Assembly (NCBI GenBank): GCA_964565075.1 | Contig: CAZMCK010000002.1 | Location: 27,603 to 91,602 of the forward strand | Source: an uncultured Dehalococcoidaceae bacterium | GTDB taxonomy: Bacteria > Chloroflexota > Dehalococcoidia > UBA2979 | DNA: 64,000 nucleotides | Reading direction: 5' to 3' | Part shown: piece by piece, positions 1-64,000 of the stretch | Layout of the letters: each line of letters starts with the position of its first letter | Position numbering within the stretch: the stretch's first letter is position 1 | Translations under genes and position numbers: made by a program | The notes under the pieces: model-generated | Told to the model about the DNA's origin: nothing | What the model saw: the letters and a program-made list of their open reading frames with translations, nothing else | Database searches by the model: none

Positions 1-1004
1 AGATCCAGGCGTTGCGTGAAGAGACCGGCTACTCCGTCGTGATCTTCGACGAGCAGCTCTCGCCCGGTCAGCAGCTCCGGCTGGAGTCCGCGCTCGACGT
101 GAAGGTGCTGGACCGCAGCGCGCTCATCCTCGACATCTTCGCGAGCCGCGCCAGCACCCGCGAGGCGGCGCTGCAGGTGGAGCTCGCGCAGCACGAGTAC
201 CTGCTGCCGCGGCTGCGCGGCCAGTGGCAGCACCTCGAACGGCTCGAGGGCGCCATCGGCTCGCGCGGGCCGGGTGAGACGCAGCTGGAGACGGACCGCA
301 GGCTCATCGGCGGCCGCATCAGCCGGCTCAAGCGCCAGATCGACGGCGTACGCCGGCAGCGTGAGTTGCATCGCAGTCGCCGCCGCCGCGAGGGCATCCC
401 GGTGGTCGCCCTCGTCGGCTACACGAACGCCGGGAAGTCGTCGCTGCTCCAGTCGCTCGCCGGCTCCGAGACGCTCACCGCCGACGCGCTCTTCGCGACG
501 CTCGACCCGCTCACGCGGCGCGTCGGGACGGACGACGCCGAGACGTTCCTGATCACGGACACTGTGGGCTTCATCCAGAAGCTGCCGACGCAGCTCATCT
601 CGGCGTTCCGCGCGACCCTCGAGGAGCTGGAGAGCGCCGACCTGTTGCTGCACGTGGTGGACGCCACCTCGGACGCGGCGGACGCGCAGAGCGAGACGGT
701 GCTGGAGACGCTCGCCGGGCTCGGCCTCGCCGGCATGCCGATACTGACCGTGCTCAACAAGGCCGACGAACTGGAGTTGCCGGACGGCTCGCCGCCGACG
801 TGCGAGGAGGACCTTGCGCGGATCGCGCTCGAGAATCCTGCGCGGGATGCGACCGAGGCACACGAGGAGCTCCCGAACCTCGGAACCGTGCTCGTATCGG
901 CGCTGACCGGCTGGGGTGTCGCCGAGCTGCGCGCGCGCCTCGGCTACGAGCTCTTCGCGAAGGGCCTGGTGTCGCCCTCGGCCGCGGGGGCGCTCGCGAC
1001 GTAG
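1..1004 (+). CDS. hflX: GTPase HflX, 5'-truncated by the window edge
   Basis: ORF 12..1004. HflX N-domain plus G-domain motifs GYTNAGKSSL, DTVGF and NKAD. The frame is open back to position 3, so the gene starts upstream of the window. Confidence 0.85.
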   Translation, partial: IQALREETGYSVVIFDEQLSPGQQLRLESALDVKVLDRSALILDIFASRASTREAALQVELAQHEYLLPRLRGQWQHLERLEGAIGSRGPGETQLETDRRLIGGRISRLKRQIDGVRRQRELHRSRRRREGIPVVALVGYTNAGKSSLLQSLAGSETLTADALFATLDPLTRRVGTDDAETFLITDTVGFIQKLPTQLISAFRATLEELESADLLLHVVDATSDAADAQSETVLETLAGLGLAGMPILTVLNKADELELPDGSPPTCEEDLARIALENPARDATEAHEELPNLGTVLVSALTGWGVAELRARLGYELFAKGLVSPSAAGALAT

Positions 1005-1037
1005 GCCGTCATCACCGGGTGTTGGTCGTCGCGGCCT

Positions 1038-1622
1038 CTATGCGGGCGTGATCACGCCGCACGCCAGGCGGTCGCCGGTGTCGGTCTCGGATGCCCCGTA
1101 CGAGTCCGGCCGCTCATGCACGATGATAGCCGAGCCGTCCGCGTCGAACAGCGAATGTCCCGGGCCCACGTCCAGCGTGACGCCCTCGGTGAAGAAGTCC
1201 GCTCGCGCCGACCCGTCGGAGGCGGCGTAGATGTTGGGCAGGTCACCGCCGTGCGCTTCGGCCGCCTCGCCGCGCTGCCAGGCTGAATGGAAGAACCCGT
1301 GCTCGACGCCGGTCGGGTTGAAGTGGTCGCCGGCAGCGGCGAAGTCCGGCGTACACGCGCCGAACTCGTGGATGGTGAACGCGTGGCCGCCGGGTGGCAG
1401 ACCCTCGATCTCGGCGATGATCAGGACACCGCTCGCAGTCTGCCGGAACTCCACGGTGCCGATGGCGTCGCCGTCCGGCGTCGCCAGCGAGGCCTCGGCC
1501 ACCAGCCCTGGCGTGGGCTCATGGTCTCCACCGGACCGGACGATGAGCAGGGCCACACCCGCCGCAATGAAGACCGCGGCCGGCAAGACGGCCAGGACGA
1601 CCGGCGGAAGCATCCGGACCAT
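1038..1622 (-). CDS. sodC: Cu/Zn superoxide dismutase, membrane-anchored
   Basis: N-terminal TM helix followed by a Cu-Zn SOD core (HAFTIHEFGAC, GDHFNP, GGDLPNI, HERPD). GGAGGAGGAG ribosome-binding site ahead of the ATG at 1622. Confidence 0.85.
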   Translation of the reverse strand: MVRMLPPVVLAVLPAAVFIAAGVALLIVRSGGDHEPTPGLVAEASLATPDGDAIGTVEFRQTASGVLIIAEIEGLPPGGHAFTIHEFGACTPDFAAAGDHFNPTGVEHGFFHSAWQRGEAAEAHGGDLPNIYAASDGSARADFFTEGVTLDVGPGHSLFDADGSAIIVHERPDSYGASETDTGDRLACGVITPA

Positions 1623-1832
1623 CGACTCCTCCTCCAGCGTCGATACCTGATCTCAACGATACTATATATCACGCGCACCATGTCACACGCACCGTACGAA
1701 GTGCGCCGCATCAGGAAGATGTGAGTCGCCCGAACCCTCGGCAGTGCGGCGAGGCGCGACGCAGGCGACGGCAAGATTGACCGGACGGGATCGAGGAATC
1801 AGGCGGGCTGAGCGGAGGTCGCGCAGCCTTGG

Positions 1833-2645
1833 CTAACCGCGGCCGCGCGGCGCGCGCAGCGCGAAGCGCTCCGGATCCTGCAACCACGGCCGGTTCGCGA
1901 ACTGTGCGCGCAACCCCGACGCGAGCTCGCGCAGCACGTCGGGCCCCGCGAGGGCGGCACGCCGCCGCGCGTCCTCGTCGCCGGTCAGGCTGTCGAGCCA
2001 CGGCCGCAGCCAGCGGCTGCGCTGCGTGGCGCGCGCGGCGGGGTACAGCCACTCGGCGGGCGGGTAGCTGCCCTCGTCGAGCAGGCAAGCGAGGCGCGCG
2101 ACGGCCCCGGCCGCCTCGCCCGCGGCGATCAGCGCCTCGGGCTCGGCAAGCGGGAGCGCGTCGAGGGCGGCGAACGCCTGCAGGTAGAGCGCGCGGGCCG
2201 CGCGCTCCAGTGCATCGACCTCCAGCCGGGCCGCCGCCCCCGCGATTGCGTCGTGCCGGCCTCGCGGGTCGTGGAGCACCCCGGCGTGGCGGAGCGTCCA
2301 CCGCGCCTCGAAGGCGCGGCGCGTGGAGGCTTCGAGGAGCGCCGCACAGCCCTCGCTGGTCAGGACCGTGAGCTCGGCGGCGTCGTCGCGCACGCGCCGC
2401 AGGCCGTCGCTCATGAGCGGGCTCAGCCACGGCTCGGGCAGCGTGCGCGCGTCGGCGGCGTCGACGAGCAGCCAGTACGCGGGCGTGAGGTCGTCGACCC
2501 GCGAGGCGTCCACCCAGTCGGCGACGGGCGGGCGGACGAGGAGCAGCGTGAGGTCACGCTCCATCTCGTCCCACGGCGGCTCATCGAGGAGTGCGAGGCG
2601 AGGGTCGCCCTCGGGCGGACGCGGCTCGGCGTCCTCGCTGGTCAT
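1833..2645 (-). CDS. hypothetical protein (270 aa)
   Basis: Internal ATG (MTSEDAEP...) of ORF 1833..3509. Its ATG overlaps the TGA of the upstream flavodoxin-like gene (ATGA coupling). The N-terminal 288 aa of the long ORF is Arg-rich antisense of the wrbA-like gene. Confidence 0.5.
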   Translation of the reverse strand: MTSEDAEPRPPEGDPRLALLDEPPWDEMERDLTLLLVRPPVADWVDASRVDDLTPAYWLLVDAADARTLPEPWLSPLMSDGLRRVRDDAAELTVLTSEGCAALLEASTRRAFEARWTLRHAGVLHDPRGRHDAIAGAAARLEVDALERAARALYLQAFAALDALPLAEPEALIAAGEAAGAVARLACLLDEGSYPPAEWLYPAARATQRSRWLRPWLDSLTGDEDARRRAALAGPDVLRELASGLRAQFANRPWLQDPERFALRAPRGRG

Positions 2646-3154
2646 GACGCCTCGGCCTCGAGCCGGACGGCGAGGGTCGCGACGCGCCAGCCGAGCGTGC
2701 GCGCCTGCTCGCGGTCGTCGTTGGTGAGTTCGCCGGCGGCGGTGGCGCCGTAGAAGGAGCCGGAGCGGCGCATGCGCTCGGTCCACTGCAGGCCGACGAA
2801 GATCATGCCGTGCCCGACGAGCAGGTGCAGGATCTGCTGCAGGGTCACCTCGAGCCCGCCGCGCGGCGACCAGCCCGCCGCGAAGGCGCCGCCCGGCTTG
2901 CCCGCCAGGTCGCCGCTCTCCCAGAGGTCGCCGGACTCGTCCAGCCAGCTCTTGAGGCGGCCGGTCACGCCCGTCCAGTTCGGCGAGCCGACGATCAGCG
3001 CGTCGGCCTCCAGCAGCTCGTCCTGGTCGGCGTCCTCGACATCGAGGAGCACCGGGGTCGCGCCGCGCACCAGCGCGATGCCCACGCCGACGTGCTGGGC
3101 CAGTCCGCGGATCAGGCCGGCCCGGCCGTCGTAGACCACCAGTACGCGCGCCAC
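2642..3154 (-). CDS. flavodoxin-like NAD(P)H:quinone oxidoreductase (WrbA type)
   Basis: 170 aa with flavodoxin fold signatures (VLVVYDGRAG...IVGSPNWTG). GC3-rich codons. Confidence 0.7.
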   Translation of the reverse strand: MARVLVVYDGRAGLIRGLAQHVGVGIALVRGATPVLLDVEDADQDELLEADALIVGSPNWTGVTGRLKSWLDESGDLWESGDLAGKPGGAFAAGWSPRGGLEVTLQQILHLLVGHGMIFVGLQWTERMRRSGSFYGATAAGELTNDDREQARTLGWRVATLAVRLEAEAS

Positions 3155-3181
3155 GGTGCGACGGAGCCCGGGTCGCCGCGG

Positions 3182-3451
3182 CTAGCCGTCGGTCCCGGTC
3201 TGCTCGGTGACGACGCGGCGGAAGTGGGTCACGCGTTCGTCGTCCTCGTCGATGACCAGCTCCTCGTCCTCGACGGTCTCGCGCAGCCAGGTGATGACCG
3301 CGGCAGCGCCGCCGTAGGCGACGAACCACTCGAGGCCCTGGAGCAGGGCGAGCAGGCCGACGCGTTCGCTGCCGCGGTAGCGCACCGTGCCCCATGCGAT
3401 ACCGCCGGCGAGTGCGGCGAGGGCGAACCCGAGTTGCTGCTTGTCGCTCAT
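3182..3451 (-). CDS. small hypothetical membrane protein (89 aa)
   Basis: Two hydrophobic segments. GGAGG ribosome-binding site ahead of the ATG at 3451. Confidence 0.4.
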   Translation of the reverse strand: MSDKQQLGFALAALAGGIAWGTVRYRGSERVGLLALLQGLEWFVAYGGAAAVITWLRETVEDEELVIDEDDERVTHFRRVVTEQTGTDG

Positions 3452-3591
3452 CGCGCGCCTCCTTCGTGTGTTCGGTGGGTCTTGGCATCATCGTACGTGG
3501 CGCGGGCACGCGGGCATAGCCAGCGGCTCAGAGGGCCGGGGATGCAGGCAACAGCAGTGGTTCGGGGCTCTCTGGTGGCGTCTCCCCCGTA

Positions 3592-3608
3592 GTTCTGACA
3601 CACTGCGC
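3592..3608 (+). promoter_or_regulatory. conserved motif GTTCTGACACAC-N-GCGCC, copy 1 (upstream of the Mo-hydroxylase operon)
   Basis: 17 of 18 positions identical to a second copy at 33337..33354. Both are preceded by a TTCGG(GG)CTCTC element. Confidence 0.5.
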
Positions 3609-3700
3609 CGGAAATCGGGAACCTTATAGGCGTGGGGTGGCGTACCCTGCGCGATGGCGCGCGCCCGAAGACGTGCGTCGCAGTCGGGAAGGGGAAGCGT

Positions 3701-4594
3701 TTGCAGGCACTAACGGTGGAACGCCCCGCGACGATCCAGGAGGCGGTGCAGCTGCTCAACGACGGCGGCGACACTGCGAAGGTGCTGGCCGGCGGAACGG
3801 ACGTGATCGTCATCGCGCGTTCCCGGCGCCGCACCATCGACTTGCTGGTCGACGTCAAGCGGATTCCAGAACTGACGGCGATCGAGTGGGACCCGGGTTC
3901 GGGCCTCACCATCGGCGCCGCAACGCCGTGCTACGAGCTCTACGGCGACGCGGACATCAACGCGAACTACCCGGCCATCATCGACTCTGCGTCGCTGATC
4001 GGCGGGACGGGCATCCAGGGCCGCGCGAGCTTCGGCGGCAACCTCTGCAACTCCTCGCCCTCGGGCGACACGATCCCGACACAGATCGTGCTCGAAGGGG
4101 TCGCGAACATCATCGGCCCCGGCGGCGAGCGGCAGGTGCCCGTGGAGGACTTCTGCACGGGCCCGGGCCGGAACGTGCTGGAGCAGGGCGAGTTCCTGGT
4201 CTCGCTGCACTTCCCGGCGCCCGAGGCGGGCAGCGGTGCGCGCTTCCTGCGCTTCATCCCGCGTAACGAGATGGACATCGCGGTCTGCAACGCGGCCTCG
4301 GCCGTGAAGATGGACGGCGACACCGTGCGCTGGGCGCGCGTATCCCTCGGCGCCGTCGCGCCGGTGCCCCTGCTGGTGCAGGGCGCCGCCGACGCGCTCG
4401 TGGGCAACCCGCTCAACGACGAGACGATCGCGGCAGCGGCCGCAGCCTCGCGCGAGGCTGCCAGCCCGATCGACGACATGCGCGGTTCGATCCGGCAGCG
4501 CAAGCACCTCTCTGCGGTGCTGACCACGCGCACGCTGGAGCAGGCCGGCGCACGTGCACGTGGGGAGCACGTCCCCTCGGTGGGAGGGCACTAA
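3701..4594 (+). CDS. molybdenum hydroxylase FAD-binding medium subunit (CoxM/XdhB family)
   Basis: ORF 3632..4594. The likely TTG start at 3701 follows GGGAAGGGGA and gives MQALTVERPATIQEAV..., matching CoxM N-termini. FAD-binding motifs AGGTD and GGN.CN are present. The GTG at 3632 is an alternative start. Confidence 0.85.
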   Translation: MQALTVERPATIQEAVQLLNDGGDTAKVLAGGTDVIVIARSRRRTIDLLVDVKRIPELTAIEWDPGSGLTIGAATPCYELYGDADINANYPAIIDSASLIGGTGIQGRASFGGNLCNSSPSGDTIPTQIVLEGVANIIGPGGERQVPVEDFCTGPGRNVLEQGEFLVSLHFPAPEAGSGARFLRFIPRNEMDIAVCNAASAVKMDGDTVRWARVSLGAVAPVPLLVQGAADALVGNPLNDETIAAAAAASREAASPIDDMRGSIRQRKHLSAVLTTRTLEQAGARARGEHVPSVGGH

Positions 4595-4595
4595 G

Positions 4596-5066
4596 TTGGC
4601 CAACCAGATCATCTCCGCCACCATCAACGGTGAGCCCATGGAGTTCCTCGCCGACACCCGCGACAGCCTCCTCGAGGCGCTGCGCGAGCGCATCGGCCTC
4701 ACGGGGACCAAGGAAGGCTGTAACGACGGCAACTGCGGCGCGTGCTCGGTCATCATGGACGGCCGGCTCGTGAACTCCTGCCTCGTCATGGCCGCCGAGG
4801 CCGACGGCTCGGACGTCACGACCGTCGAGGGCCTCGCCACCGAGGACGGGCTGATCCCGCTGCAGCAGACCTTCCTGGAGGAGGCGGCCCTGCAGTGCGG
4901 CATCTGCACGCCGGGCTTCCTCGTCGCCTCCAAGGCGCTGCTCGACGCCAACCCGAACCCGACAGAGTTCGAGGCGCGGTACTGGCTCGCCGGCAACCTC
5001 TGCCGGTGCACGGGCTACGACAAGATCATCCGCGCGGTCCTCAGGGCTGCTGAAGTCGAGGCCTAG
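4596..5066 (+). CDS. molybdenum hydroxylase [2Fe-2S] small subunit (CoxS family)
   Basis: TTG at 4596, 1 nt after the coxM-like stop, with a GGGAGGG ribosome-binding site. Product MANQIISATINGEP.. carries cysteine motifs CNDGNCGACSV and CGICTPG...CRCTGY. Confidence 0.9.
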   Translation: MANQIISATINGEPMEFLADTRDSLLEALRERIGLTGTKEGCNDGNCGACSVIMDGRLVNSCLVMAAEADGSDVTTVEGLATEDGLIPLQQTFLEEAALQCGICTPGFLVASKALLDANPNPTEFEARYWLAGNLCRCTGYDKIIRAVLRAAEVEA

Positions 5067-5076
5067 GCCTCGCATC

Positions 5077-5102
5077 GGACGGCCGCCGCGAGGCGGCCGT
5101 CC
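5077..5102 (+). promoter_or_regulatory. intra-operon stem-loop between the small and large Mo-hydroxylase subunit genes
   Basis: GGACGGCCGCC-GCGA-GGCGGCCGTCC: an 11-bp perfect stem with a GNRA-type loop, 11 nt after the small-subunit stop and 33 nt before the large-subunit GTG. Confidence 0.5.
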
Positions 5103-5134
5103 TGCATCCAACCACACGCACGAAGGAGACCTGA

Positions 5135-7423
5135 GTGGTTACCACTGACAAGCCCGAGTACAAGGTCGTCGGCACGCGCCCGATCCGCCCGGACGGGGCG
5201 GACAAGGTCACCGGCCGCGCCGAGTACGGGGGCGACTACCACGCAGCAAACCTGCTGCACGGCCAGGTGCTGCGCAGCCCGCACGCCCACGCCATCATCA
5301 AGAGCATCGACACCTCGAAGGCCGAGGCCCTCGATGGCGTGAAGTCCGTCATCACCAACGCCGACTTCCCGCAGCCCAGCGACGAGCTCGTCGACATGGG
5401 CGAGGGCGCGGCGACCAGCGCACGCTGGCTGCTGGACAACGTCCTCGCCGGTGAGAAGGCGCTCTACCGCGGCCACGCGGTCGCCGCCGTGGCGGCCACC
5501 GACGCGCACATCGCCGAGGACGCGATCGGCCTCATCGAGGTCGAGTACGAAGTGCTCGAGCCGGTGCTGGACGTGATCGAGGCGATGGACGAGAACGCGC
5601 CGCTGCTGCACGACTTCCTCCGCACCGAGGAGGTCGGGGGCATGTTCGACCCGCCGTCCGGGATCGGCGACCAGCCGACCAACGTCGCGAAGCACGCCCG
5701 TTTCGAGGCAGGCGACCTGGACGCCGGGTTCGCCGAGGCCGACGTCGTCATCGAGCGCGAGTTCCGCACCTCGATGGCGCACCAGGGCTACATCGAGCCG
5801 CACAACGGCAGCGCGTTCTACAACCGCGACGGCCACCTCACGGTGTGGACGAGCACACAGGGCTCGTTCGGCATCCGCGAGATGTGCGCCACGCTCATGG
5901 ACATGCCGCTGTCCAGCGTGACCTGCGTCCCGATGGAGATCGGCGGCGGCTTCGGCGGGAAGATCCCCGTCTACCTCGAGCCGCTCGCGGCGCTGATGTC
6001 GAAGCAGACCGGCCGCCCGGTCAAGCTCATCATGACGCGCCAGGCGGTCCTCGAGGCCACGGGTCCGACGTCCGGCACCGTCGTGCGCGCCAAGATCGGC
6101 GCGAAGAGCGACGGCACGCTCACGGCGGCCGACGTGTGGATGGCGTTCGAGGCCGGGGGCTACCCGGGCTCGCCGTTCACCGCCGGCATGATGTGCGCGC
6201 TCGCCCCGTACGAGTTCCCGAACGCCGTGGTCGAGGGCTACGACGTGGTCGTCAACAAGCCCAAGGTCTCGGCCTACCGCGCCCCGGGCGCTCCGCAGGC
6301 TGAGTTCGCCGTCGAGTCCGTCATGGACGAGATCGCGGATCGGCTGGAGATGGACCCGATGGACCTGCGTTCCATGAACGCCACCAGCGAGGGCTCGCGC
6401 CGTGTCGACGGCGCCGTCTTCGGGGTCATCGGCAACGAAGAGGTCATGGAGGTGGTCAAGAACAGCGACCACTACCGCTCCGAGCTGCAGGGTGAGAACC
6501 GCGGCCGTGGCGTCGCCATGGGCTTCTGGTTCAACGTCGGGTTCGAGTCGAGCGCCTACGCCAACGTGAACCCCGACGGCACGGTCAGCCTCGTGCTCGG
6601 CTCGGTCGACATCGGCGGTTCGCGCGCTTCGCTCTCGATGCAGATGGCGGAGTCGCTCGGCATCGCCGGCGACGACGTGAAGCCGCACGTGGTCGACACC
6701 GACTCGATTGGCTTCACCGGCGTCACCGGTGGCAGCCGCACGACCTTCGCCGGTGGCTGGGCCTGCCACGAGGCCGCGATGGACATCCGTCGCCAGATGG
6801 AGGAGCGCGCCGCCCAGATCTGGGAGGCCGACCGGGACTCCGTCGCCTACGGTGACGACGGCGTGATCCGCGGCCCCGGGGACGACCAGAGCTTCACGTT
6901 CGCCGAGCTGGCTGCCCAGCTCCCGCTGACCGGCGGCCTGATCCAGGGCCAGGCGGACGTCTCGCCCATGGAGTCCGGCCCCGCCTTCGCCGGCCACATC
7001 GTGGACGTCGAGGTGGACCCGGAGACCGGCAAGGTCGACGTGCTCCGCTACACGGCCGTCCAGGATGTCGGCACTGCGGTCCACCCCTCGTACGTCGAGG
7101 GGCAGATGCAGGGTGGCGTCGCGCAGGGCGTCGGCATGGCGCTGACGGAGGAGTACTTCTACTCCGACGACGGCACGATGCTGAACTCGAGCCTGCTGGA
7201 CTACCGCATGCCCACCGCGCTGGACCTGCCGATGATCGAGACGGTCCTCGTGGAAGTGCCGAACCCCGGCTCGCCGTACGGCGTCCGCGGCGTCGGCGAG
7301 GTGCCGATCGTGCCGCCGCTCGCGGCGGTCGCGAACGCGGTGTCCGCGGCGCTCGGCCAGCGCATGACCACGCTGCCGCTCACCCCGCGGCAGATCCTCG
7401 AGGAGACTGTCCTCGACGAGTAG
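5135..7423 (+). CDS. molybdenum hydroxylase large (molybdopterin-binding) subunit, paralog 1
   Basis: 762 aa. GAAGGAGA ribosome-binding site 8 nt before the GTG. Xanthine dehydrogenase / CoxL-family domains. The active-site loop reads AYRAPGAP. Confidence 0.9.
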   Translation: MVTTDKPEYKVVGTRPIRPDGADKVTGRAEYGGDYHAANLLHGQVLRSPHAHAIIKSIDTSKAEALDGVKSVITNADFPQPSDELVDMGEGAATSARWLLDNVLAGEKALYRGHAVAAVAATDAHIAEDAIGLIEVEYEVLEPVLDVIEAMDENAPLLHDFLRTEEVGGMFDPPSGIGDQPTNVAKHARFEAGDLDAGFAEADVVIEREFRTSMAHQGYIEPHNGSAFYNRDGHLTVWTSTQGSFGIREMCATLMDMPLSSVTCVPMEIGGGFGGKIPVYLEPLAALMSKQTGRPVKLIMTRQAVLEATGPTSGTVVRAKIGAKSDGTLTAADVWMAFEAGGYPGSPFTAGMMCALAPYEFPNAVVEGYDVVVNKPKVSAYRAPGAPQAEFAVESVMDEIADRLEMDPMDLRSMNATSEGSRRVDGAVFGVIGNEEVMEVVKNSDHYRSELQGENRGRGVAMGFWFNVGFESSAYANVNPDGTVSLVLGSVDIGGSRASLSMQMAESLGIAGDDVKPHVVDTDSIGFTGVTGGSRTTFAGGWACHEAAMDIRRQMEERAAQIWEADRDSVAYGDDGVIRGPGDDQSFTFAELAAQLPLTGGLIQGQADVSPMESGPAFAGHIVDVEVDPETGKVDVLRYTAVQDVGTAVHPSYVEGQMQGGVAQGVGMALTEEYFYSDDGTMLNSSLLDYRMPTALDLPMIETVLVEVPNPGSPYGVRGVGEVPIVPPLAAVANAVSAALGQRMTTLPLTPRQILEETVLDE

Positions 7424-7458
7424 CACTCCGCGCGTGAGCGCGAGCGACACGCTACAAA

Positions 7459-7490
7459 CACTGGCGGCGCCCAACCGGGCGCCGCCAGTG
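7459..7490 (+). terminator. perfect 14-bp-stem hairpin between the two large-subunit paralogs
   Basis: CACTGGCGGCGCCC-AACC-GGGCGCCGCCAGTG, 36 nt after the stop of paralog 1. Confidence 0.55.
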
Positions 7491-7558
7491 CTATGTGTGG
7501 GGCTTCCTCGCGGTGTCGCGGCGCGGCATACAGGGCGGGCACGCTCGGCCCTGCGGTA

Positions 7559-7564
7559 TACAAT
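7559..7564 (+). promoter_or_regulatory. TACAATCG -10-like box 39 nt upstream of large-subunit paralog 2 (internal promoter candidate)
   Basis: GGTATACAATCGCGCC. The same octamer precedes both double-domain CoA-transferase genes at the same distance. Confidence 0.4.
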
Positions 7565-7602
7565 CGCGCCGAAGCCGATCCCCGCGCCCTGGGAGGTTCG
7601 CC

Positions 7603-9897
7603 GTGGTCACCACCGAGAAGCCCGAGTACCGCGTCGTCGGAACGAGGCCGCTCCGGCCGGACGGCGCCGACAAGGTGACCGGACGCGCGCAGTACGGCGT
7701 CGACGTCTCGCTGCCCGGCATGCTATACGGCCGCGTGCTGCGCAGCCCCCACGCGCACGCTCGCATTCTCAGCGTCGACACCTCGAAGGCCGAGGCGCTC
7801 GACGGCGTCCGCGCCGTCGCCACCTTCGCCGACCTGCCGATCGATGACGAGGAGACCGTCGTCGACATCGGCGAGGGCGCGGCCGAGGGGCGCTGGATGG
7901 CGCGGCTCGTCTTCGCCGACGACAAGGCGCTCTTCAAGGGCCATGCCGTGGCCGCCGTCTGCGCCACCGATCCCCACATCGCCGAGGACGCCCTCGAACT
8001 GATCGAGGTCGAGTACGAGCCACTGCCGGTCGTCCTCGATGCGCGCGAGTCCATGGACGAGAACGCGCCGCTGCTGCACCCCGACCTGCTCACCGAGGAA
8101 GTCGCGGGCTTCGGCGTCGGCGACGTCTCCACGGCGCGGCCGTCGAACATCGGCAAGCACTGCGAGTTCGCAATCGGTGACGTGGACGCCGGGTTCGAGG
8201 AGGCCGAGATCATCCTCGAGCGCGAGTTCGAGACCTCGGCGTACCACCAGGGCTACATCGAGGCGCAGAACGGCGCGGCGATGTGGAACCCGGACGGCGA
8301 GCTGACCGTGTGGGTGAGCAGCCAGGGCCCGTTCGTGGTCCGCGCGCAGCTGGCGCAGCTGCTCGACATGCCGCTCAGCAAGGTGAAGGTCGTGCCGATG
8401 GAGATCGGCGGCGGCTTCGGCGGCAAGATCCCCGTCTACATGGAGCCGATGGCCGCGATCATGTCGAAGAAGACCGGTCGCCCGGTCAAGATGTACATGA
8501 CGCGGCAGGAGGTCCTCGAGTCCACCGGCCCCACGCCGGGCTCGTGGGTGCGGGCGAAGATCGGCGCGAAGCGCGACGGCACGCTCGTCGCCGCCGACGT
8601 GGCGCTGGCGTTCGAGTCGGGCGGGTTCCCGGGCTCGGCGTTCGTGGCCGGTGCGCGCTGTGCACTCGGGCCGTACGACATCCCGAACATGCACGTCGAG
8701 GGCTGGGACGTCGTCGTCAACAAGCCGAAGGTCGCCGCGTACCGCGCGCCCGGCGCCCCGCAGACGGAATTCGCCGTCGAGTCGCTGATGGACGAGCTCG
8801 CCGAGGTGCTTGAGCGCGACCCGATGGAGCTGCGCTACCAGAACGCCGCCGGCCAGGGCACGCGTCTCGTGGACGGCACGGCGCTCGGCGTGGTCGGCAA
8901 CACGCAGGTCATGGACGCGATCACGCAGAGCGACCACTACCGCTCCGAGCTGCAGGGCGAGAACCGCGGCCGCGGCGTCGCGATGGGCTTCTGGGGCAAC
9001 GGCGGCATGGAGACGAGCGCGCTCGCGAACGTCAACGCCGACGGCACCGTGAGCCTCGTCGTCGGCACCGTCGACATCGGCGGCCTGCGTGCGACGCACG
9101 CGATGCAGCTCGCCGAGACGCTCGGCCTCTCATACGAGGAGGTGCACCCGAAGGTCGTCGACACAGACAGCGTCGGGATGACCTCGGTGACAGGCGGGAG
9201 CCGCAGCACGTTCGCCGGCGGCTGGGCGATGCACGAGGTCGGCATGGACCTCCGCCGCCAGCTCGAGGCGCGCGCCGCGCAGATCTGGGAGGTCGACGCC
9301 GACGACGTGACGTACGGCGACGACGCCGTCATCCGCGGCCCCGCCGATGGCGACGAAGCGCGCAGCATGACGTTCGGTGAGCTGGCCGGCCAGCTCGCGA
9401 TGACCGGCGGGATGATCCAGGGCAGCGCCTCGGTGCGGCCGGAGACCGTCGGGCCGACCTTCGCGGGCCACATCGTGGACGTCGAGGTGGACCCGGAGAC
9501 CGGCAAGGTCGACGTGCTCCGCTACACGGCCGTGCAGGACGTGGGTACCGCCATCCACCCCTCGTACGTCGAGGGGCAGATCCAGGGCGGCGCGCTACAG
9601 GGTGTGGGCATGGCGCTGACCGAGGAGTACTTCTACGACGACGACGGCGTGATGCGGAACTCGAGCCTGCTCGACTACCGCATGCCGACGGCGCTCGACA
9701 CGCCGATGATCGACGCGGTGCTCGTCGAGGTGCCGAACCCCGGCCACCCCTACGGGGTGCGAGGGGTCGGCGAGGTGCCGATCGTGCCGCCGCTGGCGGC
9801 CGTCGCCAACGCGATCCACGATGCGGTGGGCGTGCGCATGGCGAAGCTGCCGGCCACGCCGCGCGCAATCCTCGAGGAGTTGGAGCCGGACGCCTAG
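7603..9897 (+). CDS. molybdenum hydroxylase large subunit, paralog 2 (tandem duplicate)
   Basis: Internal GTG of ORF 7495..9897, preceded by GGAGG, giving MVTTEKPEYRVVGTRP.. in parallel with paralog 1 (MVTTDKPEYKVVGTRP..). 764 aa, same AYRAPGAP loop. Near-identical C-terminal blocks (AGHIVDVEVDPETGKVDVLRYTAVQDVGTA). Confidence 0.9.
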   Translation: MVTTEKPEYRVVGTRPLRPDGADKVTGRAQYGVDVSLPGMLYGRVLRSPHAHARILSVDTSKAEALDGVRAVATFADLPIDDEETVVDIGEGAAEGRWMARLVFADDKALFKGHAVAAVCATDPHIAEDALELIEVEYEPLPVVLDARESMDENAPLLHPDLLTEEVAGFGVGDVSTARPSNIGKHCEFAIGDVDAGFEEAEIILEREFETSAYHQGYIEAQNGAAMWNPDGELTVWVSSQGPFVVRAQLAQLLDMPLSKVKVVPMEIGGGFGGKIPVYMEPMAAIMSKKTGRPVKMYMTRQEVLESTGPTPGSWVRAKIGAKRDGTLVAADVALAFESGGFPGSAFVAGARCALGPYDIPNMHVEGWDVVVNKPKVAAYRAPGAPQTEFAVESLMDELAEVLERDPMELRYQNAAGQGTRLVDGTALGVVGNTQVMDAITQSDHYRSELQGENRGRGVAMGFWGNGGMETSALANVNADGTVSLVVGTVDIGGLRATHAMQLAETLGLSYEEVHPKVVDTDSVGMTSVTGGSRSTFAGGWAMHEVGMDLRRQLEARAAQIWEVDADDVTYGDDAVIRGPADGDEARSMTFGELAGQLAMTGGMIQGSASVRPETVGPTFAGHIVDVEVDPETGKVDVLRYTAVQDVGTAIHPSYVEGQIQGGALQGVGMALTEEYFYDDDGVMRNSSLLDYRMPTALDTPMIDAVLVEVPNPGHPYGVRGVGEVPIVPPLAAVANAIHDAVGVRMAKLPATPRAILEELEPDA

Positions 9898-9927
9898 CGT
9901 CCGCGAACCTGGGCCGGGAGGCAGGAG

Positions 9928-10191
9928 ATGGCGAAAGTCTTCGTACCCGCGCTGATGCGCAAGCTGTCCAACGAGGAGCCGGTGGTCGACATACCCGGGA
10001 ACACGCTGCGCGAGGTGGTCAACAACCTCGACGATGCGTACCCGGGCATGAAGGACCTGATCATCGAGAACGGCCGCGTGCGGCCAGGCCTCGCGCTCGC
10101 CGTCGACGGTGTCATGTCGGCGACGGGGCTGATGGCGAAGGTGCCCGAGGACGGCGAGGTGCACATCCTGCCCGCCATCGGGGGCGGGTAG
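9928..10191 (+). CDS. MoaD/ThiS/CysO-family sulfur-carrier protein (C-terminal GG)
   Basis: 87 aa ending ...ILPAIGGG. Overall resemblance to CysO/MoaD beta-grasp carriers. GGGAGG ribosome-binding site. Confidence 0.7.
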   Translation: MAKVFVPALMRKLSNEEPVVDIPGNTLREVVNNLDDAYPGMKDLIIENGRVRPGLALAVDGVMSATGLMAKVPEDGEVHILPAIGGG

Positions 10192-10443
10192 ACCGCCGCT
10201 CCCCCGACAACCCGAGGGGCCTCGATCCGGGCCTGTGACGCTGATCGGTGCGCCTCCCAGTGACGCCGCCGGGTCGTGAGCGCGACTCGCGGTCGTGTTA
10301 TGTGCCCCTCGTAGCGCACCGCTCATGGCGTGGGCCGTTCTGCTAGACTGCGCCGCGACAGGAGCCGCTCCGCGGGCAGGTGCCCCGCGTTGCGGGGAAT
10401 CGCGGGCGGCTACCCGCACGAGGCACGACGCAGGAGGTGCAGA

Positions 10444-11301
10444 TTGACGCAAGACAGATACGGCGGAAACGTCGACGCCCCGATCGAGCGGACCCCGCTG
10501 CCGGACTGGCCGTACGAGGAACTCCTCTACGAGACCATCGACGACGGGCGCATCGCGCTGATCACCATGAACCGCCCGGAGCGCATGAACTCCAGCGACC
10601 CCGAGATGGGGCAGCGCTGGTACGACGCCTGGACGACGTTCGCCAACGACGACGAGCAGTGGGTCGCGATTGTCACCGGCGCCGGTGACCGTGCCTTCTC
10701 GGCCGGCCAGGACCTCAAGATCCGCGCCGAGCTGGAGCAGGAGGGCGGCGACGCCCCGTACCAGCGGCGGGCCCCGAACGTCACGCCCATCGGCGAGAAG
10801 CTCGGCTGCTGGAAGCCGACCATCGCGGCCATCAACGGCTTCGCGATCGCCGGTGGCTGGGCGACGGCGCAGAACTGCACGTTCCGCATCGCCGAAGAGC
10901 ACGCGCAGATGAACATCGCCGAGGCGCGGTGGAACCAGGGCGCGGGCTTCGTGGCGTGGCTGCCGCGGCTCATGCACACGGCGCACGCCCTTGAGGTCTG
11001 CATCATGGGCGACCGGCGCGTCAGCGCGCAGCGCGCCTACGAGATGGGCTTCGTCAACAAGGTGGTGCCGAAGGGCCAGTCGGTCGAGGAGGCCGTGGAC
11101 TGGGCGCGCACCATCACGCGGATGGCTCCGCGCGCGGTGCAGAACTTCCACCAGCTGATCTACCAGTGCTGGAACCAGAGCATCCCGGAGTCCCAGCAGA
11201 CTGCGGCGGCGCTCGAGTTCAACCTCCGCGGCATGGAGGACTCGCTCGAGGGCCCGCTGGCCTTCGCCGAGAAGCGGCCGGCGGTCTTCAAGAACCGCTA
11301 G
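10444..11301 (+). CDS. enoyl-CoA hydratase/isomerase family protein (crotonase paralog 1)
   Basis: TTG at 10444, 7 nt after AGGAGG, within ORF 10330..11301. Crotonase motifs ITMNRPERMN, TGAGDRAFSAGQDL and INGFAIAGG. The C-terminus ...EGPLAFAEKR is shared with the other three paralogs. Confidence 0.85.
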   Translation: MTQDRYGGNVDAPIERTPLPDWPYEELLYETIDDGRIALITMNRPERMNSSDPEMGQRWYDAWTTFANDDEQWVAIVTGAGDRAFSAGQDLKIRAELEQEGGDAPYQRRAPNVTPIGEKLGCWKPTIAAINGFAIAGGWATAQNCTFRIAEEHAQMNIAEARWNQGAGFVAWLPRLMHTAHALEVCIMGDRRVSAQRAYEMGFVNKVVPKGQSVEEAVDWARTITRMAPRAVQNFHQLIYQCWNQSIPESQQTAAALEFNLRGMEDSLEGPLAFAEKRPAVFKNR

Positions 11302-11320
11302 TCCGCAGCAAGTGAACAAA

Positions 11321-11350
11321 CATAAGGGCGGCCCTTGGGCCGCCCTTATG
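11321..11350. terminator. perfect 14-bp-stem hairpin between convergent genes (bidirectional terminator candidate)
   Basis: CATAAGGGCGGCCC-TT-GGGCCGCCCTTATG, located 20 nt after the crotonase stop and 40 nt after the stop of the opposing gene. Confidence 0.6.
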
Positions 11351-11391
11351 GTGTGCCGGGGTCGGCGGGAGCGGGTTACCTACATAACAGG

Positions 11392-12006
11392 CTAGTCGCC
11401 GAGGATGGTGTCGTAGCCGAGCGAGCGGATCTCCTCGACGTACTCGGCGCGCCACCCGGCGGCGGGGATGCGGCGGCGCAGGCTGCGGAACTCGGCGTGG
11501 TAGCGGAGGTACTCCTCCTCCAGGCGCCGACGCCACGCCGCCTCCTCGCGGGCCGCGTCCGGCGCGACCTCCTCGAAGGGGAGCTCGAACTGGTCCTCGG
11601 TGAGGTCGTACTCGTCACGCCAGTACTCGGCGAGGTAGTCGAGCGAGTCTTCCAGGTCGCGCCGGCAGTCCAGCATGTAGGTCTCGAGGAGTTGCCCGGC
11701 GTCGGCGAGGGTGCCGCGCAGGCGCTCGCTGCGCGCGCAGTCAACGCAGAGCGTGGTGAGCTTGCGCGCCTCGCAGGCGTCACCGCGCGGGCAGTTCTGG
11801 TGGCGGGGGGCAAACGGGGAGAGCGACGGCTTTCGCGAGTACCCGACGACGAGTGCATCGCAGTCGGCCTCACAGCGCGGGCAGGTGAGGCGACGCGCGA
11901 AGATCTGGTTGATCGCGTTCTCCCAGTCGATCTGCACGCCGCACGCTCCGATCAGTGGATGCTGCTCCGGCCGAGCGACGTTCCGTGGGTGGCCGCGAGC
12001 CGTCAA
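11392..12006 (-). CDS. hypothetical Cys-rich protein (putative zinc-binding)
   Basis: 204-aa ORF. Cysteine clusters CPRCEADC, CPRGDAC and CVDCARSE, followed by an acidic C-terminal half. The start codon is uncertain. Confidence 0.45.
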   Translation of the reverse strand: MTARGHPRNVARPEQHPLIGACGVQIDWENAINQIFARRLTCPRCEADCDALVVGYSRKPSLSPFAPRHQNCPRGDACEARKLTTLCVDCARSERLRGTLADAGQLLETYMLDCRRDLEDSLDYLAEYWRDEYDLTEDQFELPFEEVAPDAAREEAAWRRRLEEEYLRYHAEFRSLRRRIPAAGWRAEYVEEIRSLGYDTILGD

Positions 12007-12061
12007 TCGATGGTACGCGGGGCGCGAGAACTGTCAACGCGAGCGGGAGCGCTCTGGTGGG

Positions 12062-12592
12062 CTACGCCCGGACCGCCTCGATCCACCCCGGAGCCAGGTC
12101 GCGGCTGTAGCGGCCGCTCTGCCCCGGCATCTCCTCGATCTCCACCTCGATGCGCGTGAGGTTGCCGTGCTCACCCGCCGCCAGCGAGGCGAGCACGCGC
12201 CCGGCGACCCACTCCGCGAGCAGCTCTGCCGTGCTGTTCTCGATGGGCAGTGCGACGACGTCGCTCGCCGGGAAGCGGTAATCGCGGTCGCCGAAGCCGA
12301 CCGTCCAGCCGGCAGCGTCCTCGGTGATGTCGAGGAGGCGCGAGTCATGCTGGAGCAGGAAACGGTGGTCCAGCTCCTCGCACGCCTCGCGGACGGCGCG
12401 CTTGAGCACGCTGAAGTCGATGACCCACCGGTCGTCGGTGAGGGCGCCGTCGACACGGCAGCTTGCGATGTAGTTGTGCCCGTGGAGCGGCTCGAGGTCG
12501 TCGCCGAGCGTCGCCATGTGCGCTGCGGCGAAGCGCAGCCGGACGCCCTGGACGGTGACGGAGCGGGAGACGTCGAGGATGTCGTCAGTCAT
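12062..12592 (-). CDS. 6-pyruvoyl-tetrahydropterin synthase / QueD-family protein
   Basis: Internal ATG (MTDDILDV..) of ORF 12062..12850. PTPS motifs FAAAHM and LHGHNY plus a conserved Cys. GAGGA ribosome-binding site. Confidence 0.7.
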   Translation of the reverse strand: MTDDILDVSRSVTVQGVRLRFAAAHMATLGDDLEPLHGHNYIASCRVDGALTDDRWVIDFSVLKRAVREACEELDHRFLLQHDSRLLDITEDAAGWTVGFGDRDYRFPASDVVALPIENSTAELLAEWVAGRVLASLAAGEHGNLTRIEVEIEEMPGQSGRYSRDLAPGWIEAVRA

Positions 12593-12633
12593 GCGGTCCT
12601 CGGTTGCTGTGTCCAGCCCGGCGCTACATAACA

Positions 12634-12659
12634 GAATGGCAGCCGTTCGGCTGCCATTC
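12634..12659. terminator. perfect 12-bp-stem hairpin downstream of the ferredoxin-oxidoreductase operon
   Basis: GAATGGCAGCCG-TT-CGGCTGCCATTC, immediately adjacent to the CTACATAACAG repeat. Confidence 0.55.
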
Positions 12660-12716
12660 CAGTTGTGCGCTGCGAGGTGAGCGACGGGCGCGCGTGGCGC
12701 CCGCTGCTCCGCTCGT

Positions 12717-13589
12717 CTAGATCGCCAGCGTGTCGAGCATCTCCTCGACGGTGCGCTGCTTCGCCTTGGTGCGCTCGCGCGCTTCGGCGAGGCGCTCATG
12801 CATCGGCGTGCTCTCGCGTGCGCGGTAGAGCAGGCCGATGGGGATGCCACCTTGCTGCGCGATGTCGAGCGCGCTGGCGAGGTTCGACGGGTCGTGGCTC
12901 TCCGGGATGTCCCACGCGCCGGGGTCGATGCCCTTCGCCGGGTTGCCCTTCAGCGCCTCGTACGTGTCGTTGTACGTGGTGCAGGGCGACTGGACGTGGA
13001 CCATCGAGAATCCCGGGTAGTCCATGGCGTCGCTGATGTGCTGCGCCAGGACGCGCGGCTGCGTCGAGATGGCCGAGACGACGTAGCCGACGCCGTAGGA
13101 GAGGTACAGCAGCAGCGGGTTGATCTGGTCGTCCAGCTTCCCGTACGGGGTCGTCGGGGTGACCATCCCGAACTCGGTGGTCGGCGAGGCCTGGCCCTTG
13201 GTGAGGCCGTACACGCCGTTGTCCATGATGATGCAGGTCACATCCAGGTTGCGCTTCGCGGCCGGGGCGATGTGCTCGCCGCCGATGCTCAGGAAGTCAC
13301 CGTCGCCGGCGACGACCACCACGTTCAGGTCGGGCCGCCCGGACTTGATGCCGAGCGCGACCGGGAGCGTGCGGCCGTGGATGCCGTGGATGCCGAAGGG
13401 CTGCGGGCCCTCCTGCAGGTGCACGAGGTTCCCGGAGCAGCCGATGCCGGCCACCATCACGGTGTCCTCGATCGGCCGGCTCTTCGTGTTCACCCAGTCG
13501 GCGAGCGCCAGCTCGATGGAGCGGACGACGGCGAAGTCGCCGCAGCCGGGGCACCACTTGAAGTCGTAGTCGGGGTTTCGCTTGGTCAT
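12717..13589 (-). CDS. 2-oxoacid:ferredoxin oxidoreductase beta subunit (TPP-binding)
   Basis: 290 aa with CPGCGDF and the TPP-binding GDGD motif. ATGA start/stop overlap with the alpha subunit gene. Confidence 0.9.
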   Translation of the reverse strand: MTKRNPDYDFKWCPGCGDFAVVRSIELALADWVNTKSRPIEDTVMVAGIGCSGNLVHLQEGPQPFGIHGIHGRTLPVALGIKSGRPDLNVVVVAGDGDFLSIGGEHIAPAAKRNLDVTCIIMDNGVYGLTKGQASPTTEFGMVTPTTPYGKLDDQINPLLLYLSYGVGYVVSAISTQPRVLAQHISDAMDYPGFSMVHVQSPCTTYNDTYEALKGNPAKGIDPGAWDIPESHDPSNLASALDIAQQGGIPIGLLYRARESTPMHERLAEARERTKAKQRTVEEMLDTLAI

Positions 13590-15292
13590 ACCGTGGCCAG
13601 CCTTTCGGCTCCGCTGCGTGCACCGACCCGCGTGACAAGGTCACTGACCTTGAACGGCAGTCCGGTGATCTGCGTGACTGATTCGGCCTTCACTCCCTGC
13701 TGCCGCAGCCAGCCGGAGAACTGGCCGAGGTAGTTGAGCTCCGGCACGATGACCAGCTCCTTCGTGCGCAACTCTTCCAGCAACGCCGATGGGAGCGGGT
13801 TCAGATACATGGTGTAGTACCAGCCGATGTCGACGCCGGCGTCTCGCAGCTGCTCGAACGCCGCGCGCGAGGTCCCCTTCGCGCCGCCCCACGGCATGAT
13901 GGCCACGGAGGCGCCGCTGTTCTCGGCCTCAAAGTCGCTCTCGTCCAGCAGTTCGAGCTTGCCGAACCGCCGGCGCGTCATCGGCAGGTGCGTGTGCGGC
14001 TGGTGCACGGTGTCGCCCTGCTCGTCGTGCTCGGAGGCGTTGGCGACGTAGGCGCCGGGGCCGCCGGGCACCGGGAACGGGCTGAGCGTCTCACCGGCGT
14101 AGCGCCGGTTGCCGTCGGCGCCTTCCGACACCACGCGGTTCTCGATGGTGAATGCGGTCGGGTCGGGGCGCACGATGTCCTGCGCCCGCTCGGCGATCTG
14201 CATCTCCGTGAGCAGGATGACCGGGCCCTGGTACCGCTCGGCCCAGTTGAGGGACATGATGCCGGCCTTGAAGCACTCCTCGACGGTGCCGGGGGCGATG
14301 ACGGGGAGCCGCATGTCGCCGTGGCCCGGGTTGAGGCACGCCAGCAGGTCCGACTGCTCGGTCTTCGTCGGCAGGCCGGTGGCCGGGCCACCGCGCTGCA
14401 CGTCGACGACCACGCAGGGGATCTCCGCCATCCACGCGAACCCGAGTCCCTCGCCCATGAGGCTGAAGCCGGGGCCGGCCGTGGAGGTCATCGCCTTCTT
14501 GCCGGCGTAGCCCGCGCCGATGATGGCGGAGATCGACTCGATCTCCGAGCTGGCCTGCACCACCGACTTGTCGTGCCCGTGGAGGTTGCCCTCCATGAAG
14601 ACGAGGATGGTGGTCGCCGGCGAGATCGGGTAGCCGACGAAGACGTCAAGGCCGGCCGCGATGGCGCCGAGCGAGAGGGCGTCGTTGCCCTTGATCACGA
14701 CGCGCGGCTGCGTCTCCTCCGGCGGGTCCTCGAGGTCCGCGACCTTGAAGCCGGTCTTGGTGACCTCGTCGAAGCCCAGCCCGAGGGCCTGGATGTTCGC
14801 GCGGATGATCTCTTCGTCGTTCGGGCGGCCGCGCGTGAAGCGGACCGTGATGAAGTCCTCGAAGTAGTCCGGCGGCATCCCGCCGAGCGCGGCGACCGCG
14901 CCGATGACGACCATGTTCGCGGCGCGGGGGTTACCCGTGGAGCGAGCGAGCTCGTCGACGGCAAGGCCGATGGCGTTGCCATTCGACTCGAGCTCGAAGT
15001 CCTCGGCGTTGTAGACCAGCACGCCGCCATCGCGGAGATCGCTGATGTGGTCCTCGTAGGCCTCACGGTTGAGGACGACGAGCACATCGAGCGCGTCTCC
15101 GTCGTGGAGGATCGGCTCTGTGGAGATCCGGGTCTGGGCCCACGTGGGGCCGCCCTTGATCTGCGAGGGATAGGTGGCATACGTCTGTACGTGGTAGCCC
15201 ACGCGCGCTGCCGCCTCGGCGAGCCCCTCGGCTGCCGTGACCTGACCCTGTCCGCCCTCGCCGGCGAACCTGACGATGAGATCCGTACTCAT
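13586..15292 (-). CDS. 2-oxoacid:ferredoxin oxidoreductase alpha subunit (fused gamma-alpha)
   Basis: 568 aa, pyruvate/ketoisovalerate/2-oxoglutarate oxidoreductase alpha family. Coupled to the beta subunit gene. Confidence 0.9.
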   Translation of the reverse strand: MSTDLIVRFAGEGGQGQVTAAEGLAEAAARVGYHVQTYATYPSQIKGGPTWAQTRISTEPILHDGDALDVLVVLNREAYEDHISDLRDGGVLVYNAEDFELESNGNAIGLAVDELARSTGNPRAANMVVIGAVAALGGMPPDYFEDFITVRFTRGRPNDEEIIRANIQALGLGFDEVTKTGFKVADLEDPPEETQPRVVIKGNDALSLGAIAAGLDVFVGYPISPATTILVFMEGNLHGHDKSVVQASSEIESISAIIGAGYAGKKAMTSTAGPGFSLMGEGLGFAWMAEIPCVVVDVQRGGPATGLPTKTEQSDLLACLNPGHGDMRLPVIAPGTVEECFKAGIMSLNWAERYQGPVILLTEMQIAERAQDIVRPDPTAFTIENRVVSEGADGNRRYAGETLSPFPVPGGPGAYVANASEHDEQGDTVHQPHTHLPMTRRRFGKLELLDESDFEAENSGASVAIMPWGGAKGTSRAAFEQLRDAGVDIGWYYTMYLNPLPSALLEELRTKELVIVPELNYLGQFSGWLRQQGVKAESVTQITGLPFKVSDLVTRVGARSGAERLATV

Positions 15293-15641
15293 CTAACCGA
15301 CCTCGTCACGCGGTGATCCTGTTGCTGGGTGAACCCGATGGACACGGGGAGGCCCGGACGACCGGAAGAGCCGCCTGACGAGCCTGCGCGAGCATGTGCG
15401 GTGCCGCGGGCCTGCTGGCTCGGAGACCGTGATGCTCGTCGCTGTCTCATCCGGCGTGTCCGGTTGCGCTGAGCGTTCCCCGATGCAAGCACGCAAGCGT
15501 GCTCAAGAAGGGAGTATCCGCCTCGCACGCGGGTACGTTCAACCGTCCCCATGGTTATCCAAACCTGCGGCCATGGTATCGCGTGGAAGCCGCCCCGCGT
15601 ACCGTGTCGGGAAACCCCCCGCACGGCCCCCGGAGCGTGGT

Positions 15642-15902
15642 GTGGTCAAGACCTACGTGCTGATCGTGACCGACCCCGGCCGCACGCGTCGCGTCACCGC
15701 CGCACTGGCCGACGTACCGCACGTCGAGGCCGTCAACGAGGTGATGGGCCCGTACGACATCGTCGTCGAAATCGTGACCGAGAGCCTCACCGACATCCCC
15801 CCGATCCTCTCCGACCACATCCGCGTCCTCGAAGGCATCGAGTCGACCACGTCGCTCGTCGCGTTCCCCCAGCAGGCCCCGCCAGGCGAGGCGTCGTCGT
15901 AG
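15642..15902 (+). CDS. stand-alone Lrp/AsnC-type ligand-binding (RAM) domain protein
   Basis: GTG 6 nt after GGAG, within ORF 15396..15902. Product VKTYVLIVTDPG...VEAVNEVMGPYDIVVEIV... The upstream part of the ORF is Arg-rich junk. Confidence 0.5.
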   Translation: MVKTYVLIVTDPGRTRRVTAALADVPHVEAVNEVMGPYDIVVEIVTESLTDIPPILSDHIRVLEGIESTTSLVAFPQQAPPGEASS

Positions 15903-16781
15903 GTGGGCGTACACCTCGACCGCTGGCGGGCGCTCGTACGCGAGCGCCGCGAACAGATGGACCGGCACCTCGCCGCCCTGGGCGGGCCTCCCGAGGACTG
16001 GTGGGCGGGGCGCGCGGGACTGTTCACGCGCGGCATCGGCGACGCGGCGGCAGCGCCGCCCCCGGGCCTCGAGGCGATCGTCGGGCGGCTCGAGCGGCAT
16101 CACACCGTCCTCGATGTCGGGGCGGGCGCCGGCCGCTACGCCGTGCCGCTCTCACGCGCCGTGCGCCACATCACGCTCGTCGAGCCGTCGCCGGCGATGG
16201 CGCAGCTTGCCCGCGACGAGTTCGAGCGCCTCGGCCGCGGCAACTGGACGCTCGTCGAGCGCGAGTGGCTGGAGGCCGAGGACCTCGACCCGGCGTCGGC
16301 CGTGCTGCTCGCCAACGTGCTGAACCCGCACGAGGACCTCGAGGCGTGGATCGACAAGGCGCTGTCGCTGGCTCGCGGCTGGCTGTTCATCGTCCACGGC
16401 TCCATCCCCGAGATGACGCCCCACATGCAGCGCGTCGCGCGGGCACTCCACGGCGAGGAGCGCGTGCCGCAGCCGGGCATCAGCCACCTCATCCCGGCCC
16501 TGCACGACCTGGACATCTACCCCGACATAATGATGTTCGAACGTCGCTTCGCACGGTCCTACGCCGACGCCGGCGAGGCGGCCCGCGAGATCGCCTCGAC
16601 GCTGCTGGTCGAGCCGACCGGGGACGCGCTGGGGCGCATCCGGGAGATCGTCGAGCCGGACCTGCGGCTGCGTGCGGACGGCCGTGTCGCGCCGCCGGCG
16701 GTCACGGCGCCGCACGCGCTGCTGATCTGGCGCACCGCCGGGCGAGGCGATGGCCGCCGCTGGCGATGGCTGCGAGACTAG
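15903..16781 (+). CDS. class I SAM-dependent methyltransferase
   Basis: GTG start abutting the previous stop. Motif I reads VLDVGAGAGRY. Confidence 0.7.
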   Translation: MGVHLDRWRALVRERREQMDRHLAALGGPPEDWWAGRAGLFTRGIGDAAAAPPPGLEAIVGRLERHHTVLDVGAGAGRYAVPLSRAVRHITLVEPSPAMAQLARDEFERLGRGNWTLVEREWLEAEDLDPASAVLLANVLNPHEDLEAWIDKALSLARGWLFIVHGSIPEMTPHMQRVARALHGEERVPQPGISHLIPALHDLDIYPDIMMFERRFARSYADAGEAAREIASTLLVEPTGDALGRIREIVEPDLRLRADGRVAPPAVTAPHALLIWRTAGRGDGRRWRWLRD

Positions 16782-16799
16782 AGCCGGAAGGGAGCGTCC

Positions 16800-17282
16800 A
16801 TGCCTATCACCCTCGGCGCCGGGGATCCGGCCCCCACGTTCGAGCTGTCCGACCAGGACGGCGAGGTGCATCGCCTGGCGGACTACCAGGGGCAGACGGT
16901 GGTCCTCTATTTCTACCCTCGGGACTTCACGCCGGGCTGCACGACCCAGGCCTGCTCGCTCCGTGACACTCACCAGGAGATCGCCGACGAGGGCGCGGTC
17001 GTCCTCGGCGTCTCCACCGACGACGCCGAGTCGCACCAGAAGTTCCGCGAGGAGCACGGCTTGCCGTTCCCGCTGCTGGTCGACGCGGAGGCGAAGGTCT
17101 CCACGCGATACGGCGCGTGGGGCGAGAAGACGCTCTACGGCCGCAAGAGCATCGGCATGACGCGCGCGACGTTCGTGATCGGCCCGAGCGGGCGGCTGCT
17201 CAAGGTGTGGAAGCGCGCCCGCGCCGCCGACCACGGCGAGGCAGTCCTGAAGGCGCTGCGCGACCTCGTCGGCCACGCGTAG
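16800..17282 (+). CDS. bcp: thioredoxin-dependent peroxiredoxin Bcp
   Basis: 160 aa with FYPRDFTPGCTTQ and a resolving Cys. GGAAGGGAG ribosome-binding site. Confidence 0.9.
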   Translation: MPITLGAGDPAPTFELSDQDGEVHRLADYQGQTVVLYFYPRDFTPGCTTQACSLRDTHQEIADEGAVVLGVSTDDAESHQKFREEHGLPFPLLVDAEAKVSTRYGAWGEKTLYGRKSIGMTRATFVIGPSGRLLKVWKRARAADHGEAVLKALRDLVGHA

Positions 17283-17298
17283 CGCGCGCGGCCGGCGC

Positions 17299-19077
17299 TC
17301 AGCGCGCGGGGAGCCGGTCCTGCGCATCCCAGATGCGGTCGAGGATCGGGCGTCCCTCGCCGGCCGGGTCGACGAATTCCGGCCGGTAGATCCAGTGGAC
17401 CTCGCCGCCGTCGCCCCGGATGACGACGGGGCGGATGCGGTAGCCGATGAGCCGCTCCGGCGTGAAGCCCAGCTCCAGCACCAGCCCCTGCGCCGTCTCC
17501 TCGGACCAGTCCTGGTCGAAGACGAAGTTGCCGCCCGCGTAGGAGACGAGCGCCCCCTCGAAGTGCTCGACGGCCTGCACCCAGTGCGGGTGGTTGCCAA
17601 CCACGAGCGTTGCGCCGAGGTCCATCGCCAGCCCCGCCATCTCGCGCTGGTACCAGTTGGGGTCCGACTTGTACTCGATGCCCCAGTTCGCGCCGACCAC
17701 GACGTGGTCGGCCACCTCGAGGGCGGCGGCGATGTCCTCGCGCAGGCTCTGAGCCGTGAGTGGGGCCGTGCCGACGGCGGCGTCCGTGGCGTGGAACCAC
17801 GGCGCCATCGAGTCGTACCCGAGGAACGCGAAGCGCACCGGCTCGGCGGCGCCCTCCACCGTGAAGAGGGCAGGCGTGCGGGCCTCCGCCACGTGCTCAC
17901 CGGCGCCCGCGGTGGCGATGCCCGCCGCGTGCAGCCGCTCCAGCGTGTCGCGGATCGCCAGGGCCGCCGCGCAGCCCTCCCAGCAGTCGCCGATGTGGTT
18001 GCCGATGGGAAACACCACGTCGATCCCGGCCTCGGCCATCGCATCGACGGCGCGCGGGCTGCCTTGCAGCACGTAGGTCTCGATGCACTCCGTCGGCGCG
18101 CCGAGGTCGGTGAGCGAGCTCTCGAGCGACGAGACGGTGACATCCGCCGCAGTCATCAGATCGCGCACGCCGTCGAACATCGCGCCGTAGTCGTCGAGGT
18201 AGCTCAGCACGAAGTTCGAGCAGCGCACCGGGAGCAGCTCGCCGGTGACCAGCATCCCGGCCGGGTCGAACGGGGGCGCCTCGGTGAGCCCGGCGGCGGT
18301 GGCGAGCGCGGACGCGTCGGCGATGCCGGGAGCGCGTATCCAGCGCGCCCGGCGGAGCGGCGAGCCGCGCGCAGGGTCGCGGTAGGCGTCGTGCCCGTCG
18401 ACGGTGAGCGCGAGTACCCCCATCCGCAGGTCCTCGGGCGCGATGAGGGCGAACGCGCCCGGCGTGTCCGTGACGGCCGTCACCAGCTCCTCGTCGAGCA
18501 CCAGCCCGGCGCCCAGCACCGACGCCGACGCGCCCAGGGAGTCCACGATCCTCGAGGCCTGCGACGCCGGGAGGTAGACGGTGATCGGCTGCGCGCTGCC
18601 GCCGAGCTCGGACCAGTCGCGGATCTCGCCGCGCAGGATGCCCAGCACGTCGCCAAGCGTGAGATCGAGCACGTCGCGCCGCTGGTCCGTGATCGCAACC
18701 CAGCGGGCGAGCACGACCTCGATGCGAGCACCGGCGATGGGCCTGTCGGCGATGGCAAGACGCGCGGCGTCCGGGTCAGCGGCGACGGTGAACGTGTCGG
18801 TCGTTGCGAGCGCGGCCTCGATGCGTGCTCGCTCGGCTGCGTCGGAGACGAGGACGGCCACGGCGGGGCGTGGTTCCGGCGTCGGTGTTGTGGCCTGGGT
18901 GGGATCGGGTGGCGGCGCGGCGGTCGCCGCGGGTACCGGTCGGGCTGTCGCAGTCGGGTCGGGAGCGGGCGCCTCGGCGTCGCTCGTGCATCCGGCCGCG
19001 AGGAGCGGTAGCGCGCCGGCCACGAGCACCACGGCGCACGTTGCTCGCAGCAAGCGCACGCGTGCTAGAGCCGGCAT
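17299..19077 (-). CDS. CapA-family (PGA_cap metallophosphatase-like) lipoprotein
   Basis: Internal ATG (MPALARVRLL..) of ORF 17299..19206 with a lipobox LLAAGC. C-terminal CapA domain (GNHIGDCW...GNHPHW). Confidence 0.75.
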   Translation of the reverse strand: MPALARVRLLRATCAVVLVAGALPLLAAGCTSDAEAPAPDPTATARPVPAATAAPPPDPTQATTPTPEPRPAVAVLVSDAAERARIEAALATTDTFTVAADPDAARLAIADRPIAGARIEVVLARWVAITDQRRDVLDLTLGDVLGILRGEIRDWSELGGSAQPITVYLPASQASRIVDSLGASASVLGAGLVLDEELVTAVTDTPGAFALIAPEDLRMGVLALTVDGHDAYRDPARGSPLRRARWIRAPGIADASALATAAGLTEAPPFDPAGMLVTGELLPVRCSNFVLSYLDDYGAMFDGVRDLMTAADVTVSSLESSLTDLGAPTECIETYVLQGSPRAVDAMAEAGIDVVFPIGNHIGDCWEGCAAALAIRDTLERLHAAGIATAGAGEHVAEARTPALFTVEGAAEPVRFAFLGYDSMAPWFHATDAAVGTAPLTAQSLREDIAAALEVADHVVVGANWGIEYKSDPNWYQREMAGLAMDLGATLVVGNHPHWVQAVEHFEGALVSYAGGNFVFDQDWSEETAQGLVLELGFTPERLIGYRIRPVVIRGDGGEVHWIYRPEFVDPAGEGRPILDRIWDAQDRLPAR

Positions 19078-19451
19078 GGATACATGCGCAAATGTCTCGC
19101 CATACTCGCGGCCGTCACGATCATAGAACGCATCGCACAGTACCGCTGGATTCGTTGAGGCGAGCTGGCAGCCCGGAGGCGCACAGTTATGTCGATGACT
19201 GAGCATTGCGCGACGGTCTAGTGAACATAATGGGAATAGTGCGAAGTCAGGAACGGCGAAGCCGGCGCGGCTGCACGCTCACCCTCCCGCGCTCGACCCG
19301 CGTGCATCGCCCCCAGCCCCGGACCCCCGCGTGTCTGGGCGACGACGGGTCGAGGGCTGACCCAGCGCGGACCGGTGGTAGACTTGGACGGACGCAATCG
19401 CCCCACCGTCTCGTCCGCCGGTTCCGGCGGGCATCCCCGAGGAGCTCGTGA

Positions 19452-20774
19452 ATGAACTCCAACTTCGTGCAGACGTTGCTCGTGGGCGTCCTTTCCGTCT
19501 TCATCGCGGGCCTGCTGGTCGCCGCCGGCTTCCTCGCCCGTGTCGTGATCGAGGGCGACCCGGAGTCCGTCACGCAGATCCAGACGGTCGAGGTCACCGC
19601 CACGCCCGCCGCCGGCGATGCTGCTGCTGATGCCGACGACGCCGATCAGCCCGGCGTCTTCTCCGACATCGACGCCGAGCTGCTCGACGAGATCATCGAG
19701 ATCCTCGAGGACGACTTCGTCGAGCCCGACCTCATCGACCGCCAGCTCCTCCTCGAAGGCGCCATCAATGGCCTCTTCCAGGCGCTCGGTGACCCCCACT
19801 CCGTCTACATCGACCCTCAGACGTACGCGGTCTCCCGGGACGATTTCAGCGGCGCCTTCGAGGGCATCGGGGCGACGGTGTCACGACAGGATAATTATGT
19901 CGTGATCGTGCGCCCGCTCCCGAACACGCCCGCCGAGCGCGCCGGTGTCCGCGCCGGCGACATCATCCTCGCCGTCGACGGCGAGGACGCCGAGGGGTGG
20001 AGCGTGGAGAAGGCCGTGCTGCGCATCCGCGGCCGCCGCGGCACCGAGGTCGACATCACCGTCCGCCACACCGACGGCACCGAGGAGACGATCACGATCG
20101 TGCGCGACAACATCCTCGTCGCCTCGGTCGACACCGCCCCACCCGGCGGGATCCTCAAGGACAGCGCGGGCGACGAGGTCACGAACATCGGCTACATCCG
20201 GATCCGCAGCTTTACAGCACGCACGCCGCAGGAGCTCAGCGACCTGGTGCGGCAACTCGAGGACACCGGCGAGATCGACGCGCTCATCCTGGACGTCCGC
20301 GCCAATCCCGGCGGGCTCCTGGACGAGACAGCGGAGACCGCCGACCTCTTCCTCGACGACGGCACGATCCTCGTGCAAGTCGACCGCAGCGGGACCGAGC
20401 AGGTCTACCGCGCCGACCGCAACATCGTGACCCACCTCCCGATCGCCGTGGTGCAGGACGAGTTCTCGGCGTCGGGCTCCGAGGTGCTCGCCGCGGCGAT
20501 CCAGGAGAACGGCCGCGGCATCGTCGTGGGCTCGACGTCGTTCGGCAAGGGCACGGTCAACCGGGCGCGTGACCTGAGCAACGGCGGCGCGGTTTATGTC
20601 TCGATCGCGCGCTGGCTCACCCCCGACCGCAACATCATCGAGGGCCGCGGCGTGATCCCGGACATCGAGGTCACGCTCACCGCCGACGACATCGAGGCGG
20701 ACCGCGACCTTGCCGTGTACCGGGCGATCGAGGCCCTGCGCACCATGCTCTCCTCGTCCGCGCAGGGTTCGTAA
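19452..20774 (+). CDS. S41-family C-terminal processing protease (PDZ domain, N-terminal TM)
   Basis: 440 aa with an N-terminal TM helix, a PDZ domain and the S41 catalytic region (GSTSFGKGTV). Confidence 0.85.
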   Translation: MNSNFVQTLLVGVLSVFIAGLLVAAGFLARVVIEGDPESVTQIQTVEVTATPAAGDAAADADDADQPGVFSDIDAELLDEIIEILEDDFVEPDLIDRQLLLEGAINGLFQALGDPHSVYIDPQTYAVSRDDFSGAFEGIGATVSRQDNYVVIVRPLPNTPAERAGVRAGDIILAVDGEDAEGWSVEKAVLRIRGRRGTEVDITVRHTDGTEETITIVRDNILVASVDTAPPGGILKDSAGDEVTNIGYIRIRSFTARTPQELSDLVRQLEDTGEIDALILDVRANPGGLLDETAETADLFLDDGTILVQVDRSGTEQVYRADRNIVTHLPIAVVQDEFSASGSEVLAAAIQENGRGIVVGSTSFGKGTVNRARDLSNGGAVYVSIARWLTPDRNIIEGRGVIPDIEVTLTADDIEADRDLAVYRAIEALRTMLSSSAQGS

Positions 20775-20871
20775 GCGCATACTGAACGGGTAGTTATGTC
20801 CCGTCCCTGCCCTCCGGGTTCCACCCGGGGGGTGCGGGCGCGTGGCGACGATGAGGGTGAGGACGGGCGCG

Positions 20872-21366
20872 GTGGCGAAGCGCTCCTCGAAGAAGAAGCA
20901 GCCCGAGCTGCGCGAGGGTGGCACCATCGCGACGAACCGTCGCGCCCGCTACGACTACAGCATCGAGGGGACCTACGAGGCCGGCCTGGTCCTCACCGGC
21001 TCCGAGATCAAGTCGATACGCTCCGGCCGCGCCGACATCGCCGAAGGCTTCGCGCGCTTCGAAGGCGGCGAGCTGTGGCTGCATAACGTGCACATCGCCC
21101 CCTACGCGCCCGCCGGGGTGAACCATGAGCCGCTGCGGACCCGCAAGCTGCTCCTGCACCGCAACGAGCTCGAGCGCCTGGAGCGGGCGCTGCGCGAGCA
21201 GCCCGGGATGACCATCGTCCCGCTGCGGCTCTACCTGGCGCGCGGACTGGCGAAGGTCGAGATCGGCCTCGCGCGTGGCCGCCGACGCTACGACAAGCGC
21301 CAGGCGATCGCGAAGCGCGAGGCGGAACGGACCATGCAGCGGGCGATGCGACGGGACGCGCGCTAG
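20872..21366 (+). CDS. smpB: SsrA-binding protein SmpB
   Basis: ORF 20842..21366. The GTG at 20872 (8 nt after GAGGA) yields a 164-aa product of canonical SmpB length. Motifs IATNRRARYDY and TRKLLLH. Starts at 20842, 20851 or 20857 remain possible. Confidence 0.85.
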   Translation: MAKRSSKKKQPELREGGTIATNRRARYDYSIEGTYEAGLVLTGSEIKSIRSGRADIAEGFARFEGGELWLHNVHIAPYAPAGVNHEPLRTRKLLLHRNELERLERALREQPGMTIVPLRLYLARGLAKVEIGLARGRRRYDKRQAIAKREAERTMQRAMRRDAR

Positions 21367-21409
21367 GACGGGCTTCCATTGCGCGAGCCGACGTGGGAGC
21401 ATGGATATG

Positions 21410-21766
21410 TGGGGACGAAAGGGGTCGACAGCGGTTAACGGACACGGTTTGCGGGTCGAGGCGCCACCAACCTCGTAAAACAGGTGGCACCTTCATAACA
21501 GGCGATAACGAACTCGCCCTCGCCGCTTAGACAGCGGTGACGTTGTCCCCGGCTCTCGCCTGGCGAGCCGGGAGACAGCGCCGAAATGCCGGGCTGCAAT
21601 CGCGGGCGCGCGTCACAGGCCTCGCGACCAAGACTACTGCGACTGGCCGGCAGCCTCCCTCGTCAGCGCAGGGATGCCGGTGAGAACCCGCCGCTGACTA
21701 CGCCCGTAGCAGATCCGTGACGAAGGCTTGCTGGACGGGGAGTTCAATTCTCCCCCGTCTCCACCA
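21410..21766 (+). ncRNA. ssrA: tmRNA (ssrA)
   Basis: 5' GGGGACGAAAGGGGTCGAC pairs with 3' ...CGTCTCCACCA to form a 7-bp acceptor stem. T-arm GGACGGGGAGTTCAATTCTCCCCCGTC. Internal tag reading frame ...GGC GAT AAC GAA CTC GCC CTC GCC GCT TAG (..NELALAA*). Lies directly after smpB. Confidence 0.85.
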
Positions 21767-21945
21767 ACCACCACCCCCTATGCCCGCCAGGGCCGCGACG
21801 ACCGCCGGACAGCCGGCGCCACCGTCGACGTGCCCGGCGCGGCTCCGGCGCCCGCAGGACCCGCCAACCCGACGTGCGACGTGAGCTCGGAGCGTGGCGA
21901 GGACGCGACGCGTAGGCTCTGCAGTGCCACTGCCGGGGAGCCGCC

Positions 21946-23226
21946 GTGGATGAGCGCACCGAGCAAACCACTGCCGAGCACCGAGGCGTCGTCCGCCGCG
22001 CGCTGCGCTCGCTGAGGTTCCCGGGGTTCCGCTACTTCTGGGCCAGCAACTTCATCGTGGCGATGGGCCTGATGGTGCAGTTCACCGCGCGCGCCTGGCT
22101 GGTCGTGCAGCTCACCGACTCCGCGCTCGTCCTCGGCGCCGTCGAGGCGGCCTGGGCGCTCAGCTTCGCGCTCGGGTCGATCCCGATGGGCCTCGTCGCG
22201 GACCGGTTCAACCGACGCAACCTGCTGCTCATCGACAACCTGGTCGCGGTGCTCGTGGCGCTCACGATCGGGGTGCTGGTCGTTGCGGACCTCGTGGCGG
22301 TCTGGCACGTCTTCGCCGCGTCGCTGATCAGCGGGCTGCTCGGTGCGGTGCGCTTCCCGGCGAGCCAGGCCATGACAGGCCGCCTGGTGCCGCAGGGGTA
22401 CTTCATGAACGCCGCGTCGCTGAACACGGCCAGCCACAGCGTACCGAGCGTGGTCGGCCCGGCGCTCGGAGGGCTGCTGGTAGGCGGGGTGGGCGTCGGC
22501 GTCGTCTACTTCGCAACGTCCGGCGCGCACCTCGCGGCCGCCGTGATGCTGATGGTCGGCGTCGCGGCCTCGTTCGGGTCGATCGAGCGCACCGATGCCC
22601 GGTCGCTGACCGCGGACCTGCGACAGGCGATCGACTACATGCGGGCGGAGCCGGACCTGCTGCGGCTCACAGCAGTGGTCGTGACGCCGTTCGTGCTCGG
22701 CCAGTCGTTCATCCTGCTCCTGGCGCTCTTCGTCGAGCGGGAGCTCGGCGGCGGCGCGGCGATGTTCGGGTTCCTCAGCGCGTCGCTCGGCGCGGGCGGT
22801 GCGACCGGAGCGATGGTCGTCGCAGCCACGGGACGGCAGCGGCAGATCGGCCAGCTCATCTTCCTCGGGATCGCGGGCATCGGCGTCGCGGGCGTGGTGT
22901 ACGGCTTCTCCCAGTGGCTCCTGGTCACAGCCGCCGCCCTCTGTGTCGCGGGCGCGGCGCAGAGCGCCCTGTTCGTCGGCTTCGAGACGTTCCTGCTGCT
23001 GCGCGTGCCCGACGAGATGCGAGGCCGCGTGATGGGCCTCACGTTCACGGTGTTCGGGCTCTTCCCGGTGGGCGCGATCTTCGCCGGCGCACTCGCCGAC
23101 CTCATCGGCCTGCGCGCCGTCGCCATCCTCGAGGGCTTCGTCGTGCTCGCCCTCGCGCTGCTCGGCTGGCGGTTCGCGCTGCGCCGAATCACGGGGGACG
23201 GGGCGGGCGTCGGTGCTTCCGGGTAG
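21946..23226 (+). CDS. MFS transporter (DHA3/EntS-like)
   Basis: 426 aa with 12 predicted TM helices and MFS motifs. Confidence 0.8.
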   Translation: MDERTEQTTAEHRGVVRRALRSLRFPGFRYFWASNFIVAMGLMVQFTARAWLVVQLTDSALVLGAVEAAWALSFALGSIPMGLVADRFNRRNLLLIDNLVAVLVALTIGVLVVADLVAVWHVFAASLISGLLGAVRFPASQAMTGRLVPQGYFMNAASLNTASHSVPSVVGPALGGLLVGGVGVGVVYFATSGAHLAAAVMLMVGVAASFGSIERTDARSLTADLRQAIDYMRAEPDLLRLTAVVVTPFVLGQSFILLLALFVERELGGGAAMFGFLSASLGAGGATGAMVVAATGRQRQIGQLIFLGIAGIGVAGVVYGFSQWLLVTAAALCVAGAAQSALFVGFETFLLLRVPDEMRGRVMGLTFTVFGLFPVGAIFAGALADLIGLRAVAILEGFVVLALALLGWRFALRRITGDGAGVGASG

Positions 23227-23330
23227 GTCGAGGCTCGCCCCGCGAGCGGCGATGGATGCGAAGCGGCGCGGCCCCTGCGAGCCGCGCCGCCTGACTGGCC
23301 TTGCCTCGCGTCCTCGACGCCTCGGCGTCG

Positions 23331-24200
23331 TTACGCGTCGATGAAGTTCGGGCGGCGCTTCTCCGAGAACGCCGTCGGGCCCTCGATCGAGTCCTGCATC
23401 CCGGCGAGGTTCTGCTCGAGCGCGTTCCCCCACTCCTGCGCGACCTCCGGCGGCATGTTGAAGCCGCGGTAGAGCGCCTGCTTGTTGTTGCGGACCGCGC
23501 GCGGCGCCATGTCCAGCATCCGCTGCGCGTACTCCATCGCCGTGTCCATGAGCTGGTCGTCCGGCACCACGCGCTGCGCCCAGCCGAGCTGGTACGCGCG
23601 CTGCGCGTCCCACTGCGTGTCGCCCCACAGGGTCAACTCGAGGGCCGAGCTCAGGCCGATCTGGCGCAGGACGGGGATCATCCAGCCGGCGCCTGGCATG
23701 TTCCACCGCACCTCGGCGATGCCCACGCGCGCCGACTCGGCCATGATGCGGATGTCGGTCTGCATCGCATACATGAAGCCGCCGGCGATCGCGAAGCCGT
23801 TGATGGCGGCGATGGTTGGCTTCCACAGCCCCATGCCCTCGGCGAGCGGGACCGAGTTCTTGCGCGGGCCGGCCGCGGGCCTCGGCGCGTCGTCACCCGA
23901 CGCCTCGGCCTGGCGGGTCTCCGAGGTCTGGATGAGGTCGGCCCCCGCGCAGAACGCCTTGTTGCCGGCGCCCGTGAGGATCGAGACGCGCGCGGTGGGG
24001 TCGTCGCGGAACTCGGCGTAGGCGTCGTAGAGCGCCTCGCCGAGGCCGTCGCCGATGGAGTTCATGCGGTGCGGGCGGTTGAGCGTGATCACGTGGATCT
24101 TCCCGCCCTCGTGCTTGTCGACCTTCACCACTGGGCCGAAGGTCTCCTGCGGCGTGTCACGGCCGTGCTTCTGCGGGTCGTAGGCTTCGTACTCGGGCAT
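23331..24200 (-). CDS. enoyl-CoA hydratase/isomerase family protein (crotonase paralog 2)
   Basis: Internal ATG (MPEYEAYDP..) of ORF 23331..24287, preceded by GGAAGGAG. Motifs ITLNRPHRMN, TGAGNKAFCAGADL and INGFAIAGG. Confidence 0.85.
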   Translation of the reverse strand: MPEYEAYDPQKHGRDTPQETFGPVVKVDKHEGGKIHVITLNRPHRMNSIGDGLGEALYDAYAEFRDDPTARVSILTGAGNKAFCAGADLIQTSETRQAEASGDDAPRPAAGPRKNSVPLAEGMGLWKPTIAAINGFAIAGGFMYAMQTDIRIMAESARVGIAEVRWNMPGAGWMIPVLRQIGLSSALELTLWGDTQWDAQRAYQLGWAQRVVPDDQLMDTAMEYAQRMLDMAPRAVRNNKQALYRGFNMPPEVAQEWGNALEQNLAGMQDSIEGPTAFSEKRRPNFIDA

Positions 24201-24324
24201 GTCTGCTGCTCCTTCCGGCGCTCCGGGCGGCGCCGCTGGCAGTGTAGTGCGATGGCGTTGCGCCTGCGTCGACGGGACGCCGCGCACGTGGAGCGCGCGG
24301 GCATGCGACGTGCGGGCATACAGA

Positions 24325-24351
24325 AGGGCGGCGTCGCGATGACGCCGCCCT
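24325..24351. terminator. 11-bp-stem hairpin downstream of the lipoprotein gene
   Basis: AGGGCGGCGTC-GCGAT-GACGCCGCCCT. Confidence 0.45.
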
Positions 24352-24404
24352 CCGCGTTGTCGAGTCCGCGTGCCCGGCGCAGCAGCGGCCGGGCACGTCG
24401 GGCG

Positions 24405-25184
24405 CTAGCTTCGGACCTGCCGTCGCCTCCCGGTGACGGCCCTCGCCGCCAGCACCACGACGACCGTCGCCAGCGCGACCGCAGCGAGGGTGCTCGCGCC
24501 GGTGCTGCCGTCGTAGGCGCCGGCGAGGATGCCGTGGCCGTCGTCGGGCTTGGCGGGCATGACGTCCCCTGAGGCCGTCGTGCTCGCCCTGAGCTGACGC
24601 GGCTCCGAGCTGGTGAAGTCGATGTCCCAGATGAACGCGCCGCCCTCGATGCGGTCCGCGTTATGTTCGGCCGGCACGCCCGGCAGCTCGACGCGCACGC
24701 GCGCCCAGCCGCCCTGGAGCAGCTCGGGCGGCAGTGCATCCGCGCCCGCGGCCTGCGGTCCAGCGGCCTCGGCGGCGGGTGCGAGGGTCGTGGCGAATGA
24801 CCACCCGCCCTGGCCGTCGGGCCGAATCTCGAAGTCGCTCGTGATGGAGTCGACCTGCGGCGCGCCGAGGTAGAGCGCGAGCTGCTGGAGGCTCGCGAAC
24901 GGCAGCGCCAGCTGGATGCCGGTGAACCCGTCCTGGCTGTACTCCTCGACGGTGGCCCCCGGCGGAGGCTGGCCGCCGAGCCCGAGGGCGTCCTCGGTCG
25001 TCATGCCGGTCATGGCCGTGACCTGGTCGCTCAGCGCCATGAGCACGTTCATCGCGCCTGACCCGTCGGCATTCACGACGAAGCCAAGCTCGTAGCGGAT
25101 GCAGCCGACCATCGAGAACGCCGTGACCGCCAGCACAAGCGTCAACGCCCGCACCCGGCGGGTCGCCGTCCGTGTCCATCTCAT
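24405..25184 (-). CDS. hypothetical lipoprotein with a C-terminal hydrophobic anchor
   Basis: Signal peptide plus lipobox (AFSMVGC), taking the start at M6 after a GGGAG ribosome-binding site. C-terminal TM followed by RRRQ. Confidence 0.5.
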   Translation of the reverse strand: MRWTRTATRRVRALTLVLAVTAFSMVGCIRYELGFVVNADGSGAMNVLMALSDQVTAMTGMTTEDALGLGGQPPPGATVEEYSQDGFTGIQLALPFASLQQLALYLGAPQVDSITSDFEIRPDGQGGWSFATTLAPAAEAAGPQAAGADALPPELLQGGWARVRVELPGVPAEHNADRIEGGAFIWDIDFTSSEPRQLRASTTASGDVMPAKPDDGHGILAGAYDGSTGASTLAAVALATVVVVLAARAVTGRRRQVRS

Positions 25185-25327
25185 GTCGATTACTCCCATC
25201 GCGCGCGACCATCCTACGACGCAACGGCGTCGATGGCACTACCGCCGATACCCGGTCGCCTTCCGGCGGCGCGAGACGGCGCGGCGCTGGGTTGCTACCG
25301 TCTGAGCGTCGGGAGAGGAGCACCGCG

Positions 25328-26389
25328 ATGCGCGTGACAGCGATGTACGACCTGCGAGGGGTGATGGGCGACGCCGTCGAGTGGGCGACGCAGCACGAAG
25401 CGCTCGGCTTCGACGCGATCCACTTCCCGGAGGTGGCCCGCAATCCGTTCACGTCCCTGACGCTCGCGGCCGAGCACACCGAGTCGATCCGCGTCGGCAC
25501 GAGCGTCGCGATCGCCTTCGCGCGGTCGCCGTACGTGATGGCGAACCTCGGGTGGGACCTGCAGGAGTACTCCGGCGGCCGGCTCATGCTCGGCCTCGGC
25601 ACGCAGGTGAAGGGCCACAACGAGCGGCGCTTCTCCGTGCCGTGGGGTCCGCCCACCGCGCGACTGCGCGAGTACATCGAGATGATGCGCGCCATCTGGC
25701 ACACGTGGCGCACGGGCGAGCGCCCGGACTACGAGGGCGAGCACTACCGCTACACCCTCGACAGCTACGTCTTCAACCCCGGACCCATCGACTACCCCGA
25801 CCCGCGGATCGCGGTCGCCGCGGTGCGCCCTCGGAACACTGCGCTGGGCTGCGAGATCGCCGATGGCGTGATGTGGCACGGGATGCTGAGCTGGGCGTAC
25901 CGCGACCAGGTGCTGCTCCCGGCCGTCGAGGAGGGCGCGCGTGCCGGCGGCAAGGATCCGAAGGACCTCATCATCTCGGGCGGAGGCTTCGTCATCACCG
26001 CGCCCGACGAGGAACGCCTGCGCGAGATGCTGGGCGAGGCGCGCCGGACGATCGCCTTCTACGCCTCGACGCGGTCGTACCAGGACAGCATCAAGATGGC
26101 GGGGTTCGAGGACGAGGCGGCGCTGCTGCACCGCCTGTCGGTGGAGCAGCGCTGGGCAGAGATGGCGAAGATCGTCGACGACGACTTCGTCGAGCACTTC
26201 GCCATCGTCGCCACGTGGGACGAGCTGCCTGCGAAGATGGCGGAGCGCTATGCGGGCGTGAACACCGAGGTCGCCTTCAGCGCCCGGCTCGAGACGCCCG
26301 AGGACGCCGAGCACGCGCGCGAGGTCATCGAGCAGCTACGGGCGATCCCCGCCTACGGCGAGGTCGAGCCGGCAGCGGTCTCTGGGTAG
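25328..26389 (+). CDS. LLM-class (luciferase-like) F420-dependent oxidoreductase
   Basis: ATG at 25328 after GGAGAGGAG, within ORF 25172..26389. Luciferase-like monooxygenase fold signatures. Confidence 0.8.
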   Translation: MRVTAMYDLRGVMGDAVEWATQHEALGFDAIHFPEVARNPFTSLTLAAEHTESIRVGTSVAIAFARSPYVMANLGWDLQEYSGGRLMLGLGTQVKGHNERRFSVPWGPPTARLREYIEMMRAIWHTWRTGERPDYEGEHYRYTLDSYVFNPGPIDYPDPRIAVAAVRPRNTALGCEIADGVMWHGMLSWAYRDQVLLPAVEEGARAGGKDPKDLIISGGGFVITAPDEERLREMLGEARRTIAFYASTRSYQDSIKMAGFEDEAALLHRLSVEQRWAEMAKIVDDDFVEHFAIVATWDELPAKMAERYAGVNTEVAFSARLETPEDAEHAREVIEQLRAIPAYGEVEPAAVSG

Positions 26390-26458
26390 CGCACGGGGCG
26401 TCTGGCGCGCGGGGGCAAGGTAGCGGCGCCAGTCGCCGGCGCTGTGATGCCGTCGTGG

Positions 26459-26704
26459 TCAGGCAACGGCGAGTCGGCCGACGGGCCGCAGTCCCTCGCG
26501 AATGATCGCCTTGTCATCGTCGTCGATGCCGTCGAGCGACACGCCCGAACTCACCGCGAGGAACTCGTATGCGAAGACGCTTCCTGACCGGTCAACATGC
26601 GCAATGCGTCGATGGTCGAGGCGTCGCCCGCCGCCCTCACCGCCCTGGGCGGCGCGGAGCGCGATGAAGAGCGCGTCGGCCTCGGAGTCGTAGCGGAGTT
26701 GCAC
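26459..26704 (-). CDS. DUF2283-family small protein
   Basis: 81 aa with YDSEADALFI, resembling the DUF2283 signature. Confidence 0.5.
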   Translation of the reverse strand: MQLRYDSEADALFIALRAAQGGEGGGRRLDHRRIAHVDRSGSVFAYEFLAVSSGVSLDGIDDDDKAIIREGLRPVGRLAVA

Positions 26705-26760
26705 GGCGAGCTGCGACAGGACGAGGAGCAGGCGCGCCGCGCGCGGACCGACCGTGCGCG

Positions 26761-27210
26761 CTACCCGCGCGAGGGCAGCAGCACCGTGCCGGTCGCGCGG
26801 GTCGCCATGCCCTCGCGGTCATTCTGGATCGAGAGCTCGATCTCGACGACGTTGCCGTCCTCGGTCGCTTCCTTGCCCACGACTTCGCCGCTCACCACGA
26901 TCGTGTCGTCCGCCATGTTCATGCGGCGCATCTCGAAGTGGAGCTTGCGCACCCAGCCATCCGGGCCTGCGTAGTCGGCGAGCAGGCGGTAGAGGTTCGC
27001 CCGCGTCCAGCCGGTGTTGTAGAAGATCCCGCTGTGCCCGCCCGACTGCGCGAACGGCGGGTCATGGTGCACGGCGTAGAAGTCCTGCGAGCCGCTGACC
27101 TGCTTGACCATCTCGGTCCAGGTCAGGTCGTAGCTGAAGCCGGGGAGCTTGTCGCCGACCTCGACGTCCTCGAAGTACGTCTGCGGCAGCGGGTCGAGCT
27201 TGACGGCCAT
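26761..27210 (-). CDS. MaoC-like (R)-hydratase hotdog-fold protein
   Basis: 149 aa, hotdog / MaoC dehydratase family. Confidence 0.75.
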   Translation of the reverse strand: MAVKLDPLPQTYFEDVEVGDKLPGFSYDLTWTEMVKQVSGSQDFYAVHHDPPFAQSGGHSGIFYNTGWTRANLYRLLADYAGPDGWVRKLHFEMRRMNMADDTIVVSGEVVGKEATEDGNVVEIELSIQNDREGMATRATGTVLLPSRG

Positions 27211-27237
27211 GATCGATCCTCCCTCGTCGGGGTGAGC

Positions 27238-27813
27238 TTACTTCGTCTGCAGGCCGAGCGGGTCGGGGTTGGCCTCGACCTCCTCGGGCTCACGGTGGCG
27301 GAGGCCGGTGTTGCGGCTGATCGCCACCAGTTCGTCGTCCTGGTTGTAGAAACGGGTCTCGTTCACGATCCAGATCGCGTTCGGGTCCAGCCGGATCGGC
27401 TTCACGAACACGTCGGCCACCGAGGGCTGGGACCACAGCACGTCGCCGATCTTGATCGGCCTGAGGAACTCCCACGTCGTGCTGAGGTTGATCGCGCGGT
27501 CCCCGATGGTCGGCACGTCGAGGTTCGGGTCGCCGCGGCTCGGCAGCTCGTGGCCGCCGTTCCAGGACGGCCAGGTGCCGTCGCCGGCGAAGTAGTCGGC
27601 CATCACGCTCGGCGCGATGGTGCTGCCGTACTGGCTCTCGCGCCCGTACGCGGGGTCGAGGAACAGCGGGTTGGTGCCGTAGCACATGTGCTCATGGCGG
27701 CGGATCGGGTCGTGCTCGACGGGATACAGCCCGTCGGATCGCTCGCCCAGCTTGCCCACGTACTCGGTCCGGACCTGGTCGATGTCGAAGTCTTCCGGGG
27801 CGACCTTGCCCAT
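27238..27813 (-). CDS. hotdog-fold protein (MaoC N-terminal / FAS1-like dehydratase type), partner of the downstream MaoC-like gene
   Basis: 191 aa, adjacent and co-directional with the MaoC-like gene. Resembles the ChsH1/ChsH2-type heteromeric hydratase arrangement. Confidence 0.55.
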   Translation of the reverse strand: MGKVAPEDFDIDQVRTEYVGKLGERSDGLYPVEHDPIRRHEHMCYGTNPLFLDPAYGRESQYGSTIAPSVMADYFAGDGTWPSWNGGHELPSRGDPNLDVPTIGDRAINLSTTWEFLRPIKIGDVLWSQPSVADVFVKPIRLDPNAIWIVNETRFYNQDDELVAISRNTGLRHREPEEVEANPDPLGLQTK

Positions 27814-27904
27814 GCGCCTCCCCCTCCTCGCACGCTTGATTTCGGCGCCAGCATACCGGATGAGGCGCGGTCATGGCTGGACGGTGGCCGCGTGGCGCGC
27901 CCTG

Positions 27905-29473
27905 CTACTGGATGCGCCAGAGCTCGCTGTCCGGGTAGAACACGTACCACCCCAGCCAGAAGGCGATGTGCCCGTTGATGCGCTCGAGGCGTTCACCGGC
28001 CGGACCGACCAGCGCCTCCTCGGTGACAGTCCACTCCCCGCCGCCCTCGTCGAGGATCGTGTCCGGGTCCGGCCCCGGTGAGAACGTGTCGCGCCCGCGC
28101 TCGAACGAGCGGATCTCGCCGCCGTAGTCGTAGTTCGGCCACGGGATGCGGACCTCGATGTCCTCGACGTCCGCGAGCCCGCGTGTGGCGACCAGCACGA
28201 TGGGCTCTCCCGCGAAGTCGTCGTTGAGCACCTGCTCCCCGACGAGGTCATCGATGACCCAGGCCTTGCGGATGCCGCCCAGGCGAAGCCCGTAGACGCG
28301 CTGCTTGGGGTGCAGCTCGTCGCTGCGGAGGAACACGGGGAAGCGGATCTCGTTGGTGCGGAAGTAGTCGCCGTAGGGCTGCCCGAAGACCTCGTAGATG
28401 CGGTCGTGGCCGGTCCTCACGTCCAGCACCTCGGTGTTCGGGTGCTGCTCCAGCCAGTCGCGCCACGAGGTAGTCACGGCGGGCAGGAGGTTGAGCTCGA
28501 GCGCGTCCGCGTCGGCGGCGAGGGGGCCGAGCACCGGCTTGCCGGTGAACTGGTTCCACAACGTCCGCGTGGTCCGGTCGTACATGAGCTTGTTGCTGCG
28601 GTAGAGCAGGCCCGACGTGCCGAACGTGTAGGTGTTGCCGTCCGGCGCGCTCCCGTCGAACGCGATCCCGGCGCCGCAGAGCGTGCAGTACGCGAGCGAG
28701 ACCGGCACGCCGCCGATGACGTCGTTGGCGAGCTCGTGCCAGTCCAGGATGCGCACCGGGTACGCCATCGCCTCACCGTTGAGGGCGATGCCGAAGACCG
28801 GCTCGTCGGGGTCGAGGTAGGTCGCAGCCTCGGGGCTCAGCCGGTCCGCGTTGTCGAGCGACGGGATGCCGTCGACGCGCACGCCACCCCAGATGACCTC
28901 CTCGACGCGGATGGTCGTGGGGCTGTCGGGCGCGAGGAAGCCTGCGAACAGGGGGTCGATGCGGGAGAGGAGCTGGCCCTTCCAGCCGGTGAACCCCGGT
29001 GGGGGTTCGAGATCGGTCCCCGCGTACCACTCGAACCATCCGAACCAGTGCGGTCCGAGGTCGACGCCGGACATCGCGATCAGCGCGTCCTGCACGACGT
29101 TGAGCGACTCGATCCCCTGCACGCTGCGGTGGAACGATGCGCGAATGATCTCGAGGAATGGCGCGATGAAGCGGTAGTCCCGAGCCTCCTTGATGCGCTC
29201 GACGGTGGCGACGGTGAGTTCGAGGTTGGTCCCCACCTCGAGCAGGTCCTCCAGGAGCTGGCGGGCCTCCACGTCGGGGATCGGCGGCGTCGGGGTGGGC
29301 TCGGGTGTCGGTGCCGCGGCGGTGGGTTCCGGCGTCTCCGCCGCGGGCTCGGGCTCGTCGTCGGTGCATGCGGCGACGAGCAGCAGGAGGATGGTGAGCG
29401 AAGCAAGGGCGAGCCCTCGCAACGAAGACGTGATGCCGGGGCGAGCAGGACGCCCGCCGGTTCGAGCGCGCAC
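27905..29473 (-). CDS. secreted lipoprotein of unknown function (DUF3179-like)
   Basis: ORF 27905..29494. GTG at 29473 follows AGAGGAG (5-nt spacing). Lipobox LLLLVAAC and a Pro/Thr-rich linker. Conserved YCTLCGAG segment. Confidence 0.6.
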   Translation of the reverse strand: MRARTGGRPARPGITSSLRGLALASLTILLLLVAACTDDEPEPAAETPEPTAAAPTPEPTPTPPIPDVEARQLLEDLLEVGTNLELTVATVERIKEARDYRFIAPFLEIIRASFHRSVQGIESLNVVQDALIAMSGVDLGPHWFGWFEWYAGTDLEPPPGFTGWKGQLLSRIDPLFAGFLAPDSPTTIRVEEVIWGGVRVDGIPSLDNADRLSPEAATYLDPDEPVFGIALNGEAMAYPVRILDWHELANDVIGGVPVSLAYCTLCGAGIAFDGSAPDGNTYTFGTSGLLYRSNKLMYDRTTRTLWNQFTGKPVLGPLAADADALELNLLPAVTTSWRDWLEQHPNTEVLDVRTGHDRIYEVFGQPYGDYFRTNEIRFPVFLRSDELHPKQRVYGLRLGGIRKAWVIDDLVGEQVLNDDFAGEPIVLVATRGLADVEDIEVRIPWPNYDYGGEIRSFERGRDTFSPGPDPDTILDEGGGEWTVTEEALVGPAGERLERINGHIAFWLGWYVFYPDSELWRIQ

Positions 29474-29551
29474 AGGCGCTCCTCTCAGGAGCATGGTGGT
29501 AGCGGCTGCCCTACCAGCCTATCACCCGCGCGAACTGTTGCCTGCGGCACG

Positions 29552-29872
29552 CTAATGGATGGCCTGCTCGACGGCCTCGGTCAGCCAGGCGTTGAGGCTC
29601 TTGCCCCGGGCGCGCGCGGTCTCGGTGGCGGCGCGATGGAGGTCCGGACCGATCCTCAGCGGGATGTTGCCGGAGTACGCCTTGTCAGGGGTGCGCCCGC
29701 GCTCGGCGCATACCTGCAGGTACTCGTCCACCGACGCGGCGAACGCCTCGCGCAACTCCGGCACCGACGTCCCCTGGAACGTGATCACGTCGCGGGTCCC
29801 CACCACCTCGCCGTGGAACAGCTCGGCGTCGTCGTCGAACACGACAGTGGCGCGGTATCCCTGGTACTCCAT
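29552..29872 (-). CDS. hicB: type II antitoxin HicB
   Basis: 106 aa, HicB fold with a C-terminal RHH-like segment. Directly downstream of the hicA-like gene. Confidence 0.75.
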   Translation of the reverse strand: MEYQGYRATVVFDDDAELFHGEVVGTRDVITFQGTSVPELREAFAASVDEYLQVCAERGRTPDKAYSGNIPLRIGPDLHRAATETARARGKSLNAWLTEAVEQAIH

Positions 29873-29888
29873 GACGACTCTCTACCCC

Positions 29889-30149
29889 CTACTCGGTAGG
29901 CTGGATCCCTGCGTGGGCGAGGAATCGCTGGACAGACGCTACCGATCCCTTGTCAGCCTCCTTGCGCGGGTGCGGGCGATGGAAGATCGCGATCACGTCG
30001 TGCAACTCGACCGCTATGCGCGAGCCCGCGCGCTCCTCGATGTCCGCACCACACGCGACGAGGAGTGATTCGACATCCGCCCAGCGGATACCAGCCTGTG
30101 TCGGCTGGCGAAAGACTGCCTCCAGCGTGCGACGATGCCGCCGCCTCAC
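29889..30149 (-). CDS. hicA: type II toxin HicA (mRNA interferase)
   Basis: 86 aa, YcfA/HicA-like. A GATATC...GATATC palindrome lies just upstream. Confidence 0.65.
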   Translation of the reverse strand: MRRRHRRTLEAVFRQPTQAGIRWADVESLLVACGADIEERAGSRIAVELHDVIAIFHRPHPRKEADKGSVASVQRFLAHAGIQPTE

Positions 30150-30199
30150 CGGCGTATGATATCACTACAAGATATCGTCTGCACGCCGCCTGATGCCGC

Positions 30200-30613
30200 T
30201 CACGCAGGCACGAACACCGGGATCGGGTACTCGCCCTCGTCCTGCTCCTCGAACGACACGCGCACGCGCATCCCGCACTCGATGTCGGTGGTGGGGTTCT
30301 CCACGCCCATGATGTTCGTGAAGATGCGGAACCCCTCGTCCAGGTCCACGTACGCCACGGCGTACGCGCCGAGGTCCGAGAAGCTCGGGTTCCGGTTCTG
30401 CCGCACCACCGAGTACGTGTAGACGGTGCCCTCGCCTGCCGAGGTGCGCCACTCGAGGTCGTCGGTGCCGCACGCCGTGCAGTGCAGCCGGGGTGTGAAC
30501 ACCACCTCGGGGCAGGTGTTGCACGTCTGGTAGCGCAGCTTGCGCTCCTTGACGCCCTCCCAGTACGGCTCGGTGTTCGGCTCGGGGAATCGTGGCTGGG
30601 GCCGGTTCGGCAT
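30200..30613 (-). CDS. DUF35 OB-fold / Zn-ribbon protein (thiolase-partner)
   Basis: 137 aa with a CxxC...CxxC zinc ribbon (CNTCPE..CTACG) followed by an OB-fold. Co-operonic with the SCP-x thiolase. Confidence 0.8.
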   Translation of the reverse strand: MPNRPQPRFPEPNTEPYWEGVKERKLRYQTCNTCPEVVFTPRLHCTACGTDDLEWRTSAGEGTVYTYSVVRQNRNPSFSDLGAYAVAYVDLDEGFRIFTNIMGVENPTTDIECGMRVRVSFEEQDEGEYPIPVFVPA

Positions 30614-30655
30614 TGCTGTACTCCGTTCGTGTCGTTCGTTGTGTGGGCGTCCGCG

Positions 30656-31858
30656 CTAGTCGCGCGCGAGGATGACGGTGCCGCCGGAGTGTGACCCGCC
30701 CAGCGTGCCGCCGTTGCCGTGCGCTACGGCCAGGCTTGCACCCTCCACCTGCGAGGTGGACTCGCCACGCAGCTGCCGCACCGACTCGAGCAGCAGGAAC
30801 AGCCCTCGCATGCCCGGGTGGTTCGAGGACAGCCCGCCGCCGTCCGTGTTGAGTGTCGGCCTGAGCCCGCTGTCGAAGCGCAGCCGGCCGCCCTGCACGA
30901 AGTCGCCGATTTCGCCCTTGCCGCAGAACCCGAGGTCCTCGATGCACGTCGCCGTGGTGATCGAGAACGAGTCGTAGATCATCGCGATGTCGATCTCTTC
31001 AGCCGTGACGCCTGCCTGGGCGTAGGCGATCGGCGCGCTCTGCGCGCCGGCGGTGGTGGTGATATCGCCGCCGTTCTCGCGGTACTTCGTCGCCTCGCCG
31101 GTGCCGAGGATCCAGACGGGCGGCTTTGCGATGTCCTGCGCCACCTCGGGCGAGACGATGACGAGCGCCCCGCCGCCGTCGCTGACCATGCAGCATTCGA
31201 GGAGGTGCAGCGGGTCGGCGATGACCCGCGAGTCGAGCACGTCCTCGATGGTGATCTCGCTGACGGGGTGGACGGCGCCGAACTCGAGGTCGTTCATCGC
31301 CTGCACGGCCTCGGGGTTACGCATCGCGTGGGCGCGGGTAACCACGGAAAGCTCCGCGAAGGCCTCCTCGGGAGTGCCGTACTCGTGCATGTGCCGCATC
31401 TTCACCATGGCGTAGCCGGAGATCAGCGTGAGGCCGTAGGGGTCCTCCATGTTGCCCTGCCAGTTGGCGGGCCCCTGCCCGGTCATGCCGCCGGTGCCGA
31501 TGGCGCGCCGGTCGGAGTGCGACGTCGAGCCGTAGCTGAGCACCGCGACGTTGCAGGCGCCCGCGGCGATGTCGCGCAGGGCGTGCGCGGTCTGGAACTC
31601 GAACGCCGACCCGCCGACCTGCGTGGTGTCGGTGACGGTGGGCTTGATGCCCAGGTACGCGGCCATGCCGAGGCCGCCGCCACCCTCGCCCTCGTCGCAG
31701 TCGTAGAGGCCGTCGACGTCGGACCAGTCGAGGCCGGCGTCGGCGAGTGCCGCGCGGATCGACTCGACCTTGATCTGCATCGCACTCACGCCGGGCGCGA
31801 CGCGCAGGGGGTATTCGTGGATGCCGGCGATCGCCGCCAGCCGGCTCTGGGTGGCCAT
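30656..31858 (-). CDS. thiolase-like SCP-x / lipid-transfer-protein family enzyme
   Basis: Internal ATG (MATQSRLAAI..) of ORF 30656..31936, 7 nt after GAAGGAG. Thiolase-fold motifs. Confidence 0.8.
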   Translation of the reverse strand: MATQSRLAAIAGIHEYPLRVAPGVSAMQIKVESIRAALADAGLDWSDVDGLYDCDEGEGGGGLGMAAYLGIKPTVTDTTQVGGSAFEFQTAHALRDIAAGACNVAVLSYGSTSHSDRRAIGTGGMTGQGPANWQGNMEDPYGLTLISGYAMVKMRHMHEYGTPEEAFAELSVVTRAHAMRNPEAVQAMNDLEFGAVHPVSEITIEDVLDSRVIADPLHLLECCMVSDGGGALVIVSPEVAQDIAKPPVWILGTGEATKYRENGGDITTTAGAQSAPIAYAQAGVTAEEIDIAMIYDSFSITTATCIEDLGFCGKGEIGDFVQGGRLRFDSGLRPTLNTDGGGLSSNHPGMRGLFLLLESVRQLRGESTSQVEGASLAVAHGNGGTLGGSHSGGTVILARD

Positions 31859-31957
31859 GGGTGACTCCTTCGGCGGCGCCGCGGTGCCTGCGGCGCGTTG
31901 CACGCGCACTAGAGCACTCGTGCGCGAGCGCGTCAACGCCGCGAAGCAGGAGTCGCG

Positions 31958-32263
31958 TTACGTCGTGTCGACTGGGTCGATTGAGGTGAGTCGGTCGCCC
32001 AGGCGGTCCTCGGCGAGTTCGAGGTCGTACTGGTTCTGCAGGCCCATCCAAAAGCGCGCGCTGGTACCGAAGTAGCGGGAGAGGAGCAGCGCGGTTTCCG
32101 CGGTGATGGACCGCTCGCCATGGACGATGGCGTGGATGCGTCGCGCGTCGACGCCGATCGCCTTCGCCAGGCGGTACTGCGTGATCTCCATCGGCCGCAG
32201 GAACTCCTCGTCGAGGATCTCTCCGGGGTGGATGGATGGGAGGGTGCGGTCCGTTGTCGTCAT
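31958..32263 (-). CDS. higA: type II antitoxin HigA (XRE-type HTH)
   Basis: Internal ATG (MTTTDRTLPSIHPGEIL..) of ORF 31958..32353. HigA-family HTH. Confidence 0.7.
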   Translation of the reverse strand: MTTTDRTLPSIHPGEILDEEFLRPMEITQYRLAKAIGVDARRIHAIVHGERSITAETALLLSRYFGTSARFWMGLQNQYDLELAEDRLGDRLTSIDPVDTT

Positions 32264-32286
32264 TTCGATCTCACGCTCTGTTCCTG

Positions 32287-32577
32287 CTAATCGTAGTCCA
32301 CGATCTCTACCCCGTGGGCTTCTCCGTCGATCCAGACGAAGCAGCTCCGCCACTGGTGGTTGATCCTGATGCTGTGTTGGCGTCGCCGATCGCCAGAGAG
32401 TGCCTCGAGGCGATTGCCCGGTGCGGCTCTGAGGTCGTTCAGGTCGTCAGCGCTATTCAGCATCATGAGTTTCCGCTGCGCACGGCGCTGGATGTCGGGC
32501 GGGAGCCTCCGCGCGCGGCGTCCCTCGGTAAGGGCACGGGCGTCGGGATCTCTGAAGCTCGCGATCACGACATCCAC
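32287..32577 (-). CDS. higB: type II toxin HigB (RelE/ParE superfamily killer protein)
   Basis: 96 aa, killer-protein family pattern (...NRLEALSGDRRRQHSIRINHQWRSCFVW...VEIVDY). Confidence 0.7.
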   Translation of the reverse strand: MDVVIASFRDPDARALTEGRRARRLPPDIQRRAQRKLMMLNSADDLNDLRAAPGNRLEALSGDRRRQHSIRINHQWRSCFVWIDGEAHGVEIVDYD

Positions 32578-32670
32578 GATAGCTCGCTGCGCTAATAGCG
32601 CAACCCACTATTACAATGTGGATTTGCGGCATGCCTTGCCCGCCGCGCGAGGCGCGGCTACGGTTCGGCG

Positions 32671-33300
32671 ATGCGAGTAGGTCTCATCTCGGATACGCAT
32701 CTCCCCTCCCTCATCCGCCACCTCGACGGGCTCGGGCCGGAGCCCGCCGCCTTCCTCGAGACCGTCGACTTGATCCTGCACGCGGGTGACATCAGCACCC
32801 GCACCGTGCTCGACTGGTGCGAGCAGTTCGCGCCGGTCCTCGCCGCGCGCGGCAACCACGACGTCTTCGACGACCCACGGCTCGCCGAACGCCAGGTCGT
32901 GGAGCTCGAGGGCTGGCGCATCGGCATGACCCACGACCTGCGGCCGCGCACTGCGCCGCCCGTAGACCTGGCCGCGCTGCACTTCGGCGGCGCCGAGCTG
33001 GACGTGATGGTCGGGGGCGACACGCACGTCGAGTGGCTCGAGTACCGCGACAGCGTGCTGCTGGTGAACTCCGGCAGCCCGAACCTGCCGCACAACAAGG
33101 AGACGCGGCTCGGCACCGTCGGGCTGCTCGAACTCGAGCGCGGCCGGCTGCGGGCCGAGATCCTGACGCTCGGCGAGACGGATGGGCGACCAAACCCCGG
33201 TAGCCGCCAGCACGTCGAGATCGAGGGTGGCCGCCTCATCGGGAGCTCGTACAGGGACGACCACACCGCCGAGCCGCCGCGCGCCGCCTTGCGAGGCTAG
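32671..33300 (+). CDS. metallophosphoesterase (YfcE/MJ0936 family)
   Basis: 209 aa with GDxH, GNHD and GHTH-like motifs (ISDTHLP, HAGD, GNHD, GDTHV). Confidence 0.75.
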   Translation: MRVGLISDTHLPSLIRHLDGLGPEPAAFLETVDLILHAGDISTRTVLDWCEQFAPVLAARGNHDVFDDPRLAERQVVELEGWRIGMTHDLRPRTAPPVDLAALHFGGAELDVMVGGDTHVEWLEYRDSVLLVNSGSPNLPHNKETRLGTVGLLELERGRLRAEILTLGETDGRPNPGSRQHVEIEGGRLIGSSYRDDHTAEPPRAALRG

Positions 33301-33336
33301 CGGCCCCAGCCGGGTGCGGCCTTCGGCTCTCCCAGG

Positions 33337-33354
33337 GTTCTGACACACGGCGCC
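33337..33354 (+). promoter_or_regulatory. conserved motif GTTCTGACACAC-N-GCGCC, copy 2 (upstream of the SSF symporter)
   Basis: See copy 1. Lies 52-61 nt upstream of the symporter start. Confidence 0.5.
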
Positions 33355-33405
33355 TCCATCGCTAACCTCATTCGTGATTGAGACGACGTAGCCCCGTCGA
33401 CGGGA

Positions 33406-34911
33406 GTGGTCCTGGTGTTCAGCCCCGTGGTCGTTGCGGTCTTCGTCGGCTACTTCCTCGCGCTGGTCGGCATCGCCATCGTGCGGGCGCGGCGCATGAA
33501 CGCCATGTCGGACTACGTGCTCGGCGGGCGGCGCATGAGCAGCCTCACCTCGGGCCTCAGCGCGAGCGTCTCGACGACGAGCGGATGGACGATGCTGGCG
33601 CTGCCGGCGCTCGCCTTCACCGGGGGCGCGAACATCCTCTGGCTCGTCGGCTTCCTCGCCGTGGGTGTCTGGCTCAACTGGACGCTGGTGGCGAAGCGGC
33701 TGCGACGCTACACGATTGCCGCCGAGGACTCTCTGACCGTGCCCGAGTTCTTCGAGCGCCGCTTCGCGGACGGCAGCGGGGCGGTGCGCGCCGTGGCGGC
33801 AGTGCTCACGATCTTCTTCATCGTCTTCTACACCAACTCGGGCCTCATCGCGGGCGCCGAGCTGCTCGGCTCGGTGTTCGAGATCGACCTCAATCCCGGG
33901 ATCTGGATCACGCTCTTCGCCGTCGCCTCGTACACGTTCATCGGCGGCTTCCTCGCCGTGTCGCGGACGGACGTGTTCCAGGCCGTGCTGATGCTGGCGG
34001 GCTTCATCATCATCCCGCTCACGCTGTTGTTCCTCGCCGACGACCCGTTCGGCGAGGTGGGCGACCAGCCGGGGTTCTTCAACCCCTTCACCGACCCACA
34101 GGGCGAGGTCGTGACGCCGGTGTATCTCATCGGCCTCGCAGGCTGGGGTCTCGGCGCCTTCGGTTCTCAGCGCGTGCTGCAGCGCTTCATGGCGGTGGAG
34201 AGCGAGGCCAAGATCGACGAGAGCCGCAACATCTCCGCGGCGTGGATCATCGGCATCTACGCGCTGAGCTTCCTGCTGGGGCTGCTGGCCCATCCCGCGC
34301 TCGAGGCGGCGGGGATCGAGACGACGGACCCCGAGCAGGTCTACTTCGCGGTCGTGGACCACTTCTTCCCGGCGTTGATCGGCGCGCTGCTGCTCTCGGC
34401 GGTCATCGCTGCCGTCATGAGCACGGCCGACTCCCAGCTGCTGCTCGCCTCGGCGGTCGCGTCGAACGACCTGCCGTACGTTCGACGCATCAGCGCGGCC
34501 CTCGACACGCGACGCCAGGTCTGGCTGGGCCGCGCCTGGCTGGTCGTCGTCGGCCTCTTCTCCGGCGTGCTCACGGTCGCGTTCCCTGACTCGATCCTCA
34601 ACCTCGTGGCGTACGCGTGGGGCGGGATGGGCGCGGCCTTCGGGCCGGTAGTGCTGCTGGCGCTCTACTGGCGGCGGTTCAACGCGGCGGGGGCGCTGGC
34701 GGGCATGCTCGCGGGGTTCGGAGTGGCCACGCTCTGGCAGTTCGGCCTCGAGGGCGGCCCGCAGGGCGTCTTCGACATCATGCCCGCCTCGCCAGGGTGC
34801 ATCGCCGGAACCGCCGCGGCGATCGTCGTGACGCTCCGGACCGCGCCGCCGGCCGCGCACGTCCTCGCCACGTTCGACGAGGTCGCAGGGCGCGCAGCGG
34901 CCCGCCCCTGA
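33406..34911 (+). CDS. sodium:solute symporter family (SSF) transporter
   Basis: 501 aa with about 13 TM helices, PutP/SSF family. Start may instead be the GTG at 33415. Confidence 0.85.
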   Translation: MVLVFSPVVVAVFVGYFLALVGIAIVRARRMNAMSDYVLGGRRMSSLTSGLSASVSTTSGWTMLALPALAFTGGANILWLVGFLAVGVWLNWTLVAKRLRRYTIAAEDSLTVPEFFERRFADGSGAVRAVAAVLTIFFIVFYTNSGLIAGAELLGSVFEIDLNPGIWITLFAVASYTFIGGFLAVSRTDVFQAVLMLAGFIIIPLTLLFLADDPFGEVGDQPGFFNPFTDPQGEVVTPVYLIGLAGWGLGAFGSQRVLQRFMAVESEAKIDESRNISAAWIIGIYALSFLLGLLAHPALEAAGIETTDPEQVYFAVVDHFFPALIGALLLSAVIAAVMSTADSQLLLASAVASNDLPYVRRISAALDTRRQVWLGRAWLVVVGLFSGVLTVAFPDSILNLVAYAWGGMGAAFGPVVLLALYWRRFNAAGALAGMLAGFGVATLWQFGLEGGPQGVFDIMPASPGCIAGTAAAIVVTLRTAPPAAHVLATFDEVAGRAAARP

Positions 34912-34950
34912 GGGCGGGCCGCGTGGTGCGCTCCGAGCGGATGCGGGTGA

Positions 34951-35733
34951 CTATGCCTGCGCGAGCAGCGGGCGGTCGTAGACGACGTTGCCGGTGTACG
35001 CGCTCGGGTCCTGCTCGCAGATCCAGACCGTGGCTTCACCCATGGGGTCGGCTGCCTCGAAGTTGAGGTCGGGGTTCTCCGGGTCGTTGCCGGCGAAGAT
35101 CAGTCCGGGCGTGCGGTAGCCGCTCTCCGGCGAGAGCACGTTGACGGCGATGTTGTCGTCCTGCAGCTCGACGGCCTGCGACTGCGAGAAGTGCTCAAGG
35201 CCGGCCTTGATGCCGCCGTAGAGCAGGTCGCCGCCACGGCGCACGTCGTCGCCGTACGGGCCGGGGCCGGGAGCGATCGCGCCACGCGAGGAGATGTTGA
35301 TGATGTGTCCGCCGCCGCCCTCGCGCATGTGGGGGATGGCCGCCCGCATCATCATGATGTAGCCGATGTAGTTCACCTCGAGGCTGAGGTGGATGTGGCG
35401 CTCTCGCGCGGACTCGATGGTGCCCGGGATGAAGATCGCGGCGTTGTTGACCAGGATGTCGATGCGGCCCCACTCGTCCATCACGGTCTGCGCGCACGCC
35501 ATGATGCTCTCGGCGTCGCGGAGGTTGAGCACCACGGGCATTGCAGTCCCGCCGGCATCGGTGATCGCCTCGGTGACCGAGTGGATGGTGCCGGGCAGGC
35601 GCGCGTCCTGCACGCTCTCGGTGCGGGCGGCGACGGCGGTCTTCGCGCCCGCCGCTGCGAGGTGTCGAGCTATGTCGGCGCCGATCCCGCGGCTCGCGCC
35701 GGCGACGATGGCGACCTTTCCGTCCAGCGACAT
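34951..35733 (-). CDS. SDR-family oxidoreductase
   Basis: Internal ATG (MSLDGKVAIVAGASRGIG..) of ORF 34951..35946, after an AAGGAGG ribosome-binding site. Rossmann TGxxxGxG motif and the NNAA motif. Confidence 0.85.
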   Translation of the reverse strand: MSLDGKVAIVAGASRGIGADIARHLAAAGAKTAVAARTESVQDARLPGTIHSVTEAITDAGGTAMPVVLNLRDAESIMACAQTVMDEWGRIDILVNNAAIFIPGTIESARERHIHLSLEVNYIGYIMMMRAAIPHMREGGGGHIINISSRGAIAPGPGPYGDDVRRGGDLLYGGIKAGLEHFSQSQAVELQDDNIAVNVLSPESGYRTPGLIFAGNDPENPDLNFEAADPMGEATVWICEQDPSAYTGNVVYDRPLLAQA

Positions 35734-36133
35734 GTGATCCTCCTTGATGCGTCGAGGCGGGGCCCCCGCCGCGCCTCGGTGTATGTCCGTCTCGGCTGGC
35801 GAGTCTAGCCCGATCCCGCCGCGCGCACACCCCGAGGCCCCACGATGCTCTCCCCGCAGTGTCTGATAGGTTGGAAGCGGAGCATGAGTGCGAGGAGAGT
35901 CTTCGTGTCTGACCCACCTGATCGCCGACCTCATCGTCGCGGCCACGAACAGCCATGGCGAGCGTTACTCCCCGACACGTCCTCGCCCGAATTCGCCGCC
36001 GAGGCCCGTCGGCAGTCGCTCATCGTTGCGAACAGCCCGCACGCGGAAGAGGACCAGGCGTTCGTCGACTCCATCTCCCACTGGCCGGAGTGAGAGCGCC
36101 CCCGCGCCGCCTCTCATCCCCTACACTCCCCCC

Positions 36134-37513
36134 ATGACCCCCACCGGCAGGCAGCCGCGACGGCGCGGCGACGCGCCTCCCGGGCTCCAACGCGACTTCT
36201 TCAGCGGCGATGAGCCTCGCCTCCCCGACGGCGCTGTCGGCGATGCGCCGCGCGGCTCCGCCCCGCTCGCCACACGGCAACGCCCGAGGGATCTCGATGA
36301 CTTCGTGGGGCAGGAGGAGGTCGTGGGGCCGGGGAGCCCGCTGCGCGGGATGATCGAGCGCGACGAGACTCCCTCGCTCGTGCTGTGGGGGCCTCCCGGC
36401 TCCGGCAAGACCACGCTCGCCGCCATCATCGCACGGCGCACGCAGCGCTACTTCGAGCCCCTCTCGGCCGTCGACGCCGGTGTCGCGGACATCCGCCGCG
36501 TGGTGGGCGACGCGCGGCAGCGCCGCTCGGCGGGCGGCGTCGAGACCATCCTGTTCATCGACGAGCTGCACCGCTTCAACCGCGCGCAACAGGACCACGT
36601 GCTCCCCCACGTCGAGGACGGCACGGTCACGCTCATCGGCGCGACGACGGAGAATCCGTCGTTTTATGTCGTGGCGCCGCTCATCTCGCGCGCCCGCGTC
36701 TTCAAGCTCGACCTGCTCACCGAGCACGACGTCCGCACCATCGTGATGCGTGCGCTGGAGCGCGACGCACAGCTTGCCGGCCTTGAGCTCGACGTGGCCG
36801 AGGACGCCGTCGACGCCATCGTGCGGCTCGCGGGCGGCGACGCGCGCGCGGCGCTCAACCTGCTCGAGCTCGCCGCGACCTCGACGCGCCCCGGTGGCGA
36901 CGGCGTGCGTCATGTGACGCGCGAAGCCGTCGAGGCGACCGGGCAACGGCCGACCGTGCTCTACGATCGCATGGGCGACGCCCACTACGACCACATCTCC
37001 GCGTATATCAAGTCGGTGCGGGACTCCGACCCGGACGGCGCGCTGTACTGGCTCGCGCGGATGATCGAGGCCGGCGAGGACCCGCTGTTCGTGGCGCGCC
37101 GCATGGTGATCCTCGCCGCCGAGGACGTCGGGCTCGCCGACCCGCAGGCGCTCGTCGTCGCGGTGTCCGGGCAGCAGGCCGTGCACTTCCTCGGCATGCC
37201 CGAGGCGCGACTACCGCTCGCCGAGGTGACCGTGTACCTGGCGCGCGCGCCGAAGTCGAACTCGGCCTACGCCGCCTACACCCGCGCCGCCGCCGACGTG
37301 GAGCGCACGCGCAACGACCCCGTCCCCATCCATCTCCGCAACGCCGCGACCCGGCTGATGCGCGACTTCGGATACGGCGAGGGCTACCGCTACGCACACG
37401 ACTTCGAGGGCCACGTCGTGCCCGACCAGACCCACCGCCCCCCTTCGGCCGAAGGGAACGTCTACTACGAGCCCGGATCGCTCGGCGACGAGGCCCGATC
37501 CGACGACGTCTAG
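36134..37513 (+). CDS. rarA: replication-associated recombination protein A (RarA/MgsA AAA+ ATPase)
   Basis: Internal ATG of ORF 35888..37513. Walker A GPPGSGKTT, Walker B IDELHRFN and the MgsA C-terminal domain. Confidence 0.85.
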   Translation: MTPTGRQPRRRGDAPPGLQRDFFSGDEPRLPDGAVGDAPRGSAPLATRQRPRDLDDFVGQEEVVGPGSPLRGMIERDETPSLVLWGPPGSGKTTLAAIIARRTQRYFEPLSAVDAGVADIRRVVGDARQRRSAGGVETILFIDELHRFNRAQQDHVLPHVEDGTVTLIGATTENPSFYVVAPLISRARVFKLDLLTEHDVRTIVMRALERDAQLAGLELDVAEDAVDAIVRLAGGDARAALNLLELAATSTRPGGDGVRHVTREAVEATGQRPTVLYDRMGDAHYDHISAYIKSVRDSDPDGALYWLARMIEAGEDPLFVARRMVILAAEDVGLADPQALVVAVSGQQAVHFLGMPEARLPLAEVTVYLARAPKSNSAYAAYTRAAADVERTRNDPVPIHLRNAATRLMRDFGYGEGYRYAHDFEGHVVPDQTHRPPSAEGNVYYEPGSLGDEARSDDV

Positions 37514-38625
37514 CCGGCCGCGCCCATCCCGAGCGTCGAGGGTGGCGTCGCGGCCTCGAAGGCTGCGTGCTCGGCTCGGCGTCGCTCGATCTCGCCCGAC
37601 GCCGGGCCGCTCCCCGCGTCGAGCGCCGCAACCAGCTCGGAGCGGGCGAGGTAGAACACGTCGCGCCCGTCGGCCAGTGCGCCGCGCGACTCGAGGTCCG
37701 CGCCGGCGCGGAGCCACATCGACCGCGCCGACGCGATGAGGCGGCCGACCGGCTCGGCCAGGGCGTCGACCGCGAGGCCCTGCTCCTGGGCCTTCGGCAG
37801 CAGCTCCATCAGGTCGGCGACGCCCGGCAGCATGGCCGCACGGGCGAGTTCCGCCTGCACTGTGCTGCGCTGATGGAGGCGTTGCTGCTGCGCCGCGATC
37901 GGGCTCGCCTCGTCCCGCAGTCCCGACGCCGCTCGAACGGCTCTCGTAATTGTCGAGTGATCCTCGCCCCACGCGGGCACGTCCTGGCGGTACCCCGGCA
38001 CGCGGAACGGGAACTCTTGCTGCGCACGGTCGCGAAGCTGCATGTAGTCGCGCTGTCCCCCTGTGGGGCCGAACGTCCTCGAGAGCCTGCTGCCCTGGCT
38101 GCGCACCAGCCGGCTCATCTCCCACACCACGGCCGCGCGTCGCGACGCCCGCGACGGGATCGCCTCGATCAGCGTCCGTGCGTCGTCGTCGCGCCCCTCG
38201 CCGAAGTGGGTGATGAACGCCTCGACGAACGCGGCGGCCGCTCGCGCAGCCGGTTGCAGGACCTCGTCTTGCACGCCCGCAGCGACGTCGCTCCACTCGT
38301 CGACGTGTTCGGCGAACGTGTCGGTCCCGAGCTGCGCGGGCTCGACGCCGTCCAGCGAGGCGGCGAGCGCCTCCACGCGCGGCAGCCACTCGACGTAGAG
38401 GCGGTCGAGTGGCCCCGTCCCCTCGCCGGCGGTGTCGGCGCGCCCCTGCGCGTCGTCGCGCGTGTAGAGGTACCCCCCGACGACCAGCGCGCCCTCGCCC
38501 TGGATCGCGGCGTAGAGCTCGGCGATGAGCGGCGGATGGGCTTCCGCGTCGCCCGGGCACGCGAGGCGCCATCGGTGTACCGCGAGGGCGGGACTGGGTA
38601 GCTCGAATGAGATGCCGCTGCTCAT
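37510..38625 (-). CDS. hypothetical protein (371 aa), C-terminal region resembling the linker segment of PEP-utilising-enzyme family proteins
   Basis: ATG at 38625 after GAGGAG. GC3-rich codons and balanced amino-acid composition. The upstream 309 aa of ORF 37510..39552 is antisense to ribBA. Confidence 0.45.
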   Translation of the reverse strand: MSSGISFELPSPALAVHRWRLACPGDAEAHPPLIAELYAAIQGEGALVVGGYLYTRDDAQGRADTAGEGTGPLDRLYVEWLPRVEALAASLDGVEPAQLGTDTFAEHVDEWSDVAAGVQDEVLQPAARAAAAFVEAFITHFGEGRDDDARTLIEAIPSRASRRAAVVWEMSRLVRSQGSRLSRTFGPTGGQRDYMQLRDRAQQEFPFRVPGYRQDVPAWGEDHSTITRAVRAASGLRDEASPIAAQQQRLHQRSTVQAELARAAMLPGVADLMELLPKAQEQGLAVDALAEPVGRLIASARSMWLRAGADLESRGALADGRDVFYLARSELVAALDAGSGPASGEIERRRAEHAAFEAATPPSTLGMGAAG

Positions 38626-38779
38626 GCCGCTCCTCTGCCACTCGGCTCCCGGCCGTCCGCGCCATGCTAAGGCCGCGAGCGCCACAGCGGGAGCGGGAGC
38701 GGGCAGACCGCCCCGCCTCGGTGATACCCTCGCAGGGTGAAATCGTGACGAGGTGCACGGTGGGCACGACGAGGTGGCG

Positions 38780-39994
38780 ATGACGACATCGGAGGCAGGG
38801 GCGCTCCATCTCGGAGCCCCGGAGCGGGTAAGCGCTGTCGAGGCAATCGATGAGTTCCGGCGGGGACGTCCCATCATCATCGTCGACGACGAAGGTCGCG
38901 AGAACGAGGGCGACCTGTGTATCGCCGCGCAGTTCATCGACGCGGAGATGATCGCGTTCATGACGGCCGGTGCGCGCGGGATGATGTGCGTCGCCATGGC
39001 CGGTGAGCGCCTCGACGCGATGAACGTGCCGCTTATGACAGGGAGCAACACGTCACCGCTCTCGAAGCAGTTCACCGTCTCCGTCGAGGCGCGCGACGGC
39101 GTCTCCACCGGAGCGTCGGCCGCCGACCGCGCCCGCACGATCCAGGTGCTCGTCGGCCCCGATTCCACGCCCGAGCAGCTGACACGGCCGGGGCACATCT
39201 TCCCGCTGCGCGCCCGCGACGGCGGGGTGCTCGTGCGCGCCGGCCACACCGAGGCGTCCGTGGACATGGCGCGCCTTGCCGGGTGCACGCCCGCTGCGGT
39301 CATCTGCGAGATGCTTGACGAGGACGGCTCGGTCGCCCGCACCCCGGACCTCGTGGCGTTCGCCCGCGAGCACGACATCAAGATCGTCACCGTCAACGAC
39401 GTGATCGCGCACCGGCTCCGCACCGACACGCTCATCGAGCGCGTCACCGATGCCGGCCTGCCCAGCCGCTTCGGGGACTTCACCGCGGTCGCGTACCGCA
39501 CGCTCGTCGACACTCGCGAGCACATCGCCTTCGTGCTCGGTGACATCTCCACGCCCGAGCCGGTGCTGGTGCGCGTGCACGACCAGTGCGTGACGGGCGA
39601 CGTGTTCCGTTCGCTCAGCTGCGACTGTGGCTACCAGCTGCGAGCCGCCATGAACCTCGTCCGCGAGGCCGGACGGGGCGTCGTCGTCTACCTGTACCAG
39701 CAGGGGAGCGCCCTCTGCCTGCACCCGACGGGCACCCAGCCCGCCGAGGCAAGCGATGGCGAGGCGTCGGCCGCGATCGAGTCGCTCGGGTTGCCCGACT
39801 ACGGGATTGGCATGCAGATCCTCGTCGATCTTGGCCTACGCGAGATGCGGCTCATCACCGACAACCCGGTGAAGCGGTCCGGCCTTGAAGGCTACGGCCT
39901 TGAGATCGCCGAACTCGTCCCCCTCGCCGAGCGTACGCACGCACAGCGCGAGGAGGCGCTCGCCGCCGCCCGCCGGGACGACGAGGGCGCGTAG
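38780..39994 (+). CDS. ribBA: bifunctional DHBP synthase / GTP cyclohydrolase II (RibBA)
   Basis: ATG at 38780, 6 nt after GAGG, within ORF 38753..39994. Motifs RENEGDL, HTEAS and the CDCG zinc site. Confidence 0.9.
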   Translation: MTTSEAGALHLGAPERVSAVEAIDEFRRGRPIIIVDDEGRENEGDLCIAAQFIDAEMIAFMTAGARGMMCVAMAGERLDAMNVPLMTGSNTSPLSKQFTVSVEARDGVSTGASAADRARTIQVLVGPDSTPEQLTRPGHIFPLRARDGGVLVRAGHTEASVDMARLAGCTPAAVICEMLDEDGSVARTPDLVAFAREHDIKIVTVNDVIAHRLRTDTLIERVTDAGLPSRFGDFTAVAYRTLVDTREHIAFVLGDISTPEPVLVRVHDQCVTGDVFRSLSCDCGYQLRAAMNLVREAGRGVVVYLYQQGSALCLHPTGTQPAEASDGEASAAIESLGLPDYGIGMQILVDLGLREMRLITDNPVKRSGLEGYGLEIAELVPLAERTHAQREEALAAARRDDEGA

Positions 39995-40072
39995 CACCGC
40001 AGTGCTACGCGCCCGCATTGCGTTCCGCCCAGCGGGACGACGCGCGCCCCGCGCGGGATCAATCGAGCCGTA

Positions 40073-40591
40073 TCAGTCGATCAGCGCCGCGATCACCTCG
40101 TCGATGACGGCGTCCGCCTTGGCGTAGAGCTCGTCGTCCGTCGCATCCTGGATCGGGTGCTGGACGAACGAGCGCTGCATGGCCGGCAGGCCGAGCGAGA
40201 CCGCCTGCGCCTCGGCGGCGTCGACGAACTCATCGGAGGCCATCATCACCGAGGGAATGCCCTGAATCTCGAACCAGACCGTGTCGTGCACACTGCACGT
40301 CGTGCACGAGCCTCAGTCGGCGAGGGCTTCGATGACGAAGTCCACCTCCTCCATCATCTTGCGCCGCAGCTCGTCCGGCGCGGGCTTGGCGAAGGTCGGC
40401 TTCATGTAGCGGTTGACCTGCACCTCGGGCACGCGCTCGTTCAGCAGCGACTCGATGCGGTCGAGCAGCACGTTGCCGCGCGGCTTGCTGATGTCGAGCA
40501 GGCCGACGGTCCCGGTGATGTGCTCGGGGCGCTTCGTGAGTTGCCGCCCGATCGGTTCTCGTTCATCCGTCGGGTCAAGAATCGTCGTCAT
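40073..40591 (-). CDS. UGSC-family selenoprotein (172 aa); the in-frame TGA at 40313-40315 is decoded as selenocysteine
   Basis: ORFs 40313..40591 and 40073..40291 are in the same frame, separated only by TGA plus seven sense codons. Readthrough gives ...EALAD-U-G-S-C-T-T-C-S-VHDTVWF... Neither ATG nor a ribosome-binding site is present for the second ORF. A SECIS-like hairpin lies directly 3' of the TGA. The ATG at 40591 overlaps the stop of the upstream gene. Confidence 0.65.
40284..40309 (-). promoter_or_regulatory. candidate bacterial SECIS stem-loop
   Basis: On the mRNA the sequence reads UGA GGC UCGUGCAC-GACGUGCAGU-GUGCACGA, an 8-bp stem with a 10-nt loop beginning 4 nt after the UGA. 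Confidence 0.45.
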
Positions 40592-42159
40592 ACGACCTCC
40601 TCGATGATCCTGCTGTCCAGGCCGCTGGCCCAGCCCGGGAAGATCGACGTGAACTTCCCGGCGCCGCTCCCGGCTACCACGATGTGGATGTTATCGGGCG
40701 ATTGGAACTTCGGTATGAGCTCCTCGAGCTGCTCCTCGCTCGGCCCGTCCGGGCCAAAGCTCTCCGGCGGGATGCCGGCGCCTGCCCGCTCGTCGATGAG
40801 GAGCTCACGGACCGGCCGGTGCGTGAGCTCCCAGAGCCGTTGCTGGAGCTGCGCCCGCGTCCAGCCGTCCCTCGAGATGGTGTCGACGTGCTCGGGGCAG
40901 ATCACCATGAGCACCTCGCCCGACCTCGATCGCGGGTGCCCGATCGCCTGCAACGACATGGCGAGGCTGCCCGCGAGCGCCTCCGCCGTGCGCGATGTCT
41001 GGTCGACGCACACCAGTGGCCCCGGCGAGGCCGGGAAGACCGAGACCACGCTCTCCGTGGCGTCGTAGCCATGCCCGGCGTGGAACGGCTCCCAGGGGCT
41101 GGCCTCCTCGCGCTCTGCGAACGCGAGCGTGAACTTCGCCGGCGACCCGAGCATCGAGCGCTCGGTGCCGCCGGGTTTGGCCCCGCCCACGTTGCGCAGC
41201 ACGAGCCGGACGGCGCGCCCGATGGTCGCGTTCGCGCGGTTGCCCTGCCCGAGCGCGCCCAGGCCTGAGTTCATCCTGATGCGGTCCCGGATCGGCCCGT
41301 TCACGATGACGGCGGGCGAAGCGCCCATCGTCGTGGCCATCACGCCGTGTGCGTTGAACTGCTCGGTGCAGACGGCCTCGACGGCGGCGAGGACGACCGG
41401 GAGGTACTCGGGCTTGCACCCGGCGAGCACCGCGTTGATCGCGATCTTCTCGACCGTCGCCTCGCCCATGTTGGGCGGCACCACGGCGACCACCTCCTGC
41501 GCGTCGCGGCGGGTGCCGCCGAGCATCCGCAGCACGCGCTCCGGGCTCGGGGCCACGACAGGGAGCCCGTCCGTGAAGCCCTGGTCGAACATGAACTCGT
41601 CGATGTCGTCGGCGCTCCCCACCTCGATGCGCCGCGCGCGCAGCGGGCTGCCCTCGGCCTCGGCGGCGAGCCGCTCGGCGATGCCGGGCTCGAGGGTGCG
41701 CGAGCCGCAGCCGGGCTGCGATATCGGGTAGCGCTCCCAGTCGACATCGCCGGCCTCTGTATCGGAGAGGTCGGCGAGCCGGCCGTAGAGTGCGCGCCAG
41801 TCCTCGCGCCCGAAGCCGACGAAGCGGTCGACCTCGGCGCCCTCGCCGTCGGTGAGGATCACGGTCGGCACCGTCTCGAGGTCGTAGTTGTACGAGACCG
41901 CAAGCTCGGAGTCGTCGAGCAACGGGAGCGTCAGGTCGTGGCGGTCGACGAGGATGGCGTTGCCCTCGGCCTCCTGGCCGATCGCGAGCACGTCGACGGC
42001 GCTACCGAAGGCGCGGTGCGCGCCCTCGATGAGCGGCATCGAGGTGCCGCATGTCGGGCAGTCCTCCTTGACGAAGGCCAGGAGCGTCGGGCGGCCGGTC
42101 GGGAACGCGCGTTCCTCGCTGCGCTGGTCCAGCAGTTCGAAGCCGGGTAGCTCGGTCAC
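40588..42159 (-). CDS. thioredoxin-fold (CPTC) N-terminal domain fused to a large uncharacterised domain; translationally coupled to the selenoprotein gene
   Basis: 523 aa. N-terminal ~110 aa thioredoxin-like with CPTCG. The remainder (...GLPVVAPSPERV...AINAVLAGC...) is not recognised. Its TGA stop overlaps the ATG of the downstream gene. Confidence 0.7.
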   Translation of the reverse strand: MTELPGFELLDQRSEERAFPTGRPTLLAFVKEDCPTCGTSMPLIEGAHRAFGSAVDVLAIGQEAEGNAILVDRHDLTLPLLDDSELAVSYNYDLETVPTVILTDGEGAEVDRFVGFGREDWRALYGRLADLSDTEAGDVDWERYPISQPGCGSRTLEPGIAERLAAEAEGSPLRARRIEVGSADDIDEFMFDQGFTDGLPVVAPSPERVLRMLGGTRRDAQEVVAVVPPNMGEATVEKIAINAVLAGCKPEYLPVVLAAVEAVCTEQFNAHGVMATTMGASPAVIVNGPIRDRIRMNSGLGALGQGNRANATIGRAVRLVLRNVGGAKPGGTERSMLGSPAKFTLAFAEREEASPWEPFHAGHGYDATESVVSVFPASPGPLVCVDQTSRTAEALAGSLAMSLQAIGHPRSRSGEVLMVICPEHVDTISRDGWTRAQLQQRLWELTHRPVRELLIDERAGAGIPPESFGPDGPSEEQLEELIPKFQSPDNIHIVVAGSGAGKFTSIFPGWASGLDSRIIEEVV

Positions 42160-42239
42160 GTCGAGCTCCTCAGGTGCGGCATCCCGTCCGCGTGCATTCT
42201 AGCCACATCGAGGGACCAGCGTGTTGTGAGCCGCGTGGC

Positions 42240-42644
42240 TCAGGTCCGCGCGTCGATGCGGTCCATCTCGCCGGGCCACTCGAGGAGCCGCTCGTCGGCG
42301 GTCAGCAGCCGGCAGTCGTCGAGCGTGAGCGCCGTGGCGGCGATGATCCGGTCGGCGGGGTCGCCGTGCATGTCGGGGATCTCGCCCGCGAGCGTGGCGA
42401 TCTCAGCGGTCACCCCGACCTCTCCCAGGCCGGTGGCGCGCAGGCCCGCTCGCCAGCCCAGCACGTCGCGCGTCACCCCCACGCGGCCCTTGCGCTGCAG
42501 CATCGCGACTTCCCAGAACGTAATGGTTGAGACCGCGGCCTCGCCGTCCGGCCAGGCCCGATCGAGCAATGCGCGAGCCCGCCGCCCCAGGTCACGGGTG
42601 TCGAGATGCATCCAGACCAGCACATGGGTATCGAGCAGGATCAC
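42240..42644 (-). CDS. vapC: PIN-domain toxin (VapC-like)
   Basis: 134 aa starting MILLDTHVLVW, PIN fold. Confidence 0.8.
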   Translation of the reverse strand: MILLDTHVLVWMHLDTRDLGRRARALLDRAWPDGEAAVSTITFWEVAMLQRKGRVGVTRDVLGWRAGLRATGLGEVGVTAEIATLAGEIPDMHGDPADRIIAATALTLDDCRLLTADERLLEWPGEMDRIDART

Positions 42645-42653
42645 GGGCGCCGG

Positions 42654-42977
42654 TCAGGGATTGAGCACGCGGTCCGGGTCGGCAAGCACGTCTATCTCGT
42701 CCTCATCCATGGGGCTGATGATGTCCCCGAGGATGCGGATCTGACCCTTGCCGGCGCCCCACGGCGCCTTGCGCGGGTGCTGATACGGCGTCAACTTCGC
42801 CACAGGCTCCCCCCGCTTCATGATGATGACCTCCCGGCCGGTCTCGGCGACCTCATCCATGAGTTGCAGGCATTTTGCCTTGAACTCGGACGCCTTGATG
42901 AACCGCCGCGTGCTGTACACGCCAACGAACTCCCTGATCAAGGAGCCCCTCGGTTCCTCTTGCTCAACCATGGTCAT
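42654..42977 (-). CDS. Phd/YefM-family antitoxin
   Basis: ORF 42654..43004; start could be M1, M10 or M12. Phd/YefM-like (...YSTRRFIKASEFKAKCLQLMDEVAETGREVIIMKRGEPVAKLTP). Confidence 0.7.
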   Translation of the reverse strand: MTMVEQEEPRGSLIREFVGVYSTRRFIKASEFKAKCLQLMDEVAETGREVIIMKRGEPVAKLTPYQHPRKAPWGAGKGQIRILGDIISPMDEDEIDVLADPDRVLNP

Positions 42978-43089
42978 GACTATAGTGCCATCTCCCGGGG
43001 TCATGCAAGCCCCCGCGCCACCGTGCGGAGCCTAGCTCCGGGGGCTGGTAGGCTCGTTTGAACCTCTGACGAGACTGGAGCTTTCGCGA

Positions 43090-44391
43090 GTGAGACTGCT
43101 GTCGGCGCCGCGCGTCTTCTACGGCTGGTGGATCGTTGTCGCCGGTTTTGGCACCCAGTGGCTCGTCGGCGCACTCATGCTCCACCCCTTTGGCCTCTAC
43201 GTGGTCGAGTTCGAGAAGCACTTCGGCTGGAACCGCACCGAGCTGGCGATCGCCTTCTCCCTCGCACGCGTCGAGGACGGGCTGCTCGGTCCGATCCAGG
43301 GCTGGATGATCGACCGTTTCGGGCCTCGGGCCGTGATCAGGGTCGGCATCGTGCTCTTCGCGCTCGGGTTCGTGGCGTTCAGCCAGATGAACTCGCTCGC
43401 GATGTTCTACGTCACGTTCCTGCTCATGGCGGTCGGCGCCGCGATGGCTGGATTCCTGTCGGTCAACACGGCGGTCGTCAACTGGTTCGTCCGACGCCGC
43501 ACGCTCGCCGTCAGCATCGCGCTGATCGGGGTTGCCGGTGGCGGCTTCGCGGCGCCCGCTATCGCGTTCCTGATGGAGGAGATCGGCTGGCGTGGCACCG
43601 CCCTCGCGTCGGCGGCACTCATCCTCATCATCGGGCTGCCCGCGGCCCAGCTCATCAGGCATCGCCCCGAGCCGTACGGCCTGCGCCCAGACGGCGACCC
43701 CGCCCCGCCTCCGACGGGAGGAGACGGCGCCTCCCAGTTCGCCGAGGTCAGCATGACCCCCCAGCAGGCGCTGCGGAGCCGGGCGTTCTGGGCCATCTCG
43801 TTCGCGCACGCGGCGGCGCTGCTCGTGGTCTCGGCGGTGATGGTGCACTTCGTCGCGCACGTCGAGGAGCAGCTCGACTACAGCCGTGCGCAGGCAGCTT
43901 CGCTCATCACGCTCCTGACCGTCATGGTCATCGTCGGACAGGTCGTGGGCGGCTGGGCCGGCGACCGCCTCAATACGCGCGCGATCATCGCCGTGTGCCT
44001 CCTGGGACACGCGACCGCCATGCTCTTCCTGACGTTCGCCACGACCCTCTGGATGGTGGTGGCGTTCTCGTTGCTGCACGGCGTCGCCTGGGGTGTGCGA
44101 GGCCCGGTCATCCTCTCGATGCGCGCCGAGTACTTCGGCCCGCGCTCATTCGGCACGATCATGGGTTTCTCGTCGCTGATCGTGATGCTGGGGATGATCG
44201 TCGGCCCGATCTTCGCCGGGATGGTCTACGACAACACCGGCTCGTACGAGGTCGGGTTCACGCTGCTGGCCCTGATTGCAGGCGCCAGCTCGCTGCTGAT
44301 GTTCTGGGCGGGGAGCCCACCGCCACGCCCTGCCAGCATGCCCGCGGCGACGTCGCTGGCTGCCGAGGCAAGTGAGGCGCCTGCCGCGTAG
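43090..44391 (+). CDS. MFS transporter (same subfamily as the 50878..52266 gene)
   Basis: 433 aa with 12 TM helices and the shared N-terminal pattern FYGWWIVVAG. Confidence 0.8.
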   Translation: MRLLSAPRVFYGWWIVVAGFGTQWLVGALMLHPFGLYVVEFEKHFGWNRTELAIAFSLARVEDGLLGPIQGWMIDRFGPRAVIRVGIVLFALGFVAFSQMNSLAMFYVTFLLMAVGAAMAGFLSVNTAVVNWFVRRRTLAVSIALIGVAGGGFAAPAIAFLMEEIGWRGTALASAALILIIGLPAAQLIRHRPEPYGLRPDGDPAPPPTGGDGASQFAEVSMTPQQALRSRAFWAISFAHAAALLVVSAVMVHFVAHVEEQLDYSRAQAASLITLLTVMVIVGQVVGGWAGDRLNTRAIIAVCLLGHATAMLFLTFATTLWMVVAFSLLHGVAWGVRGPVILSMRAEYFGPRSFGTIMGFSSLIVMLGMIVGPIFAGMVYDNTGSYEVGFTLLALIAGASSLLMFWAGSPPPRPASMPAATSLAAEASEAPAA

Positions 44392-44406
44392 CCCTGGGCG
44401 AGCCCG

Positions 44407-45366
44407 CTACGCCCGCCCGACCGCCGCGTCGATGCGCGCCATCACCTCGCCCTCCAGGGGTCCGCGCGCTTCGGCCTCGACGCATTCGCGCAGCTCTACT
44501 CGGTGCTTCACGCCGAGCACTACCGTGGCGATGCCCGGCATCGACAGCGCGTAGCGATGCGCGAGCGCGGCCGGCGACTCGCCGAGCTCGCGCGCCAGGT
44601 CGCGGAACGGCGCGGCGCGCTCGAAGTCCACGGCGTCGCCGTGCTCCTCCGGCAGCTCGCGGTCGATCCCGTCGGTGAGCGCGCCCGCCTGCACGGCGCG
44701 GATGCCCATGACGCCGACACCTTGCTCGGCAGCGGCCGCGATCACCTCGCGCGGGCGGAGCGCGCCGTCGAAGCGCTGGATCGCTCCGGCCGAGTCAAGC
44801 AGGTTGGCGATGCACTGCACCGCTCCGGGGGGCGCGTCCGAGCGCAGCGCGGCGATCACGGCGTCGGGGACGCCGATGCCCGTGATGCCCCACGCGCCCG
44901 CCAGCCCCTCCGCCACGAGGCCCTCGAGGGCGGGCCGCACCGCCTCCTCGAAGAGCGTCAGCGGCGTCCCCGCGTAGCGCTCCGCGTCGGCGTCCGCGAC
45001 CAGCATGTTGTGCACGAGGAACAGGTCGACGCGCTCGAGGCGGAGCCGATCGAGGCTCGCGGTGAGGCTGGAGCGCAGCAGGCCGGCGACTTCATCGGCC
45101 GGCGGGGTATTGACGCGGCACTTGGTCGAGACCAGGACACCGTCCGGGAGCCGACCGTCGAACGCCTCGCCGACCACGCGCTCGGCCTCGCCGTCCCCGT
45201 AGCTGGGGGCGACGTCGAGCAGGTTGATGCCCAGCTCGATCGCCTCGCGGGTGGTGGCGACGGCCTCTTCGCGGGTGGTCGGCCCCCACACCTGGCCAAT
45301 GCCCCCGCCTCCGAGCGAGAGCGCGCTGACGTCGGATCCGAGGCTGCCGAACGGTCGTCGTTCCAT
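44407..45366 (-). CDS. aldo/keto reductase
   Basis: Internal ATG (MERRPFGSLGSDVSALSLGG..) of ORF 44407..46110. AKR TIM-barrel motifs. Confidence 0.85.
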   Translation of the reverse strand: MERRPFGSLGSDVSALSLGGGGIGQVWGPTTREEAVATTREAIELGINLLDVAPSYGDGEAERVVGEAFDGRLPDGVLVSTKCRVNTPPADEVAGLLRSSLTASLDRLRLERVDLFLVHNMLVADADAERYAGTPLTLFEEAVRPALEGLVAEGLAGAWGITGIGVPDAVIAALRSDAPPGAVQCIANLLDSAGAIQRFDGALRPREVIAAAAEQGVGVMGIRAVQAGALTDGIDRELPEEHGDAVDFERAAPFRDLARELGESPAALAHRYALSMPGIATVVLGVKHRVELRECVEAEARGPLEGEVMARIDAAVGRA

Positions 45367-45371
45367 GAGCG

Positions 45372-46649
45372 CTAGCCGAACGCGCCAGCCTCGCGCAGCG
45401 AGGCGATCTCCTCCGGTGTGAGGCCGTGCTCCGCCAGTACCTCGTCGGTGTGGCCCCCGAGGGGCGGCGACGGCCGGTCCGTGCCCGTCGGAGCGTTCGT
45501 CATGCGCAGGATCGGGCCGACCAGCTGTTCGGGGCCCGTGAGGGGGTGGTCGATGTCCACCATGTAGCCCATCGCCTGCACCTGCGGGTCTTCCGACATC
45601 TCCTCGGGGAAGTTCACCTTGGTTGCCGGCGCCCCCTGCGCGTCGAGGAGCTCGATCCACTCGTCCATGGTCTTGGTGCGGTACAGCTGCCTGACGCGCT
45701 CCTGGAACGCCTGCGCCTTCGCCTCCCACTCCGGGTCGAGGGCGTCGAAGTCCGGGTCCTCCATGGGATCCTCGCCGGTCAGTCCCAGCGCCTCGCGGAT
45801 CTGCGCCTGGTTGCGAGGGGTGAGCGCACCGACGACGATCGCGCCGTCCTGCACCACGTAGGTGCCGTAGTACGTCAGGAACGCCGTCGCGATCGCGCGC
45901 TGGCCCTCGTGGATGTCCATCAGCTCCTGGTAGTTGGCGCCTGCCTGCTGCGCGGCGGTGAGGGCCTCCATCATCGGGTCCCGCGTGATTGCGTCCTGCA
46001 CGGGCACTCGCCCGACGGAGGCGCCGAGCAGCGACAGCGCCGAGTTGAGCAGCGAGGTCTGGATGAACTCGCCCTGCCCCGTCAGCTCGCGGCGGAACAG
46101 CGCGGCGCACACGCCCATCGCCATTGCCAGTCCCGTGCTCATGTCGCCGATCGCGATCGACATCATCTGCGGCGCGCCGTGCTCGTCGAGCTTGTGGTTG
46201 TTCGCCATCAGGCCCGAGTAGCCCTGCGAGACCACGTCGGAGCCGGAGCGCTCGGCGCTCGGCCCCTCGGTGCCGAAGCCGGTGCTGTCGACGTAGACGA
46301 GGTCCGGGCGGAACTGCCGCAGCGTGTCGTAGTCCACCTTCAGGCGCTTCGAGACGCCGGGGCGGGCGTTGATGATGAAGACGTCGTAGTCCTTGATGAT
46401 GCGGTGCACCAGCCCCTGCGCGTCGGGGCTCTGGAGGTTGAGCACCAGCCCCCGCTTCCCGCGGTTCACGACGTGGAAGAACTTCGACTCGTTCGGGACG
46501 ACGGCGCCCAGGATGCGGGTGCTGTCGCCGTCCGGTGACTCGACCTTGAGGACGTCGGCCCCGAGGTCGGCGAGCATCATCCCGCCGTACGGCGCCGCCA
46601 GGATCTGTGACACCTCGAACACCTTGATGCCTTCAAGTGGACCACCCAC
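45372..46649 (-). CDS. CoA-transferase family III (CaiB/BaiF) protein, single-domain
   Basis: ORF 45372..46832. The start is placed at the GTG for V62 (8 nt after GGGGGG), since a strong hairpin upstream (46672..46704) must precede the gene. N-terminal GPLEGIKVFEVSQILAAPYGGMMLADLGADVLKVE. Confidence 0.8.
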   Translation of the reverse strand: MGGPLEGIKVFEVSQILAAPYGGMMLADLGADVLKVESPDGDSTRILGAVVPNESKFFHVVNRGKRGLVLNLQSPDAQGLVHRIIKDYDVFIINARPGVSKRLKVDYDTLRQFRPDLVYVDSTGFGTEGPSAERSGSDVVSQGYSGLMANNHKLDEHGAPQMMSIAIGDMSTGLAMAMGVCAALFRRELTGQGEFIQTSLLNSALSLLGASVGRVPVQDAITRDPMMEALTAAQQAGANYQELMDIHEGQRAIATAFLTYYGTYVVQDGAIVVGALTPRNQAQIREALGLTGEDPMEDPDFDALDPEWEAKAQAFQERVRQLYRTKTMDEWIELLDAQGAPATKVNFPEEMSEDPQVQAMGYMVDIDHPLTGPEQLVGPILRMTNAPTGTDRPSPPLGGHTDEVLAEHGLTPEEIASLREAGAFG

Positions 46650-46671
46650 GATGCGCACCCCCCGGATTGCA

Positions 46672-46704
46672 AGCGGGGCGGGTGCTTGAGCACCCGCCCC
46701 GTCG
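46672..46704. terminator. 13-bp-stem hairpin after the rhodanese gene
   Basis: GCGGGGCGGGTGC-TTGA-GCACCCGCCCCG(C). Confidence 0.5.
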
Positions 46705-46729
46705 AGCGTGTGGCTTCGGCCGTATCGTA

Positions 46730-47908
46730 CTAGGACTCGATGGGCGTGTCTGTGCGGTTGCCCCACTCGGTCCAGGAGCCATCGTAGACCTTCACGTTCT
46801 CGTAGCCGAGCAGATCGCTCAGCACGAACCACGTGTGGGTCGCACGCACGGCCGTCTGGCAGAGCGTGTAGATGGTCTTGCCGCCCACAACGCCCTCGCC
46901 CTCGTAGAGCTCGCGGAGCTCATCGGCGGGGAGGAACGTGCCGTCCTCGGCCAGCGCGCGGCCCCAGTCGACGTTGACCGACTCGGGGATGTGGCCGCCG
47001 CGGTCAGCACGGACGTCACGCCCGGCGTACTCCTCGGCCGACCTGGCGTCGCAGACCAGCGACGAGGGGTCCTCGATCTGATCCACGATCTCCTGCCAGC
47101 CGGCGATGATCGCCTCGTTCGGAGCCGCGCTGAACGCGTACTCCGCAGCCGTGGGCGACGGCACGTCGGTGCTCACCTCGCGGCCCTCTGACTGCCAGAG
47201 CGGGAAGTCGCCGTCGAGCAGCCGCACATCCGCGTGCCCGTAGACCGCGAGCACCCACACGGCGCGCGAAGCCCAGATCGAGCCCCTGGCGTCGTAGAAG
47301 ACCAGCGTGTGGTCGGGCGTCACGCCGAATGATGCGAGCGATGCCGCCACTTCCTCGGCGGGCGGGATCAGGCCCGCGACGCCGTCGATCTCCTTCTGGA
47401 AGACCGCACCGGCCTGCATCCGGACCGCGCCCGGGATGTGGCCCTCGCCGTACTGTTCCTCGTTGCGGAGGTCGAACAGCAGCACCCTGTCGTTGTCGAG
47501 GTTGTCCTCGATCCACTGGGTGGTCACGAGGCGGCTCGTGTTCGCGTAGCCCCGGTCCTCGAGGCCCGTAGCCTGGGCGACCCCGGCGTCGTCCGCGTCA
47601 CCCTCCTCGGAGGTGGTGGCGGCGGTGTCGTCCGCGTCGTCGTCCTCCTCGGTGGCGGCGGCGGTGTCATCCGCGTCGTCGTCCTCCTCGGTGGCGGCGG
47701 CCGTGTCGGTGGCGTCGTCGGAGTCGTCGGTGGCCGCGGCCTGCTGCGTGGCGGGCGTCGCCTGCGTGGTCGTCGCCGCGTCGTCGTCATCGTCGTCGCC
47801 GCACGCGATGAGCAGCGCCGAGGAGGCGATCACCAGCAGCGCAAGCAGCGCGGCACCGCGTCCGAGCAGGCCCCAGGCGGGCCTCGTTCGTACTTCTGTT
47901 GCCATCAT
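46730..47908 (-). CDS. secreted two-domain rhodanese (thiosulfate/3-mercaptopyruvate sulfurtransferase) lipoprotein
   Basis: 392 aa with lipobox LLIACG, an acidic linker containing a tandem TAAATEEDDDADD repeat, and two rhodanese domains with the catalytic Cys (CQTAVRA). Confidence 0.8.
   Translation of the reverse strand: MMATEVRTRPAWGLLGRGAALLALLVIASSALLIACGDDDDDDAATTTQATPATQQAAATDDSDDATDTAAATEEDDDADDTAAATEEDDDADDTAATTSEEGDADDAGVAQATGLEDRGYANTSRLVTTQWIEDNLDNDRVLLFDLRNEEQYGEGHIPGAVRMQAGAVFQKEIDGVAGLIPPAEEVAASLASFGVTPDHTLVFYDARGSIWASRAVWVLAVYGHADVRLLDGDFPLWQSEGREVSTDVPSPTAAEYAFSAAPNEAIIAGWQEIVDQIEDPSSLVCDARSAEEYAGRDVRADRGGHIPESVNVDWGRALAEDGTFLPADELRELYEGEGVVGGKTIYTLCQTAVRATHTWFVLSDLLGYENVKVYDGSWTEWGNRTDTPIES
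47620..47700. repeat. roughly 39-bp tandem direct repeat (x2) inside the rhodanese gene
   Basis: A GTCGTCGTCCTCCTCGGTGGCGGCGGC(G/C)GTGTC unit repeated on the + strand, encoding the duplicated acidic linker TAAATEEDDDADD. Confidence 0.6.
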
Positions 47909-47965
47909 GCTTCCCTTCGGGCCGGGACGCGTCCGCGCGCCGGCACTATCGAGGGCGGTGCGGGG

Positions 47966-48223
47966 CTAGCCCGCCGCGCCCGCCTCCGCGTTGAAGATGC
48001 GGATTTCCCACTCGCCGGCAGCCCGCTCGGCGATCTCGCAGCCGTAGCCGCGCTTCATCGCCTCGGGCGGGATCGTCGACAGTGCGGGCGGGTGGTCCGT
48101 CCACACGCGCAGCTCCGGCACGCCGGGCTGCACCTCGTCGAGCTCCCGGTTGGTGCGCAGCATGGGGTACGGGCAGATCTCGCCGCGCACGTCCAGGACT
48201 GGCGCTTCGCTCTGATCGGTCAT
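47966..48223 (-). CDS. tusA: TusA-family sulfurtransferase
   Basis: 85 aa with the CPYP motif (LDVRGEICPYPMLRT). Confidence 0.8.
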   Translation of the reverse strand: MTDQSEAPVLDVRGEICPYPMLRTNRELDEVQPGVPELRVWTDHPPALSTIPPEAMKRGYGCEIAERAAGEWEIRIFNAEAGAAG

Positions 48224-48242
48224 GGAGTCTCCTCCTTGCTCC

Positions 48243-48500
48243 CTATTCAGTGGCCGCCACCGGGCGTGCGCCCGGCGACAGCGTCATCTCGCGCACGCCC
48301 TCGGCGGGCGGCTCGAGGCGGCATCGCACGCCGCGCTCGGCTGCCGCGGGCAGCACGTACGTGGCGACGACGTCGAGATCGGTGACGATCCGCACCGCCG
48401 TTCCCTCGGCGGCCTGCTCGACAGCGGCGTGCGCGGCCTGCATCTGCTCCGGCGGCGGCTTGCCGCGCAGGTCCAGCACCTCGGTGGTCTCGTTGGTCAT
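48243..48500 (-). CDS. TusA-like / DUF2249-type small protein lacking the CPxP cysteine
   Basis: 85-aa C-terminal part of ORF 48243..49628 (MTNETTEVLDLRGKPPPEQM..). ATGA coupling with the YeeE/YedE gene. Confidence 0.5.
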   Translation of the reverse strand: MTNETTEVLDLRGKPPPEQMQAAHAAVEQAAEGTAVRIVTDLDVVATYVLPAAAERGVRCRLEPPAEGVREMTLSPGARPVAATE

Positions 48501-49789
48501 GGGAACCGCCGGATGAACGCGGTGCCGCCGTACGCGCCGATCGCCAGCGCGATGGCGTAGATCCAGCCGTTGAGCGCGAGCGACGGGATCGCCGAGAAGA
48601 ACGCGCCGATGGTGCAGCCGAGGCCGAGCCCCGCGCCGTAGCCCATGATCAACCCGCCGCCGAGCGACTGGATGTAGCGACGCGGCCCGCGCGGCACGCG
48701 CAGCCGGAACTCGCGCGCCAGCAGTGCGGCGGTGAAGGCTCCGGCGATGATGCCGGCGTTGAGCATGAACGCGTCGGTGAACCACGTCCCCTCGACGAAG
48801 CGGGGCACGCAGCCGGGGATGTCGTTGATGCCGTTGAGCTCGCCCACGCCGGCGCCGATGTTGTTCGCGAAGTCCGTCGACCAGCGCGTGAGCTCGCCGA
48901 CGACGCCGAGCGGGCGGTAGCGGATGAAGATCAGGACGTTGACCGCCGCCAGCGCGATGCCGCCGACAAGCGGCGTCCACTCGGCGCGGAAGATCTTGTG
49001 TGCGAGCGCTCCGAGGGTGGTGTCGGCGCCGGGCGCGGCCCCTGCGGTGGCGGTGCCCGGGATGACCGGAAGCGTGAAGTTCATCCCCGCGAACGCGCGG
49101 CGCTCCCACCACGAGACGGCGGCCCACGCCAGGCCAAGCAGCACGAACGTCGCCACGACAGCGCCCGTGTAGTTCATGTCCGTGGGCAGCCAGGAGAGGC
49201 GGTCCATGCTGATCTGGTTGTCCCACCACCAGTTCCAGGTGCTGGCCATCGCGTAGAGCCCCACGAGGACGCCGAAGATGGCGACCCATGACCCGAGGTA
49301 GCCCTCGCCCATGCGGTAGAGCGTGCCGCTCACGCAGCCGCCGGAGAGCACCATGCCGAACCCGAACATGAGGCCGCCGAGCACCGTGGCGATGCCGAGC
49401 GGCAGGATGTGCGCGTCGGACGGCAGCACGCCGCTGCCGGGGTTGGGGATGACGGTCGCCATGATCATCGCGAAGCCGGCCGTGCCGATGGCGAGGCCGG
49501 CGATGATGCCGCGCATCATCCGTCCCTGCTTCATGAGGAACAGGTCGCGGAATCCCGCGACGAAGCAGAACCGGCTGCGCTGGCAGATTACCCCGAAGGC
49601 GACGCCGGACACCCAGAACACCGGCCACGCGGCGTCGGTGCGCAGCGCGATCACGTACACGACCACGAGGCCGGCGACGGCGAGGATGCCGACGCCCGTC
49701 GAGCGGTCGATCGTGCGGACGGTGTCCATGGACATGGGGAGGGCGCTCATCCCGGTAATGTTCACATAGTTGAGTCGGCTACTCAACAT
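48497..49789 (-). CDS. YeeE/YedE-family (TsuA-like) sulfur-compound transporter, duplicated-domain
   Basis: C-terminal 417-430 aa of ORF 48497..50767 with two YeeE/YedE repeats carrying conserved Cys (SGGCVSG, GLGCTIG). Start may be ATG 49789 or 49750. Confidence 0.8.
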   Translation of the reverse strand: MLSSRLNYVNITGMSALPMSMDTVRTIDRSTGVGILAVAGLVVVYVIALRTDAAWPVFWVSGVAFGVICQRSRFCFVAGFRDLFLMKQGRMMRGIIAGLAIGTAGFAMIMATVIPNPGSGVLPSDAHILPLGIATVLGGLMFGFGMVLSGGCVSGTLYRMGEGYLGSWVAIFGVLVGLYAMASTWNWWWDNQISMDRLSWLPTDMNYTGAVVATFVLLGLAWAAVSWWERRAFAGMNFTLPVIPGTATAGAAPGADTTLGALAHKIFRAEWTPLVGGIALAAVNVLIFIRYRPLGVVGELTRWSTDFANNIGAGVGELNGINDIPGCVPRFVEGTWFTDAFMLNAGIIAGAFTAALLAREFRLRVPRGPRRYIQSLGGGLIMGYGAGLGLGCTIGAFFSAIPSLALNGWIYAIALAIGAYGGTAFIRRFP

Positions 49790-49894
49790 CTCTCCGTTAT
49801 GGCCGCACTGCGCGTGTGATGCGGTCCCGCGCTCTGTATCATCGCGACCGCAGGCGACAGCGCCAGACGGCCAACGGCCAGAGAGGGAGGAGAC

Positions 49895-50716
49895 ATGCCT
49901 CCGAACACAGAAACCGTCCTGTACGAGAAGCGCGACCGCGTCGCGTGGGTGACACTCAACCGCCCCGAAGCGATGAACGCGCTCAACCCCGAGATCAGCC
50001 TCGGCATCAAGGAAGCGATCGACGAGGCGACCGCGGACGACGACGTCCTCGTCGTCGTGCTGATCGGCAACGGCGGCCGCGCGTTCTGCGCCGGCATGGA
50101 CCTCAAGTGGCGCGCCCAGGAGGACGCTGCCGGCGGTACCGACATGTCGGGTGACGATGTCGGGCCGGGCACCGGCCTGGACGCCGTCGGCGCATGCCCG
50201 AAGCCCGTGATCGCGGCCATCGACGGCTACGCACTGGCGGGCGGCATGCAACTCAGCAACCGCTGCGACATGCGCATCGCGACGCGGAAGTCGCGGTTCG
50301 GGATGCCCGAGGCGCGCCGCGCCCTGGCGGCCGTGGGCGTCGAGGACACGCCGGAGCTGTTCACGACGCCGGGCGAGGCGGCGTGGATCCTGCTCACCGG
50401 CGGCCACATGACCGCCGAGCGTGCCTATCAGAACGGCCTTGTGCAGGTCCTGGTCGAGGACCGCGATGAGCTGATGCAGGCGGCCGAAGACCTCGCGGGC
50501 GAGATCAAGCTCTGCGCGCCCCTCGCGATCCGCGCCATCAAGGAGACGCTGCGCACCAAGCGCAACATGCCCGCCCCGAATCCCGGCCAGACCGAGCTCG
50601 ACAAGCTCGCCGAGCTGACCTTCGAGGTGAAGGAGATCAACAACAACAGCGAGGACCGGCTCGAGGGACCGCTGGCATTCGCCGAGAAGCGCGACCCGAA
50701 CTGGAAGAACCGCTAG
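49895..50716 (+). CDS. enoyl-CoA hydratase/isomerase family protein (crotonase paralog 3)
   Basis: 273 aa with motifs VTLNRPEAMNAL, GNGGRAFCAGMDL and IDGYALAGG, and the shared C-terminus EGPLAFAEKR. Confidence 0.85.
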   Translation: MPPNTETVLYEKRDRVAWVTLNRPEAMNALNPEISLGIKEAIDEATADDDVLVVVLIGNGGRAFCAGMDLKWRAQEDAAGGTDMSGDDVGPGTGLDAVGACPKPVIAAIDGYALAGGMQLSNRCDMRIATRKSRFGMPEARRALAAVGVEDTPELFTTPGEAAWILLTGGHMTAERAYQNGLVQVLVEDRDELMQAAEDLAGEIKLCAPLAIRAIKETLRTKRNMPAPNPGQTELDKLAELTFEVKEINNNSEDRLEGPLAFAEKRDPNWKNR

Positions 50717-50826
50717 CCGGGAGCATCGAGGAGAGAGAGCCACCAGGTCACCCGCGTGCAGCACCACTGCATGCGGCCGACGATCGGACCCCGCCGTGGC
50801 TCGCCACGCCGGGGGCGCGAGCGAGA

Positions 50827-50849
50827 GGAGCCCTCCACACGGAGGGCTT
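50827..50849 (+). terminator. 9-bp-stem hairpin after crotonase paralog 3
   Basis: GAGCCCTCC-ACAC-GGAGGGCTT. Confidence 0.4.
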
Positions 50850-50877
50850 CTTCGCGACTGCCCACTGAGCAGCGTCG

Positions 50878-52266
50878 ATGACGGTCACGCACGCCGGCAT
50901 GTCCGAGGTCGCCGAGCTCATCGCCGAGCGTGCGGTGGTCGCGGCGCGGCGCGGCCTGTTCTACGGCTGGTACATCGTCGCGGCGGGCGCGGGCACCAAC
51001 TTCCTCGTCATCGGCCTCGTCACGTTCAGCTTCGGCGTCTTCATCGGCCCGATGCGCGACGAGCTGGGGTGGAGCGTCGCGGCGATCGCGGCCGGCCAGT
51101 CGCTGCGCAGCTTCGAGCAGGGGCTGCTCGCGCCGGTCACGGGCGTGATGATCGACCGGCTCGGGCCGCGCAAGATGGCGATCACCGGGATCGTCTTCAC
51201 GACCATCGGGCTGGTCGTCTTCTCGCAGGCCCGCACGCTCGAGATCTACTACCTGGCGAGCCTGGTACTGGCCTTCGGGCAGAGCCTCGGCTCGCTGCAG
51301 CCGTTCTCCGCGGCGTTGATGTTCTGGTTCCAGCGCAAGCGCGGACAGGCGATGGGGCTGCTCAACACCGGCAACGGGGCGGGGCACCTCATGGCCCCGG
51401 TCGTCGCGCTGCTCGTCCTCTGGGTGGGATGGCGCTCGACGCTGCTGTTGGCCGCCGTGGTCGTCTTCCTGCTCGGCATCCCCCTCGCGATGGTGCTTCG
51501 CGACCGCCCCGAGCCCTACGGCTACACGGTCGACGGCGATGCGCCCGAACCGGGCGCCGGTGAGCCGTCCGTCGCCCCCGACGCCACGGGGATGTCCGTG
51601 GGCGAGGGCCTGCGCACGCCGACGTTCTACCTGCTGTCGGTGTCCTCGGCGCTGGCCGGGGGCCTGATCGTCTCGTGGATCGTCCACCAGATCCCGCACC
51701 TGGAGAGCGTCGGGTTCTCGACGGCCGGTGCCGCGACGATCGTCGGCATCTACGGCGTGTGCCAGCTCGGGCTCCGCCCGATCGTCGGGTGGCTGGGCGA
51801 CCGCTTCGGGCGCGTCCGCCTCTACTCGTTCGCGTTCGTGTGCCAGGGCCTCGGGATGATCATCTTCGCGAACCTCACCGCGGACCGGCTGTGGCTCCTG
51901 CCGCTCTACTACGCGCTGTTCGCGTTCGGGAGCTCGGCCTGGATCGTGCTCCAACTGGCGCTGGTCGCCGACTACTTCGGGCCGAGGCGGTACGCGACGC
52001 TGCGCGGGTTTGCATCGACGCTCAACATGCCCGTCGGGATCGTCTCGCCGTTCGTGGCGGGCTACATCTTCGACCGCACCGGGAGCTACGTGGAGATCTT
52101 CATGGTCTTCGGGGTGCTCGCGATGATGGGCTCGATCATGATCCTGATGATCCGCCGCCCGTTCTGGGCCGACTTCGTGCGTGAGCGCGAGGAGGCGGCC
52201 GCCGCCGCCCGCGCCGCCGAGGCAGCAAGGGCGTACGCCACGCGCATACAATCGCCTCCCCGGTAA
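50878..52266 (+). CDS. MFS transporter (OFA-like subfamily)
   Basis: 462 aa with 12 TM helices. Paralog of the 43090..44391 gene. Confidence 0.8.
   Translation: MTVTHAGMSEVAELIAERAVVAARRGLFYGWYIVAAGAGTNFLVIGLVTFSFGVFIGPMRDELGWSVAAIAAGQSLRSFEQGLLAPVTGVMIDRLGPRKMAITGIVFTTIGLVVFSQARTLEIYYLASLVLAFGQSLGSLQPFSAALMFWFQRKRGQAMGLLNTGNGAGHLMAPVVALLVLWVGWRSTLLLAAVVVFLLGIPLAMVLRDRPEPYGYTVDGDAPEPGAGEPSVAPDATGMSVGEGLRTPTFYLLSVSSALAGGLIVSWIVHQIPHLESVGFSTAGAATIVGIYGVCQLGLRPIVGWLGDRFGRVRLYSFAFVCQGLGMIIFANLTADRLWLLPLYYALFAFGSSAWIVLQLALVADYFGPRRYATLRGFASTLNMPVGIVSPFVAGYIFDRTGSYVEIFMVFGVLAMMGSIMILMIRRPFWADFVREREEAAAAARAAEAARAYATRIQSPPR
52247..52252 (+). promoter_or_regulatory. TACAATCG -10-like box 42 nt upstream of CoA-transferase gene 1
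   Basis: The same TACAATCG octamer recurs at 7559 and 54760, about 40 nt ahead of start codons. Confidence 0.4.
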
Positions 52267-52293
52267 CGGGAAGAGCATCAGCGGGAGGGACTC

Positions 52294-54726
52294 GTGCCTG
52301 ACACCGCACTGGACGGTCTCCGCATCATCGAGCTCGCCGAAGGGGTGGCCGGCCCCTACTGCGGCAAGCTCTTCGCCGACCTCGGCGCCGACGTCATCAA
52401 GGTCGAGCCGCCCGAGGGCGACCGCACGCGCCGGGAGGGCCCGTTCAAGGACGGGGTACCCAACCCGGAGGGCAGCGGGCTCTTCCTCTACCTCAACACC
52501 AACAAGCGGGGCGTCACCGCCGACGTGACCACGGACGAGGGCCGCGAGGCCCTCCTCGGCCTGCTCGCCGGCGCTGACGCGCTCGTCACCGACATGCACG
52601 AGGACGACCTGCGCGCACTCGGGCTCGACTACGCCGACCTGCGCGAGCGCTTTCCAGCCCTCGTCTTCTCCTCGCTCACGCCGTTCGGCCGTGGCGGCCC
52701 GCACGGCGCGTACCGGGGCAATGCGTTCCTCGCGTACCACGCCAGCGGGATGAGCTGGGAGACGCCGACGAACCAGGTGCGCGACCCGGCCACCCAGCCA
52801 CCCCTCGCGCCCGGGAACCCGCAGGCCGACTACCTCACGGGCTCCACCGGGGCCGCCGCGACGCTGGCCGCGATCTTCCAGCGCGAGTCGACCGGCCGTG
52901 GGCAGCTCGTCGACATCTCCGGGCAGGAGGCGAACGCCAACCACATCCGCACGACGATCTCATCCGTGATCCACACGCCCGACCTCGTTCCGGGTCGCGA
53001 GAAGAGCAACTTCGACTTCCTCGTGCCGTGTAGTGACGGTTATGTCTTCCTCACCCCGTACAACTTCGACCACTGGTGGGAGCGCCTCCAGCACCTCATG
53101 GGCGACCCGGAGTGGGCGAAGAGCGAGGCCTTCGCCACCACGGCCGACCGCGCCCTCAACTGCGACGCGATCGAGCCGCTCGTGGCCCTCTGGTCGGCGG
53201 AGCACACCCGCGCGGAGCTGTACCAGATGTCGCTCGACATCGGGATCCCGTGCTTCCCGGTGTACTCGCCCGCCGAGATGATGGAGTCGGCGCAGTTCGC
53301 GTTCCGCGACTTCCTCGAGTCCGTCGAGGACCCCGAGGCGGGCTCGTTCGTCCGCCCGGGCCCGGCAGCGCTGCTCTCGCGGACGCCGTACCGGCAGGAC
53401 AGGCGCGCGCCGCGTCTCGGCGAGCACAACGCCGAGTTGCTCGCGCAGCCCGCCGCCGAGCCCTCGCCCGCGCCGCCCGGCGACCAGCGACCCGAGTACC
53501 GCAGGGGCACGGGCAACCTGCCGCTGAGCGGGGTGCGCGTGGTCGACTTCGGGTGGATCCTCTCCGTCCCGCACTCGACGGCCTGGCTGGGCACACTTGG
53601 CGCCGAGGTGATCCGCGTCGAGTCCGAGCAGCGCCTCGACCTGCTGCGCGCCATGGGCATGCAGCGCGGCTCGAGCGGGATTCACGGGCTCAACCGCTCG
53701 GGGCCGTTCAACGGCCTCAACTACAGCAAGCACGGCGTGACGCTGAACCTCCAGACCGACCGCGGCAAGGAGCTCGCGAAGGAGCTGATCAGCCGCGCCG
53801 ACATCGTCACGATGAACTACGCGGCCGGGGTGGCCGAGCGACTCGGCCTCGGCTACGAGGACCTCACGGCCATCAAGCCCGACCTCATCATGCTGTCGGG
53901 CTCCCCCCTCGGGCAGACCGGGCCGGAGGCGCACTCGACCGGCTGGGGCCCGACGACGCTCGCCTACACGATGCTGCCGTATATCACCGGCTACCGCGGC
54001 GGGACGCCCAGCTCGATGGGCGGCTCCTACCCGGACTTCGTCGTCGGCGTGCACATGGCGTTCGCCATGATGAGCGCGCTGCGCCACCGTGAGCGCACCG
54101 GCCACGGCCAGCACATCGATGTCGCGATGGGCGAGACCGTCGTGGCGATGACGCCCGAGCCGCTCCTGCAGTGGACGATGCTCGGCGTCGACCCGGTGAT
54201 GCTCGGCAACCGCGATCCCGGGTGCGCGCCGCAGGGCGCCTACCCGTCGGCCGGCGAGGACCGCTGGGTCGCCGTCTCCGTCGAGGACGACGCGATGTGG
54301 GCGCGGCTGCGAGGCGCCCTCGGCGACCCCGCGTGGGCGCGGGACCCCGGGCTCGAGACCCTCGAGGGCCGGCACGCGCGCCACGACGACATCGACCGTG
54401 AGCTCGGCGCCTGGACCGCCCAGCGCACTGCGTACGAGGCCGCTGACGCACTCCAGCGCGCCGGCGTGGCGGCCACGGCCGTGCTCGACGCGGCGGGGCT
54501 CCTCGACGACCCGCAGCTTCGCCACCGCGGCTTCTTCGTGGACATCGACCATCCCGAGATCGGGGTGACCGCGTCCGCGGGCATCCCGGTGCGCTTCAGC
54601 GAGACGCAGCTCCACTACGGTTCGGCGCCGCTGCTGGGCGAGCACAACCGCGAGGTGTTCACGGAGCTCGTCGGCCTCGAGGCGGCGGAGTTCGAGCGGC
54701 TTGCCGCGGAGGACGTGATCGTCTAG
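52294..54726 (+). CDS. double-domain CoA-transferase family III (CaiB/BaiF) fusion protein, copy 1
   Basis: 810 aa. GTG after a GGGAGGGA ribosome-binding site. Two complete CaiB-type modules in tandem (N-termini LRIIELAEGVAGPYCGKLFADLGADVIKVE and VRVVDFGWILSVPHSTAWLGTLGAEVIRVE). Confidence 0.85.
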   Translation: MPDTALDGLRIIELAEGVAGPYCGKLFADLGADVIKVEPPEGDRTRREGPFKDGVPNPEGSGLFLYLNTNKRGVTADVTTDEGREALLGLLAGADALVTDMHEDDLRALGLDYADLRERFPALVFSSLTPFGRGGPHGAYRGNAFLAYHASGMSWETPTNQVRDPATQPPLAPGNPQADYLTGSTGAAATLAAIFQRESTGRGQLVDISGQEANANHIRTTISSVIHTPDLVPGREKSNFDFLVPCSDGYVFLTPYNFDHWWERLQHLMGDPEWAKSEAFATTADRALNCDAIEPLVALWSAEHTRAELYQMSLDIGIPCFPVYSPAEMMESAQFAFRDFLESVEDPEAGSFVRPGPAALLSRTPYRQDRRAPRLGEHNAELLAQPAAEPSPAPPGDQRPEYRRGTGNLPLSGVRVVDFGWILSVPHSTAWLGTLGAEVIRVESEQRLDLLRAMGMQRGSSGIHGLNRSGPFNGLNYSKHGVTLNLQTDRGKELAKELISRADIVTMNYAAGVAERLGLGYEDLTAIKPDLIMLSGSPLGQTGPEAHSTGWGPTTLAYTMLPYITGYRGGTPSSMGGSYPDFVVGVHMAFAMMSALRHRERTGHGQHIDVAMGETVVAMTPEPLLQWTMLGVDPVMLGNRDPGCAPQGAYPSAGEDRWVAVSVEDDAMWARLRGALGDPAWARDPGLETLEGRHARHDDIDRELGAWTAQRTAYEAADALQRAGVAATAVLDAAGLLDDPQLRHRGFFVDIDHPEIGVTASAGIPVRFSETQLHYGSAPLLGEHNREVFTELVGLEAAEFERLAAEDVIV

Positions 54727-54759
54727 CCGCCGATCGTGCAGGGGCCTCTCCGACCCGCC

Positions 54760-54765
54760 TACAAT
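54760..54765 (+). promoter_or_regulatory. TACAATCG -10-like box 46 nt upstream of CoA-transferase gene 2
   Basis: Duplicated together with the GGGAGGGACTCGTG start context. Confidence 0.4.
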
Positions 54766-54810
54766 CGGTTCCCCCAACACCGGGAGGGAGCAACACGGCG
54801 GGAGGGACTC

Positions 54811-57243
54811 GTGCCTGACACCGCACTCAACGATCTCCGCATCATCGAACTCGCCGAGGGGGTGGCCGGCCCCTACTGCGGCAAGCTCTTCGCCGACCTC
54901 GGCGCCGACGTCATCAAGGTCGAGCCGCCCGGAGGCGACCGCGCCCGCCGGGCGGGCCCGTTCAAGGACGGCGAACCGAACCCCGAGGGCAGCGGGCTCT
55001 TCCTCTACCTCAACACCAATAAACGCAGCGTCACCGCCGACCTCGACACCGACGAGGGCCGCGACGCCGTGCTCAGCCTCCTCGCGGGCGCCGACGTGCT
55101 GGTCACCGACCGGTACGAGGACGACCTGCGCGCGCTCGGGCTCGACTACGCCGACCTGCGCGAGCGTTTCCCCGCGCTCGTCTTCACGTCGCTGACCCCG
55201 TTCGGGCGAGGCGGACCGCACGGGTCGTACCGGGGGAACGCGTTCACCGTGTACCACTCGAGCGGCCTCGGCTGGGAGACGCCTGCGCAGCAGGTGCGCG
55301 ACCCGGCCAACCAGCCGCCCCTCGCACCCGGCAACCCGCAGGCCGACTACTTCACGGGCGTGACCGGAGCGGCGGCGACGATGGGCGCGCTCTACCAGCG
55401 CGAGTCCTCGGGCCGCGGGCAACTCGTCGATATTTCGGGGCAGGAAGCGAACGCCAACCACGTGCGGCTGACGATCTCCTCGGTCGTACACACGCCCGAT
55501 CTCGTCCCGGGGCGAGCGAAGGGCAACTTCGACTTCCTCGTGCCGGCCAGGGACGGTTATGTCTTCCTCACCCCGTACAACCTCGACCACTGGTGGGAGC
55601 GCTTCCAGTCGATCATGGGCAACCCCGACTGGGCGGCGAGCGACGCCTTCCTGACGGCCGAGGACCGCGGCCTCAACTGCGACGCGATCGAGCCGCTGGT
55701 CAATATGTGGTCGACGCAGCACACACGGGCCGAGCTGTACCAGATGGCGCTCGACATCGGCATCCCGTGCTTCCCGGTCTACTCCCCCGCCGAGATGATG
55801 GAGTCGGCCCAGTTCCAGTCCCGCGGGTTCCTCGAGACCGTCGAGGACCCCGAGGCCGGTTCGTTCGTGCGGCCCGGGCCGGCTGCAGTGTTCTCCGCGA
55901 CCCCGTCCAGCCAGGACGGCCGCGGGCCTCGCCTCGGCGAGCACAGCGCCGAGCTGCTCTCACAGCCCTCCTCGGAGGCGGCTCCCGCACCGTCCGGCGA
56001 CCGCCGCCCTGCGCACCGCAAGGCGGCCGGCGACCTGCCGCTGAGCGGCGTGCGCGTCGCCGACTTCGGGTGGATCCTCTCCGTCCCGCACTCGACGGCC
56101 TGGCTGGGCGCCCTCGGCGCCGAGGTGATCCGCATCGAGTCGGAGCAGCGCCTGGACCTGCTGCGCACGATGGGCCTGACTCGCGGCTCCGGCGGCATCC
56201 CCGGCATCGAGCGGTCCGGCAACTACAACGGGCTCAACTACTCGAAGCAGGGCGTGACGCTCAACATCCAGACGGACCGCGGCAAGGAGCTCGCGAAGGA
56301 GCTCGTGAGCCGCAGCGACATCGTCACCATGAACTTCGCGGCCGGGGTCGCCGAGCGCCTCGGCCTCGGCTATGAGGACCTCAAGGCGGTGAAGCCCGAC
56401 GTGATCATGATGTCCGGCTCGCCCCTCGGGCAGACCGGCCCGGAGAGCCACTCGACGGGCTGGGGTCCGACGACGCTTGCCTACACCACGCTGCCCTACG
56501 TCACGGGCTACGAGGGCGGCACGCCGAGCTCGATGGGCGGCGCCTACCCCGACTTCGCCATCGGCGTGCACATGGCGTTCGCGATGATGAGCGCGCTGCA
56601 CTACCGCGACCGCACGGGCCACGGCCAGCACATCGACGTCGCGATGGGCGAGACGGTCGTGGCGATGACGCCCGAGCCACTCCTCGAGTGGACGATGCTC
56701 GGCGCCGACCCGCAGCGGCGCGGGAACCGCGACCCGAACCGCGCGCCGCAGGGCGTGTACCCCTCGGCGGGCGAGGACCGCTGGGTGGCGATCTCGGTGG
56801 AGGACGACGCCGCGTGGGCAGCGCTCCGGAGCGCCCTCGGCGACCCCGCGTGGGCACAGGACGCCGCACTCGCGGCGCTCGACGGCCGGCTTGCGCGGCA
56901 CGACGACATCGACCGCGAGCTCGCCGCCTGGACCGGCGCGCGCACCTCCCACGAGGCGATGCACCTGCTCCAGGCCGTGGGCGTTGCGGCTGTGGCCGTC
57001 CTCGACGGCCCCGAACTCGTCGCCGACCCGCAGTTGAGGCACCGCGGCTTCTTCGTCGACATCGACCACCCGGAGCTGGGCGTGACGGCGTCGGCGGGCA
57101 TCCCGCTCTCGTTCAGCGAGACGCAACTCCACTATGGCTCCGCGCCGCTGCTCGGCCAGCACAACCGCGAGGTCTTCACTGAGCTGGTCGGCCTTGAGCC
57201 CGAGGAGTTCGAGCAACTCGTGCGGGACTCGGTTATCGTCTGA
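54811..57243 (+). CDS. double-domain CoA-transferase family III fusion protein, copy 2 (tandem duplicate, ~88% aa identity)
   Basis: Internal GTG (VPDTALNDLRIIELAEG..) of ORF 54736..57243 with the identical GGGAGGGACTC GTG context. 810 aa. Confidence 0.85.
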   Translation: MPDTALNDLRIIELAEGVAGPYCGKLFADLGADVIKVEPPGGDRARRAGPFKDGEPNPEGSGLFLYLNTNKRSVTADLDTDEGRDAVLSLLAGADVLVTDRYEDDLRALGLDYADLRERFPALVFTSLTPFGRGGPHGSYRGNAFTVYHSSGLGWETPAQQVRDPANQPPLAPGNPQADYFTGVTGAAATMGALYQRESSGRGQLVDISGQEANANHVRLTISSVVHTPDLVPGRAKGNFDFLVPARDGYVFLTPYNLDHWWERFQSIMGNPDWAASDAFLTAEDRGLNCDAIEPLVNMWSTQHTRAELYQMALDIGIPCFPVYSPAEMMESAQFQSRGFLETVEDPEAGSFVRPGPAAVFSATPSSQDGRGPRLGEHSAELLSQPSSEAAPAPSGDRRPAHRKAAGDLPLSGVRVADFGWILSVPHSTAWLGALGAEVIRIESEQRLDLLRTMGLTRGSGGIPGIERSGNYNGLNYSKQGVTLNIQTDRGKELAKELVSRSDIVTMNFAAGVAERLGLGYEDLKAVKPDVIMMSGSPLGQTGPESHSTGWGPTTLAYTTLPYVTGYEGGTPSSMGGAYPDFAIGVHMAFAMMSALHYRDRTGHGQHIDVAMGETVVAMTPEPLLEWTMLGADPQRRGNRDPNRAPQGVYPSAGEDRWVAISVEDDAAWAALRSALGDPAWAQDAALAALDGRLARHDDIDRELAAWTGARTSHEAMHLLQAVGVAAVAVLDGPELVADPQLRHRGFFVDIDHPELGVTASAGIPLSFSETQLHYGSAPLLGQHNREVFTELVGLEPEEFEQLVRDSVIV

Positions 57244-57315
57244 CGGGTCCGCTGCCTGGCGGGCGAACACGGTTCGGACGCGGCAGCCTGCGGGGCTGCG
57301 CGTGCATGCGCGCTC

Positions 57316-57331
57316 GGCAGCCGAAGCTGCC
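57316..57331 (+). terminator. short GC hairpin after the CoA-transferase pair
   Basis: GGCAGC-CGAA-GCTGCC. Confidence 0.35.
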
Positions 57332-57352
57332 TCAGGGAGGGCCGGGAACGGT

Positions 57353-58210
57353 ATGGAGTACCACCACATCCTCGTCGACCGGGAAGACGGCGTCGTGACG
57401 ATCACGATGAACCAGCCCGAGCATCTCAACCCGTGGCTGATCCCGATGATGGAAGAGATGATGGTCGAACTCGACCTCATCGCCGTGAACCCCGACGACA
57501 AGGTGCTCGTCATCACCGGGGCGGGGCGGGCCTTCTCATCCGGCGGCGATGTCTCGTCGATGGGCGGCATCGACCACGCAGACCCGCACTTCATGAAGTG
57601 GCTGCCCGACCACAAGCGCGGCCTCCTCACGTACCCGACCATGACGGCCGAGGAACGGATGCAGAACCAGACGTTCAGCGGCACACCCATCCACAAGAAG
57701 GTGTTCGCCCTCGACAAGCCGACGATCGCCGCCGTCAACGGCGTCGCGGCCGGAGCCGGCGCGGACCTCGCGTTCACGTGCGACCTCCGCATCGCCTCGG
57801 ACACCGCACGCTTCATCGAGGTCTACGTGCGTCGCGCGTTCACCCCGCTCGACGGCGGCGCGTTCTGGGCGCCGTATCACCTCCCGCACGCCAAGGCAAT
57901 GGAGATGCTGCTGACCGGCGACCCGATGAGCGCCGAGGAGGCGAAGCACTTCGGCCTCGTCAACGACGTCGTGCCGCGCGACGAGTTGATGCCGCGCACG
58001 ATGGAGCTCGCGAAGCGCCTCGCGAAGGGGCCGACGGTCGCCATGCAGCTCACGAAGCACATGGTCCGCGAGATCTTCATGCGCGAGGGCTACGAGCACA
58101 TGTGGGACTTGGCGAAGCAGGCCACTCCGCATTCGATGTCGTCCCGGGACGCCGACGAGGGTGTGCAGTCGTTCCTCGAGAAGCGGCCGCCGGAGTTCAA
58201 GGGCTACTGA
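57353..58210 (+). CDS. enoyl-CoA hydratase/isomerase family protein (crotonase paralog 4)
   Basis: Internal ATG (MEYHHILVDREDGVVTITMNQPEHLN..) of ORF 57134..58210. Motifs TGAGRAFSSGGDV and VNGVAAGAG. Confidence 0.85.
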   Translation: MEYHHILVDREDGVVTITMNQPEHLNPWLIPMMEEMMVELDLIAVNPDDKVLVITGAGRAFSSGGDVSSMGGIDHADPHFMKWLPDHKRGLLTYPTMTAEERMQNQTFSGTPIHKKVFALDKPTIAAVNGVAAGAGADLAFTCDLRIASDTARFIEVYVRRAFTPLDGGAFWAPYHLPHAKAMEMLLTGDPMSAEEAKHFGLVNDVVPRDELMPRTMELAKRLAKGPTVAMQLTKHMVREIFMREGYEHMWDLAKQATPHSMSSRDADEGVQSFLEKRPPEFKGY

Positions 58211-58226
58211 CGACCGGACCAAGCGC

Positions 58227-58700
58227 CTATGGCGCGGCTCCGTTGCTCTCGTCAGAGGCGACCACGGAGTCGCGCCACTCGTCGATCTCGCCGGGATCGA
58301 GGCGTGTCACTCCGGGTATCTCGTCGAAGTGCCTGTCGGCTGAGACGATCCACTCGAGCCCGAGTCGGCGCATGACAGCGACGTGGACGAGGTCCCGCGA
58401 GTTGATGCGCTGATGCTCTTCGGCTAGTGCGATGGCCGCCTCGACGTCCTGCGCAAACACCGGCTCTACCCGGCTGCGCATCAGAGTGGCGAACCCCTCC
58501 AGTACTTCACGCCCGGCCGCCCACTGCTCCGGCGAGAGGTATCGATGGAGCAACTCTTGCAACACCTCGACGCTCGTCATGAACGAGCGGGGATGCAACG
58601 CGGCCAGCCCCAGCACCTCGCGAGCGGGCGCACGATAGCGATGCGCGCCGCCCGCCGCGTACATCGGGACGTTCGCGTCAATGAAGGTCGGGGGGCTCAT
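58227..58700 (-). CDS. vapC: PIN-domain toxin VapC
   Basis: 157-aa C-terminal part of ORF 58227..58952 (MSPPTFIDANVPMYAAGG...), PIN fold. Confidence 0.7.
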   Translation of the reverse strand: MSPPTFIDANVPMYAAGGAHRYRAPAREVLGLAALHPRSFMTSVEVLQELLHRYLSPEQWAAGREVLEGFATLMRSRVEPVFAQDVEAAIALAEEHQRINSRDLVHVAVMRRLGLEWIVSADRHFDEIPGVTRLDPGEIDEWRDSVVASDESNGAAP

Positions 58701-58929
58701 AGCGCTCTTCAAGCTCGTTGCACAGGTCCGCCGGATCGTCCGGCACATCCAGCTCAACGCTGGTGATGCGGCGCACCGCCGAGAGGCGCCGCTCCAGCGT
58801 GATCGTCTCCCACGCGTCGTCGATGAGGCGACGCACCAGTTCGGAGACGGGGACGTCCCGCTCCCTGGCGATCTCATCCAACCGCCGCCGACGCTCTTCG
58901 TCCAGTCGGACCTCGAGTCGAGAGACCAT
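58678..58929 (-). CDS. vapB: ribbon-helix-helix antitoxin VapB (CopG family)
   Basis: M12 of ORF 58678..58962 (MVSRLEVRLDEERRRRLDEIARERDVPVSELVRRLI), RHH fold. Overlaps the vapC start. Confidence 0.65.
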   Translation of the reverse strand: MVSRLEVRLDEERRRRLDEIARERDVPVSELVRRLIDDAWETITLERRLSAVRRITSVELDVPDDPADLCNELEERYEPPDLH

Positions 58930-59086
58930 GATGCCTCCTGTCCGGCACCCACCGTACGGCACGCCTCGTACGGCCTAGATTGTACGGCACGATCCGTACG
59001 GTATGCGATACCCGGATGAGCGCACCGGTCGATCTGCCATACTCGCGCACGGCCCAGGCAACGCGACGCAGGCCGAGGAGGACAAC

Positions 59087-60085
59087 ATGCAGGCCCACCA
59101 GCTCACCCCCGGCGGCGGCATCGACGGCGTCACACAGGTCACGCTGGACGACCCCGAGCCCGCCGCCGACGAGGTCGTCGTCCGCGTGCGCGCCACCTCG
59201 CTCAACTACCGCGACCTGATGCTCACGCAGGGCAACCGCGAGGCCGTCATCCCGCTCTCCGACGGCGCCGGCGAGGTCGTCGCGGTCGGCGACGAGGTCA
59301 CCCGCTTCGCCGTCGGTGACCGGGTGACGAGCTGCTTCTTCCTCGACTGGCTCGACGGCGACGGGACACCGGCGAACACGCGCCGCGCGCTCGGCGGCGC
59401 AGACACCAACGGCACGCTCGCCGAGCTGGTCGCGCTGCCCGAGCGCGCCGTCGTCGCCACTCCGGCGCACATGACGGACGAGGAGGCCGCGACGCTCTCG
59501 TGCGCCGCGCTGACCGCGTGGTGCTCGATGTTCCCGGTGGCCGGGCTGCAGCCGGGGTCGAGCGTGCTGCTGCTCGGCACGGGGGGCGTCTCCATCGCCG
59601 GGCTGCAACTCGCCGCGATTGCGGGGGTGCGCAGCATCATTACGTCGAGCAGCGACGAGAAGCTGGCGCGCGCCCGCGAGCACGGCGCGGACCACACCAT
59701 CAACTACGTCGACGACGACAATTGGGGCCGCACGGTCCGTGACCTCACGGACGGCCGGGGCGTCGACCTGACGCTCGAGGTGGGCGGTGAGGGCACGTTC
59801 GCGAAGTCGATGACCGCGACGCGCTTCGGCGGGGACATCGCGCTGATCGGCGGGCTCGCGCGTGAGGAGTCGGACGAGACGCAGGTGCCCCTCGTCGGCC
59901 GCGGGCTGCGGGCGAGCCGCATCTACGTCGGCAGCCGCGCGATGTTCGAGCAGATGAACCGCGCGCTGGCGCTGCGCGAGGTCCACCCGGTGATCGACCG
60001 TGTCTTCGAGTTTGGCGAGGCGCGCGAGGCGTATCGCTACCTGGAGTCGCAGCGGCACTTCGGCAAGGTTGTGATCCGCGTCTGA
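59087..60085 (+). CDS. zinc-binding alcohol dehydrogenase / quinone oxidoreductase (MDR family)
   Basis: ATG at 59087 after GAGGAGG, within ORF 59003..60085. MDR Rossmann motif LLLGTGGVSIAGLQLA. Confidence 0.85.
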   Translation: MQAHQLTPGGGIDGVTQVTLDDPEPAADEVVVRVRATSLNYRDLMLTQGNREAVIPLSDGAGEVVAVGDEVTRFAVGDRVTSCFFLDWLDGDGTPANTRRALGGADTNGTLAELVALPERAVVATPAHMTDEEAATLSCAALTAWCSMFPVAGLQPGSSVLLLGTGGVSIAGLQLAAIAGVRSIITSSSDEKLARAREHGADHTINYVDDDNWGRTVRDLTDGRGVDLTLEVGGEGTFAKSMTATRFGGDIALIGGLAREESDETQVPLVGRGLRASRIYVGSRAMFEQMNRALALREVHPVIDRVFEFGEAREAYRYLESQRHFGKVVIRV

Positions 60086-60176
60086 CGCCGCCGCACAGCG
60101 CTCGGCACCACGTCACAATCACAAGCAGGTGGGCCGCCACGGGGCGGCCCACCTCTGGTGCTGCGGTCGGCGCCCG

Positions 60177-61388
<1,212 letters not shown>

Positions 61389-61460
61389 CGTTGTCCTCCT
61401 TGAGCAGCCGGCCGTGCCGGCCCTGTACCGCGACTATACGAGCCCCGCTCGCGCCCCCGA

Positions 61461-61988
61461 CTATCCGCCGAGGCGGTCCGCGAACTCGGCGGCGGTGATG
61501 ACCGTCGCCTGGCGCGGGAATACCTTCTCGGTGAGCACGCGGTGCACCTCTTCGTCGCCGTCGTCGCAGCCGTCCTTCACAACGACGAGGTTGTAGCTGA
61601 TGTCCGCGCCCCAGCGCAGCGTGGACAGGACGCACCCGCTCGTCGCGACACCCATCAGCACCAGCGTGTCGCGACCGTCCTCGCGCAGGATGGCGTCGAG
61701 GCCGGTAGTCGAGAACGAGCCGGCGCGCACCTTGCGGATCACCTGCTCACCCTCGACCGGCGCGACGCCGGGGTGGATCTCGACATCCGGCGAGTCGGCC
61801 TCGAACGGCCCCCCGCGGTGCACGATGTGAAACACCGGCACGCCCGCGCCGCGCGCGGCCGCAAGCACCGAGGCCGCACGTTCGACGACCTGCTCGGGGT
61901 TGCTGGCGTAGGGACCGACGATCCCCACCTGGAAGTCCATGATCACGACCGCCGTGCGGCCGGGATCGATCGCTGTCTCCTGCGTCAT
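61461..61988 (-). CDS. isochorismatase-family cysteine hydrolase
   Basis: Internal ATG (MTQETAIDPGRTAVVIMDFQ..) of ORF 61461..62069 after GAGGAGG. Catalytic Cys within GVATSGCV. Confidence 0.8.
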   Translation of the reverse strand: MTQETAIDPGRTAVVIMDFQVGIVGPYASNPEQVVERAASVLAAARGAGVPVFHIVHRGGPFEADSPDVEIHPGVAPVEGEQVIRKVRAGSFSTTGLDAILREDGRDTLVLMGVATSGCVLSTLRWGADISYNLVVVKDGCDDGDEEVHRVLTEKVFPRQATVITAAEFADRLGG

Positions 61989-62040
61989 GGCGCCTGCCTC
62001 CTCGTCACTTGTGCGTCGCCTCCGCGCGCGCGTCGCGCGC

Positions 62041-62754
62041 TCACCAGGCGAGCGTGCCTCCTCCGTCAACCGTGCGAAACGTGCCCGCGTCGTCCGGCCC
62101 CGCGCCTAGCACGAGGTCCGCGAGCCGCCGCGCCGACTCACCGGGCGTCAGCGGGGCCGCCGAGCCACCCATCGAGGTCGAGACCCAGCCGGGGCTCGCC
62201 GAGAACGCGACGATGCCGTCGCGACGCACCGTCGCGGCGAGCTGCTTCGTGAGCGCGTTCTGGAGCGCCTTCGCGGGCGCGTAGTACGTCGAGCCCGCGT
62301 CCATGTCCGCGATGCTGCCGAGGCTCGACGAGACGCTCACGGCGACGGCGCCGCGCCCCATCAGCGGCAGCAGCGCGCGCGTCACGCGCAGCATCCCGAC
62401 GCCGTGCACCTGCAACTGGTACTCGAGGTCCTCGATCGACGCGGTCACGACCGAGCCCTCGCTGGCCCCGATCCCCGCGTTGTTCACGAGGAGGTCGACG
62501 TGTTCGAGGTGCTGTGCGCACCAGCGCCCGAAGGCCTCGGCCGAGGCATCCGAGGTCACGTCCACCTCGGCGGCGAGCACGTCCGGGTCCGATGCGGCCG
62601 CGTCGAGGAGCGCCTCGGCGGTAGCGGCGTCGCGGTACGTGCCGACGACGGGCGCGCAGCCGCGTGCTCGTAGCTCGCGGACAAGCGCGAGGCCGATGCC
62701 GTCGGCGCGGTTGGCGCCGGTGACGACGGCGGTACGGGCTGAGGGTGCGGTCAT
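62041..62754 (-). CDS. SDR-family oxidoreductase
   Basis: Internal ATG (MTAPSARTAVVTGANRADGIG..) of ORF 62041..62820 after GGAGG. NNAG and YxxxK motifs. Confidence 0.8.
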   Translation of the reverse strand: MTAPSARTAVVTGANRADGIGLALVRELRARGCAPVVGTYRDAATAEALLDAAASDPDVLAAEVDVTSDASAEAFGRWCAQHLEHVDLLVNNAGIGASEGSVVTASIEDLEYQLQVHGVGMLRVTRALLPLMGRGAVAVSVSSSLGSIADMDAGSTYYAPAKALQNALTKQLAATVRRDGIVAFSASPGWVSTSMGGSAAPLTPGESARRLADLVLGAGPDDAGTFRTVDGGGTLAW

Positions 62755-62924
62755 TGGCGCCTCCGCGAGCAGTCTAGCGTCCGCGGAGAGGGCACGGGCG
62801 CGCCGGGTCGAACGATGCATCTACCATCACGCGTGGTACGTTCGAGGCAGCGGGTGCGGGGGGCCCGCCGAGGGCGGCGCAGCGGTCAGTCCGGGACGCC
62901 GCTTCCGCAGCGACGGAGGGTGCG

Positions 62925-64000
62925 ATGTCGGGGACCCCGAGCTTCCTGTCCAGCGTCATGGAGCAGTTCGACCGTGCCGCCGGGTATTCGAACCTGCCCC
63001 CCGGACTCATCAACCAGGTCCGCTCCTGTAACTCCGTCTACCACCTCCGCTTCCCGGTCGAACTCGAGGACGGCAGGATCGAAGTCGTCGAGGCGTACCG
63101 GGCCGAGCACAGCCACCACCGCCTCCCGACCAAGGGCGGCCTCCGCGTCAGCACCGACATCACCGAGGACGAGGTCACGGCGCTCGCGGCGCTGATGACC
63201 TTCAAGTGCGCAGTCGTCGAGGTGCCCTTCGGCGGGGCGAAAGGCGGGATCTGCTTCGACCCGCACGCGCCGGAAGCGGTGCGCCGCCGCGTCATCCGCC
63301 GCTACACCGCCGAGCTCATCGAGAAGAACTTCGTCGGCCCCGGCGTCGACGTGCCCGCGCCCGACTACGGCACCGGCGAGCAGGAGATGGGCTGGATCGC
63401 CGACACCTACCGGGCGCTCCGCGGCGCGGACCTCGACGCCTGGGGCTGTGTCACCGGGAAGCCGGTGACCCTGCACGGCATTCCCGGCCGCATCGAGGCG
63501 ACGGGACTGGGCGTCTACTACGGGATCTCCGAGGTGGTGGCCGACCCGGAAGAGATGGCGAAGCTGGGCCTTGCGGCAGGCACCGAGGGCAAGCGGGTCA
63601 TCGTGCAGGGGCTGGGCAACGTCGGCTCGCACGCCGCCGCCTGCCTCCAGGACGAGGGTGGCGCCACCATCGTCGGCATCGCGGAGATCGACGGCGGCAT
63701 CTACAACCCCGACGGCCTCGACGTGGGCGCCGTTCTCGCCCACCACGCCGAGCGGGGCTCGATCCTCGACTTCCCCGGCGCGACGAACGTCCCGACGTGG
63801 CAAGAGACGATCGAGATGGACTGCGACATCCTCGTGCCCGCCGCGGTCGAAGGCGCCATCACCGCCGCGAATGCGTCCCGCATCCGGGCGCGCATCATCG
63901 CCGAGGCGGCCAACGGCCCCGTCTACTCAGACGCCGAGCCGATCCTCGCGGAGATGGGGACGCTGCTCATCCCCGACGTCTGGCTGAACGCGGGAGGCGT
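62925..64000 (+). CDS. Glu/Leu/Phe/Val dehydrogenase family (glutamate dehydrogenase-like), 3'-truncated by the window edge
   Basis: ATG at 62925 after GGAGGG. The frame stays open to the window end. Motifs KGGLR, GGAKGG and the NAD-binding GLGNVG. Absent from the ORF track because no stop falls in the window. Confidence 0.85.
   Translation, partial: MSGTPSFLSSVMEQFDRAAGYSNLPPGLINQVRSCNSVYHLRFPVELEDGRIEVVEAYRAEHSHHRLPTKGGLRVSTDITEDEVTALAALMTFKCAVVEVPFGGAKGGICFDPHAPEAVRRRVIRRYTAELIEKNFVGPGVDVPAPDYGTGEQEMGWIADTYRALRGADLDAWGCVTGKPVTLHGIPGRIEATGLGVYYGISEVVADPEEMAKLGLAAGTEGKRVIVQGLGNVGSHAAACLQDEGGATIVGIAEIDGGIYNPDGLDVGAVLAHHAERGSILDFPGATNVPTWQETIEMDCDILVPAAVEGAITAANASRIRARIIAEAANGPVYSDAEPILAEMGTLLIPDVWLNAGG

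Follow-up and report, generated by a model that had tools for sequence, protein, structure and literature searches.

The question raised by this locus is whether a short sequence that stands upstream of a molybdenum (Mo) hydroxylase operon and again upstream of a sodium:solute symporter gene is a shared control element, and whether it ties the transporter to the substrate of the enzyme. The DNA analysed (the window) is a stretch of 64,000 nucleotides from a contig of an uncultured Dehalococcoidaceae bacterium. Two near-identical 18-mers had been reported in it, and GTTCTGACACACTGCGCC (S1) and GTTCTGACACACGGCGCC (S2) are indeed in the same orientation and equal at 17 of 18 positions; the span given for the second copy was right, whereas the first copy ends at 3609, not at 3608. 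They lie, as had been claimed, upstream of the two start codons, S1 ending 91 nt before TTG 3701 of the coxM-like gene and S2 ending 51 or 60 nt before GTG 33406 or GTG 33415 of the symporter gene. TTG 3701 is the best-fitting coxM start (Pfam FAD_binding_5 match, and a ribosome-binding site AAGGGGAAG ahead of it); GTG 33415 is used by the public gene calls and yields a protein of 498 aa, with GTG 33406 as the alternative. A related TTCGG(GG)CTCTC element, said to precede each copy (3561-3572 and 33322-33331), did not hold up: it lies 19 nt from the motif in one case and 5 nt in the other, its CTCTC part changes in relatives, and the left flanks of the two copies align with a score of 7 against a shuffle mean of 6.8, which is not significant.

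The original prediction also held that such a recurrence was unlikely by chance, and the counts bear this out. With up to three mismatches the 18-mer has three matches in the 64-kb window (shuffle mean 0.41), and the pattern TTCTG-N7-GCGCC has exactly four (shuffle mean 0.22); none of 100 shuffles reached three and four matches, respectively. The third copy (S3) emerged when three mismatches were allowed, and the fourth (S4) came from a consensus scan, on the minus strand; the family is described by the pattern forms (A/G)TTCTG-N7-GCGCC and GTTCTGnCACACTG. TTCTG alone occurs 43 times in the window, five times in the intergenic set, and four of these five are S1 to S4. All four TTCTG-N7-GCGCC matches are intergenic (about 12% of the window), co-oriented with the downstream gene and located 27-91 nt before start codons, and S1, S3 and S4 fall inside one 9-kb cluster. 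The positions invariant among the four sites are.TTCTG..A....GCGCC, and all share the register (A/G)TTC-TG-n-hexamer-GCGCC, the hexamers being CACACT (S1), CACACG (S2), TAGACT (S3) and TATGTA (S4). The motif, these statistics, the conservation described below, the register and the geometry were read directly from the sequences. Coordinates are given in Table 1.

Table 1. Motif copies, promoter-like elements and associated genes, in window coordinates.
Feature	Position	Strand	Description
S1	3592..3609	+	GTTCTGACACACTGCGCC; upstream of the coxM-coxS-coxL1-coxL2-thiS-like operon; TG at 3596-3597, -10-like CACACT at 3599-3604
S2	33337..33354	+	GTTCTGACACACGGCGCC; upstream of PutP-like sodium:solute symporter (33415-34911)
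S3	10337..10354	+	GTTCTGCTAGACTGCGCC; 89 nt before TTG 10444 of enoyl-CoA hydratase; contains extended -10 TGcTAGACT
S4	12620..12637	-	ATTCTGTTATGTAGCGCC; 27 nt before ATG 12592 of PTPS/QueD-like gene
TGGCGT island	3576..3581	+	exactly 10 nt before S1, i.e. 17 nt before CACACT
Second -10-like hexamer at coxM	3643..3648	+	TACCCT, then GCGCG; 51 nt after the start of S1
Symporter -10-like hexamer	33363..33368	+	TAACCT, then conserved tcgtgattgagacg
Mo hydroxylase operon	3701..9897	+	Pfam; NCBIfam matches all below equivalog cut-off
CoxM-like FAD subunit	3701-4594	+	Pfam FAD_binding_5
2Fe-2S subunit	4554-5066 (ORF)	+	Pfam
Two paralogous molybdopterin large subunits	5135-7423 and 7495-9897	+	Pfam
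ThiS/MoaD-like gene	9928-10191	+	after the Mo hydroxylase large subunits
Enoyl-CoA hydratase (crotonase)	10444-11301	+	TTG start; S3 lies between ThiS/MoaD-like gene and hydratase
PTPS/QueD-like gene	12062-12592	-	followed by Cys-rich orf204
orf204	11392-12006	-	Cys-rich (CPRC...C, CPRGDAC, CVDC)

S1 lies within a divergent intergenic region of 249 nt, bordered on the opposite side by the gene for a small membrane protein (3182-3451, minus strand) and by an FMN-reductase-like gene. The large-subunit genes of the operon stand in tandem and share 74-87% nucleotide identity in blocks; in the relatives L135 and L136 (comparison loci, designated by L numbers, are metagenome and ENA contigs) they are separated by an extra ORF of 307 aa without a Pfam match. 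The orf204 gene looks co-transcribed with the PTPS-like gene and is conserved in relatives as a 181-aa protein; it gave no Pfam, NCBIfam or PDB match, and its single-sequence AlphaFold model (pLDDT 54) was uninformative. The symporter is of PutP-like type, its NCBIfam score of 388 bits falling short of the cut-off of 515, and the close homologues of the symporter and of the hydratase are, by their NCBI names, proteins of Chloroflexi or Dehalococcoidia MAGs. Elsewhere in the window a full-length tmRNA (Rfam RF00023, 134 bits) is located at 21411-21766 (+), directly downstream of smpB (20794-21366). Two tandem family III CoA-transferase genes (52267-54726 and 54727-57243; about 820 aa each, about 90% identical in blocks) were found, with PF02515 matches in two stretches of the one member scanned, and a third such gene lies at 45372-46919 (-). 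A rhodanese-domain ORF (46730-47965, -) holds three to four tandem 39-nt repeats at 47584-47705. Toxin-antitoxin-type genes are present at 29552-29881 (-), at 42240-42653 (-) and upstream of 32671 (HicB, PIN-domain and, as called in L001, HigB/HTH_3).

Upstream of coxM the motif is conserved far beyond the flanking sequence among orthologues, and because of this the proposal of a shared promoter or operator names the right kind of explanation for an element that is non-random, intergenic and not a repeat. The S1 18-mer is identical in L042, L019, L135 and L136. It reads GTTCTGACAAACTGCCTC in the 95% relatives L052-L054, GTTCTGACACACTGCGGG in L049, GTTATGCCACACTGCGCG in L056 (65% identity; TATG there matches TRTG) and GTTCTGCCACACTGGCGT in L050 (70% identity), the last within a lower-GC intergenic region that is otherwise unalignable. 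The core GTT(C/A)TGnCACACTG keeps 13-14 of its 14 positions down to 65-70% protein identity, L050 included; the 3' GCGCC is changed in distant orthologues (GCGGG, GGCGT, GCGCG, GCCTC). The TGGCGT island ahead of S1 has the same spacing in eight sequences (the window, L042, L019, L135, L136, L052 and L050, and L049 with TGGCGC), the 10-nt spacer being fixed in length and variable in sequence. Judged by this geometry the island could occupy a -35 position or form the second half of a protein-binding site; it equals TTGACA at two of six positions, and no comparable conserved -35-like element was found at S3 or S4 in the relatives aligned.

The second hexamer at coxM, TACCCT, is a probable downstream promoter (P2). 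A counterpart, TATCCT or TATGCT (TA(T/C)(G/C)CT, then GCGCG), is found in orthologues including the motif-less L051, L055, L061, L069 and L085. The distance from the start of the motif to the P2 hexamer is 48-51 nt in six lineages and about 24-26 nt in L055, whose degenerate motif reads GTACCACACAG. At 54-58% identity the coxM loci carry GGTCTG(A/T)TATACT, which is close to the extended -10 consensus; it stands about 93 nt ahead of coxM in L066 (the window motif lies at 109 nt) and 154-272 nt ahead in the others. In L076, L083, L084 and L078 (coxM 54-55%) this sequence, 150-270 nt upstream, is followed by a G+C-rich hairpin (with a T-run in L084), an arrangement that may represent a promoter followed by a structured leader or an attenuator. 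The coxM leader of the window holds a hairpin of its own at 3650-3682 (+), GGCGCGCG-N8-CGYGYGTC, which is kept in six relatives with one-sided, G-U-compatible substitutions and no compensatory pairs; as a candidate functional RNA structure it is weak. In L053 (JGIcombinedJ30088_10025344) the region comprising the small membrane gene, the promoter and the coxM 5' end occurs twice, at 583-850 and 2283-2550, 1.7 kb apart, so that the contig either joins two strains as a chimera or has a genuine local duplication.

S1 and S3 are both intact in relatives at about 90% identity. S3 reads ATTCTGCTAGACTGCGCC in L135-L137, although insertions of GYD or HAD genes precede the hydratase gene there; in L136 and L137 the neighbour ahead of that gene is divergent, and the motif is still 107 nt upstream. 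In L138 (84%, the gene lying among IS elements) the sequence is ATCTGCTAGACTGCCCC, with the hexamer and the next G (TAGACTG) intact and the flanks decayed; in L143-L145 (87%, another IS-rich context) only TATACTG is left at this place, and the non-syntenic hydratase locus of L142 (80%) has no S3 counterpart. That hydratase orthologues in IS-rich contexts keep exactly the hexamer and the G would favour a promoter. At S4, L135-L137 retain ATTCTGTTATGTAG and the hairpin ahead of it, with GCGCC changed to AATCC. That hairpin, which follows korB (12660-12634, minus strand; a perfect 11-bp stem, ggaatggcagcc gaac ggctgccattc), is terminator-like and overlaps the first 4 nt of S4; in L135-L137 its stems are kept and its loop differs.

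The symporter copy behaves differently. In L141, whose symporter is 97% identical, S2 reads GTTCTGACGCTCAGCGCC, which keeps 15 of 18 positions with all three changes central, and between the window and L141 S2 is no better conserved than its flanks. No S2 motif is present upstream of the symporter in L132 (88%), although the hexamer TAATCT and the leader tcgtgattgagacg are kept there, nor in L133 (84%) or L134 (74%). L141 and L132 both read TAATCT where the window has TAACCT, and CTGACA (33340-33345), inside S2, lies 17 nt before TAACCT, which is the -35 position. S1 and S2 align over about 110 nt with a score of 26 (shuffle mean 9.8, maximum 18); the right flank alone, in which AACCT is paired with AACCT and CGTA(G)CCC with CGTACCC, scores 10 against a mean of 6.4, a score reached in 44 of 2000 shuffles (p about 0.02). 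This similarity beyond the motif suggests that the region ahead of the symporter gene was copied from the coxM promoter region and has since diverged. The symporter copy is a recent, poorly conserved addition, which may act differently there or be a relic. Checking relatives for the motif, as had been advised, showed it to be conserved upstream of coxM but labile upstream of the symporter gene. The suggestion that the symporter imports the substrate of the Mo hydroxylase is weak, because only the window strain has this copy of the motif, and the 97% relative a decayed form of it. The stronger partners of S1 are S3, at the adjacent hydratase, and S4, at the PTPS-like operon, neither of which had been part of the original prediction.

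Judged from its sequence, the motif is a real, conserved, orientation-specific and fairly ordinary cis-regulatory element, and we predict, with about even confidence, that it forms the common core of a small group of similar promoters. Known classes of this kind are the extended -10 ('TGn') sigma-70-type promoters and the 'TRTG' -16 region of Gram-positive promoters. Like these, the motif has TG, one base and a hexamer whose second base is A (and whose sixth is T at S1 and S3), a T placed two bases ahead of the TG, a -35 that is weak or missing, and a strictly co-oriented position 27-91 nt upstream of starts. TG, one base and the hexamer are present at all four sites and in the S1 and S3 orthologues except L143-L145. 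The hexamer has A at position 2 at four of four sites; T at position 6 is found at S1 and S3 but not at S2 (CACACG) or S4 (TATGTA), and the hexamer is non-canonical at three of four sites (C at -12 in S1; G in S2 and A in S4 at -7). The -7 position of a -10 hexamer is normally a near-invariant T, and a -35 element is optional for extended -10 promoters. No other TAnnnT was found between motif and start codon at S3 or S4, and no promoter-like hexamer upstream of the motif in the intergenic space examined at these two sites. Since the PTPS-like gene follows a terminator-like hairpin, its own promoter is needed within 45 nt. The hydratase gene, too, requires a promoter of its own. The motif also appears to be a floating module relative to P2 (+48 to +51 nt, and about +24 to +26 in L055), which an independent promoter would tolerate better than a phase-dependent activator site would. 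Promoters of the same style precede the S41 protease gene (TGGTAGACT) and ribBA (TGATACCCT) in the window; a simple sigma-70 consensus scan and a terminator scan of the coxM and symporter regions gave no match. At the loci 42198 (-), 61433 (-), 58979 (+) and 15292 (-) the hexamers TAGAAT, TATAGT, TAGATT and TTAGAT stand only 3-6 nt before the annotated start codons, and such TAnnnT sequences suggest that leaderless transcripts are common in this organism.

Under the promoter interpretation the motif would span the contacts of the RNA polymerase holoenzyme from about -18 to -2. TTCTG would supply a 'TnTG' extended -10 element; after a single base would come the -10 hexamer, namely CACACT for coxM, TAGACT for the hydratase gene and TATGTA for the PTPS-like operon; and GCGCC would be a G+C-rich discriminator. 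The transcription starts that we infer would lie 2-3 nt past the motif and give leaders of about 90 nt for coxM, 87 nt for the hydratase gene and 25 nt for the PTPS-like operon. The coxM gene would be served by P1 (the motif, with TGGCGT at the -35 position) upstream of the widely conserved P2 (TAnnCT). The copy at the symporter would have arisen by duplication of the coxM promoter region and diverged since; its hexamer (CACACG) would be impaired, and its CTGACA would by now act as the -35 of the symporter's own TAACCT promoter. The flanks TTC... and GCGCC and the A at position 9 exceed the housekeeping consensus, which implies that these promoters would be tuned together by one factor or by a common kinetic design; the factor could be a sigma factor variant or a protein over the -10 region. 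The motif differs from extended -10 promoters in its hexamers (CACACT or CACACG at two sites, TATGTA at one), in the C that replaces the R of TRTG, and in flanks (TTC, GCGCC) that are identical across unrelated genes. CACAC, moreover, is kept at coxM even in the lower-GC L050, which would count against a plain housekeeping promoter, where drift towards TATACT is expected, and points to a sequence-specific reader. Taken together, these departures suggest a reader more specific than the housekeeping holoenzyme.

Such a reader could be a dedicated transcription factor encoded outside the window, with the motif as its operator; this is the main alternative, possible though rather doubtful. The site would then be asymmetric and bipartite, two 5-bp elements with 7 bp between them, about one helical turn apart, read by a monomer with two helix-turn-helix units (e.g. 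of MarA or AraC type). At coxM its place would be about -60 to -45 relative to the TAnnCT promoter, in the remaining three units it would cover a -35 or -10 element, and all four units would form one substrate-responsive regulon. The depth of conservation of the coxM core is more than RNA polymerase contacts need, the window-invariant positions flank the hexamer, and the distance to TAnnCT holds in six lineages across unrelated intervening sequence, all of which speaks for an operator, as do the overlap of S2 with the symporter -35 and the loss of the site in close relatives, which is typical turnover for a peripheral regulon member. The missing T at -7 (S2, S4), the conservation of C at -12 and of all of CACAC at coxM, and the nine shared flank positions keep a dedicated factor, be it a regulator with an asymmetric operator or a specialised sigma factor, a substantial rival. 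Against it, the supposed second half-site GCGCC is the least conserved part in distant orthologues and the 'spacer' the most conserved, hydratase orthologues keep the -10-like hexamer alone, the spacing to TAnnCT is shifted by about 25 nt in L055, and the orientation towards the gene is the same at all sites, wherever they lie with respect to the -10. There is also no dyad symmetry: when the 18-mer was inspected together with its flanks at every site, the only pairing seen was GT...AC bounding the first 12 bases, or a 4-bp GGCG/CGCC involving the upstream flank of S1, and no symmetric positions are conserved among sites, as a classical dimeric operator would have. Pfam revealed no regulator gene in the window, nor in some 100 kb of related loci; Pfam and NCBIfam searches of essentially all window ORFs gave no DNA-binding regulator except toxin-antitoxin HTH proteins. 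The MarA/SoxS/Rob 'marbox' (AraC/XylS family) is an asymmetric bipartite activator box read by monomeric two-HTH proteins. The motif resembles it in length (about 17-20 bp), in being non-palindromic with two short elements about 7 bp apart, and in its dependence on orientation and its placement over the -35 or further upstream; it differs in having no sequence resemblance, no AraC-family gene in the window or related loci, and a second element (GCGCC) that is lost in distant orthologues while the 'spacer' is kept. Among other regulators, the operators of KstR, LexA, GlnR, PhoP, MtrA, CRP/GlxR and DasR were compared with the motif by their consensus sequences, as were sigma-54 (-24/-12) and ECF-type (-35/-10) promoters, and none fits in both sequence and spacing.

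The remaining explanations have less in their favour. Common descent without shared regulation is improbable: by this account the region ahead of the symporter gene would have been derived from the coxM promoter region by duplication or gene conversion in the ancestor of the window strain and L141 and have diverged since, and S3 and S4 would resemble it merely as extended -10 promoters in a G+C-rich genome. The alignment of S1 with S2 over about 110 nt, the excess similarity of their right flanks, and an S2 that is no better kept than its surroundings and absent from the 88% relative all fit such copying, yet S3 and S4 share with S1 and S2 the TTC before TG and the GCGCC after the hexamer (nine positions beyond the promoter consensus), four matches against 0.22 expected are hard to obtain by chance, and S1 and S3 persist in the 90% relatives. 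That the motif acts in RNA, as a 5'-UTR element (a protein or small-RNA site, or part of a riboswitch) of transcripts starting further upstream, would agree with its fixed orientation 27-91 nt before start codons, and a position inside the 5'-UTR was a caveat of the original prediction itself, but this reading is very improbable. S4 begins within the terminator-like hairpin, so an upstream start is unlikely there, and S3 and S4 lack a promoter-like hexamer further upstream in the space examined. No common secondary structure is apparent around the motifs, and Rfam gave no match over them: at the gathering threshold the whole window yielded the tmRNA only, and at E values up to 5 the three leaders yielded three unrelated matches (E at least 1.1, far below gathering), none over the motif. 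Least credible of all, to the point of being negligible, is a fragment of a REP- or MITE-like dispersed repeat present in many unrelated intergenic regions, an outcome that the original prediction had named as counting against it. Like REP/BIME repeats the motif is short, intergenic and recurrent within one genome; unlike them it is non-palindromic, always upstream of a gene and co-oriented with it, and kept at orthologous positions. A scan of 185,579 species genomes (one per species) for GTTCTGACACACNGCGCC gave 46 single matches, mostly in unrelated taxa, where about 70 are expected by chance (our own calculation, with 17 bases specified and both strands of 596 Gb counted). Among the 46 are the coxM upstream regions of two complete chromosomes of Dehalococcoidia MAGs, OZ244720.1 (3.3 Mb) and OZ242017.1 (2.7 Mb), neither of which has a further match to the scanned 18-mer; this single match per related chromosome, upstream of coxM, is not the distribution of a dispersed repeat. 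The symporter gene in both has no motif copy at exact-18-mer stringency. The window has four copies in 64 kb, about 100 kb of related loci hold no extra ones, and a repeat search of the window found no such family. A literature search with the motif sequence returned unrelated primer matches only.

To our knowledge, almost nothing is known experimentally about promoters and regulons of uncultured Dehalococcoidia and other Chloroflexota. In the present case the best-supported grouping, by comparison of sequences, comprises the Mo hydroxylase operon, the adjacent crotonase gene and the PTPS-like/orf204 operon, since their sites are conserved together in the relatives at about 90% identity. No enzyme of this group scores above an NCBIfam equivalog cut-off. 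Co-regulation, as we infer it for these units, is plausible for the Mo hydroxylase cluster with its neighbours, but the link to the symporter is weak and unstable across relatives. In a more far-reaching version, which is tentative and rather unlikely to hold, the factor would be an alternative sigma factor or an asymmetric-site regulator that coordinates an uncharacterised catabolic module in a Dehalococcoidia lineage, with the PutP-like importer recently recruited in some strains by copying of the promoter region, pointing to the substrate. Such a module, suggested just as tentatively, would consist of the Mo hydroxylase with its two different large subunits, the ThiS-like protein, the crotonase, and the PTPS-like enzyme with its Cys-rich partner.

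A conserved and easily searched signal that ties the Mo hydroxylase to the crotonase and the PTPS-like operon gives a handle for defining the pathway, and the motif provides specific positions for start-site mapping in metatranscriptomes. The idea of the symporter as a clue to the substrate is tempered by the fact that the link exists only in a very narrow lineage; if both the dedicated factor and the promoter copying were true, the transporter would point to the substrate of the pathway.

Follow-up and report, generated by a model that had tools for sequence, protein, structure and literature searches.

The locus described here lies in a 64,000-nucleotide stretch of DNA from an uncultured member of the Dehalococcoidia (Chloroflexota), referred to below as the window. 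The window ORFs and their Pfam matches place a medium subunit (M), a small subunit (S), two large subunits (L1 and L2) and an 87-aa β-grasp protein (Ubl) at positions 3701-10191. The FAD subunit, the 2Fe-2S subunit and the two full-length large subunits of 762 and 764 aa listed in the initial annotation are all present, and the features are as follows.

3490..3495, minus strand: TACGAT box of a divergent 89-aa ORF/WrbA unit, 38 nt upstream of the start at 3451
3701..4594, plus strand: M, FAD-binding medium subunit, 297 aa, TTG start (Pfam FAD_binding_5 and CO_deh_flav_C)
4596..5066, plus strand: S, 2Fe-2S small subunit, 156 aa, TTG start (Pfam Fer2 and Fer2_2)
5077..5102, plus strand: perfect 11-bp hairpin with a GCGA loop in the S-L1 spacer
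5135..7423, plus strand: L1, molybdopterin-binding large subunit paralog 1, 762 aa (Pfam domains)
7429..7442, plus strand: stem-loop 1 after the L1 stop, 5 bp, GUGA loop
7459..7490, plus strand: stem-loop 2, perfect 14-bp stem, 4-nt loop
7559..7564, plus strand: TACAAT, putative -10 hexamer of the L2-Ubl promoter (from conservation)
7591..7596, plus strand: GGGAGG, ribosome-binding site of L2
7603..9897, plus strand: L2, large subunit paralog 2, 764 aa, GTG start (Pfam domains)
9928..10191, plus strand: Ubl, CysO/MoaD-like β-grasp sulfur carrier, 87 aa, C-terminus IGGG (Pfam ThiS)
10272..10294, plus strand: terminator-like hairpin with a T-rich tail, 3' of Ubl (terminator scan)

The TTG start of M and its ribosome-binding site are conserved across 11 loci. 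The start codon of S lies 1 nt past the M stop and is preceded by the ribosome-binding site GGGAGGG, and both Cys motifs are present in the S sequence. An 800-aa version of L2 that the ORF finder begins at 7495 is an upstream extension, as relatives use an ATG at the codon corresponding to 7603. Ubl starts 30 nt past the L2 stop with its own ribosome-binding site. The 89-aa ORF/WrbA unit and M are divergent and have a common upstream intergenic region, where ATCATCGTACG around the TACGAT box is invariant in 10 loci. The cognate M and S (double 2Fe-2S) genes are found once each, directly upstream of L1, and no second M or S gene occurs within the window. Among approximately 57 window ORFs scanned against Pfam, XdhC/CoxI, CoxD/E/F/G, MoeB/ThiF and MoaE domains are absent, in agreement with the earlier statement that XdhC/CoxF-type maturation genes are missing. 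A TusA gene and a tandem rhodanese gene are located 37 kb from Ubl.

The locus is predicted to encode a three-component xanthine-oxidase-family molybdenum hydroxylase (M, S, L) of an organic substrate; the enzyme family is ordinary, while the gene layout is mildly unusual and conserved. Both large subunits match the Pfam domains Ald_Xan_dh_C, MoCoBD_1 and MoCoBD_2 above gathering scores (E values 1e-27 to 1e-70). The catalytic motifs are TSTQGSF, GGGFGGK, AYRAPGAPQ and GVGEVP in L1, and VSSQGPF, GGGFGGK, AYRAPGAPQ and GVGEVP in L2. Alignment to CO dehydrogenase and to 1rm6 indicates that the tQ Gln, GGGFGGK, the loop Arg and the GVGE Glu are retained in both copies, at positions that correspond to CO dehydrogenase Q240, R387 and E763 and presumably carry the catalytic roles known for the family. 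The active-site loop AYRAPGAP reported in the initial annotation is thus present in both copies, but its description as non-canonical does not hold: AYRAPG also occurs in KdhL (7dqx), and R-G-x-G-A-P-Q is found in the aldehyde oxidoreductase of Desulfovibrio gigas and elsewhere in the family. AYRAPGAPQ therefore reads as an ordinary loop of the xanthine-oxidase family.

Scores against more specific models lie well below their cut-offs. For the XdhA/PucD type of xanthine dehydrogenase (NF043082), the match reaches approximately 450 bits against a cut-off of 780, and the residue following GGGFGGK is Ile in both large subunits, not the Glu that we take to be the equivalent of bovine E802 in purine binding. 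Similarly, the large subunits score 414-448 bits against 994.55 for 4-hydroxybenzoyl-CoA reductase (TIGR03194/03195), and M scores 128.6 bits against 404.55 in a match split into two pieces. M appears to be without the HcrB-type 4Fe-4S insertion, because its four Cys residues are widely spaced.

Among solved structures, the best relative of L2 is HcrCAB from Thauera aromatica (1rm6_A, E value 1e-90, full-length alignment), which has the same three-subunit FAD/2Fe-2S/Mo architecture and supplies the top-scoring NCBIfam model for L2. On the other hand, HcrCAB has the loop AMRGHGTVD in place of AYRAPGAPQ, its FAD subunit carries the 4Fe-4S insertion that M lacks, and no benzoyl-CoA pathway genes adjoin the present locus. 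KdhLMS (7dqx), quinoline 2-oxidoreductase (1t3q) and nicotinate dehydrogenase (3hrd) have the same subunit set and catalytic motifs as the locus, and the AYRAPG loop of KdhL, from 6-hydroxypseudooxynicotine dehydrogenase, is identical to that of L1 and L2. These N-heterocycle hydroxylases are nevertheless distant from L (E values 1e-63 to 1e-71), and the locus is without linked catabolic pathway genes. Tandem Mo-subunit genes also occur in Ndh of E. barkeri, where they are halves of one L (3hrd_A, 425 aa; 3hrd_B, 330 aa), whereas both copies in the locus are full length. CoxMSL (1n5w, 8uem), of the (LMS)2-type family, has the same M-S-L order as the locus, but differs in having cox accessory genes and a Cys-containing AYxCSFR loop, neither of which is found here. 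A literature search for tandem L subunits, or for MoaD beside xanthine-oxidase-family genes, found nothing specific.

L1 and L2 are identical at 535 of 765 residues (70%). Sliding identity ranges from 57 to 80% in the first ~600 residues and reaches 80-90% in the final ~160, so that the similar C-termini noted earlier are borne out, while the divergent middle described with them holds only roughly. Synonymous divergence shows no trend along the gene, and the C-terminal pS (0.28-0.36) equals that of the remainder; gene conversion as the origin of the near-identical C-termini is thereby ruled out, and the C-terminal conservation points to constraint. The two copies differ by 26 fixed differences, all conservative, and share 380 invariant columns. 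Between close orthologs, dN/dS is 0.18 for L1 (compared with locus L002) and 0.075 for L2, and dN is 0.058 for L1 versus 0.027 for L2, an approximately twofold faster rate for L1 at the protein level. More than 10 genomes, which span approximately 25% protein divergence, encode both copies at full length. By these measures both L1 and L2 are under purifying selection, and L1 is the derived, faster-evolving copy. Inactivating substitutions in one copy, which the initial annotation had named as evidence that would count against its reading, are found in neither.

The gene order WrbA/M-S-L1-L2-Ubl is conserved in two clades of genomes, at 94-99% and approximately 76% identity. In trees of L built by neighbour-joining only, the L1 clade and the L2 clade each hold both genome clades (bootstrap 94-100%); bootstrap for L1 and L2 as sisters falls to 62% once more taxa are included. 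At 100% bootstrap, the L2 clade also takes in the only L of the syntenic locus L039, which is L2-like over its whole length and is not an L1/L2 recombinant. More distant relatives have the order M-S-L-Ubl (L013, L017, L018, L021, L034, L035 and L039), L037 consists of L-Ubl alone, and L023-28 represent an independent duplication with the order M-S-La-Ubl-Lb. The L1/L2 duplication is old, being common to the two genome clades, and the gene orders and trees identify L2 as the positional and phylogenetic heir of an ancestral L-Ubl pair and L1 as the added copy. The ancestral layout would have been M-S-L-Ubl, with L duplicated in the ancestor of the two related genome clades; L2, beside Ubl, would continue the ancestral gene, and L1 would be an extra copy joined to M-S. 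Conserved neighbours yield no clue to the substrate, as nothing beyond M, S, L and Ubl is conserved across clades. The neighbours in related loci include TPR, Ku, LigD, PIN, ABC, SDR and transhydrogenase genes, and a downstream crotonase gene is found in clade A only, behind a variable spacer.

The 179-nt L1-L2 spacer contains two conserved stem-loops and an invariant TACAAT, and the perfect 14-bp hairpin (7459-7490) and -10-like box (7559-7564) reported between the copies are indeed there. Stem-loop 1 retains its structure in both clades, with a single compensatory swap of G-C for C-G, and the core of stem-loop 2, GGCGGCGCC/GGCGCCGCC, is kept in 11 of 12 loci. The stem-loops stay with the 3' end of L1 in 11 of the 12 loci, even when DNA is inserted downstream. 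By our estimate, the chance expectation of a perfect 14-bp hairpin in 64 kb is approximately 0.01, and none of 100 shuffles matched stem-loop 2. An origin as a REP or mobile repeat is ruled out, as no second copy exists in the window at up to 3 mismatches. A riboswitch or other known RNA was likewise rejected: a permissive search of 3100-10500 gave nothing relevant for the spacer, and Rfam at the gathering threshold found only tmRNA in the whole window.

Whether stem-loop 2, as a 3'-end element of the M-S-L1 unit, acts as a terminator or as an mRNA stabiliser is uncertain. Its tail, CUAUGUGU, has 4 U in 8 and no U-tract, and the terminator scan does not report it. The hairpin at 5077-5102 is as strong as stem-loop 2 and sits between S and L1 where read-through is required; strong GC hairpins thus exist within the operon at sites that transcription has to pass. 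In L039, stem-loop 2 lies between S and the sole L, without the TACAAT box. Together, the missing U-tract and these two hairpins suggest that termination may be incomplete or may not occur at all, and that some transcripts may run on into L2. Of the internal terminator proposed in the initial annotation, the hairpin thus stands as a conserved element, while its reading as a terminator is weak.

All 12 related loci carry an unchanged TACAAT between poorly conserved flanks, 35-48 nt upstream of L2. Hexamers of the form TAC[AG]AT are enriched 4.4-fold in intergenic DNA and lie 38-53 nt before three other starts. A sigma-70 consensus scan gave 0 sites, and no conserved -35 hexamer accompanies TACAAT; promoters that consist of a -10 element alone are known in high-GC bacteria. 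Furthermore, six relatives have extra DNA between the hairpins and the TACAAT box, and in five of them this includes foreign genes, partly on the opposite strand. For example, L001, L004, L009 and L010 contain a two-gene cassette with one gene antisense, L002 a 307-aa gene and L005 130 extra bp. A cassette protein is 77% identical between the clades, which indicates that the separation of hairpins and box is old; family searches with the inserted cassette proteins gave no assignment. The invariant box and the foreign genes inserted upstream of it in relatives indicate that L2-Ubl is very probably its own transcription unit. The suggestion that the second copy may be separately transcribed has thus gained in probability, and two units, M-S-L1 and L2-Ubl, describe the locus better than the single operon in which it was originally placed.

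The gene following L2 was described as a MoaD/CysO-like carrier with a GG terminus, and its profile and fold, together with the ending IGGG, agree with this and are CysO-like. The Pfam ThiS match of Ubl is marginal (23.5 bits against a cut-off of 22.5). Profile searches against PDB find CysO-type proteins (4n6e_B, 2.6e-13; 3dwg_C, 2.2e-11), and an AlphaFold2 model (pLDDT 90) has β-grasp topology with a TM score of 0.91 to CysO. The top Foldseek matches of this model are CysO, SAMP1 and MoaD, with TM scores of only ~0.66 for the MoaD structures. Scores are below the cut-offs of moaD_arch (27.3 against 49.5 bits) and SAMP1 (31.5 against 60), and with no MoaE found near it Ubl is not classed as MoaD proper. 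CysO of M. tuberculosis (3dwg) and A. orientalis (4n6e) is the best profile and fold match, and both proteins end in GG; on the other hand, identity is only ~24%, and Ubl is linked to L rather than to CysM/Mec+ (JAMM) genes, its neighbours in all loci being L subunits and unrelated genes. The C-terminal GG is invariant in 33 homologues. Domain fusions of these homologues are heterogeneous (α/β-hydrolase, VTT, DUF3237, HTH), are probably gene-call read-throughs and were set aside as a functional hint.

Ubl always follows L2 in L1-L2 loci and is linked to L in four architectures and two phyla (Chloroflexota and Planctomycetota). This linkage of a CysO-like carrier to an L clade is the most interesting feature of the locus. 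The C-terminal glycine of Ubl is probably thiocarboxylated, and by analogy Ubl probably supplies sulfur to the cofactor of the adjacent L, most likely to the pterin dithiolene. The choice of acceptor is a guess, because neither the window nor any related locus inspected has an E1 (MoeB/ThiF), MoaE or desulfurase gene near Ubl. We consider it rather doubtful that Ubl, rather than being a general MoaD, is a thiocarboxylate donor dedicated to installing or repairing the labile terminal Mo=S (sulfido) ligand of the adjacent L, taking over from XdhC or Moco sulfurase in this lineage, with one M-S module serving promoter-switched L1, L2 and orphan L. A case comparable to the L-Ubl pair is provided by MoaD genes strictly adjacent to the gene for tungsten aldehyde:ferredoxin oxidoreductase (AOR) (Iyer, Burroughs & Aravind 2006, PMC1779556). 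As in those pairs, a GG-terminal ThiS/MoaD protein stands beside a pterin-cofactor oxidoreductase, off the general cofactor-synthesis operon; however, the partner of Ubl belongs to the xanthine-oxidase family, which is unrelated to AOR, and Ubl is closest to CysO and has no MoeB, MoaE or MoaA nearby.

The best explanation of the locus as a whole, and on balance a probable one, is a hydroxylase with a duplicated L in two transcription units, its isoenzymes sharing M and S and Ubl donating sulfur. The M-S-L1 unit would end in the double stem-loop, and L2-Ubl would have a promoter to itself, consisting of the -10 box TACAAT alone and lying ~38 nt before the start codon. L1 and L2, both competent, would draw on the same M and S, with transfer from Mo through 2Fe-2S to FAD, and the outcome would be two isoenzymes with somewhat different substrate pockets, in a ratio set by independent transcription. 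It is plausible that one M/S pair serves both L1 and L2. Orphan L genes without M or S are common in relatives, and the near-identical genome OZ242017.1 has a third L; the ORF after this third paralog (P0072) was ruled out as a second Ubl.

Two readings that question the enzyme itself are very improbable. A form II-like aerobic CO dehydrogenase with two CoxL copies would fit an M-S-L order like that of coxMSL, the JGI label on relatives ('CO/xanthine dehydrogenase Mo-binding subunit') and the position of CO dehydrogenase large chains as second-best PDB matches. Yet the Mo-Cu enzyme is excluded because the loop is AYRAPGAPQ, with no Cys for the Mo-S-Cu site and no CSFR motif. The loop motif of form II CoxL-like proteins is AYRGAGR, and neither L carries it. 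In addition, the large subunits score 302-332 bits against NCBIfam CO dehydrogenase cut-offs of 950-991 (TIGR02416/NF040766), and coxD/E/F/G genes are not found in the window. The earlier statement that this is not a CO dehydrogenase is accordingly upheld, and we regard the contrary as barely credible. Hardly better placed is the idea that one L is a decaying or non-catalytic pseudo-enzyme retained by linkage alone, which could draw on the faster evolution of L1 and its loss from L039; the intact length of both copies in all those genomes, dN/dS values far below 1, the complete catalytic motifs and the conservative nature of the fixed differences speak against it.

Two other readings accept both enzymes and dispute their arrangement, and each is unlikely to a lesser degree. 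If M-S-L1-L2-Ubl were one polycistronic operon, the stem-loops would be elements of mRNA stability or processing and TACAAT a regulatory or RNA-level motif. The genes from M to Ubl share one strand and are separated by short gaps in the window, hairpins that lack a U-tract are found in the S-L1 spacer as well as in the S-L spacer of L039, and the box has neither a -35 element nor a promoter-scan match. This arrangement is difficult to reconcile with the foreign genes, in part antisense, that take up 0.85-1 kb between L1 and the box in five relatives, with the box-L2 distance kept despite them, or with the same type of hexamer 38-53 nt upstream of other first-in-operon genes. It is similarly improbable that L1 and L2 form an obligate heterodimer as the core of an (L1L2)(M)2(S)2 complex and are not alternative isoenzymes. 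Enzymes of this family dimerise as (LMS)2 through an L-L interface, two clades retain both copies together, and the C-terminal ~160 residues are 80-90% identical, all of which such a complex would accommodate. However, L039 has lost L1 and retains M-S-L2-Ubl, single-L relatives are common, and separate promoters are ill-suited to a fixed 1:1 stoichiometry.

In marine and sponge-associated Chloroflexota, few enzyme families have expanded as much, or are understood as poorly, as the 'CoxL-like' genes of the xanthine-oxidase family, and the largest sponge-symbiont cluster of such genes is without an assigned substrate (PMC8941161). The locus offers a clean and conserved example of how this family diversifies: the catalytic subunit alone was duplicated, twice independently, and one FAD/FeS pair was kept while new L copies probably came under separate transcriptional control. 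The comparative data also define a likely -10 consensus, TAC[A/G]AT, with leaders of ~35-50 nt, for an uncultured lineage. The link between a CysO-like carrier and an L clade in Chloroflexota and Planctomycetota provides a lead on cofactor maturation where no XdhC adjoins the enzyme. If one M-S pair serves several L subunits, counts of coxL would greatly overestimate the number of independent enzyme systems.

Five proteins are encoded on the forward strand between positions 3701 and 10191 of the window, which has a G+C content of 70%. They comprise a FAD subunit (M), a 2Fe-2S subunit (S), two molybdopterin large-subunit paralogs that are 70% identical (L1 and L2) and a small carrier-like protein (Ubl). 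The genes, paralogs, spacer elements and carrier reported in the initial annotation are each present in the sequence.

Features of the locus and of the L1-L2 spacer
3701-4594, + strand: M, FAD subunit, TTG start
4596-5066, + strand: S, double 2Fe-2S subunit, TTG start 1 nt past the M stop codon
5135-7423, + strand: L1, full-length Mo subunit, 762 aa
Between L1 and L2: spacer of 179 nt with two stem-loops, TACAAT and a ribosome-binding site
7429-7442, in the spacer: stem-loop 1, 5 bp, GUGA
7459-7490, in the spacer: stem-loop 2, perfect 14-bp stem
7559-7564, + strand: TACAAT box
In the spacer, + strand: GGGAGG ribosome-binding site of L2
7603-9897, + strand: L2, full-length Mo subunit, 764 aa
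9928-10191, + strand: Ubl, ThiS/MoaD family, 87 aa, C-terminus IGGG

The nearest public relatives of the window are metagenome-assembled Dehalococcoidia/Chloroflexota genomes, and its L2 is 99% identical to the L2 of OZ242017.1 and DAOULE010000058.1. Divergent from M, behind an invariant ATCATCGTACG element, lie an 89-aa ORF without family assignment (3182-3495 including its box, - strand) and a gene for a WrbA-like FMN reductase (2642-3154, - strand). This arrangement is kept in all syntenic relatives (L002-L015 inspected), including the single-copy loci L035 and L039.

The enzyme belongs to a well-known and very large family, in which it is uncharacterised. Both L1 and L2 contain three xanthine-oxidase-family Pfam domains, and both fall below every NCBIfam equivalog cut-off, namely those for XdhA, PucD, 4-hydroxybenzoyl-CoA reductase, glyceraldehyde dehydrogenase, PaoC and CO dehydrogenase. 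Among solved structures they come closest to the 4-hydroxybenzoyl-CoA reductase α subunit (1rm6_A, E 1e-90), and next to CO dehydrogenase large chains, KdhL, quinoline oxidoreductase and nicotinate dehydrogenase. Unlike HcrB, the M subunit here has no 4Fe-4S insertion. The catalytic motifs are intact in both copies, with the active-site Gln, cofactor loop (GGGFGGK), loop Arg and catalytic Glu all present, and neither carries inactivating substitutions there. Xanthine dehydrogenases use a Glu immediately after GGGFGGK, whereas L1 and L2 have Ile. The active-site loop of both reads AYRAPGAPQ and has no Cys for a Mo-S-Cu site, which rules out a form I CO dehydrogenase and agrees with the initial view that the enzyme is not a CO dehydrogenase. 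That loop had also been called non-canonical, which is incorrect: KdhL has the same AYRAPG, and a loop of the same type, FRG(Y/F)G(A/V)PQ, occurs in nicotinate dehydrogenase and in the aldehyde oxidoreductase of D. gigas. In sponge-associated Chloroflexi, the biggest CoxL-like protein cluster has no assigned function (PMC8941161).

We compared the locus with 34 related loci retrieved with L2 and five more found by exact protein look-ups. The window's layout, with WrbA on the - strand followed by M-S-L1-L2-Ubl, is kept in two genome clades, clade A, which includes the window (94-99% identity), and clade B (~76%). Remoter relatives at 55-60% identity, including the Planctomycetota MAG L021, have M-S-L-Ubl, and another Chloroflexota group (L023-L028; for example L023 5666-12253) has M-S-La-Ubl-Lb with its own large-subunit pair; L037 has L-Ubl without M and S, and orphan L genes form a further layout. 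In neighbour-joining trees, the L1 clade (bootstrap 94-100%) and the L2 clade (100%) each span both genome clades, which indicates a single old duplication, while La/Lb is an independent one (100%). L035 and L039 encode a single L in the same neighbourhood, with HflX and WrbA ahead of M-S-L-Ubl, and PTPS and 2-oxoacid:ferredoxin oxidoreductase behind it. The single L of L039 (M-S-L2-Ubl, 7528-11651) groups inside the L2 clade with 100% bootstrap and resembles L2 over its full length, so that L1 was lost secondarily there. L2 is thus the heir of the ancestral L beside Ubl, and L1 is an added copy that can also disappear.

Purifying selection acts on both copies, with dN/dS between the window and the relative L002 of 0.18 for L1 and 0.075 for L2, on a scale that is inflated for distant pairs because 95% GC3 compresses synonymous distances. 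Gene conversion was considered as the source of the very similar C-termini and rejected, as synonymous divergence is even along the genes, leaving constraint as the explanation. The L1 and L2 clades share 380 invariant columns and differ by only 26 fixed positions, five of them in the stretch 201-250 that surrounds the catalytic Gln (TSTQGSFGIREM in L1 versus VSSQGPFVVRAQ in L2), a clustering that hints at divergence near the active site.

Comparative data support well the earlier suggestion that the second copy is separately transcribed, with M-S-L1 and L2-Ubl as probable separate units. TACAAT is invariant 35-48 nt before the L2 start in 12/12 two-copy loci, amid poorly conserved flanks. In the window, the density of TAC[AG]AT in intergenic DNA exceeds that in coding DNA 4.4-fold, and the motif precedes four start codons by 38, 38, 53 and 41 nt, one of these being the invariant TACGAT before the divergent 89-aa ORF/WrbA unit, 38 nt from its start. 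No -35 element is conserved in the spacer and a consensus promoter scan gave no matches; the L2-Ubl promoter would thus be of the -10-only type. Four relatives (L001, L004, L009 and L010), drawn from both clades, carry a 0.85-kb cassette that separates the hairpins from the box (L004 9180-9961; L010 9159-9845). It encodes a small acidic + strand ORF with a LDPGPEETVFKG motif and a convergent - strand membrane protein of ~150-170 aa, neither with a Pfam family. Read-through across such a convergent pair is unlikely, so L2-Ubl very probably has its own promoter, for which TACAAT is the sole conserved candidate. At 77%, the identity of the membrane protein between clades equals that of the L orthologs, which marks the cassette as old; it is apparently ancestral and was lost repeatedly, including in the window's lineage. 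At the same site, L002 has a different + strand insertion (8982-9905) encoding a 307-aa protein without a Pfam match, with a signal-peptide-like N-terminus and its own AAGGAGG ribosome-binding site, and L005 has 130 extra bp between hairpins and box. On the other side of the unit, the 99% identical relative L011 has a 372-aa gene between Ubl and crotonase (12611-13729, - strand) that is missing from the window; its product has a DxDxT motif and appears HAD-like by eye. With the L1-L2 insertions, this makes the spacers flanking L2-Ubl hot spots of gene gain and loss.

The hairpin described as an internal terminator is real, while its function as one is uncertain. The predicted fold of the spacer is more stable than those of shuffled versions (z = -3.35), and the 14-bp hairpin occurs once in the window. 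Both stem-loops lie directly 3' of the L1 stop codon in 11/12 loci, with one compensatory change each, and stay with L1 where downstream DNA is inserted, which makes them an element of the 3' end of the M-S-L1 unit. The spacer has no match to any Rfam family. The stem-loops have no U-tract, a hairpin of equal strength lies in the S-L1 spacer (5077-5102), and L039 has hairpin 2 between S and its only L gene, without the TACAAT box; all of this speaks against termination. Termination, attenuation and mere stabilisation of the upstream mRNA are all candidate roles. The S-L1 hairpin (+ strand) is a perfect 11-bp GC stem with a GCGA loop in a 68-nt spacer, restricted to clade A (L002 too) and missing from clade B. 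A canonical-looking bidirectional terminator, in contrast to the U-less hairpins of the Mo-hydroxylase locus, separates the crotonase gene from a convergent 204-aa ORF without an assigned function (11321-11350; perfect 14-bp stem, T-rich tails on both strands).

The expectation of a MoaD/CysO-like, Gly-Gly-terminal carrier after L2 held. Ubl is confidently predicted to adopt a β-grasp fold (pLDDT 90) and, in both fold and profile comparisons, best matches the CysO sulfur carriers 4n6e_B and 3dwg_C (TM 0.91; E 2.6e-13 and 2.2e-11), followed by a Thermus MoaD-related protein and SAMP1, whereas MoaD proper is remoter (TM about 0.66). Its family comprises 456 representatives of 50%-identity clusters (E <= 1e-10). 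The C-terminal Gly-Gly is invariant, and some homologues extend beyond it by a short stretch or by ~27 aa, like carrier precursors; in L023-L028 the ~27-aa extension follows GGG. Ubl lies behind an L gene in four architectures; apart from it, M and S, no neighbour is conserved across clades. No E1-like enzyme, MoaE, JAMM protease, CysM, XdhC or cysteine desulfurase is encoded nearby in any locus. A tandem-rhodanese gene (46730-47908, - strand) lies beside one for a TusA sulfurtransferase (47966-48223, - strand), 37 kb from the Ubl gene, and this pair of sulfur-relay proteins could feed a thiocarboxylate carrier.

Elsewhere, the window encodes a tmRNA (Rfam RF00023, 134 bits; 21411-21766, + strand) immediately after smpB (20842-21366, + strand), and genes of the toxin-antitoxin type (HicB; a PIN-domain protein paired with a Phd/YefM antitoxin; 29552-29872, 42240-42644 and 42654-43004, all - strand). 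A second tandem-paralog pair, of 810 and 835 aa (52294-54726 and 54736-57243, + strand), has two family-III CoA-transferase domains apiece, with a single-domain paralog nearby (45372-46832, - strand). Four enoyl-CoA hydratase paralogs (10444-11301, 23331-24287, 49895-50716 and 57134-58210), a luciferase-like monooxygenase and an acyl-CoA dehydrogenase are also present. The whole set looks like a SAR202-like paralog expansion.

The proposed sharing of one M and one S by both large subunits is supported by the lack of a second M or S gene within the window and by the frequency of orphan L genes among relatives. In OZ242017.1, a near-identical genome, a third L is an orphan ~165 kb from the main locus (P0072, L040 8001-10304; 767 aa, 67% identical to L1), with no M, S or Ubl nearby and an antitoxin-like 86-aa ORF after it. 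The nearest documented analogue of the L-Ubl linkage is the strict adjacency of MoaD genes to tungsten aldehyde:ferredoxin oxidoreductases, for which a role in synthesis of that enzyme's cofactor was proposed (PMC1779556). For xanthine-oxidase-family enzymes we found no description of a MoaD/CysO-like linkage in the searchable literature, which is absence of evidence only. Two features set this conserved layout apart: duplication and separate promotion affect the catalytic subunit alone, and that subunit is linked to a CysO-like carrier. M-S-L1 and L2-Ubl are probably expressed as two transcription units; L1 and L2 would each assemble with the same M and S into two isoenzymes with somewhat different pockets, and Ubl would be thiocarboxylated and supply the cofactor of its neighbouring L with sulfur.

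Follow-up and report, generated by a model that had tools for sequence, protein, structure and literature searches.

Organization of the PTPS-CysR Locus

The window, i.e. the whole 64 kb stretch of DNA that was analysed, contains two copies of the 11-nt word CTACATAACAG, which enclose exactly two minus-strand genes, one encoding a PTPS-family protein and the other a Cys-rich protein (CysR), just as the original prediction had described. The two genes lie downstream of a 2-oxoacid:ferredoxin oxidoreductase operon and converge on an enoyl-CoA hydratase gene:

13586-15292, minus strand: korA, 2-oxoacid:ferredoxin oxidoreductase alpha, upstream of the bracketed pair
12717-13589, minus strand: korB, 2-oxoacid:ferredoxin oxidoreductase beta, upstream of the bracketed pair
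12062-12592, minus strand: PTPS-family gene, 176 aa
12010-12037, minus strand: CysR promoter, TTGACA-16 nt-TACCAT
11392-11937, minus strand: CysR, Cys-rich gene, 181 aa, GTG start
10444-11301, plus strand: enoyl-CoA hydratase gene, convergent, likely starting at TTG 10444

The korA and korB genes were identified by Pfam POR, POR_N, and TPP_enzyme_C matches, and the hydratase gene by a match to Pfam ECH_1; a 285-aa counterpart of the latter is called in L073. The hydratase gene, which has a conserved promoter footprint (TGCTAGACT), neighbors CysR in the window clade only, other clades carrying different genes past CysR.

The PTPS-family protein matches PF01242 (E = 4e-18; 65.9 bits, above the gathering cut-off of 22.4). 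Among solved structures, it is closest to Plasmodium PTPS (PDB 2a0s and 1y13; E = 2e-21). It resembles the Plasmodium-type, or PTPS-III-like, proteins in its PF01242 fold family, in its Zn-binding His triad (AAAH ... LHGHNY), and in the replacement of the catalytic Cys by Glu (LEPLHGH), as in 2a0s and 1y13. In contrast to those proteins, to which it is ~30-35% identical by eye, its activity is putative, and its gene is located in a 2-oxoacid:ferredoxin oxidoreductase operon with no known folate or queuosine context. Assignment as a QueD equivalog was rejected (TIGR03367, 56.7 bits, below the cut-off of 89.25; no Cys before HGH).

CysR had been described as a 204-aa protein; the 100-odd homologues are all ~181 aa long, and the true start is almost certainly GTG 11937, as judged from this comparison. 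The protein has seven invariant Cys residues plus His/Cys46, its family is represented in Dehalococcoidia/Chloroflexota records only, and searches of Pfam, NCBIfam, PDB, and known folds gave no match. The CysR promoter scores 10/12 in the promoter scan; both of its hexamers are invariant in seven genomes with scrambled surroundings, a pattern that is also observed in L074 and L026.

A Short Word Is Conserved at Both Borders of the Gene Pair

Both copies of CTACATAACAG are exact and lie in the same orientation on the plus strand, as first reported; relative to the genes that they flank, they are located as follows:

12624-12634, minus strand: motif copy S3, exact match, CTGTTATGTAG on the gene strand, core GTTATGTAG running from 12632 to 12624
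11380-11390, minus strand: motif copy S4, exact match, core GTTATGTAG running from 11388 to 11380

S3 begins at the base of hpA, the korB hairpin described below, and ends 31 nt ahead of the PTPS ATG. The S4 core starts 3 nt past the CysR stop codon (11394-11392), and S4 lies 29 nt ahead of a second hairpin (hpB). In the window clade, both copies read sense to PTPS and CysR.

The recurrence of such a word had been judged improbable by chance. With up to one mismatch allowed, the observed count of CTACATAACAG was reached in none of 100 dinucleotide-preserving shuffles (expected 0.06), and the 7-mer core TTATGTA occurs at two places in the 64 kb, both within the repeat copies (expected 0.10). 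The argument from length is less secure, as exact 11-12-mers do recur by chance in this region, e.g. the 12-mer ATCTCCTCGACG at 11429 and 12739, both within genes. The non-randomness of the repeat resides instead in its A+T-rich composition, its intergenic position, and, most importantly, its retention in related genomes. Every match to the 8-mer TTATGTA[AG] in related loci totaling 548 kb is an intergenic border site, where ~0.7 matches would be expected by chance according to a hand estimate. Near matches elsewhere in the window were discarded: relatives do not keep the site at 10297, those at 53039 and 55556 are coding, and that at 21491 lies within the tmRNA gene. The relaxed 7-mer GTTATGT proved too unspecific, with many coding Gly-Tyr-Val matches, and a literature search with the sequence strings returned primers and vector sequences only.

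Alignment of close relatives reveals both copies as sharply bounded footprints. At S3, 11/11 positions are invariant in seven genomes, against 39% identity over the following 25 columns; at S4, TTATGTA is invariant in seven genomes, the core is 92% identical, and the next 30 columns are again 39% identical. L001, L002, L004, L005, and L006 have the exact core at both corresponding sites, and S4 has the form GTTATGTAA in L027, L028, and L073. The S4 9-mer is unchanged in six of eight genomes, the exceptions being L028 (ninth base A/G) and L003 (two changes). This pattern indicates purifying selection on GTTATGTAG at both sites in seven to eight close relatives.

Both Copies Lie beside Intrinsic Terminators

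Three hairpins are found at the borders of the gene pair:

12684-12704, minus strand: hp0, directly past the korB stop
12633-12660, minus strand: hpA, downstream of korB, 12-bp stem and tetraloop (MFE fold)
11321-11350, both strands: hpB, perfect 14-nt arms, 13-14 bp

Both hpB and hpA combine a G+C-rich stem-loop with a U-rich tract, as intrinsic terminators do. hpB is flagged by the terminator scan with the tail TTTGTTCACT, its stem GGGCGGCCC is kept in relatives, and it is a bidirectional intrinsic terminator common to CysR (minus strand) and the convergent hydratase gene (plus strand). hpA, which falls just short of the scan's 5-T-in-8 rule, is followed by the tail UUCUGUUAUGU (7 U in 11 nt), with S3 inside this tail. 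In the hpA alignment all cells are paired, with one compensatory pair (L028) and a free loop sequence. Lying between korB and PTPS, hpA likely acts as an intrinsic terminator or attenuator. The sequence of hp0 varies in relatives with its structure mostly kept (84% of cells paired, two pairs changed on both sides).

A hairpin had been noted beside each copy. This holds for the 12624 copy, which abuts hpA with a 2-nt overlap, but the 11380 copy is 29 nt from hpB. Since the order on the gene strand is hairpin-motif ... motif-29 nt-hairpin, the pairing of a hairpin with the motif does not recur as a unit, and hpA and hpB are unrelated in sequence. The suggestion of a repeated regulatory/terminator module comes close to this evidence: the short motif is repeated, selected, and located beside terminators at both PTPS-CysR borders, but the hairpins are not repeated.

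The proximity to terminators raises the question of whether S3 is simply the U/A-rich tail of the korB terminator and S4 an unrelated A+T-rich patch past a stop codon. Both copies do lie amid terminators: S3 is the T-rich tail of the 12-bp, G+C-rich korB hairpin, with the U content noted above, and S4 falls within the terminator cluster common to the convergent genes. Sister clades also have the hpA stem core (GGCAGCC/GGCUGCC) after korB, where T-rich tails of different sequence (TCGTTCGTTG, TTGCTT) are attached to it; S3 therefore evolved from a tail. However, the 9-mer is kept base by base beyond the needs of a U tract, the invariant ATGTAG reaching as far as 13 nt beyond the stem, where a tail does not need it. 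S4 is positioned ahead of its hairpins instead of after them, and with no hairpin preceding it nonetheless keeps the same 9-mer in 6/8 genomes. The identity of an A+T-rich 9-mer at two footprints, together with a sister-clade 10-mer (below), goes far beyond chance. We regard a tail plus coincidence as quite unlikely. Independently of this, S3 does form a terminator's U-rich tail, and part of its conservation could stem from that role.

Related Sites Flank a Second Gene Pair in Sister Clades

In sister clades, the near-palindrome GTTATGTAAC borders another neighboring gene pair (Lrp-like/Bcp) on the opposite strand. One site is found 33-40 nt before a conserved TATGAT, upstream of the Lrp-like RAM-domain gene, and a second lies 9-21 nt past the Bcp stop, the motif reading antisense to both genes. 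L013 and L017 accordingly have a second two-gene segment bracketed by the same word; unpartnered single sites are found in L074 and L018. The sister-clade sites overlap -35-like hexamers (TGGACA or GTTACA), which may account for part of their conservation.

A profile over 21 sites, which represent four independent site positions, has G at 18/21, TTATGTA at 21/21, then A/G, and C at 16/21, giving the consensus G-TTATGTA-R-C with a dyad GTTA-TG-TAAC (4-2-4). The 4-2-4 dyad is perfect in L013, L017, and S4 of L027/28 and imperfect in the window, with one departure at S3 (GTTATGTAGC) and two at S4 (GTTATGTAGG). Dyads of this 4-2-4 type are typical of dimeric DNA binders.

The Bracketed Genes Are Ancestral and Not a Mobile Cassette

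Direct repeats at either end of a two-gene segment had led to the proposal of an inserted cassette with att-like repeats. The same two genes are nevertheless in place without the repeats in L007-L023 and L074, and 23 of 26 Dehalococcoidia genome loci, most of them without the repeat, have the genes in the order korA-korB-PTPS-CysR at identities as low as ~60%. Repeat-free syntenic relatives are the very observation that the original prediction had named as speaking against its cassette reading. The comparative evidence indicates that korA, korB, and PTPS ancestrally formed one operon, with PTPS third; in L020 and L022 the korB-PTPS spacer is ~35 nt or less. PTPS and CysR identity across relatives declines in step with that of korAB, and the GC content of the bracketed segment equals that of its flanks (0.69-0.70). 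No integrase or transposase gene was found among the korA/korB, enoyl-CoA hydratase, ThiS-like, and Mo-oxidoreductase genes. No empty site was seen either, including in the only two loci retrieved independently of CysR, through korB, both of which carry PTPS and CysR.

Some features are those expected of recombination sites, i.e. att-like or target-site duplications around an inserted or excisable cassette: besides the direct repeats themselves, a second two-gene segment lies between copies of the same word in L013/L017, and an insertion in L003 has its breakpoint inside S3. TTATGT also presumably resembles the inner part of the XerD arms of dif sites. As in attC/dif cassettes and REP/BIME elements, direct repeats surround one or two genes with hairpins nearby, and GTAG follows a hairpin-rich region. 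Against these likenesses stand the ancestral gene order in repeat-free clades, the lack of a compositional anomaly, an empty site, or an adjoining recombinase or RAYT gene, the lack of terminal inverted repeats inside the copies, and the partnerless sites in L074 and L018. The conserved word is, moreover, 9-10 nt long versus the at least 28 nt needed by dif and attC (28-140 nt across attC/dif cassettes and REP/BIME elements). We therefore consider a recombination origin very improbable. Comparisons by eye gave the same outcome for integron attC cores (GTTRRRY / RYYYAAC; wrong core order, site too short) and for a dif/Xer arm (TTATGT alone in common).

A dispersed REP-like element is not supported: the 64 kb of the window contain only two copies, versus hundreds per genome for REP/BIME elements, and the neighboring hairpins differ. 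A REP-type GTAG-plus-hairpin arrangement, also compared by eye, has the wrong orientation and the wrong copy number. The repeated word marks a pair of short, regulatory-type elements next to terminators and does not delimit a cassette. The main value of the analysis is in this sense negative, in that a convincing pattern of direct repeats around two genes does not denote a mobile cassette here.

Possible Promoter and RNA-Level Roles of the Motif

S3 could be the non-canonical core of a promoter, forming the -10/start-site element for PTPS, with S4 starting a short or antisense transcript. S3 is the sole conserved block from hpA to the PTPS Shine-Dalgarno sequence, efficient termination at hpA would make PTPS need its own promoter there, and the variable 30-36-nt gap to the ATG suits a 5'-UTR. 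A good -10 hexamer (TAGATT or TAGAAT) starts at the motif's TAG in L004, L006, and L028, but in the window, L001, and L002 the corresponding TAGCGC is no -10. A sigma-70 or extended -10 promoter was rejected: TATGTA lacks the -7 T, the TG extension is lost at S4, and there is no -35 at S3 because the upstream DNA is a hairpin with a variable loop. A promoter at S4 would fire directly into two hairpins across unconserved intervening sequence. The promoter scan found no sigma-70-type promoter, with a TTGACA-like -35 and a TAnnnT -10 hexamer spaced by 16-18 nt, at either motif copy, detecting the CysR promoter only. Also rejected were an ECF promoter (GGAAT-N18-GTT, or AAC/CGT types), for which the spacing is 23 nt and GGAAT is lost in L028, and a sigma-54 promoter, the GG-N10-GC match being a by-product of the hairpin palindrome. 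In sister clades no promoter separates korB from PTPS, and expression by read-through is therefore ancestral. Since the canonical promoters of CysR and the hydratase gene are conserved as footprints of their own, the motif, which is no canonical promoter, belongs to a distinct class of element. A promoter core thus appears unlikely.

The motif might alternatively act in RNA, as GUUAUGUAG in the PTPS 5'-UTR and CysR 3'-UTR, as a target of an RNase or RNA-binding protein or as a start-stop ORF. The window-clade copies are on the sense strand, where transcription is expected, and the sole variation at motif position 9 (A/G) preserves UAA or UAG after AUG. However, the AUG has no preceding Shine-Dalgarno sequence, the S2 variants GTTATGTCC and GTTATGTCG have no stop codon, and a minimal start-stop ORF (AUG-UAG or AUG-UAA) fails in sister clades. 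There the word is antisense to the genes that it flanks and lies upstream of their putative promoter. PTPS and CysR are also transcribed as separate units, since a conserved promoter serves CysR alone. We found no conserved pairing partner for the motif. Rfam searches of 10800-13200 at E values up to 10 gave generic terminator-hairpin look-alikes only, far below gathering scores; across the whole window at gathering thresholds they gave tmRNA alone, with no riboswitch (preQ1, THF) match. The motif is complementary at 10/11 positions to a stretch just 5' of the tmRNA resume codon, a pairing that we judged to be chance. The word is used in both orientations, sense in the window clade and antisense in sister clades, which a reader of double-stranded DNA can accommodate but one of single-stranded RNA cannot. 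We give an RNA-level role a low probability.

Candidate Binding Sites at Transcription-Unit Boundaries

Our preferred interpretation, which we hold tentatively and at somewhat less than even probability, is that the two motifs are binding sites for a putative sequence-specific double-stranded-DNA-binding protein at the boundaries of transcription units. S3 separates the terminator hairpin of korB from the ribosome-binding site of PTPS, and S4 lies just past the CysR stop, ahead of the terminators shared with the convergent hydratase gene. A protein that recognizes the motif as DNA at both sites would regulate or insulate the PTPS-CysR segment: it could stop korAB read-through into PTPS, could also stop transcription across the convergent junction, and could loop the 1.24 kb between S3 and S4. 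The locus has no linked transcription-factor gene. As an operator, the motif would be unusual, since ten base pairs are short for one and S4, which follows a gene and precedes none, is not placed like a classical operator. Zur-box and Deinococcus RDRM half-sites, which the motif resembles, were rejected as the second half-site is absent.

Paired or auxiliary operators (lac O1/O2, gal OE/OI, deo), matS (GTGACRNYGTCAC), and SlmA-binding sites (GTGAGTACTCAC) offer the closest parallels. These are likewise short, partly palindromic, selected DNA words, present in low copy number with an orientation independent of gene direction, and the two copies 0.9-1.2 kb apart around a transcription unit are a further likeness. 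The motif differs from them in its dyad of only 10 bp, imperfect in the window, in the putative nature of its cognate protein, and in having one copy downstream of the last gene, away from a promoter.

More broadly, GTTATGTARC may be the word of an undescribed Dehalococcoidia DNA-binding factor at transcription-unit borders, acting as an insulator or loop anchor and acquired more than once by different lineages, in pairs that enclose different two-gene units of one neighborhood (Lrp-like/Bcp in one clade, PTPS/CysR in another), although we give this wider proposal only a small probability. To our knowledge, there is almost no cis-regulatory information for this Dehalococcoidia lineage. If the binding-site interpretation is correct, the motif would provide a clean phylogenetic footprint of a regulator in an uncultured sponge- and marine-associated lineage, and would link a Cys-less PTPS homologue with a Dehalococcoidia-only 7-Cys protein beside a 2-oxoacid:ferredoxin oxidoreductase operon.

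One relative departs from the clade pattern at both sites. In L003, S3 is destroyed by the insertion, and S4 is also off the clade form (CTTATGTAAC); this case, which is one event only, may reflect a coupling of S3 and S4.

Motif Copies at Both Borders of the PTPS-CysR Segment

The original prediction's 11-mer, CTACATAACAG, is confirmed: it occurs exactly at 11380–11390 and 12624–12634 on the plus strand. In the window clade, its two copies (S4 and S3, respectively) mark either edge of the PTPS-CysR segment, just inside the terminators toward korAB (encoding 2-oxoacid:ferredoxin oxidoreductase subunits) and the convergent hydratase gene.

Features of the locus in minus-strand (gene) order
13586–15292, minus: korA
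12717–13589, minus: korB
12684–12704, minus: hairpin hp0
12633–12660, minus: hairpin hpA, 12-bp stem
12624–12634, minus: motif copy S3, CTGTTATGTAG on the gene strand; its first two bases close the hpA stem
S3 to PTPS gene, minus: 31 nt, holding a GAGGA ribosome-binding site
12062–12592, minus: PTPS-family gene
PTPS-CysR spacer, minus: 124 nt, with TTGACA-16-TACCAT at 12037..12010
11937 (GTG start) to 11394–11392 (stop), minus: CysR, Cys-rich protein gene
11380–11390, minus: motif copy S4, CTGTTATGTAG on the gene strand, one base beyond the CysR stop
S4 to hpB, minus: 29-nt gap
11321–11350: hairpin hpB, tail UGUUUGUU; also terminator for the convergent enoyl-CoA hydratase gene (end 11301)

With up to one mismatch allowed, the 11-mer has three matches in the window against 0.06 expected from dinucleotide-preserving shuffles (n = 100), none of which reached three (0/100); the 7-mer core TTATGTA has no occurrence in the 64 kb beyond S3 and S4. 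The G+C-rich region does contain chance recurrences of other exact 11–12-mers (e.g. ATCTCCTCGACG at 11429 and 12739, within genes); this repeat stands out by its A+T-rich composition, intergenic position, and conservation. The third, one-mismatch match (CTTCATAACAG, 21491–21501, plus strand) lies within the tmRNA gene (21411–21766, plus strand, tag GDNELALAA) and immediately precedes the resume codon; 10/11 of its positions are complementary to the motif as it would read on the PTPS and CysR mRNAs, probably by chance.

The core GTTATGTAG is present at both homologous positions in five related Dehalococcoidia loci (L001, L002, L004, L005, and L006), and S4 reads GTTATGTAA in L027, L028, and L073. 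Alignment of the korB-PTPS region from seven genomes revealed three invariant blocks: the hpA stem, with a free loop and one compensatory UA-to-GC pair in L028; TTCTGTTATGTAG; and the ribosome-binding site with the ATG. In pairwise comparison of the seven genomes the S3 motif is 100% identical, versus 39% in the next 25 columns; at S4, TTATGTA is invariant and the 9-mer 92% identical, versus 39% in the next 30 columns. As judged from these alignments, the motif is under selection at both sites.

A hairpin beside each copy had been proposed; this holds for S3, which abuts hpA, but only loosely for S4, and the two motif-side hairpins have no common sequence. The variable stretch 3′ of S4 often folds a hairpin of its own, different in sequence in each genome. 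The notion of a repeated regulatory module is partly right, in that the motif is conserved at both borders but the hairpins are not common to both. With just two copies in 64 kb, beside unrelated hairpins, the motif is not REP-like. The origin of S3 is clear: it arose from the T-rich tail of the ancestral korB hairpin, a role it probably retains. Such an origin is what a terminator tail plus coincidence would predict for S3; at S4, the same word is conserved at a distance from its hairpin, and we regard this explanation as unlikely.

Gene Order in Related Loci

The order korA-korB-PTPS-CysR is kept in 23 of 26 genome loci, down to ~60% protein identity, and PTPS and CysR identity drops in parallel with that of korAB across relatives. 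Because the 26 loci were all found via CysR, further loci were fetched via korB: L073 (93% identical) is arranged as in the window, and L074 (84% identical) has korA-korB-PTPS-CysR followed directly by a ThiS-like gene. No empty site lacking PTPS and CysR was seen, including in these two loci, and GC content is flat across the bracketed segment. Since relatives carry both genes at the same place without the repeats, the proposed inserted cassette with att-like repeats is refuted, by a condition named with the original prediction. The korB-PTPS spacer is ~35 nt or less in L020 and L022, so in the ancestral state PTPS was the third kor operon gene. Some loci have extra genes between PTPS and CysR, e.g. 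an antisense Uma2-family (DUF820) endonuclease gene in L003 (5331–5966), L007 (5281–5868), and L011 (4850–5437).

In L003, insertion of a helicase-like gene has broken S3 internally (a 615-aa UvrD-like helicase ORF, 2941–4788, between the korB hairpin and PTPS). S4 of this locus is CTTATGTAAC, the A form of the L027 and L028 S4, departing solely at the first base. This single event hints at a coupling of the sites or at a fragile site, and could be taken to mean that the copies are recombination sites. Conservation covers too little sequence for an attC- or dif-like site, and no recombinase gene adjoins the segment; a recombination role is very improbable.

The Two Bracketed Genes

The PTPS-family product is a PF01242 protein that scores below the QueD equivalog cut-off. 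Glu replaces its catalytic Cys, and Plasmodium PTPS (PDB 2a0s and 1y13) is its nearest match. CysR encodes 181 aa, instead of the 204 aa originally assigned; its homologues, all ~181 aa and aligned from the GTG, come from Dehalococcoidia/Chloroflexota MAGs only, several from sponges. Seven invariant Cys residues (C19, C22, C49, C55, C64, C67, and C91) with His/Cys at position 46 suggest two predicted metal sites. The sequence had no match in Pfam, NCBIfam, or the PDB. A confident AlphaFold (AF2) model (pLDDT 89, pTM 0.84) predicts a Cys-rich beta/alpha region at the N terminus and a helical bundle at the C terminus; no close fold match to the model was found.

Comparison with Promoters and the Motif in Sister Clades

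The TTGACA-16-TACCAT before CysR forms a separate promoter-like footprint as sharp as those of the motif, and the hydratase gene is preceded by another sharp, separate one, TGCTAGACT. Both illustrate the appearance of canonical promoters in this lineage. Since a conserved promoter-like footprint precedes CysR, PTPS and CysR are separate transcription units. The motif itself is no sigma-70 promoter: its TATGTA has no T at −7, and the variable hairpin loop occupies the −35 position; ECF and sigma-54 patterns did not fit by eye. A non-canonical promoter is an unlikely identity. Likeness to Zur and RDRM sites ends at a half-site.

A sister clade carries the 10-mer GTTATGTAAC at a pair of positions (L013 and L017; partly L014 and L016), one 33–40 nt upstream of a conserved TATGAT before a small Lrp-like (RAM-domain) gene, the other ~20 nt past the stop of a Bcp peroxiredoxin gene. 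In L013 and L017 they form a pair around the Lrp-like/Bcp two-gene unit, 3–6 kb from PTPS-CysR, across korA.

Sites of GTTATGTAAC or its core ACATAAC
L013: 218–227 and 2142–2151
L017: 161–170 and 1039–1048
L014: 1048
L016: 2332
L074: about 1209
L018: 1576

Upstream of the Lrp-like gene, L007–L017 all have the core ACATAAC without change. L074 and L018 have ACATAAC after the Bcp stop without a partner site, so pairing is frequent, not obligatory. An IS481-like transposase ORF (integrase core; L013 817–1779) between the Bcp and Lrp-like genes sets the motif copies 1.9 kb apart instead of 0.9 kb. Matches to TTATGTA[AG] in 548 kb of loci are border sites with two exceptions: one at the first base of L016, where the context is unreadable, and one in the lower-GC L026, intergenic and 190 nt upstream of CysR. 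A 21-site profile, G(18) T T A T G T A (A8/G13) C(16), forms an imperfect 4-2-4 dyad, GTTA-TG-TAAC.

An RNA-level element would suit the motif's place on the PTPS and CysR transcripts, and a start-stop mini-ORF (AUG-UAG or UAA) is compatible with the window clade and fails at the sister-clade sites. The motif is antisense to the Lrp-like and Bcp genes, because these lie on the opposite strand, and no relevant Rfam family matched; action at the RNA level seems improbable. Conserved base by base, partly palindromic, rare, and found in either orientation relative to neighboring genes, the motif is best read, tentatively, as double-stranded DNA recognized by a putative sequence-specific protein. 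Such a protein, if bound, could stop read-through into PTPS, act as an insulator at the convergent junction, or bring S3 and S4 together by looping out the intervening 1.24 kb. Short conserved cis-elements are a familiar kind of feature; the motif adds an example from a lineage that has received little study.

Neighboring Genes

At 10339–10457 (plus strand), the enoyl-CoA hydratase gene has a conserved extended −10 (TGCTAGACT) and, between this and its likely TTG start (10444), a G+C-rich leader of ~95 nt that is highly conserved. L004–L006 keep the leader, with the DNA upstream scrambled; the leader had no Rfam match, and RNAalifold (four sequences) predicted stems with 0 compensatory pairs. 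Divergent from korA, genes for a stand-alone Lrp/AsnC RAM-domain protein (86 aa, no HTH), a methyltransferase, and a Bcp peroxiredoxin occupy 15642–17282 (plus strand). The window clade has the methyltransferase gene, L074 has an unannotated ORF that matches it in size and position, and the L012–L018 loci lack it. Two ORFs ~2.5 kb apart, at 53039 and 55556 (plus strand), are tandem paralogues, because they have near-identical stretches in common (…GACTTCCTCGTGCC…GGTTATGTCTTCCTCACCCCGTACAAC…).

Follow-up and report, generated by a model that had tools for sequence, protein, structure and literature searches.

An 18-bp word conserved upstream of a Mo-hydroxylase operon recurs at the predicted promoter of a symporter gene in an uncultured Chloroflexota genome

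The stretch of DNA analysed here, a 64,000-nucleotide window from an uncultured Dehalococcoidaceae bacterium, carries the same 18-bp word upstream of a Mo-hydroxylase operon (copy 1) and upstream of the gene for a PutP-like sodium:solute symporter (copy 2). Copies 1 and 2 are identical at 17 of the 17 specified bases, which bears out an earlier sequence-only reading (hereafter the preliminary description) of the symporter site as a genuine second copy of the motif. Conservation of the word at the operon suggests that it is probably the asymmetric site of one regulator common to the operon and the symporter, encoded by a gene that would lie outside the window. Position 13 is the sole free position and differs between the two copies while the rest of the block is identical, which fits selection on contacted bases better than the copying of a tract.

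The location given for copy 2 in the preliminary description was also confirmed. The word lies in the 114 nt that separate the symporter gene from a metallophosphoesterase gene (32671-33300), and its last base lies 52 nt 5' of GTG 33406, the start of the longest open reading frame, and 61 nt 5' of GTG 33415. The latter start is backed by the protein P0001 (498 aa, 100% identical) and by an ATG at this position in the orthologue L047. Against the NCBIfam PutP model the symporter scores 388 bits, below the 515-bit cut-off. The coordinates of the main features are collected in Table 1.

Table 1 Features of the two loci and of the third site (window coordinates)
Feature	Positions	Strand	Remark
Copy 1, GTTCTGACACACTGCGCC	3592-3609	+	upstream of the Mo-hydroxylase operon
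-10-like box TACCCT	3643-3648	+	only -10-like box conserved in all operon orthologues
Mo-hydroxylase operon	3701-10191	+	Pfam, NCBIfam
FAD subunit	3701-4594	+	
2Fe-2S subunit	4554-5066	+	
Mo large subunits, two full-length	5135-7423 and 7495-9897	+	
ThiS/MoaD-like protein	9928-10191	+	ends in GG
Copy 3, GTTCTGCTAGACTGCGCC	10337-10354	+	14/17 match; profile E 0.33
TTCGGCTCTCC element	33322-33332	+	4 nt before copy 2; flank alignment at chance level
Copy 2, GTTCTGACACACGGCGCC	33337-33354	+	exact match to the pattern GTTCTGACACAC-N-GCGCC
-35-like hexamer CTGACA	33340-33345	+	inside copy 2; 5/6 to TTGACA
-10-like hexamer TAACCT	33363-33368	+	predicted symporter promoter; 17 nt after CTGACA
Symporter ribosome-binding site GGGAG	33402-33406	+	
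SSF sodium:solute symporter, PutP-like, 498 aa	33415-34911	+	Pfam SSF 1e-74

Conservation of the word at the operon

The intergenic region that holds copy 1 is divergent, with a gene set for a small membrane protein, an FMN reductase and a hypothetical protein on its minus-strand side. We compared this region with orthologous regions at increasing distance. The motif is exact in L017 and L040 (intergenic alignment 89% identical) and in L056-59 (FAD subunit 93% identical). It reads GTTCTGACAaACTGCctC in L062-64 (FAD subunit 95% identical; 15/18 in L062) and GTTCTGcCACAC-TT-GCGCC in L060/61 (84%), and it reads GTTCTGACACACTGCGCg in L145 (71%; 17/18) and GTTaTGcCACACTGCGCg in L066 (65%; 15/18). 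Between distant orthologue pairs the 18 core positions are 83-94% identical, as against 27-47% in the 30-nt flanks, which is the background level; in L145, 17 of the 18 bases are kept within otherwise unrelated sequence. As judged from these alignments, copy 1 is a real conserved cis-element whose phylogenetic footprint extends down to 65-71% protein identity.

Besides the motif, the only block kept in every operon orthologue is TA[CTG][CG]CT-GCGCG, which looks like a predicted -10 box followed by the start region. The hexamer that represents it in the window begins 51 nt after the start of copy 1. Measured from the motif, TAnnCT lies at 50-52 nt in most orthologues, at 48 nt in L066 and at 54 nt in L145; in L143/L144, which have other sequence in place of the right half of the motif, the distance falls to 17 nt. 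No -35 partner for the operon TAnnCT was found, since the best match 16-18 nt upstream reached at most 3 of 6 positions in 11 out of 11 orthologues.

Several further features of this upstream region were recorded. TA[CTG][CG]CT-GCGCG is its most conserved block (orthologues L060, L065, L066 and L142-L145), and 3' of it lies a short GC hairpin with a variable loop, GCGCG-ATGG-CGCGC in the window (block region 3643-3665). In L066 the block reads ATGCTGCGCGCCGT and matches the right half of the 18-mer, ACACTGCGCGCCGT, at 13/14 positions, almost as a direct repeat, so that a second, promoter-proximal site for the same protein is a possibility there. The L145 orthologue has a much longer leader of about 125 nt, which holds a second partial motif, GGTTCTGGGACGCG (about 8900-8925). 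On the far side of the region, CATCGTACG (3488-3496) and GGCATAG (3513-3519) are invariant in all close and intermediate orthologues; the former contains TACGAT on the minus strand, which is likely the -10 box of the divergent operon for the small membrane protein and the FMN reductase.

The closest solved structure to the operon large subunit is that of 4-hydroxybenzoyl-CoA reductase alpha (1rm6). Synteny of the operon is conserved in L056-61 and L142-145. In L056-59 a variable insert of ~1 kb (about 11700-12700) with small open reading frames splits the two large-subunit genes, and on one of these contigs it carries GmrSD and HEPN genes; L060/61 are without the second large subunit and without the enoyl-CoA hydratase. 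The GC content of the window is about 70% throughout, and the window is rich overall in CoA-dependent catabolic genes. Two adjacent genes (52294-54726, 810 aa, and 54736-57243, 835 aa) comprise two family-III CoA-transferase stretches each, and are surrounded by many enoyl-CoA hydratases, an MFS transporter and an acyl-CoA dehydrogenase. Elsewhere in the window an SmpB gene (20842-21366) is directly followed by tmRNA (21411-21766, Rfam 134 bits).

The word at the symporter promoter

The two hexamers at the symporter listed in Table 1 place copy 2 on the -35 box and the spacer of a predicted sigma-70 promoter, where it would span about -38 to -21. In the four syntenic symporter orthologues that could be aligned across the gap (the window, L047, L048 and L146) TAAYCT is invariant, and a -35-like hexamer is found 17-18 nt upstream of it in each, reading CTGACA in the window, CTGACG in L047, CTAACG in L048 and TTACCA in L146. 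The pattern [TC]TGAC[AG]-N16-18-TAnnnT has two matches in the 64 kb, both intergenic. The second near-consensus match, TTGACA-N16-TACCAT at 12037 (minus), lies upstream of an open reading frame (11392-12006) for a 204-aa protein without a family match. A sigma-70 arrangement with a conserved -10 hexamer was thus seen at copy 2 (CTGACA-N17-TAACCT) and not at copy 1, and a strict consensus promoter scanner called neither site; the -10 assignments for both the operon and the symporter are predictions from sequence.

The coincidence of copy 2 with CTGACA-N17-TAACCT raises the question of whether a dedicated regulator is needed at all, as the word might be no more than a -35 box with its spacer, found at two housekeeping promoters that resemble each other, and its identity a product of promoter constraints and chance. 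Every symporter orthologue retains the -35 position, and in close relatives a GAACCT follows copy 1 at the equivalent spacing. However, this GAACCT is not conserved (GAACCG in L040, GAGCCT in L062, GGCCCT in L060) and decays while the 18-mer stays. Spacers are normally unconserved, yet the word is kept in L145 (17/18) and L066 (15/18), neither of which has a -10-like hexamer 16-18 nt after it, and 17/17 identity far exceeds what two hexamers would give. We therefore consider a promoter-only explanation unlikely.

An element of an alternative sigma factor, for example of the ECF type, common to three genes (the third being the gene behind copy 3, described below) would account for a site that is asymmetric, always upstream and oriented with the downstream gene, and ATC(G/A) does occur about 23 nt after the motif start in copies 1 and 2, L062 and L060. 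No second element at a fixed spacing is present in L145 or L066, however, and contiguous conservation over 17-18 bp is unlike the two-box pattern of sigma factors. Sigma-54 promoters follow the consensus TGGCAC-N5-TTGC, with GG and GC exactly 10 nt apart, and ECF promoters have an 'AAC' -35 box. Neither the GG-N10-GC spacing nor the 'AAC' box fits the word: it has TGACAC followed by GC dinucleotides at the wrong spacing for sigma-54, copy 3 is without the box, and the boxes and spacing of the word do not fit the ECF consensus. Recognition by an alternative sigma factor is, on this evidence, distinctly unlikely.

A footprint comparable to that of copy 1 was found for copy 2 only in the closest relative. 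The site is exact in the window strain, including five independent Logan contigs, and matches at 15/17 in L047, the symporter of which is 96% identical. Logan runs SRR8304767-86 hold identical contigs, and L047 is contig_16 of ERZ25072348. It is degenerate in L048 (88%) and L146 (86%), and absent in L049 and L050, where another gene is inserted upstream. Overall it thus passes from exact in the window through 15/17 at 96% identity to degenerate or absent at 73-88% identity, a fall-off of which part is expected because the best matches were picked in the window genome. As far as these orthologues go, the symporter site is lineage-specific, and because it is exact in one strain only and decayed in relatives we regard its function as less certain than that of copy 1. 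Ordered by relatedness, the site reads CTAACGCCG in L048, CTGACGCTC in L047 and CTGACACAC in the window, and the last steps approach the operon consensus, in a series that comprises three lineages and is subject to ascertainment bias. The best reading of these data is that the symporter operator was recently acquired or sharpened.

The preliminary description had further pointed to a TTCGGCTCTCC element shortly before copy 2. It is indeed present, but as TTCGGCTCTCC/TTCGGGGCTCTC it has been retained in none of the symporter orthologues, nor has its copy-1 counterpart in any operon orthologue. The element is probably a chance occurrence and not functional.

Occurrence of the word and classes of element considered

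By chance an exact second copy is expected roughly 1e-5 times (~128,000/4^17, counting 128 kb over both strands). When up to three mismatches were allowed, the window contained three matches compared with 0.41 expected from shuffled sequences, and 0 out of 100 shuffles reached three; the sites, two exact and one matching at 14/17, are all intergenic and co-oriented with the downstream gene. A profile HMM derived from seven copy-1 orthologues, all from outside the window, was also run against the window with all filters off. The same three sites came out on top in the 64 kb, copy 1 with an E value of 9e-23, copy 2 with 0.012 (alignment over 33331-33376) and copy 3 with the value given in Table 1. 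With a position weight matrix, copy 2 scored 26 bits and the three sites alone exceeded 12 bits in the window, and over 184 kb of related loci every strong match was an orthologue of one of them. Weak matches elsewhere in the related loci (11-13 bits, n = 3) lie inside the FAD-subunit gene (position 8567 in L056 and L057) and 55 nt upstream of the copy-3 orthologue (L056 15947, L057 16851). Another sequence resembling the motif consensus, AGTTCCGGCAGACTGCG (1450-1419, minus; profile E 0.73), is coding sequence of a Cu/Zn superoxide dismutase gene (1038-1622) and probably a chance match.

Copy 3 is located 90 nt before the start (TTG 10444) of the enoyl-CoA hydratase gene that lies 3' of the Mo-hydroxylase operon. 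Taken alone, with three mismatches, it is not significant (0.41 expected), and its orthologues drift from the motif, reading AGTCTGCTAGACTGCGCC in L056 (12/17) and AGTCTGCTAGAATCCGCC in L064 (10/17). What they retain is TGCTAGA(C/A)T, resembling an extended -10 box. That copy 3 stands beside the operon in an intergenic, co-oriented position is suggestive; its membership in the motif set is doubtful.

An exact-word scan of one genome per species across 185,579 species returned 46 single matches, where roughly 70 are expected by chance. Only two of them, L017 and L040, are copy-1 orthologues; both are 'MAG: Dehalococcoidia bacterium' records of about 70% GC. An actinobacterial origin of the window, which its 70% GC might suggest, was rejected, as these two orthologues and all close protein relatives belong to Chloroflexota/Dehalococcoidia MAGs; the window therefore derives from a high-GC Chloroflexota lineage. 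The other 44 are scattered across phyla and chance-like, or fall in alphaproteobacterial-like coding sequence. At least nine matches (L004, L013, L014, L023, L026, L032, L033, L037 and L039) share extended flanks, which read as a conserved alphaproteobacterial gene unrelated to the element. Searching the literature for the word brought up nothing but unrelated primer sequences. In two relatives (OZ244720.1 and OZ242017.1) the exact word occurs once per chromosome record, at the orthologous operon, which indicates that it is not a dispersed repeat family. A REP- or MITE-like repeat was likewise rejected, given three sites in the window, nothing beyond their orthologues among the strong matches in the 184 kb of related loci, and no inverted repeats.

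The repeat finder returned no inverted repeat of 8 nt or more over copy 1 or copy 2, and the consensus is asymmetric. A dyad of the kind bound by dimeric repressors (TetR, GntR, IclR, MarR or LacI type) was accordingly rejected for lack of symmetry, and the dyads GTGTC...GACAC, GTTC...GAAC and CAGTCT-GCT-AGACTG are confined to single lineages or copies and are not common to the sites.

Both copies stand on the coding strand within about 110 nt of the start codon, as would a riboswitch or other regulatory leader RNA in the two 5' untranslated regions. Rfam gave no match, whether searched at the gathering threshold or with E values up to 1, and the five RNA folds computed were less stable than shuffled controls (z +0.5 to +1.5). 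Moreover, the predicted symporter transcription start is downstream of the motif, and the substitutions in L047 show no compensatory pattern. An RNA element is thus most improbable.

The copies might finally be alike without function, as the still undecayed product of a gene conversion or duplication that copied a short promoter segment. They are exactly identical in the window strain only, and there is a weak downstream extension of the similarity: ATCG-N2-AACCT-N-AT occurs at the same offset (+/-1 nt) after both, with 11 of 14 bases matching. With the offset fixed we estimate a probability of about 0.02 for this extension, which is borderline at best, and in unconstrained local alignment it is not significant; 1101 and 1017 out of 2000 shuffles score as well as the flanks of copies 1 and 2, the similarity of which is at chance level. 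Against a copied tract, the identity stops abruptly at both edges, and the mismatch at position 13 falls inside the block. The L047 site is already 15/17, so that the similarity predates strain-level divergence, and L048 and L146, which do not have the motif, do have the -10 region downstream of copy 2, so that this region is ancestral to the symporter locus. Shared ancestry without function is very unlikely in the light of these observations.

A regulator common to both promoters and comparison with known systems

A contiguous asymmetric island, upstream of the gene, co-oriented with it and recurring at a second promoter, fits protein-binding DNA. In the explanation that we favour, a sequence-specific transcription regulator would bind the 18-mer as double-stranded DNA. 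Its site would be ancestral upstream of the Mo-hydroxylase operon in an uncultured, ~70% GC Chloroflexota clade labelled Dehalococcoidia. In the window genome and its closest relative the word would have come to lie also on the promoter of the PutP-like symporter gene, 30 kb away, so that the symporter would join the small regulon of the operon. At the symporter, binding at about -38 to -21 would compete with RNA polymerase and thereby repress, in a manner that a ligand might relieve. At the operon the centre of the site would fall about 54 bp before the predicted transcription start, on a promoter without a -35 box, where binding would help to recruit polymerase and so activate. Lack of a -35 box is the usual signature of activator dependence. 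The distance from motif to TAnnCT counts against this last step, as 48-54 bp in most orthologues and 17 in L143/L144 is loose for a classical activator site.

The preliminary description had raised the idea that the symporter is induced together with the operon. Since the cis-element that includes copy 1 is conserved across the phylogeny, a shared regulator remains the best explanation. It does not entail simple parallel induction: copy 2 covers the -35 box and spacer whereas copy 1 lies ~50 bp upstream of the -10-like box, and the symporter and operon promoters may respond in opposite directions. If the regulator represses at the one and activates at the other, its effect would depend on position and the two promoters need not move together. 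Taken as a whole, an operator with two modes (upstream activation at the operon, -35 overlap at the symporter) to which the symporter was recently recruited by a few point substitutions in a -35 box and spacer already present is a tentative proposal that we would hold to be possible but doubtful.

We found no metabolic transcription-factor gene among the ~60 open reading frames scanned in the 64-kb window. The only HTH protein in it is an HTH_3 protein resembling HigA-type antitoxins (31958-32353, minus), and an AsnC ligand domain without an HTH is also encoded. The HigB partner of the HTH_3 protein is present in L048 and was not seen in the window. Toxin-antitoxin-like genes comprise HicB, the HigA-like HTH_3 gene, a PIN gene with Phd/YefM and another PIN-domain open reading frame (loci 29552-29872, 31958-32353, 42240-43004 and 58227-58952).

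To our knowledge almost nothing is known of transcription control in Chloroflexota without a cultured representative, and we know of no described regulons there. The element is most likely of an ordinary kind, an operator common to a catabolic operon and a transporter, which is new in a little-studied lineage; as a principle, one regulator serving a few promoters is equally ordinary. The 18-mer offers a handle on this system, both as a probe to pull down the regulator and as a position weight matrix with which complete MAGs could be searched for the regulon. Through it a specific uptake system is linked to an orphan Mo-hydroxylase, widespread among such MAGs, that has two full-length large subunits and a ThiS-like protein, and this link could help to identify the hydroxylase substrate. 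Should the two modes and the recent recruitment hold true, the substrate of the symporter would point to that of the orphan hydroxylase, and the locus would be a case of regulon growth caught in the act.

Three known systems were compared with the 18-mer. Like a sigma-70 promoter (-35 TTGACA, 17 nt, -10 TAnnnT), copy 2 has CTGACA 17 nt before TAACCT; unlike one, the conserved word is 18 bp long and spans the spacer, and its conservation at the operon involves no -10 partner. The second system is the marbox of Escherichia coli MarA, SoxS and Rob, of which class I lies about 50-70 bp upstream of the start and class II overlaps the -35 box, MarA being a monomeric activator of the AraC/XylS family that uses asymmetric sites (PMC6900184). 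As in the 18-mer, the marbox is an asymmetric, oriented site of ~18-20 bp without dyad symmetry, and copy 1, near -54 of a promoter without a -35 box, and copy 2, overlapping the -35 box, make up two positional classes as well. The 18-mer differs in that its sequence is unrelated to the marbox 5'-GCAHWWWWTGYYAAA-3', that copy 2 comes within 8 bp of the -10 box and so extends deeper into the spacer than a class II marbox, that its two copies point the same way, in contrast to the usual reversal of class I marboxes, and that no AraC-family domain is found in the proteins of the window. On sequence and regulator it falls outside the marbox family, and the analogy is one of architecture only.

The third system is the PucR regulon of purine catabolism in Bacillus subtilis, which comprises the xanthine dehydrogenase genes pucABCDE and transporter genes. 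PucR reportedly activates or represses depending on the position of its box relative to the promoter. The 18-mer is unrelated to the PucR box, the AT-rich WWWCNTTGGTTAA; no PucR-family protein is encoded in the window, and the enzyme of the window has its closest counterparts in 4-hydroxybenzoyl-CoA reductase and CoxL-type proteins rather than in PucD. On the strength of these analogies we would assign the regulator neither to the AraC/MarA nor to the PucR family. The B. subtilis PucR box is described as non-palindromic in PMC7652997, which cites Beier et al. 2002 on this point. The likeness lies in the arrangement: one regulator acting through a non-palindromic site on a Mo-hydroxylase operon together with uptake genes, as would be the case for the 18-mer.
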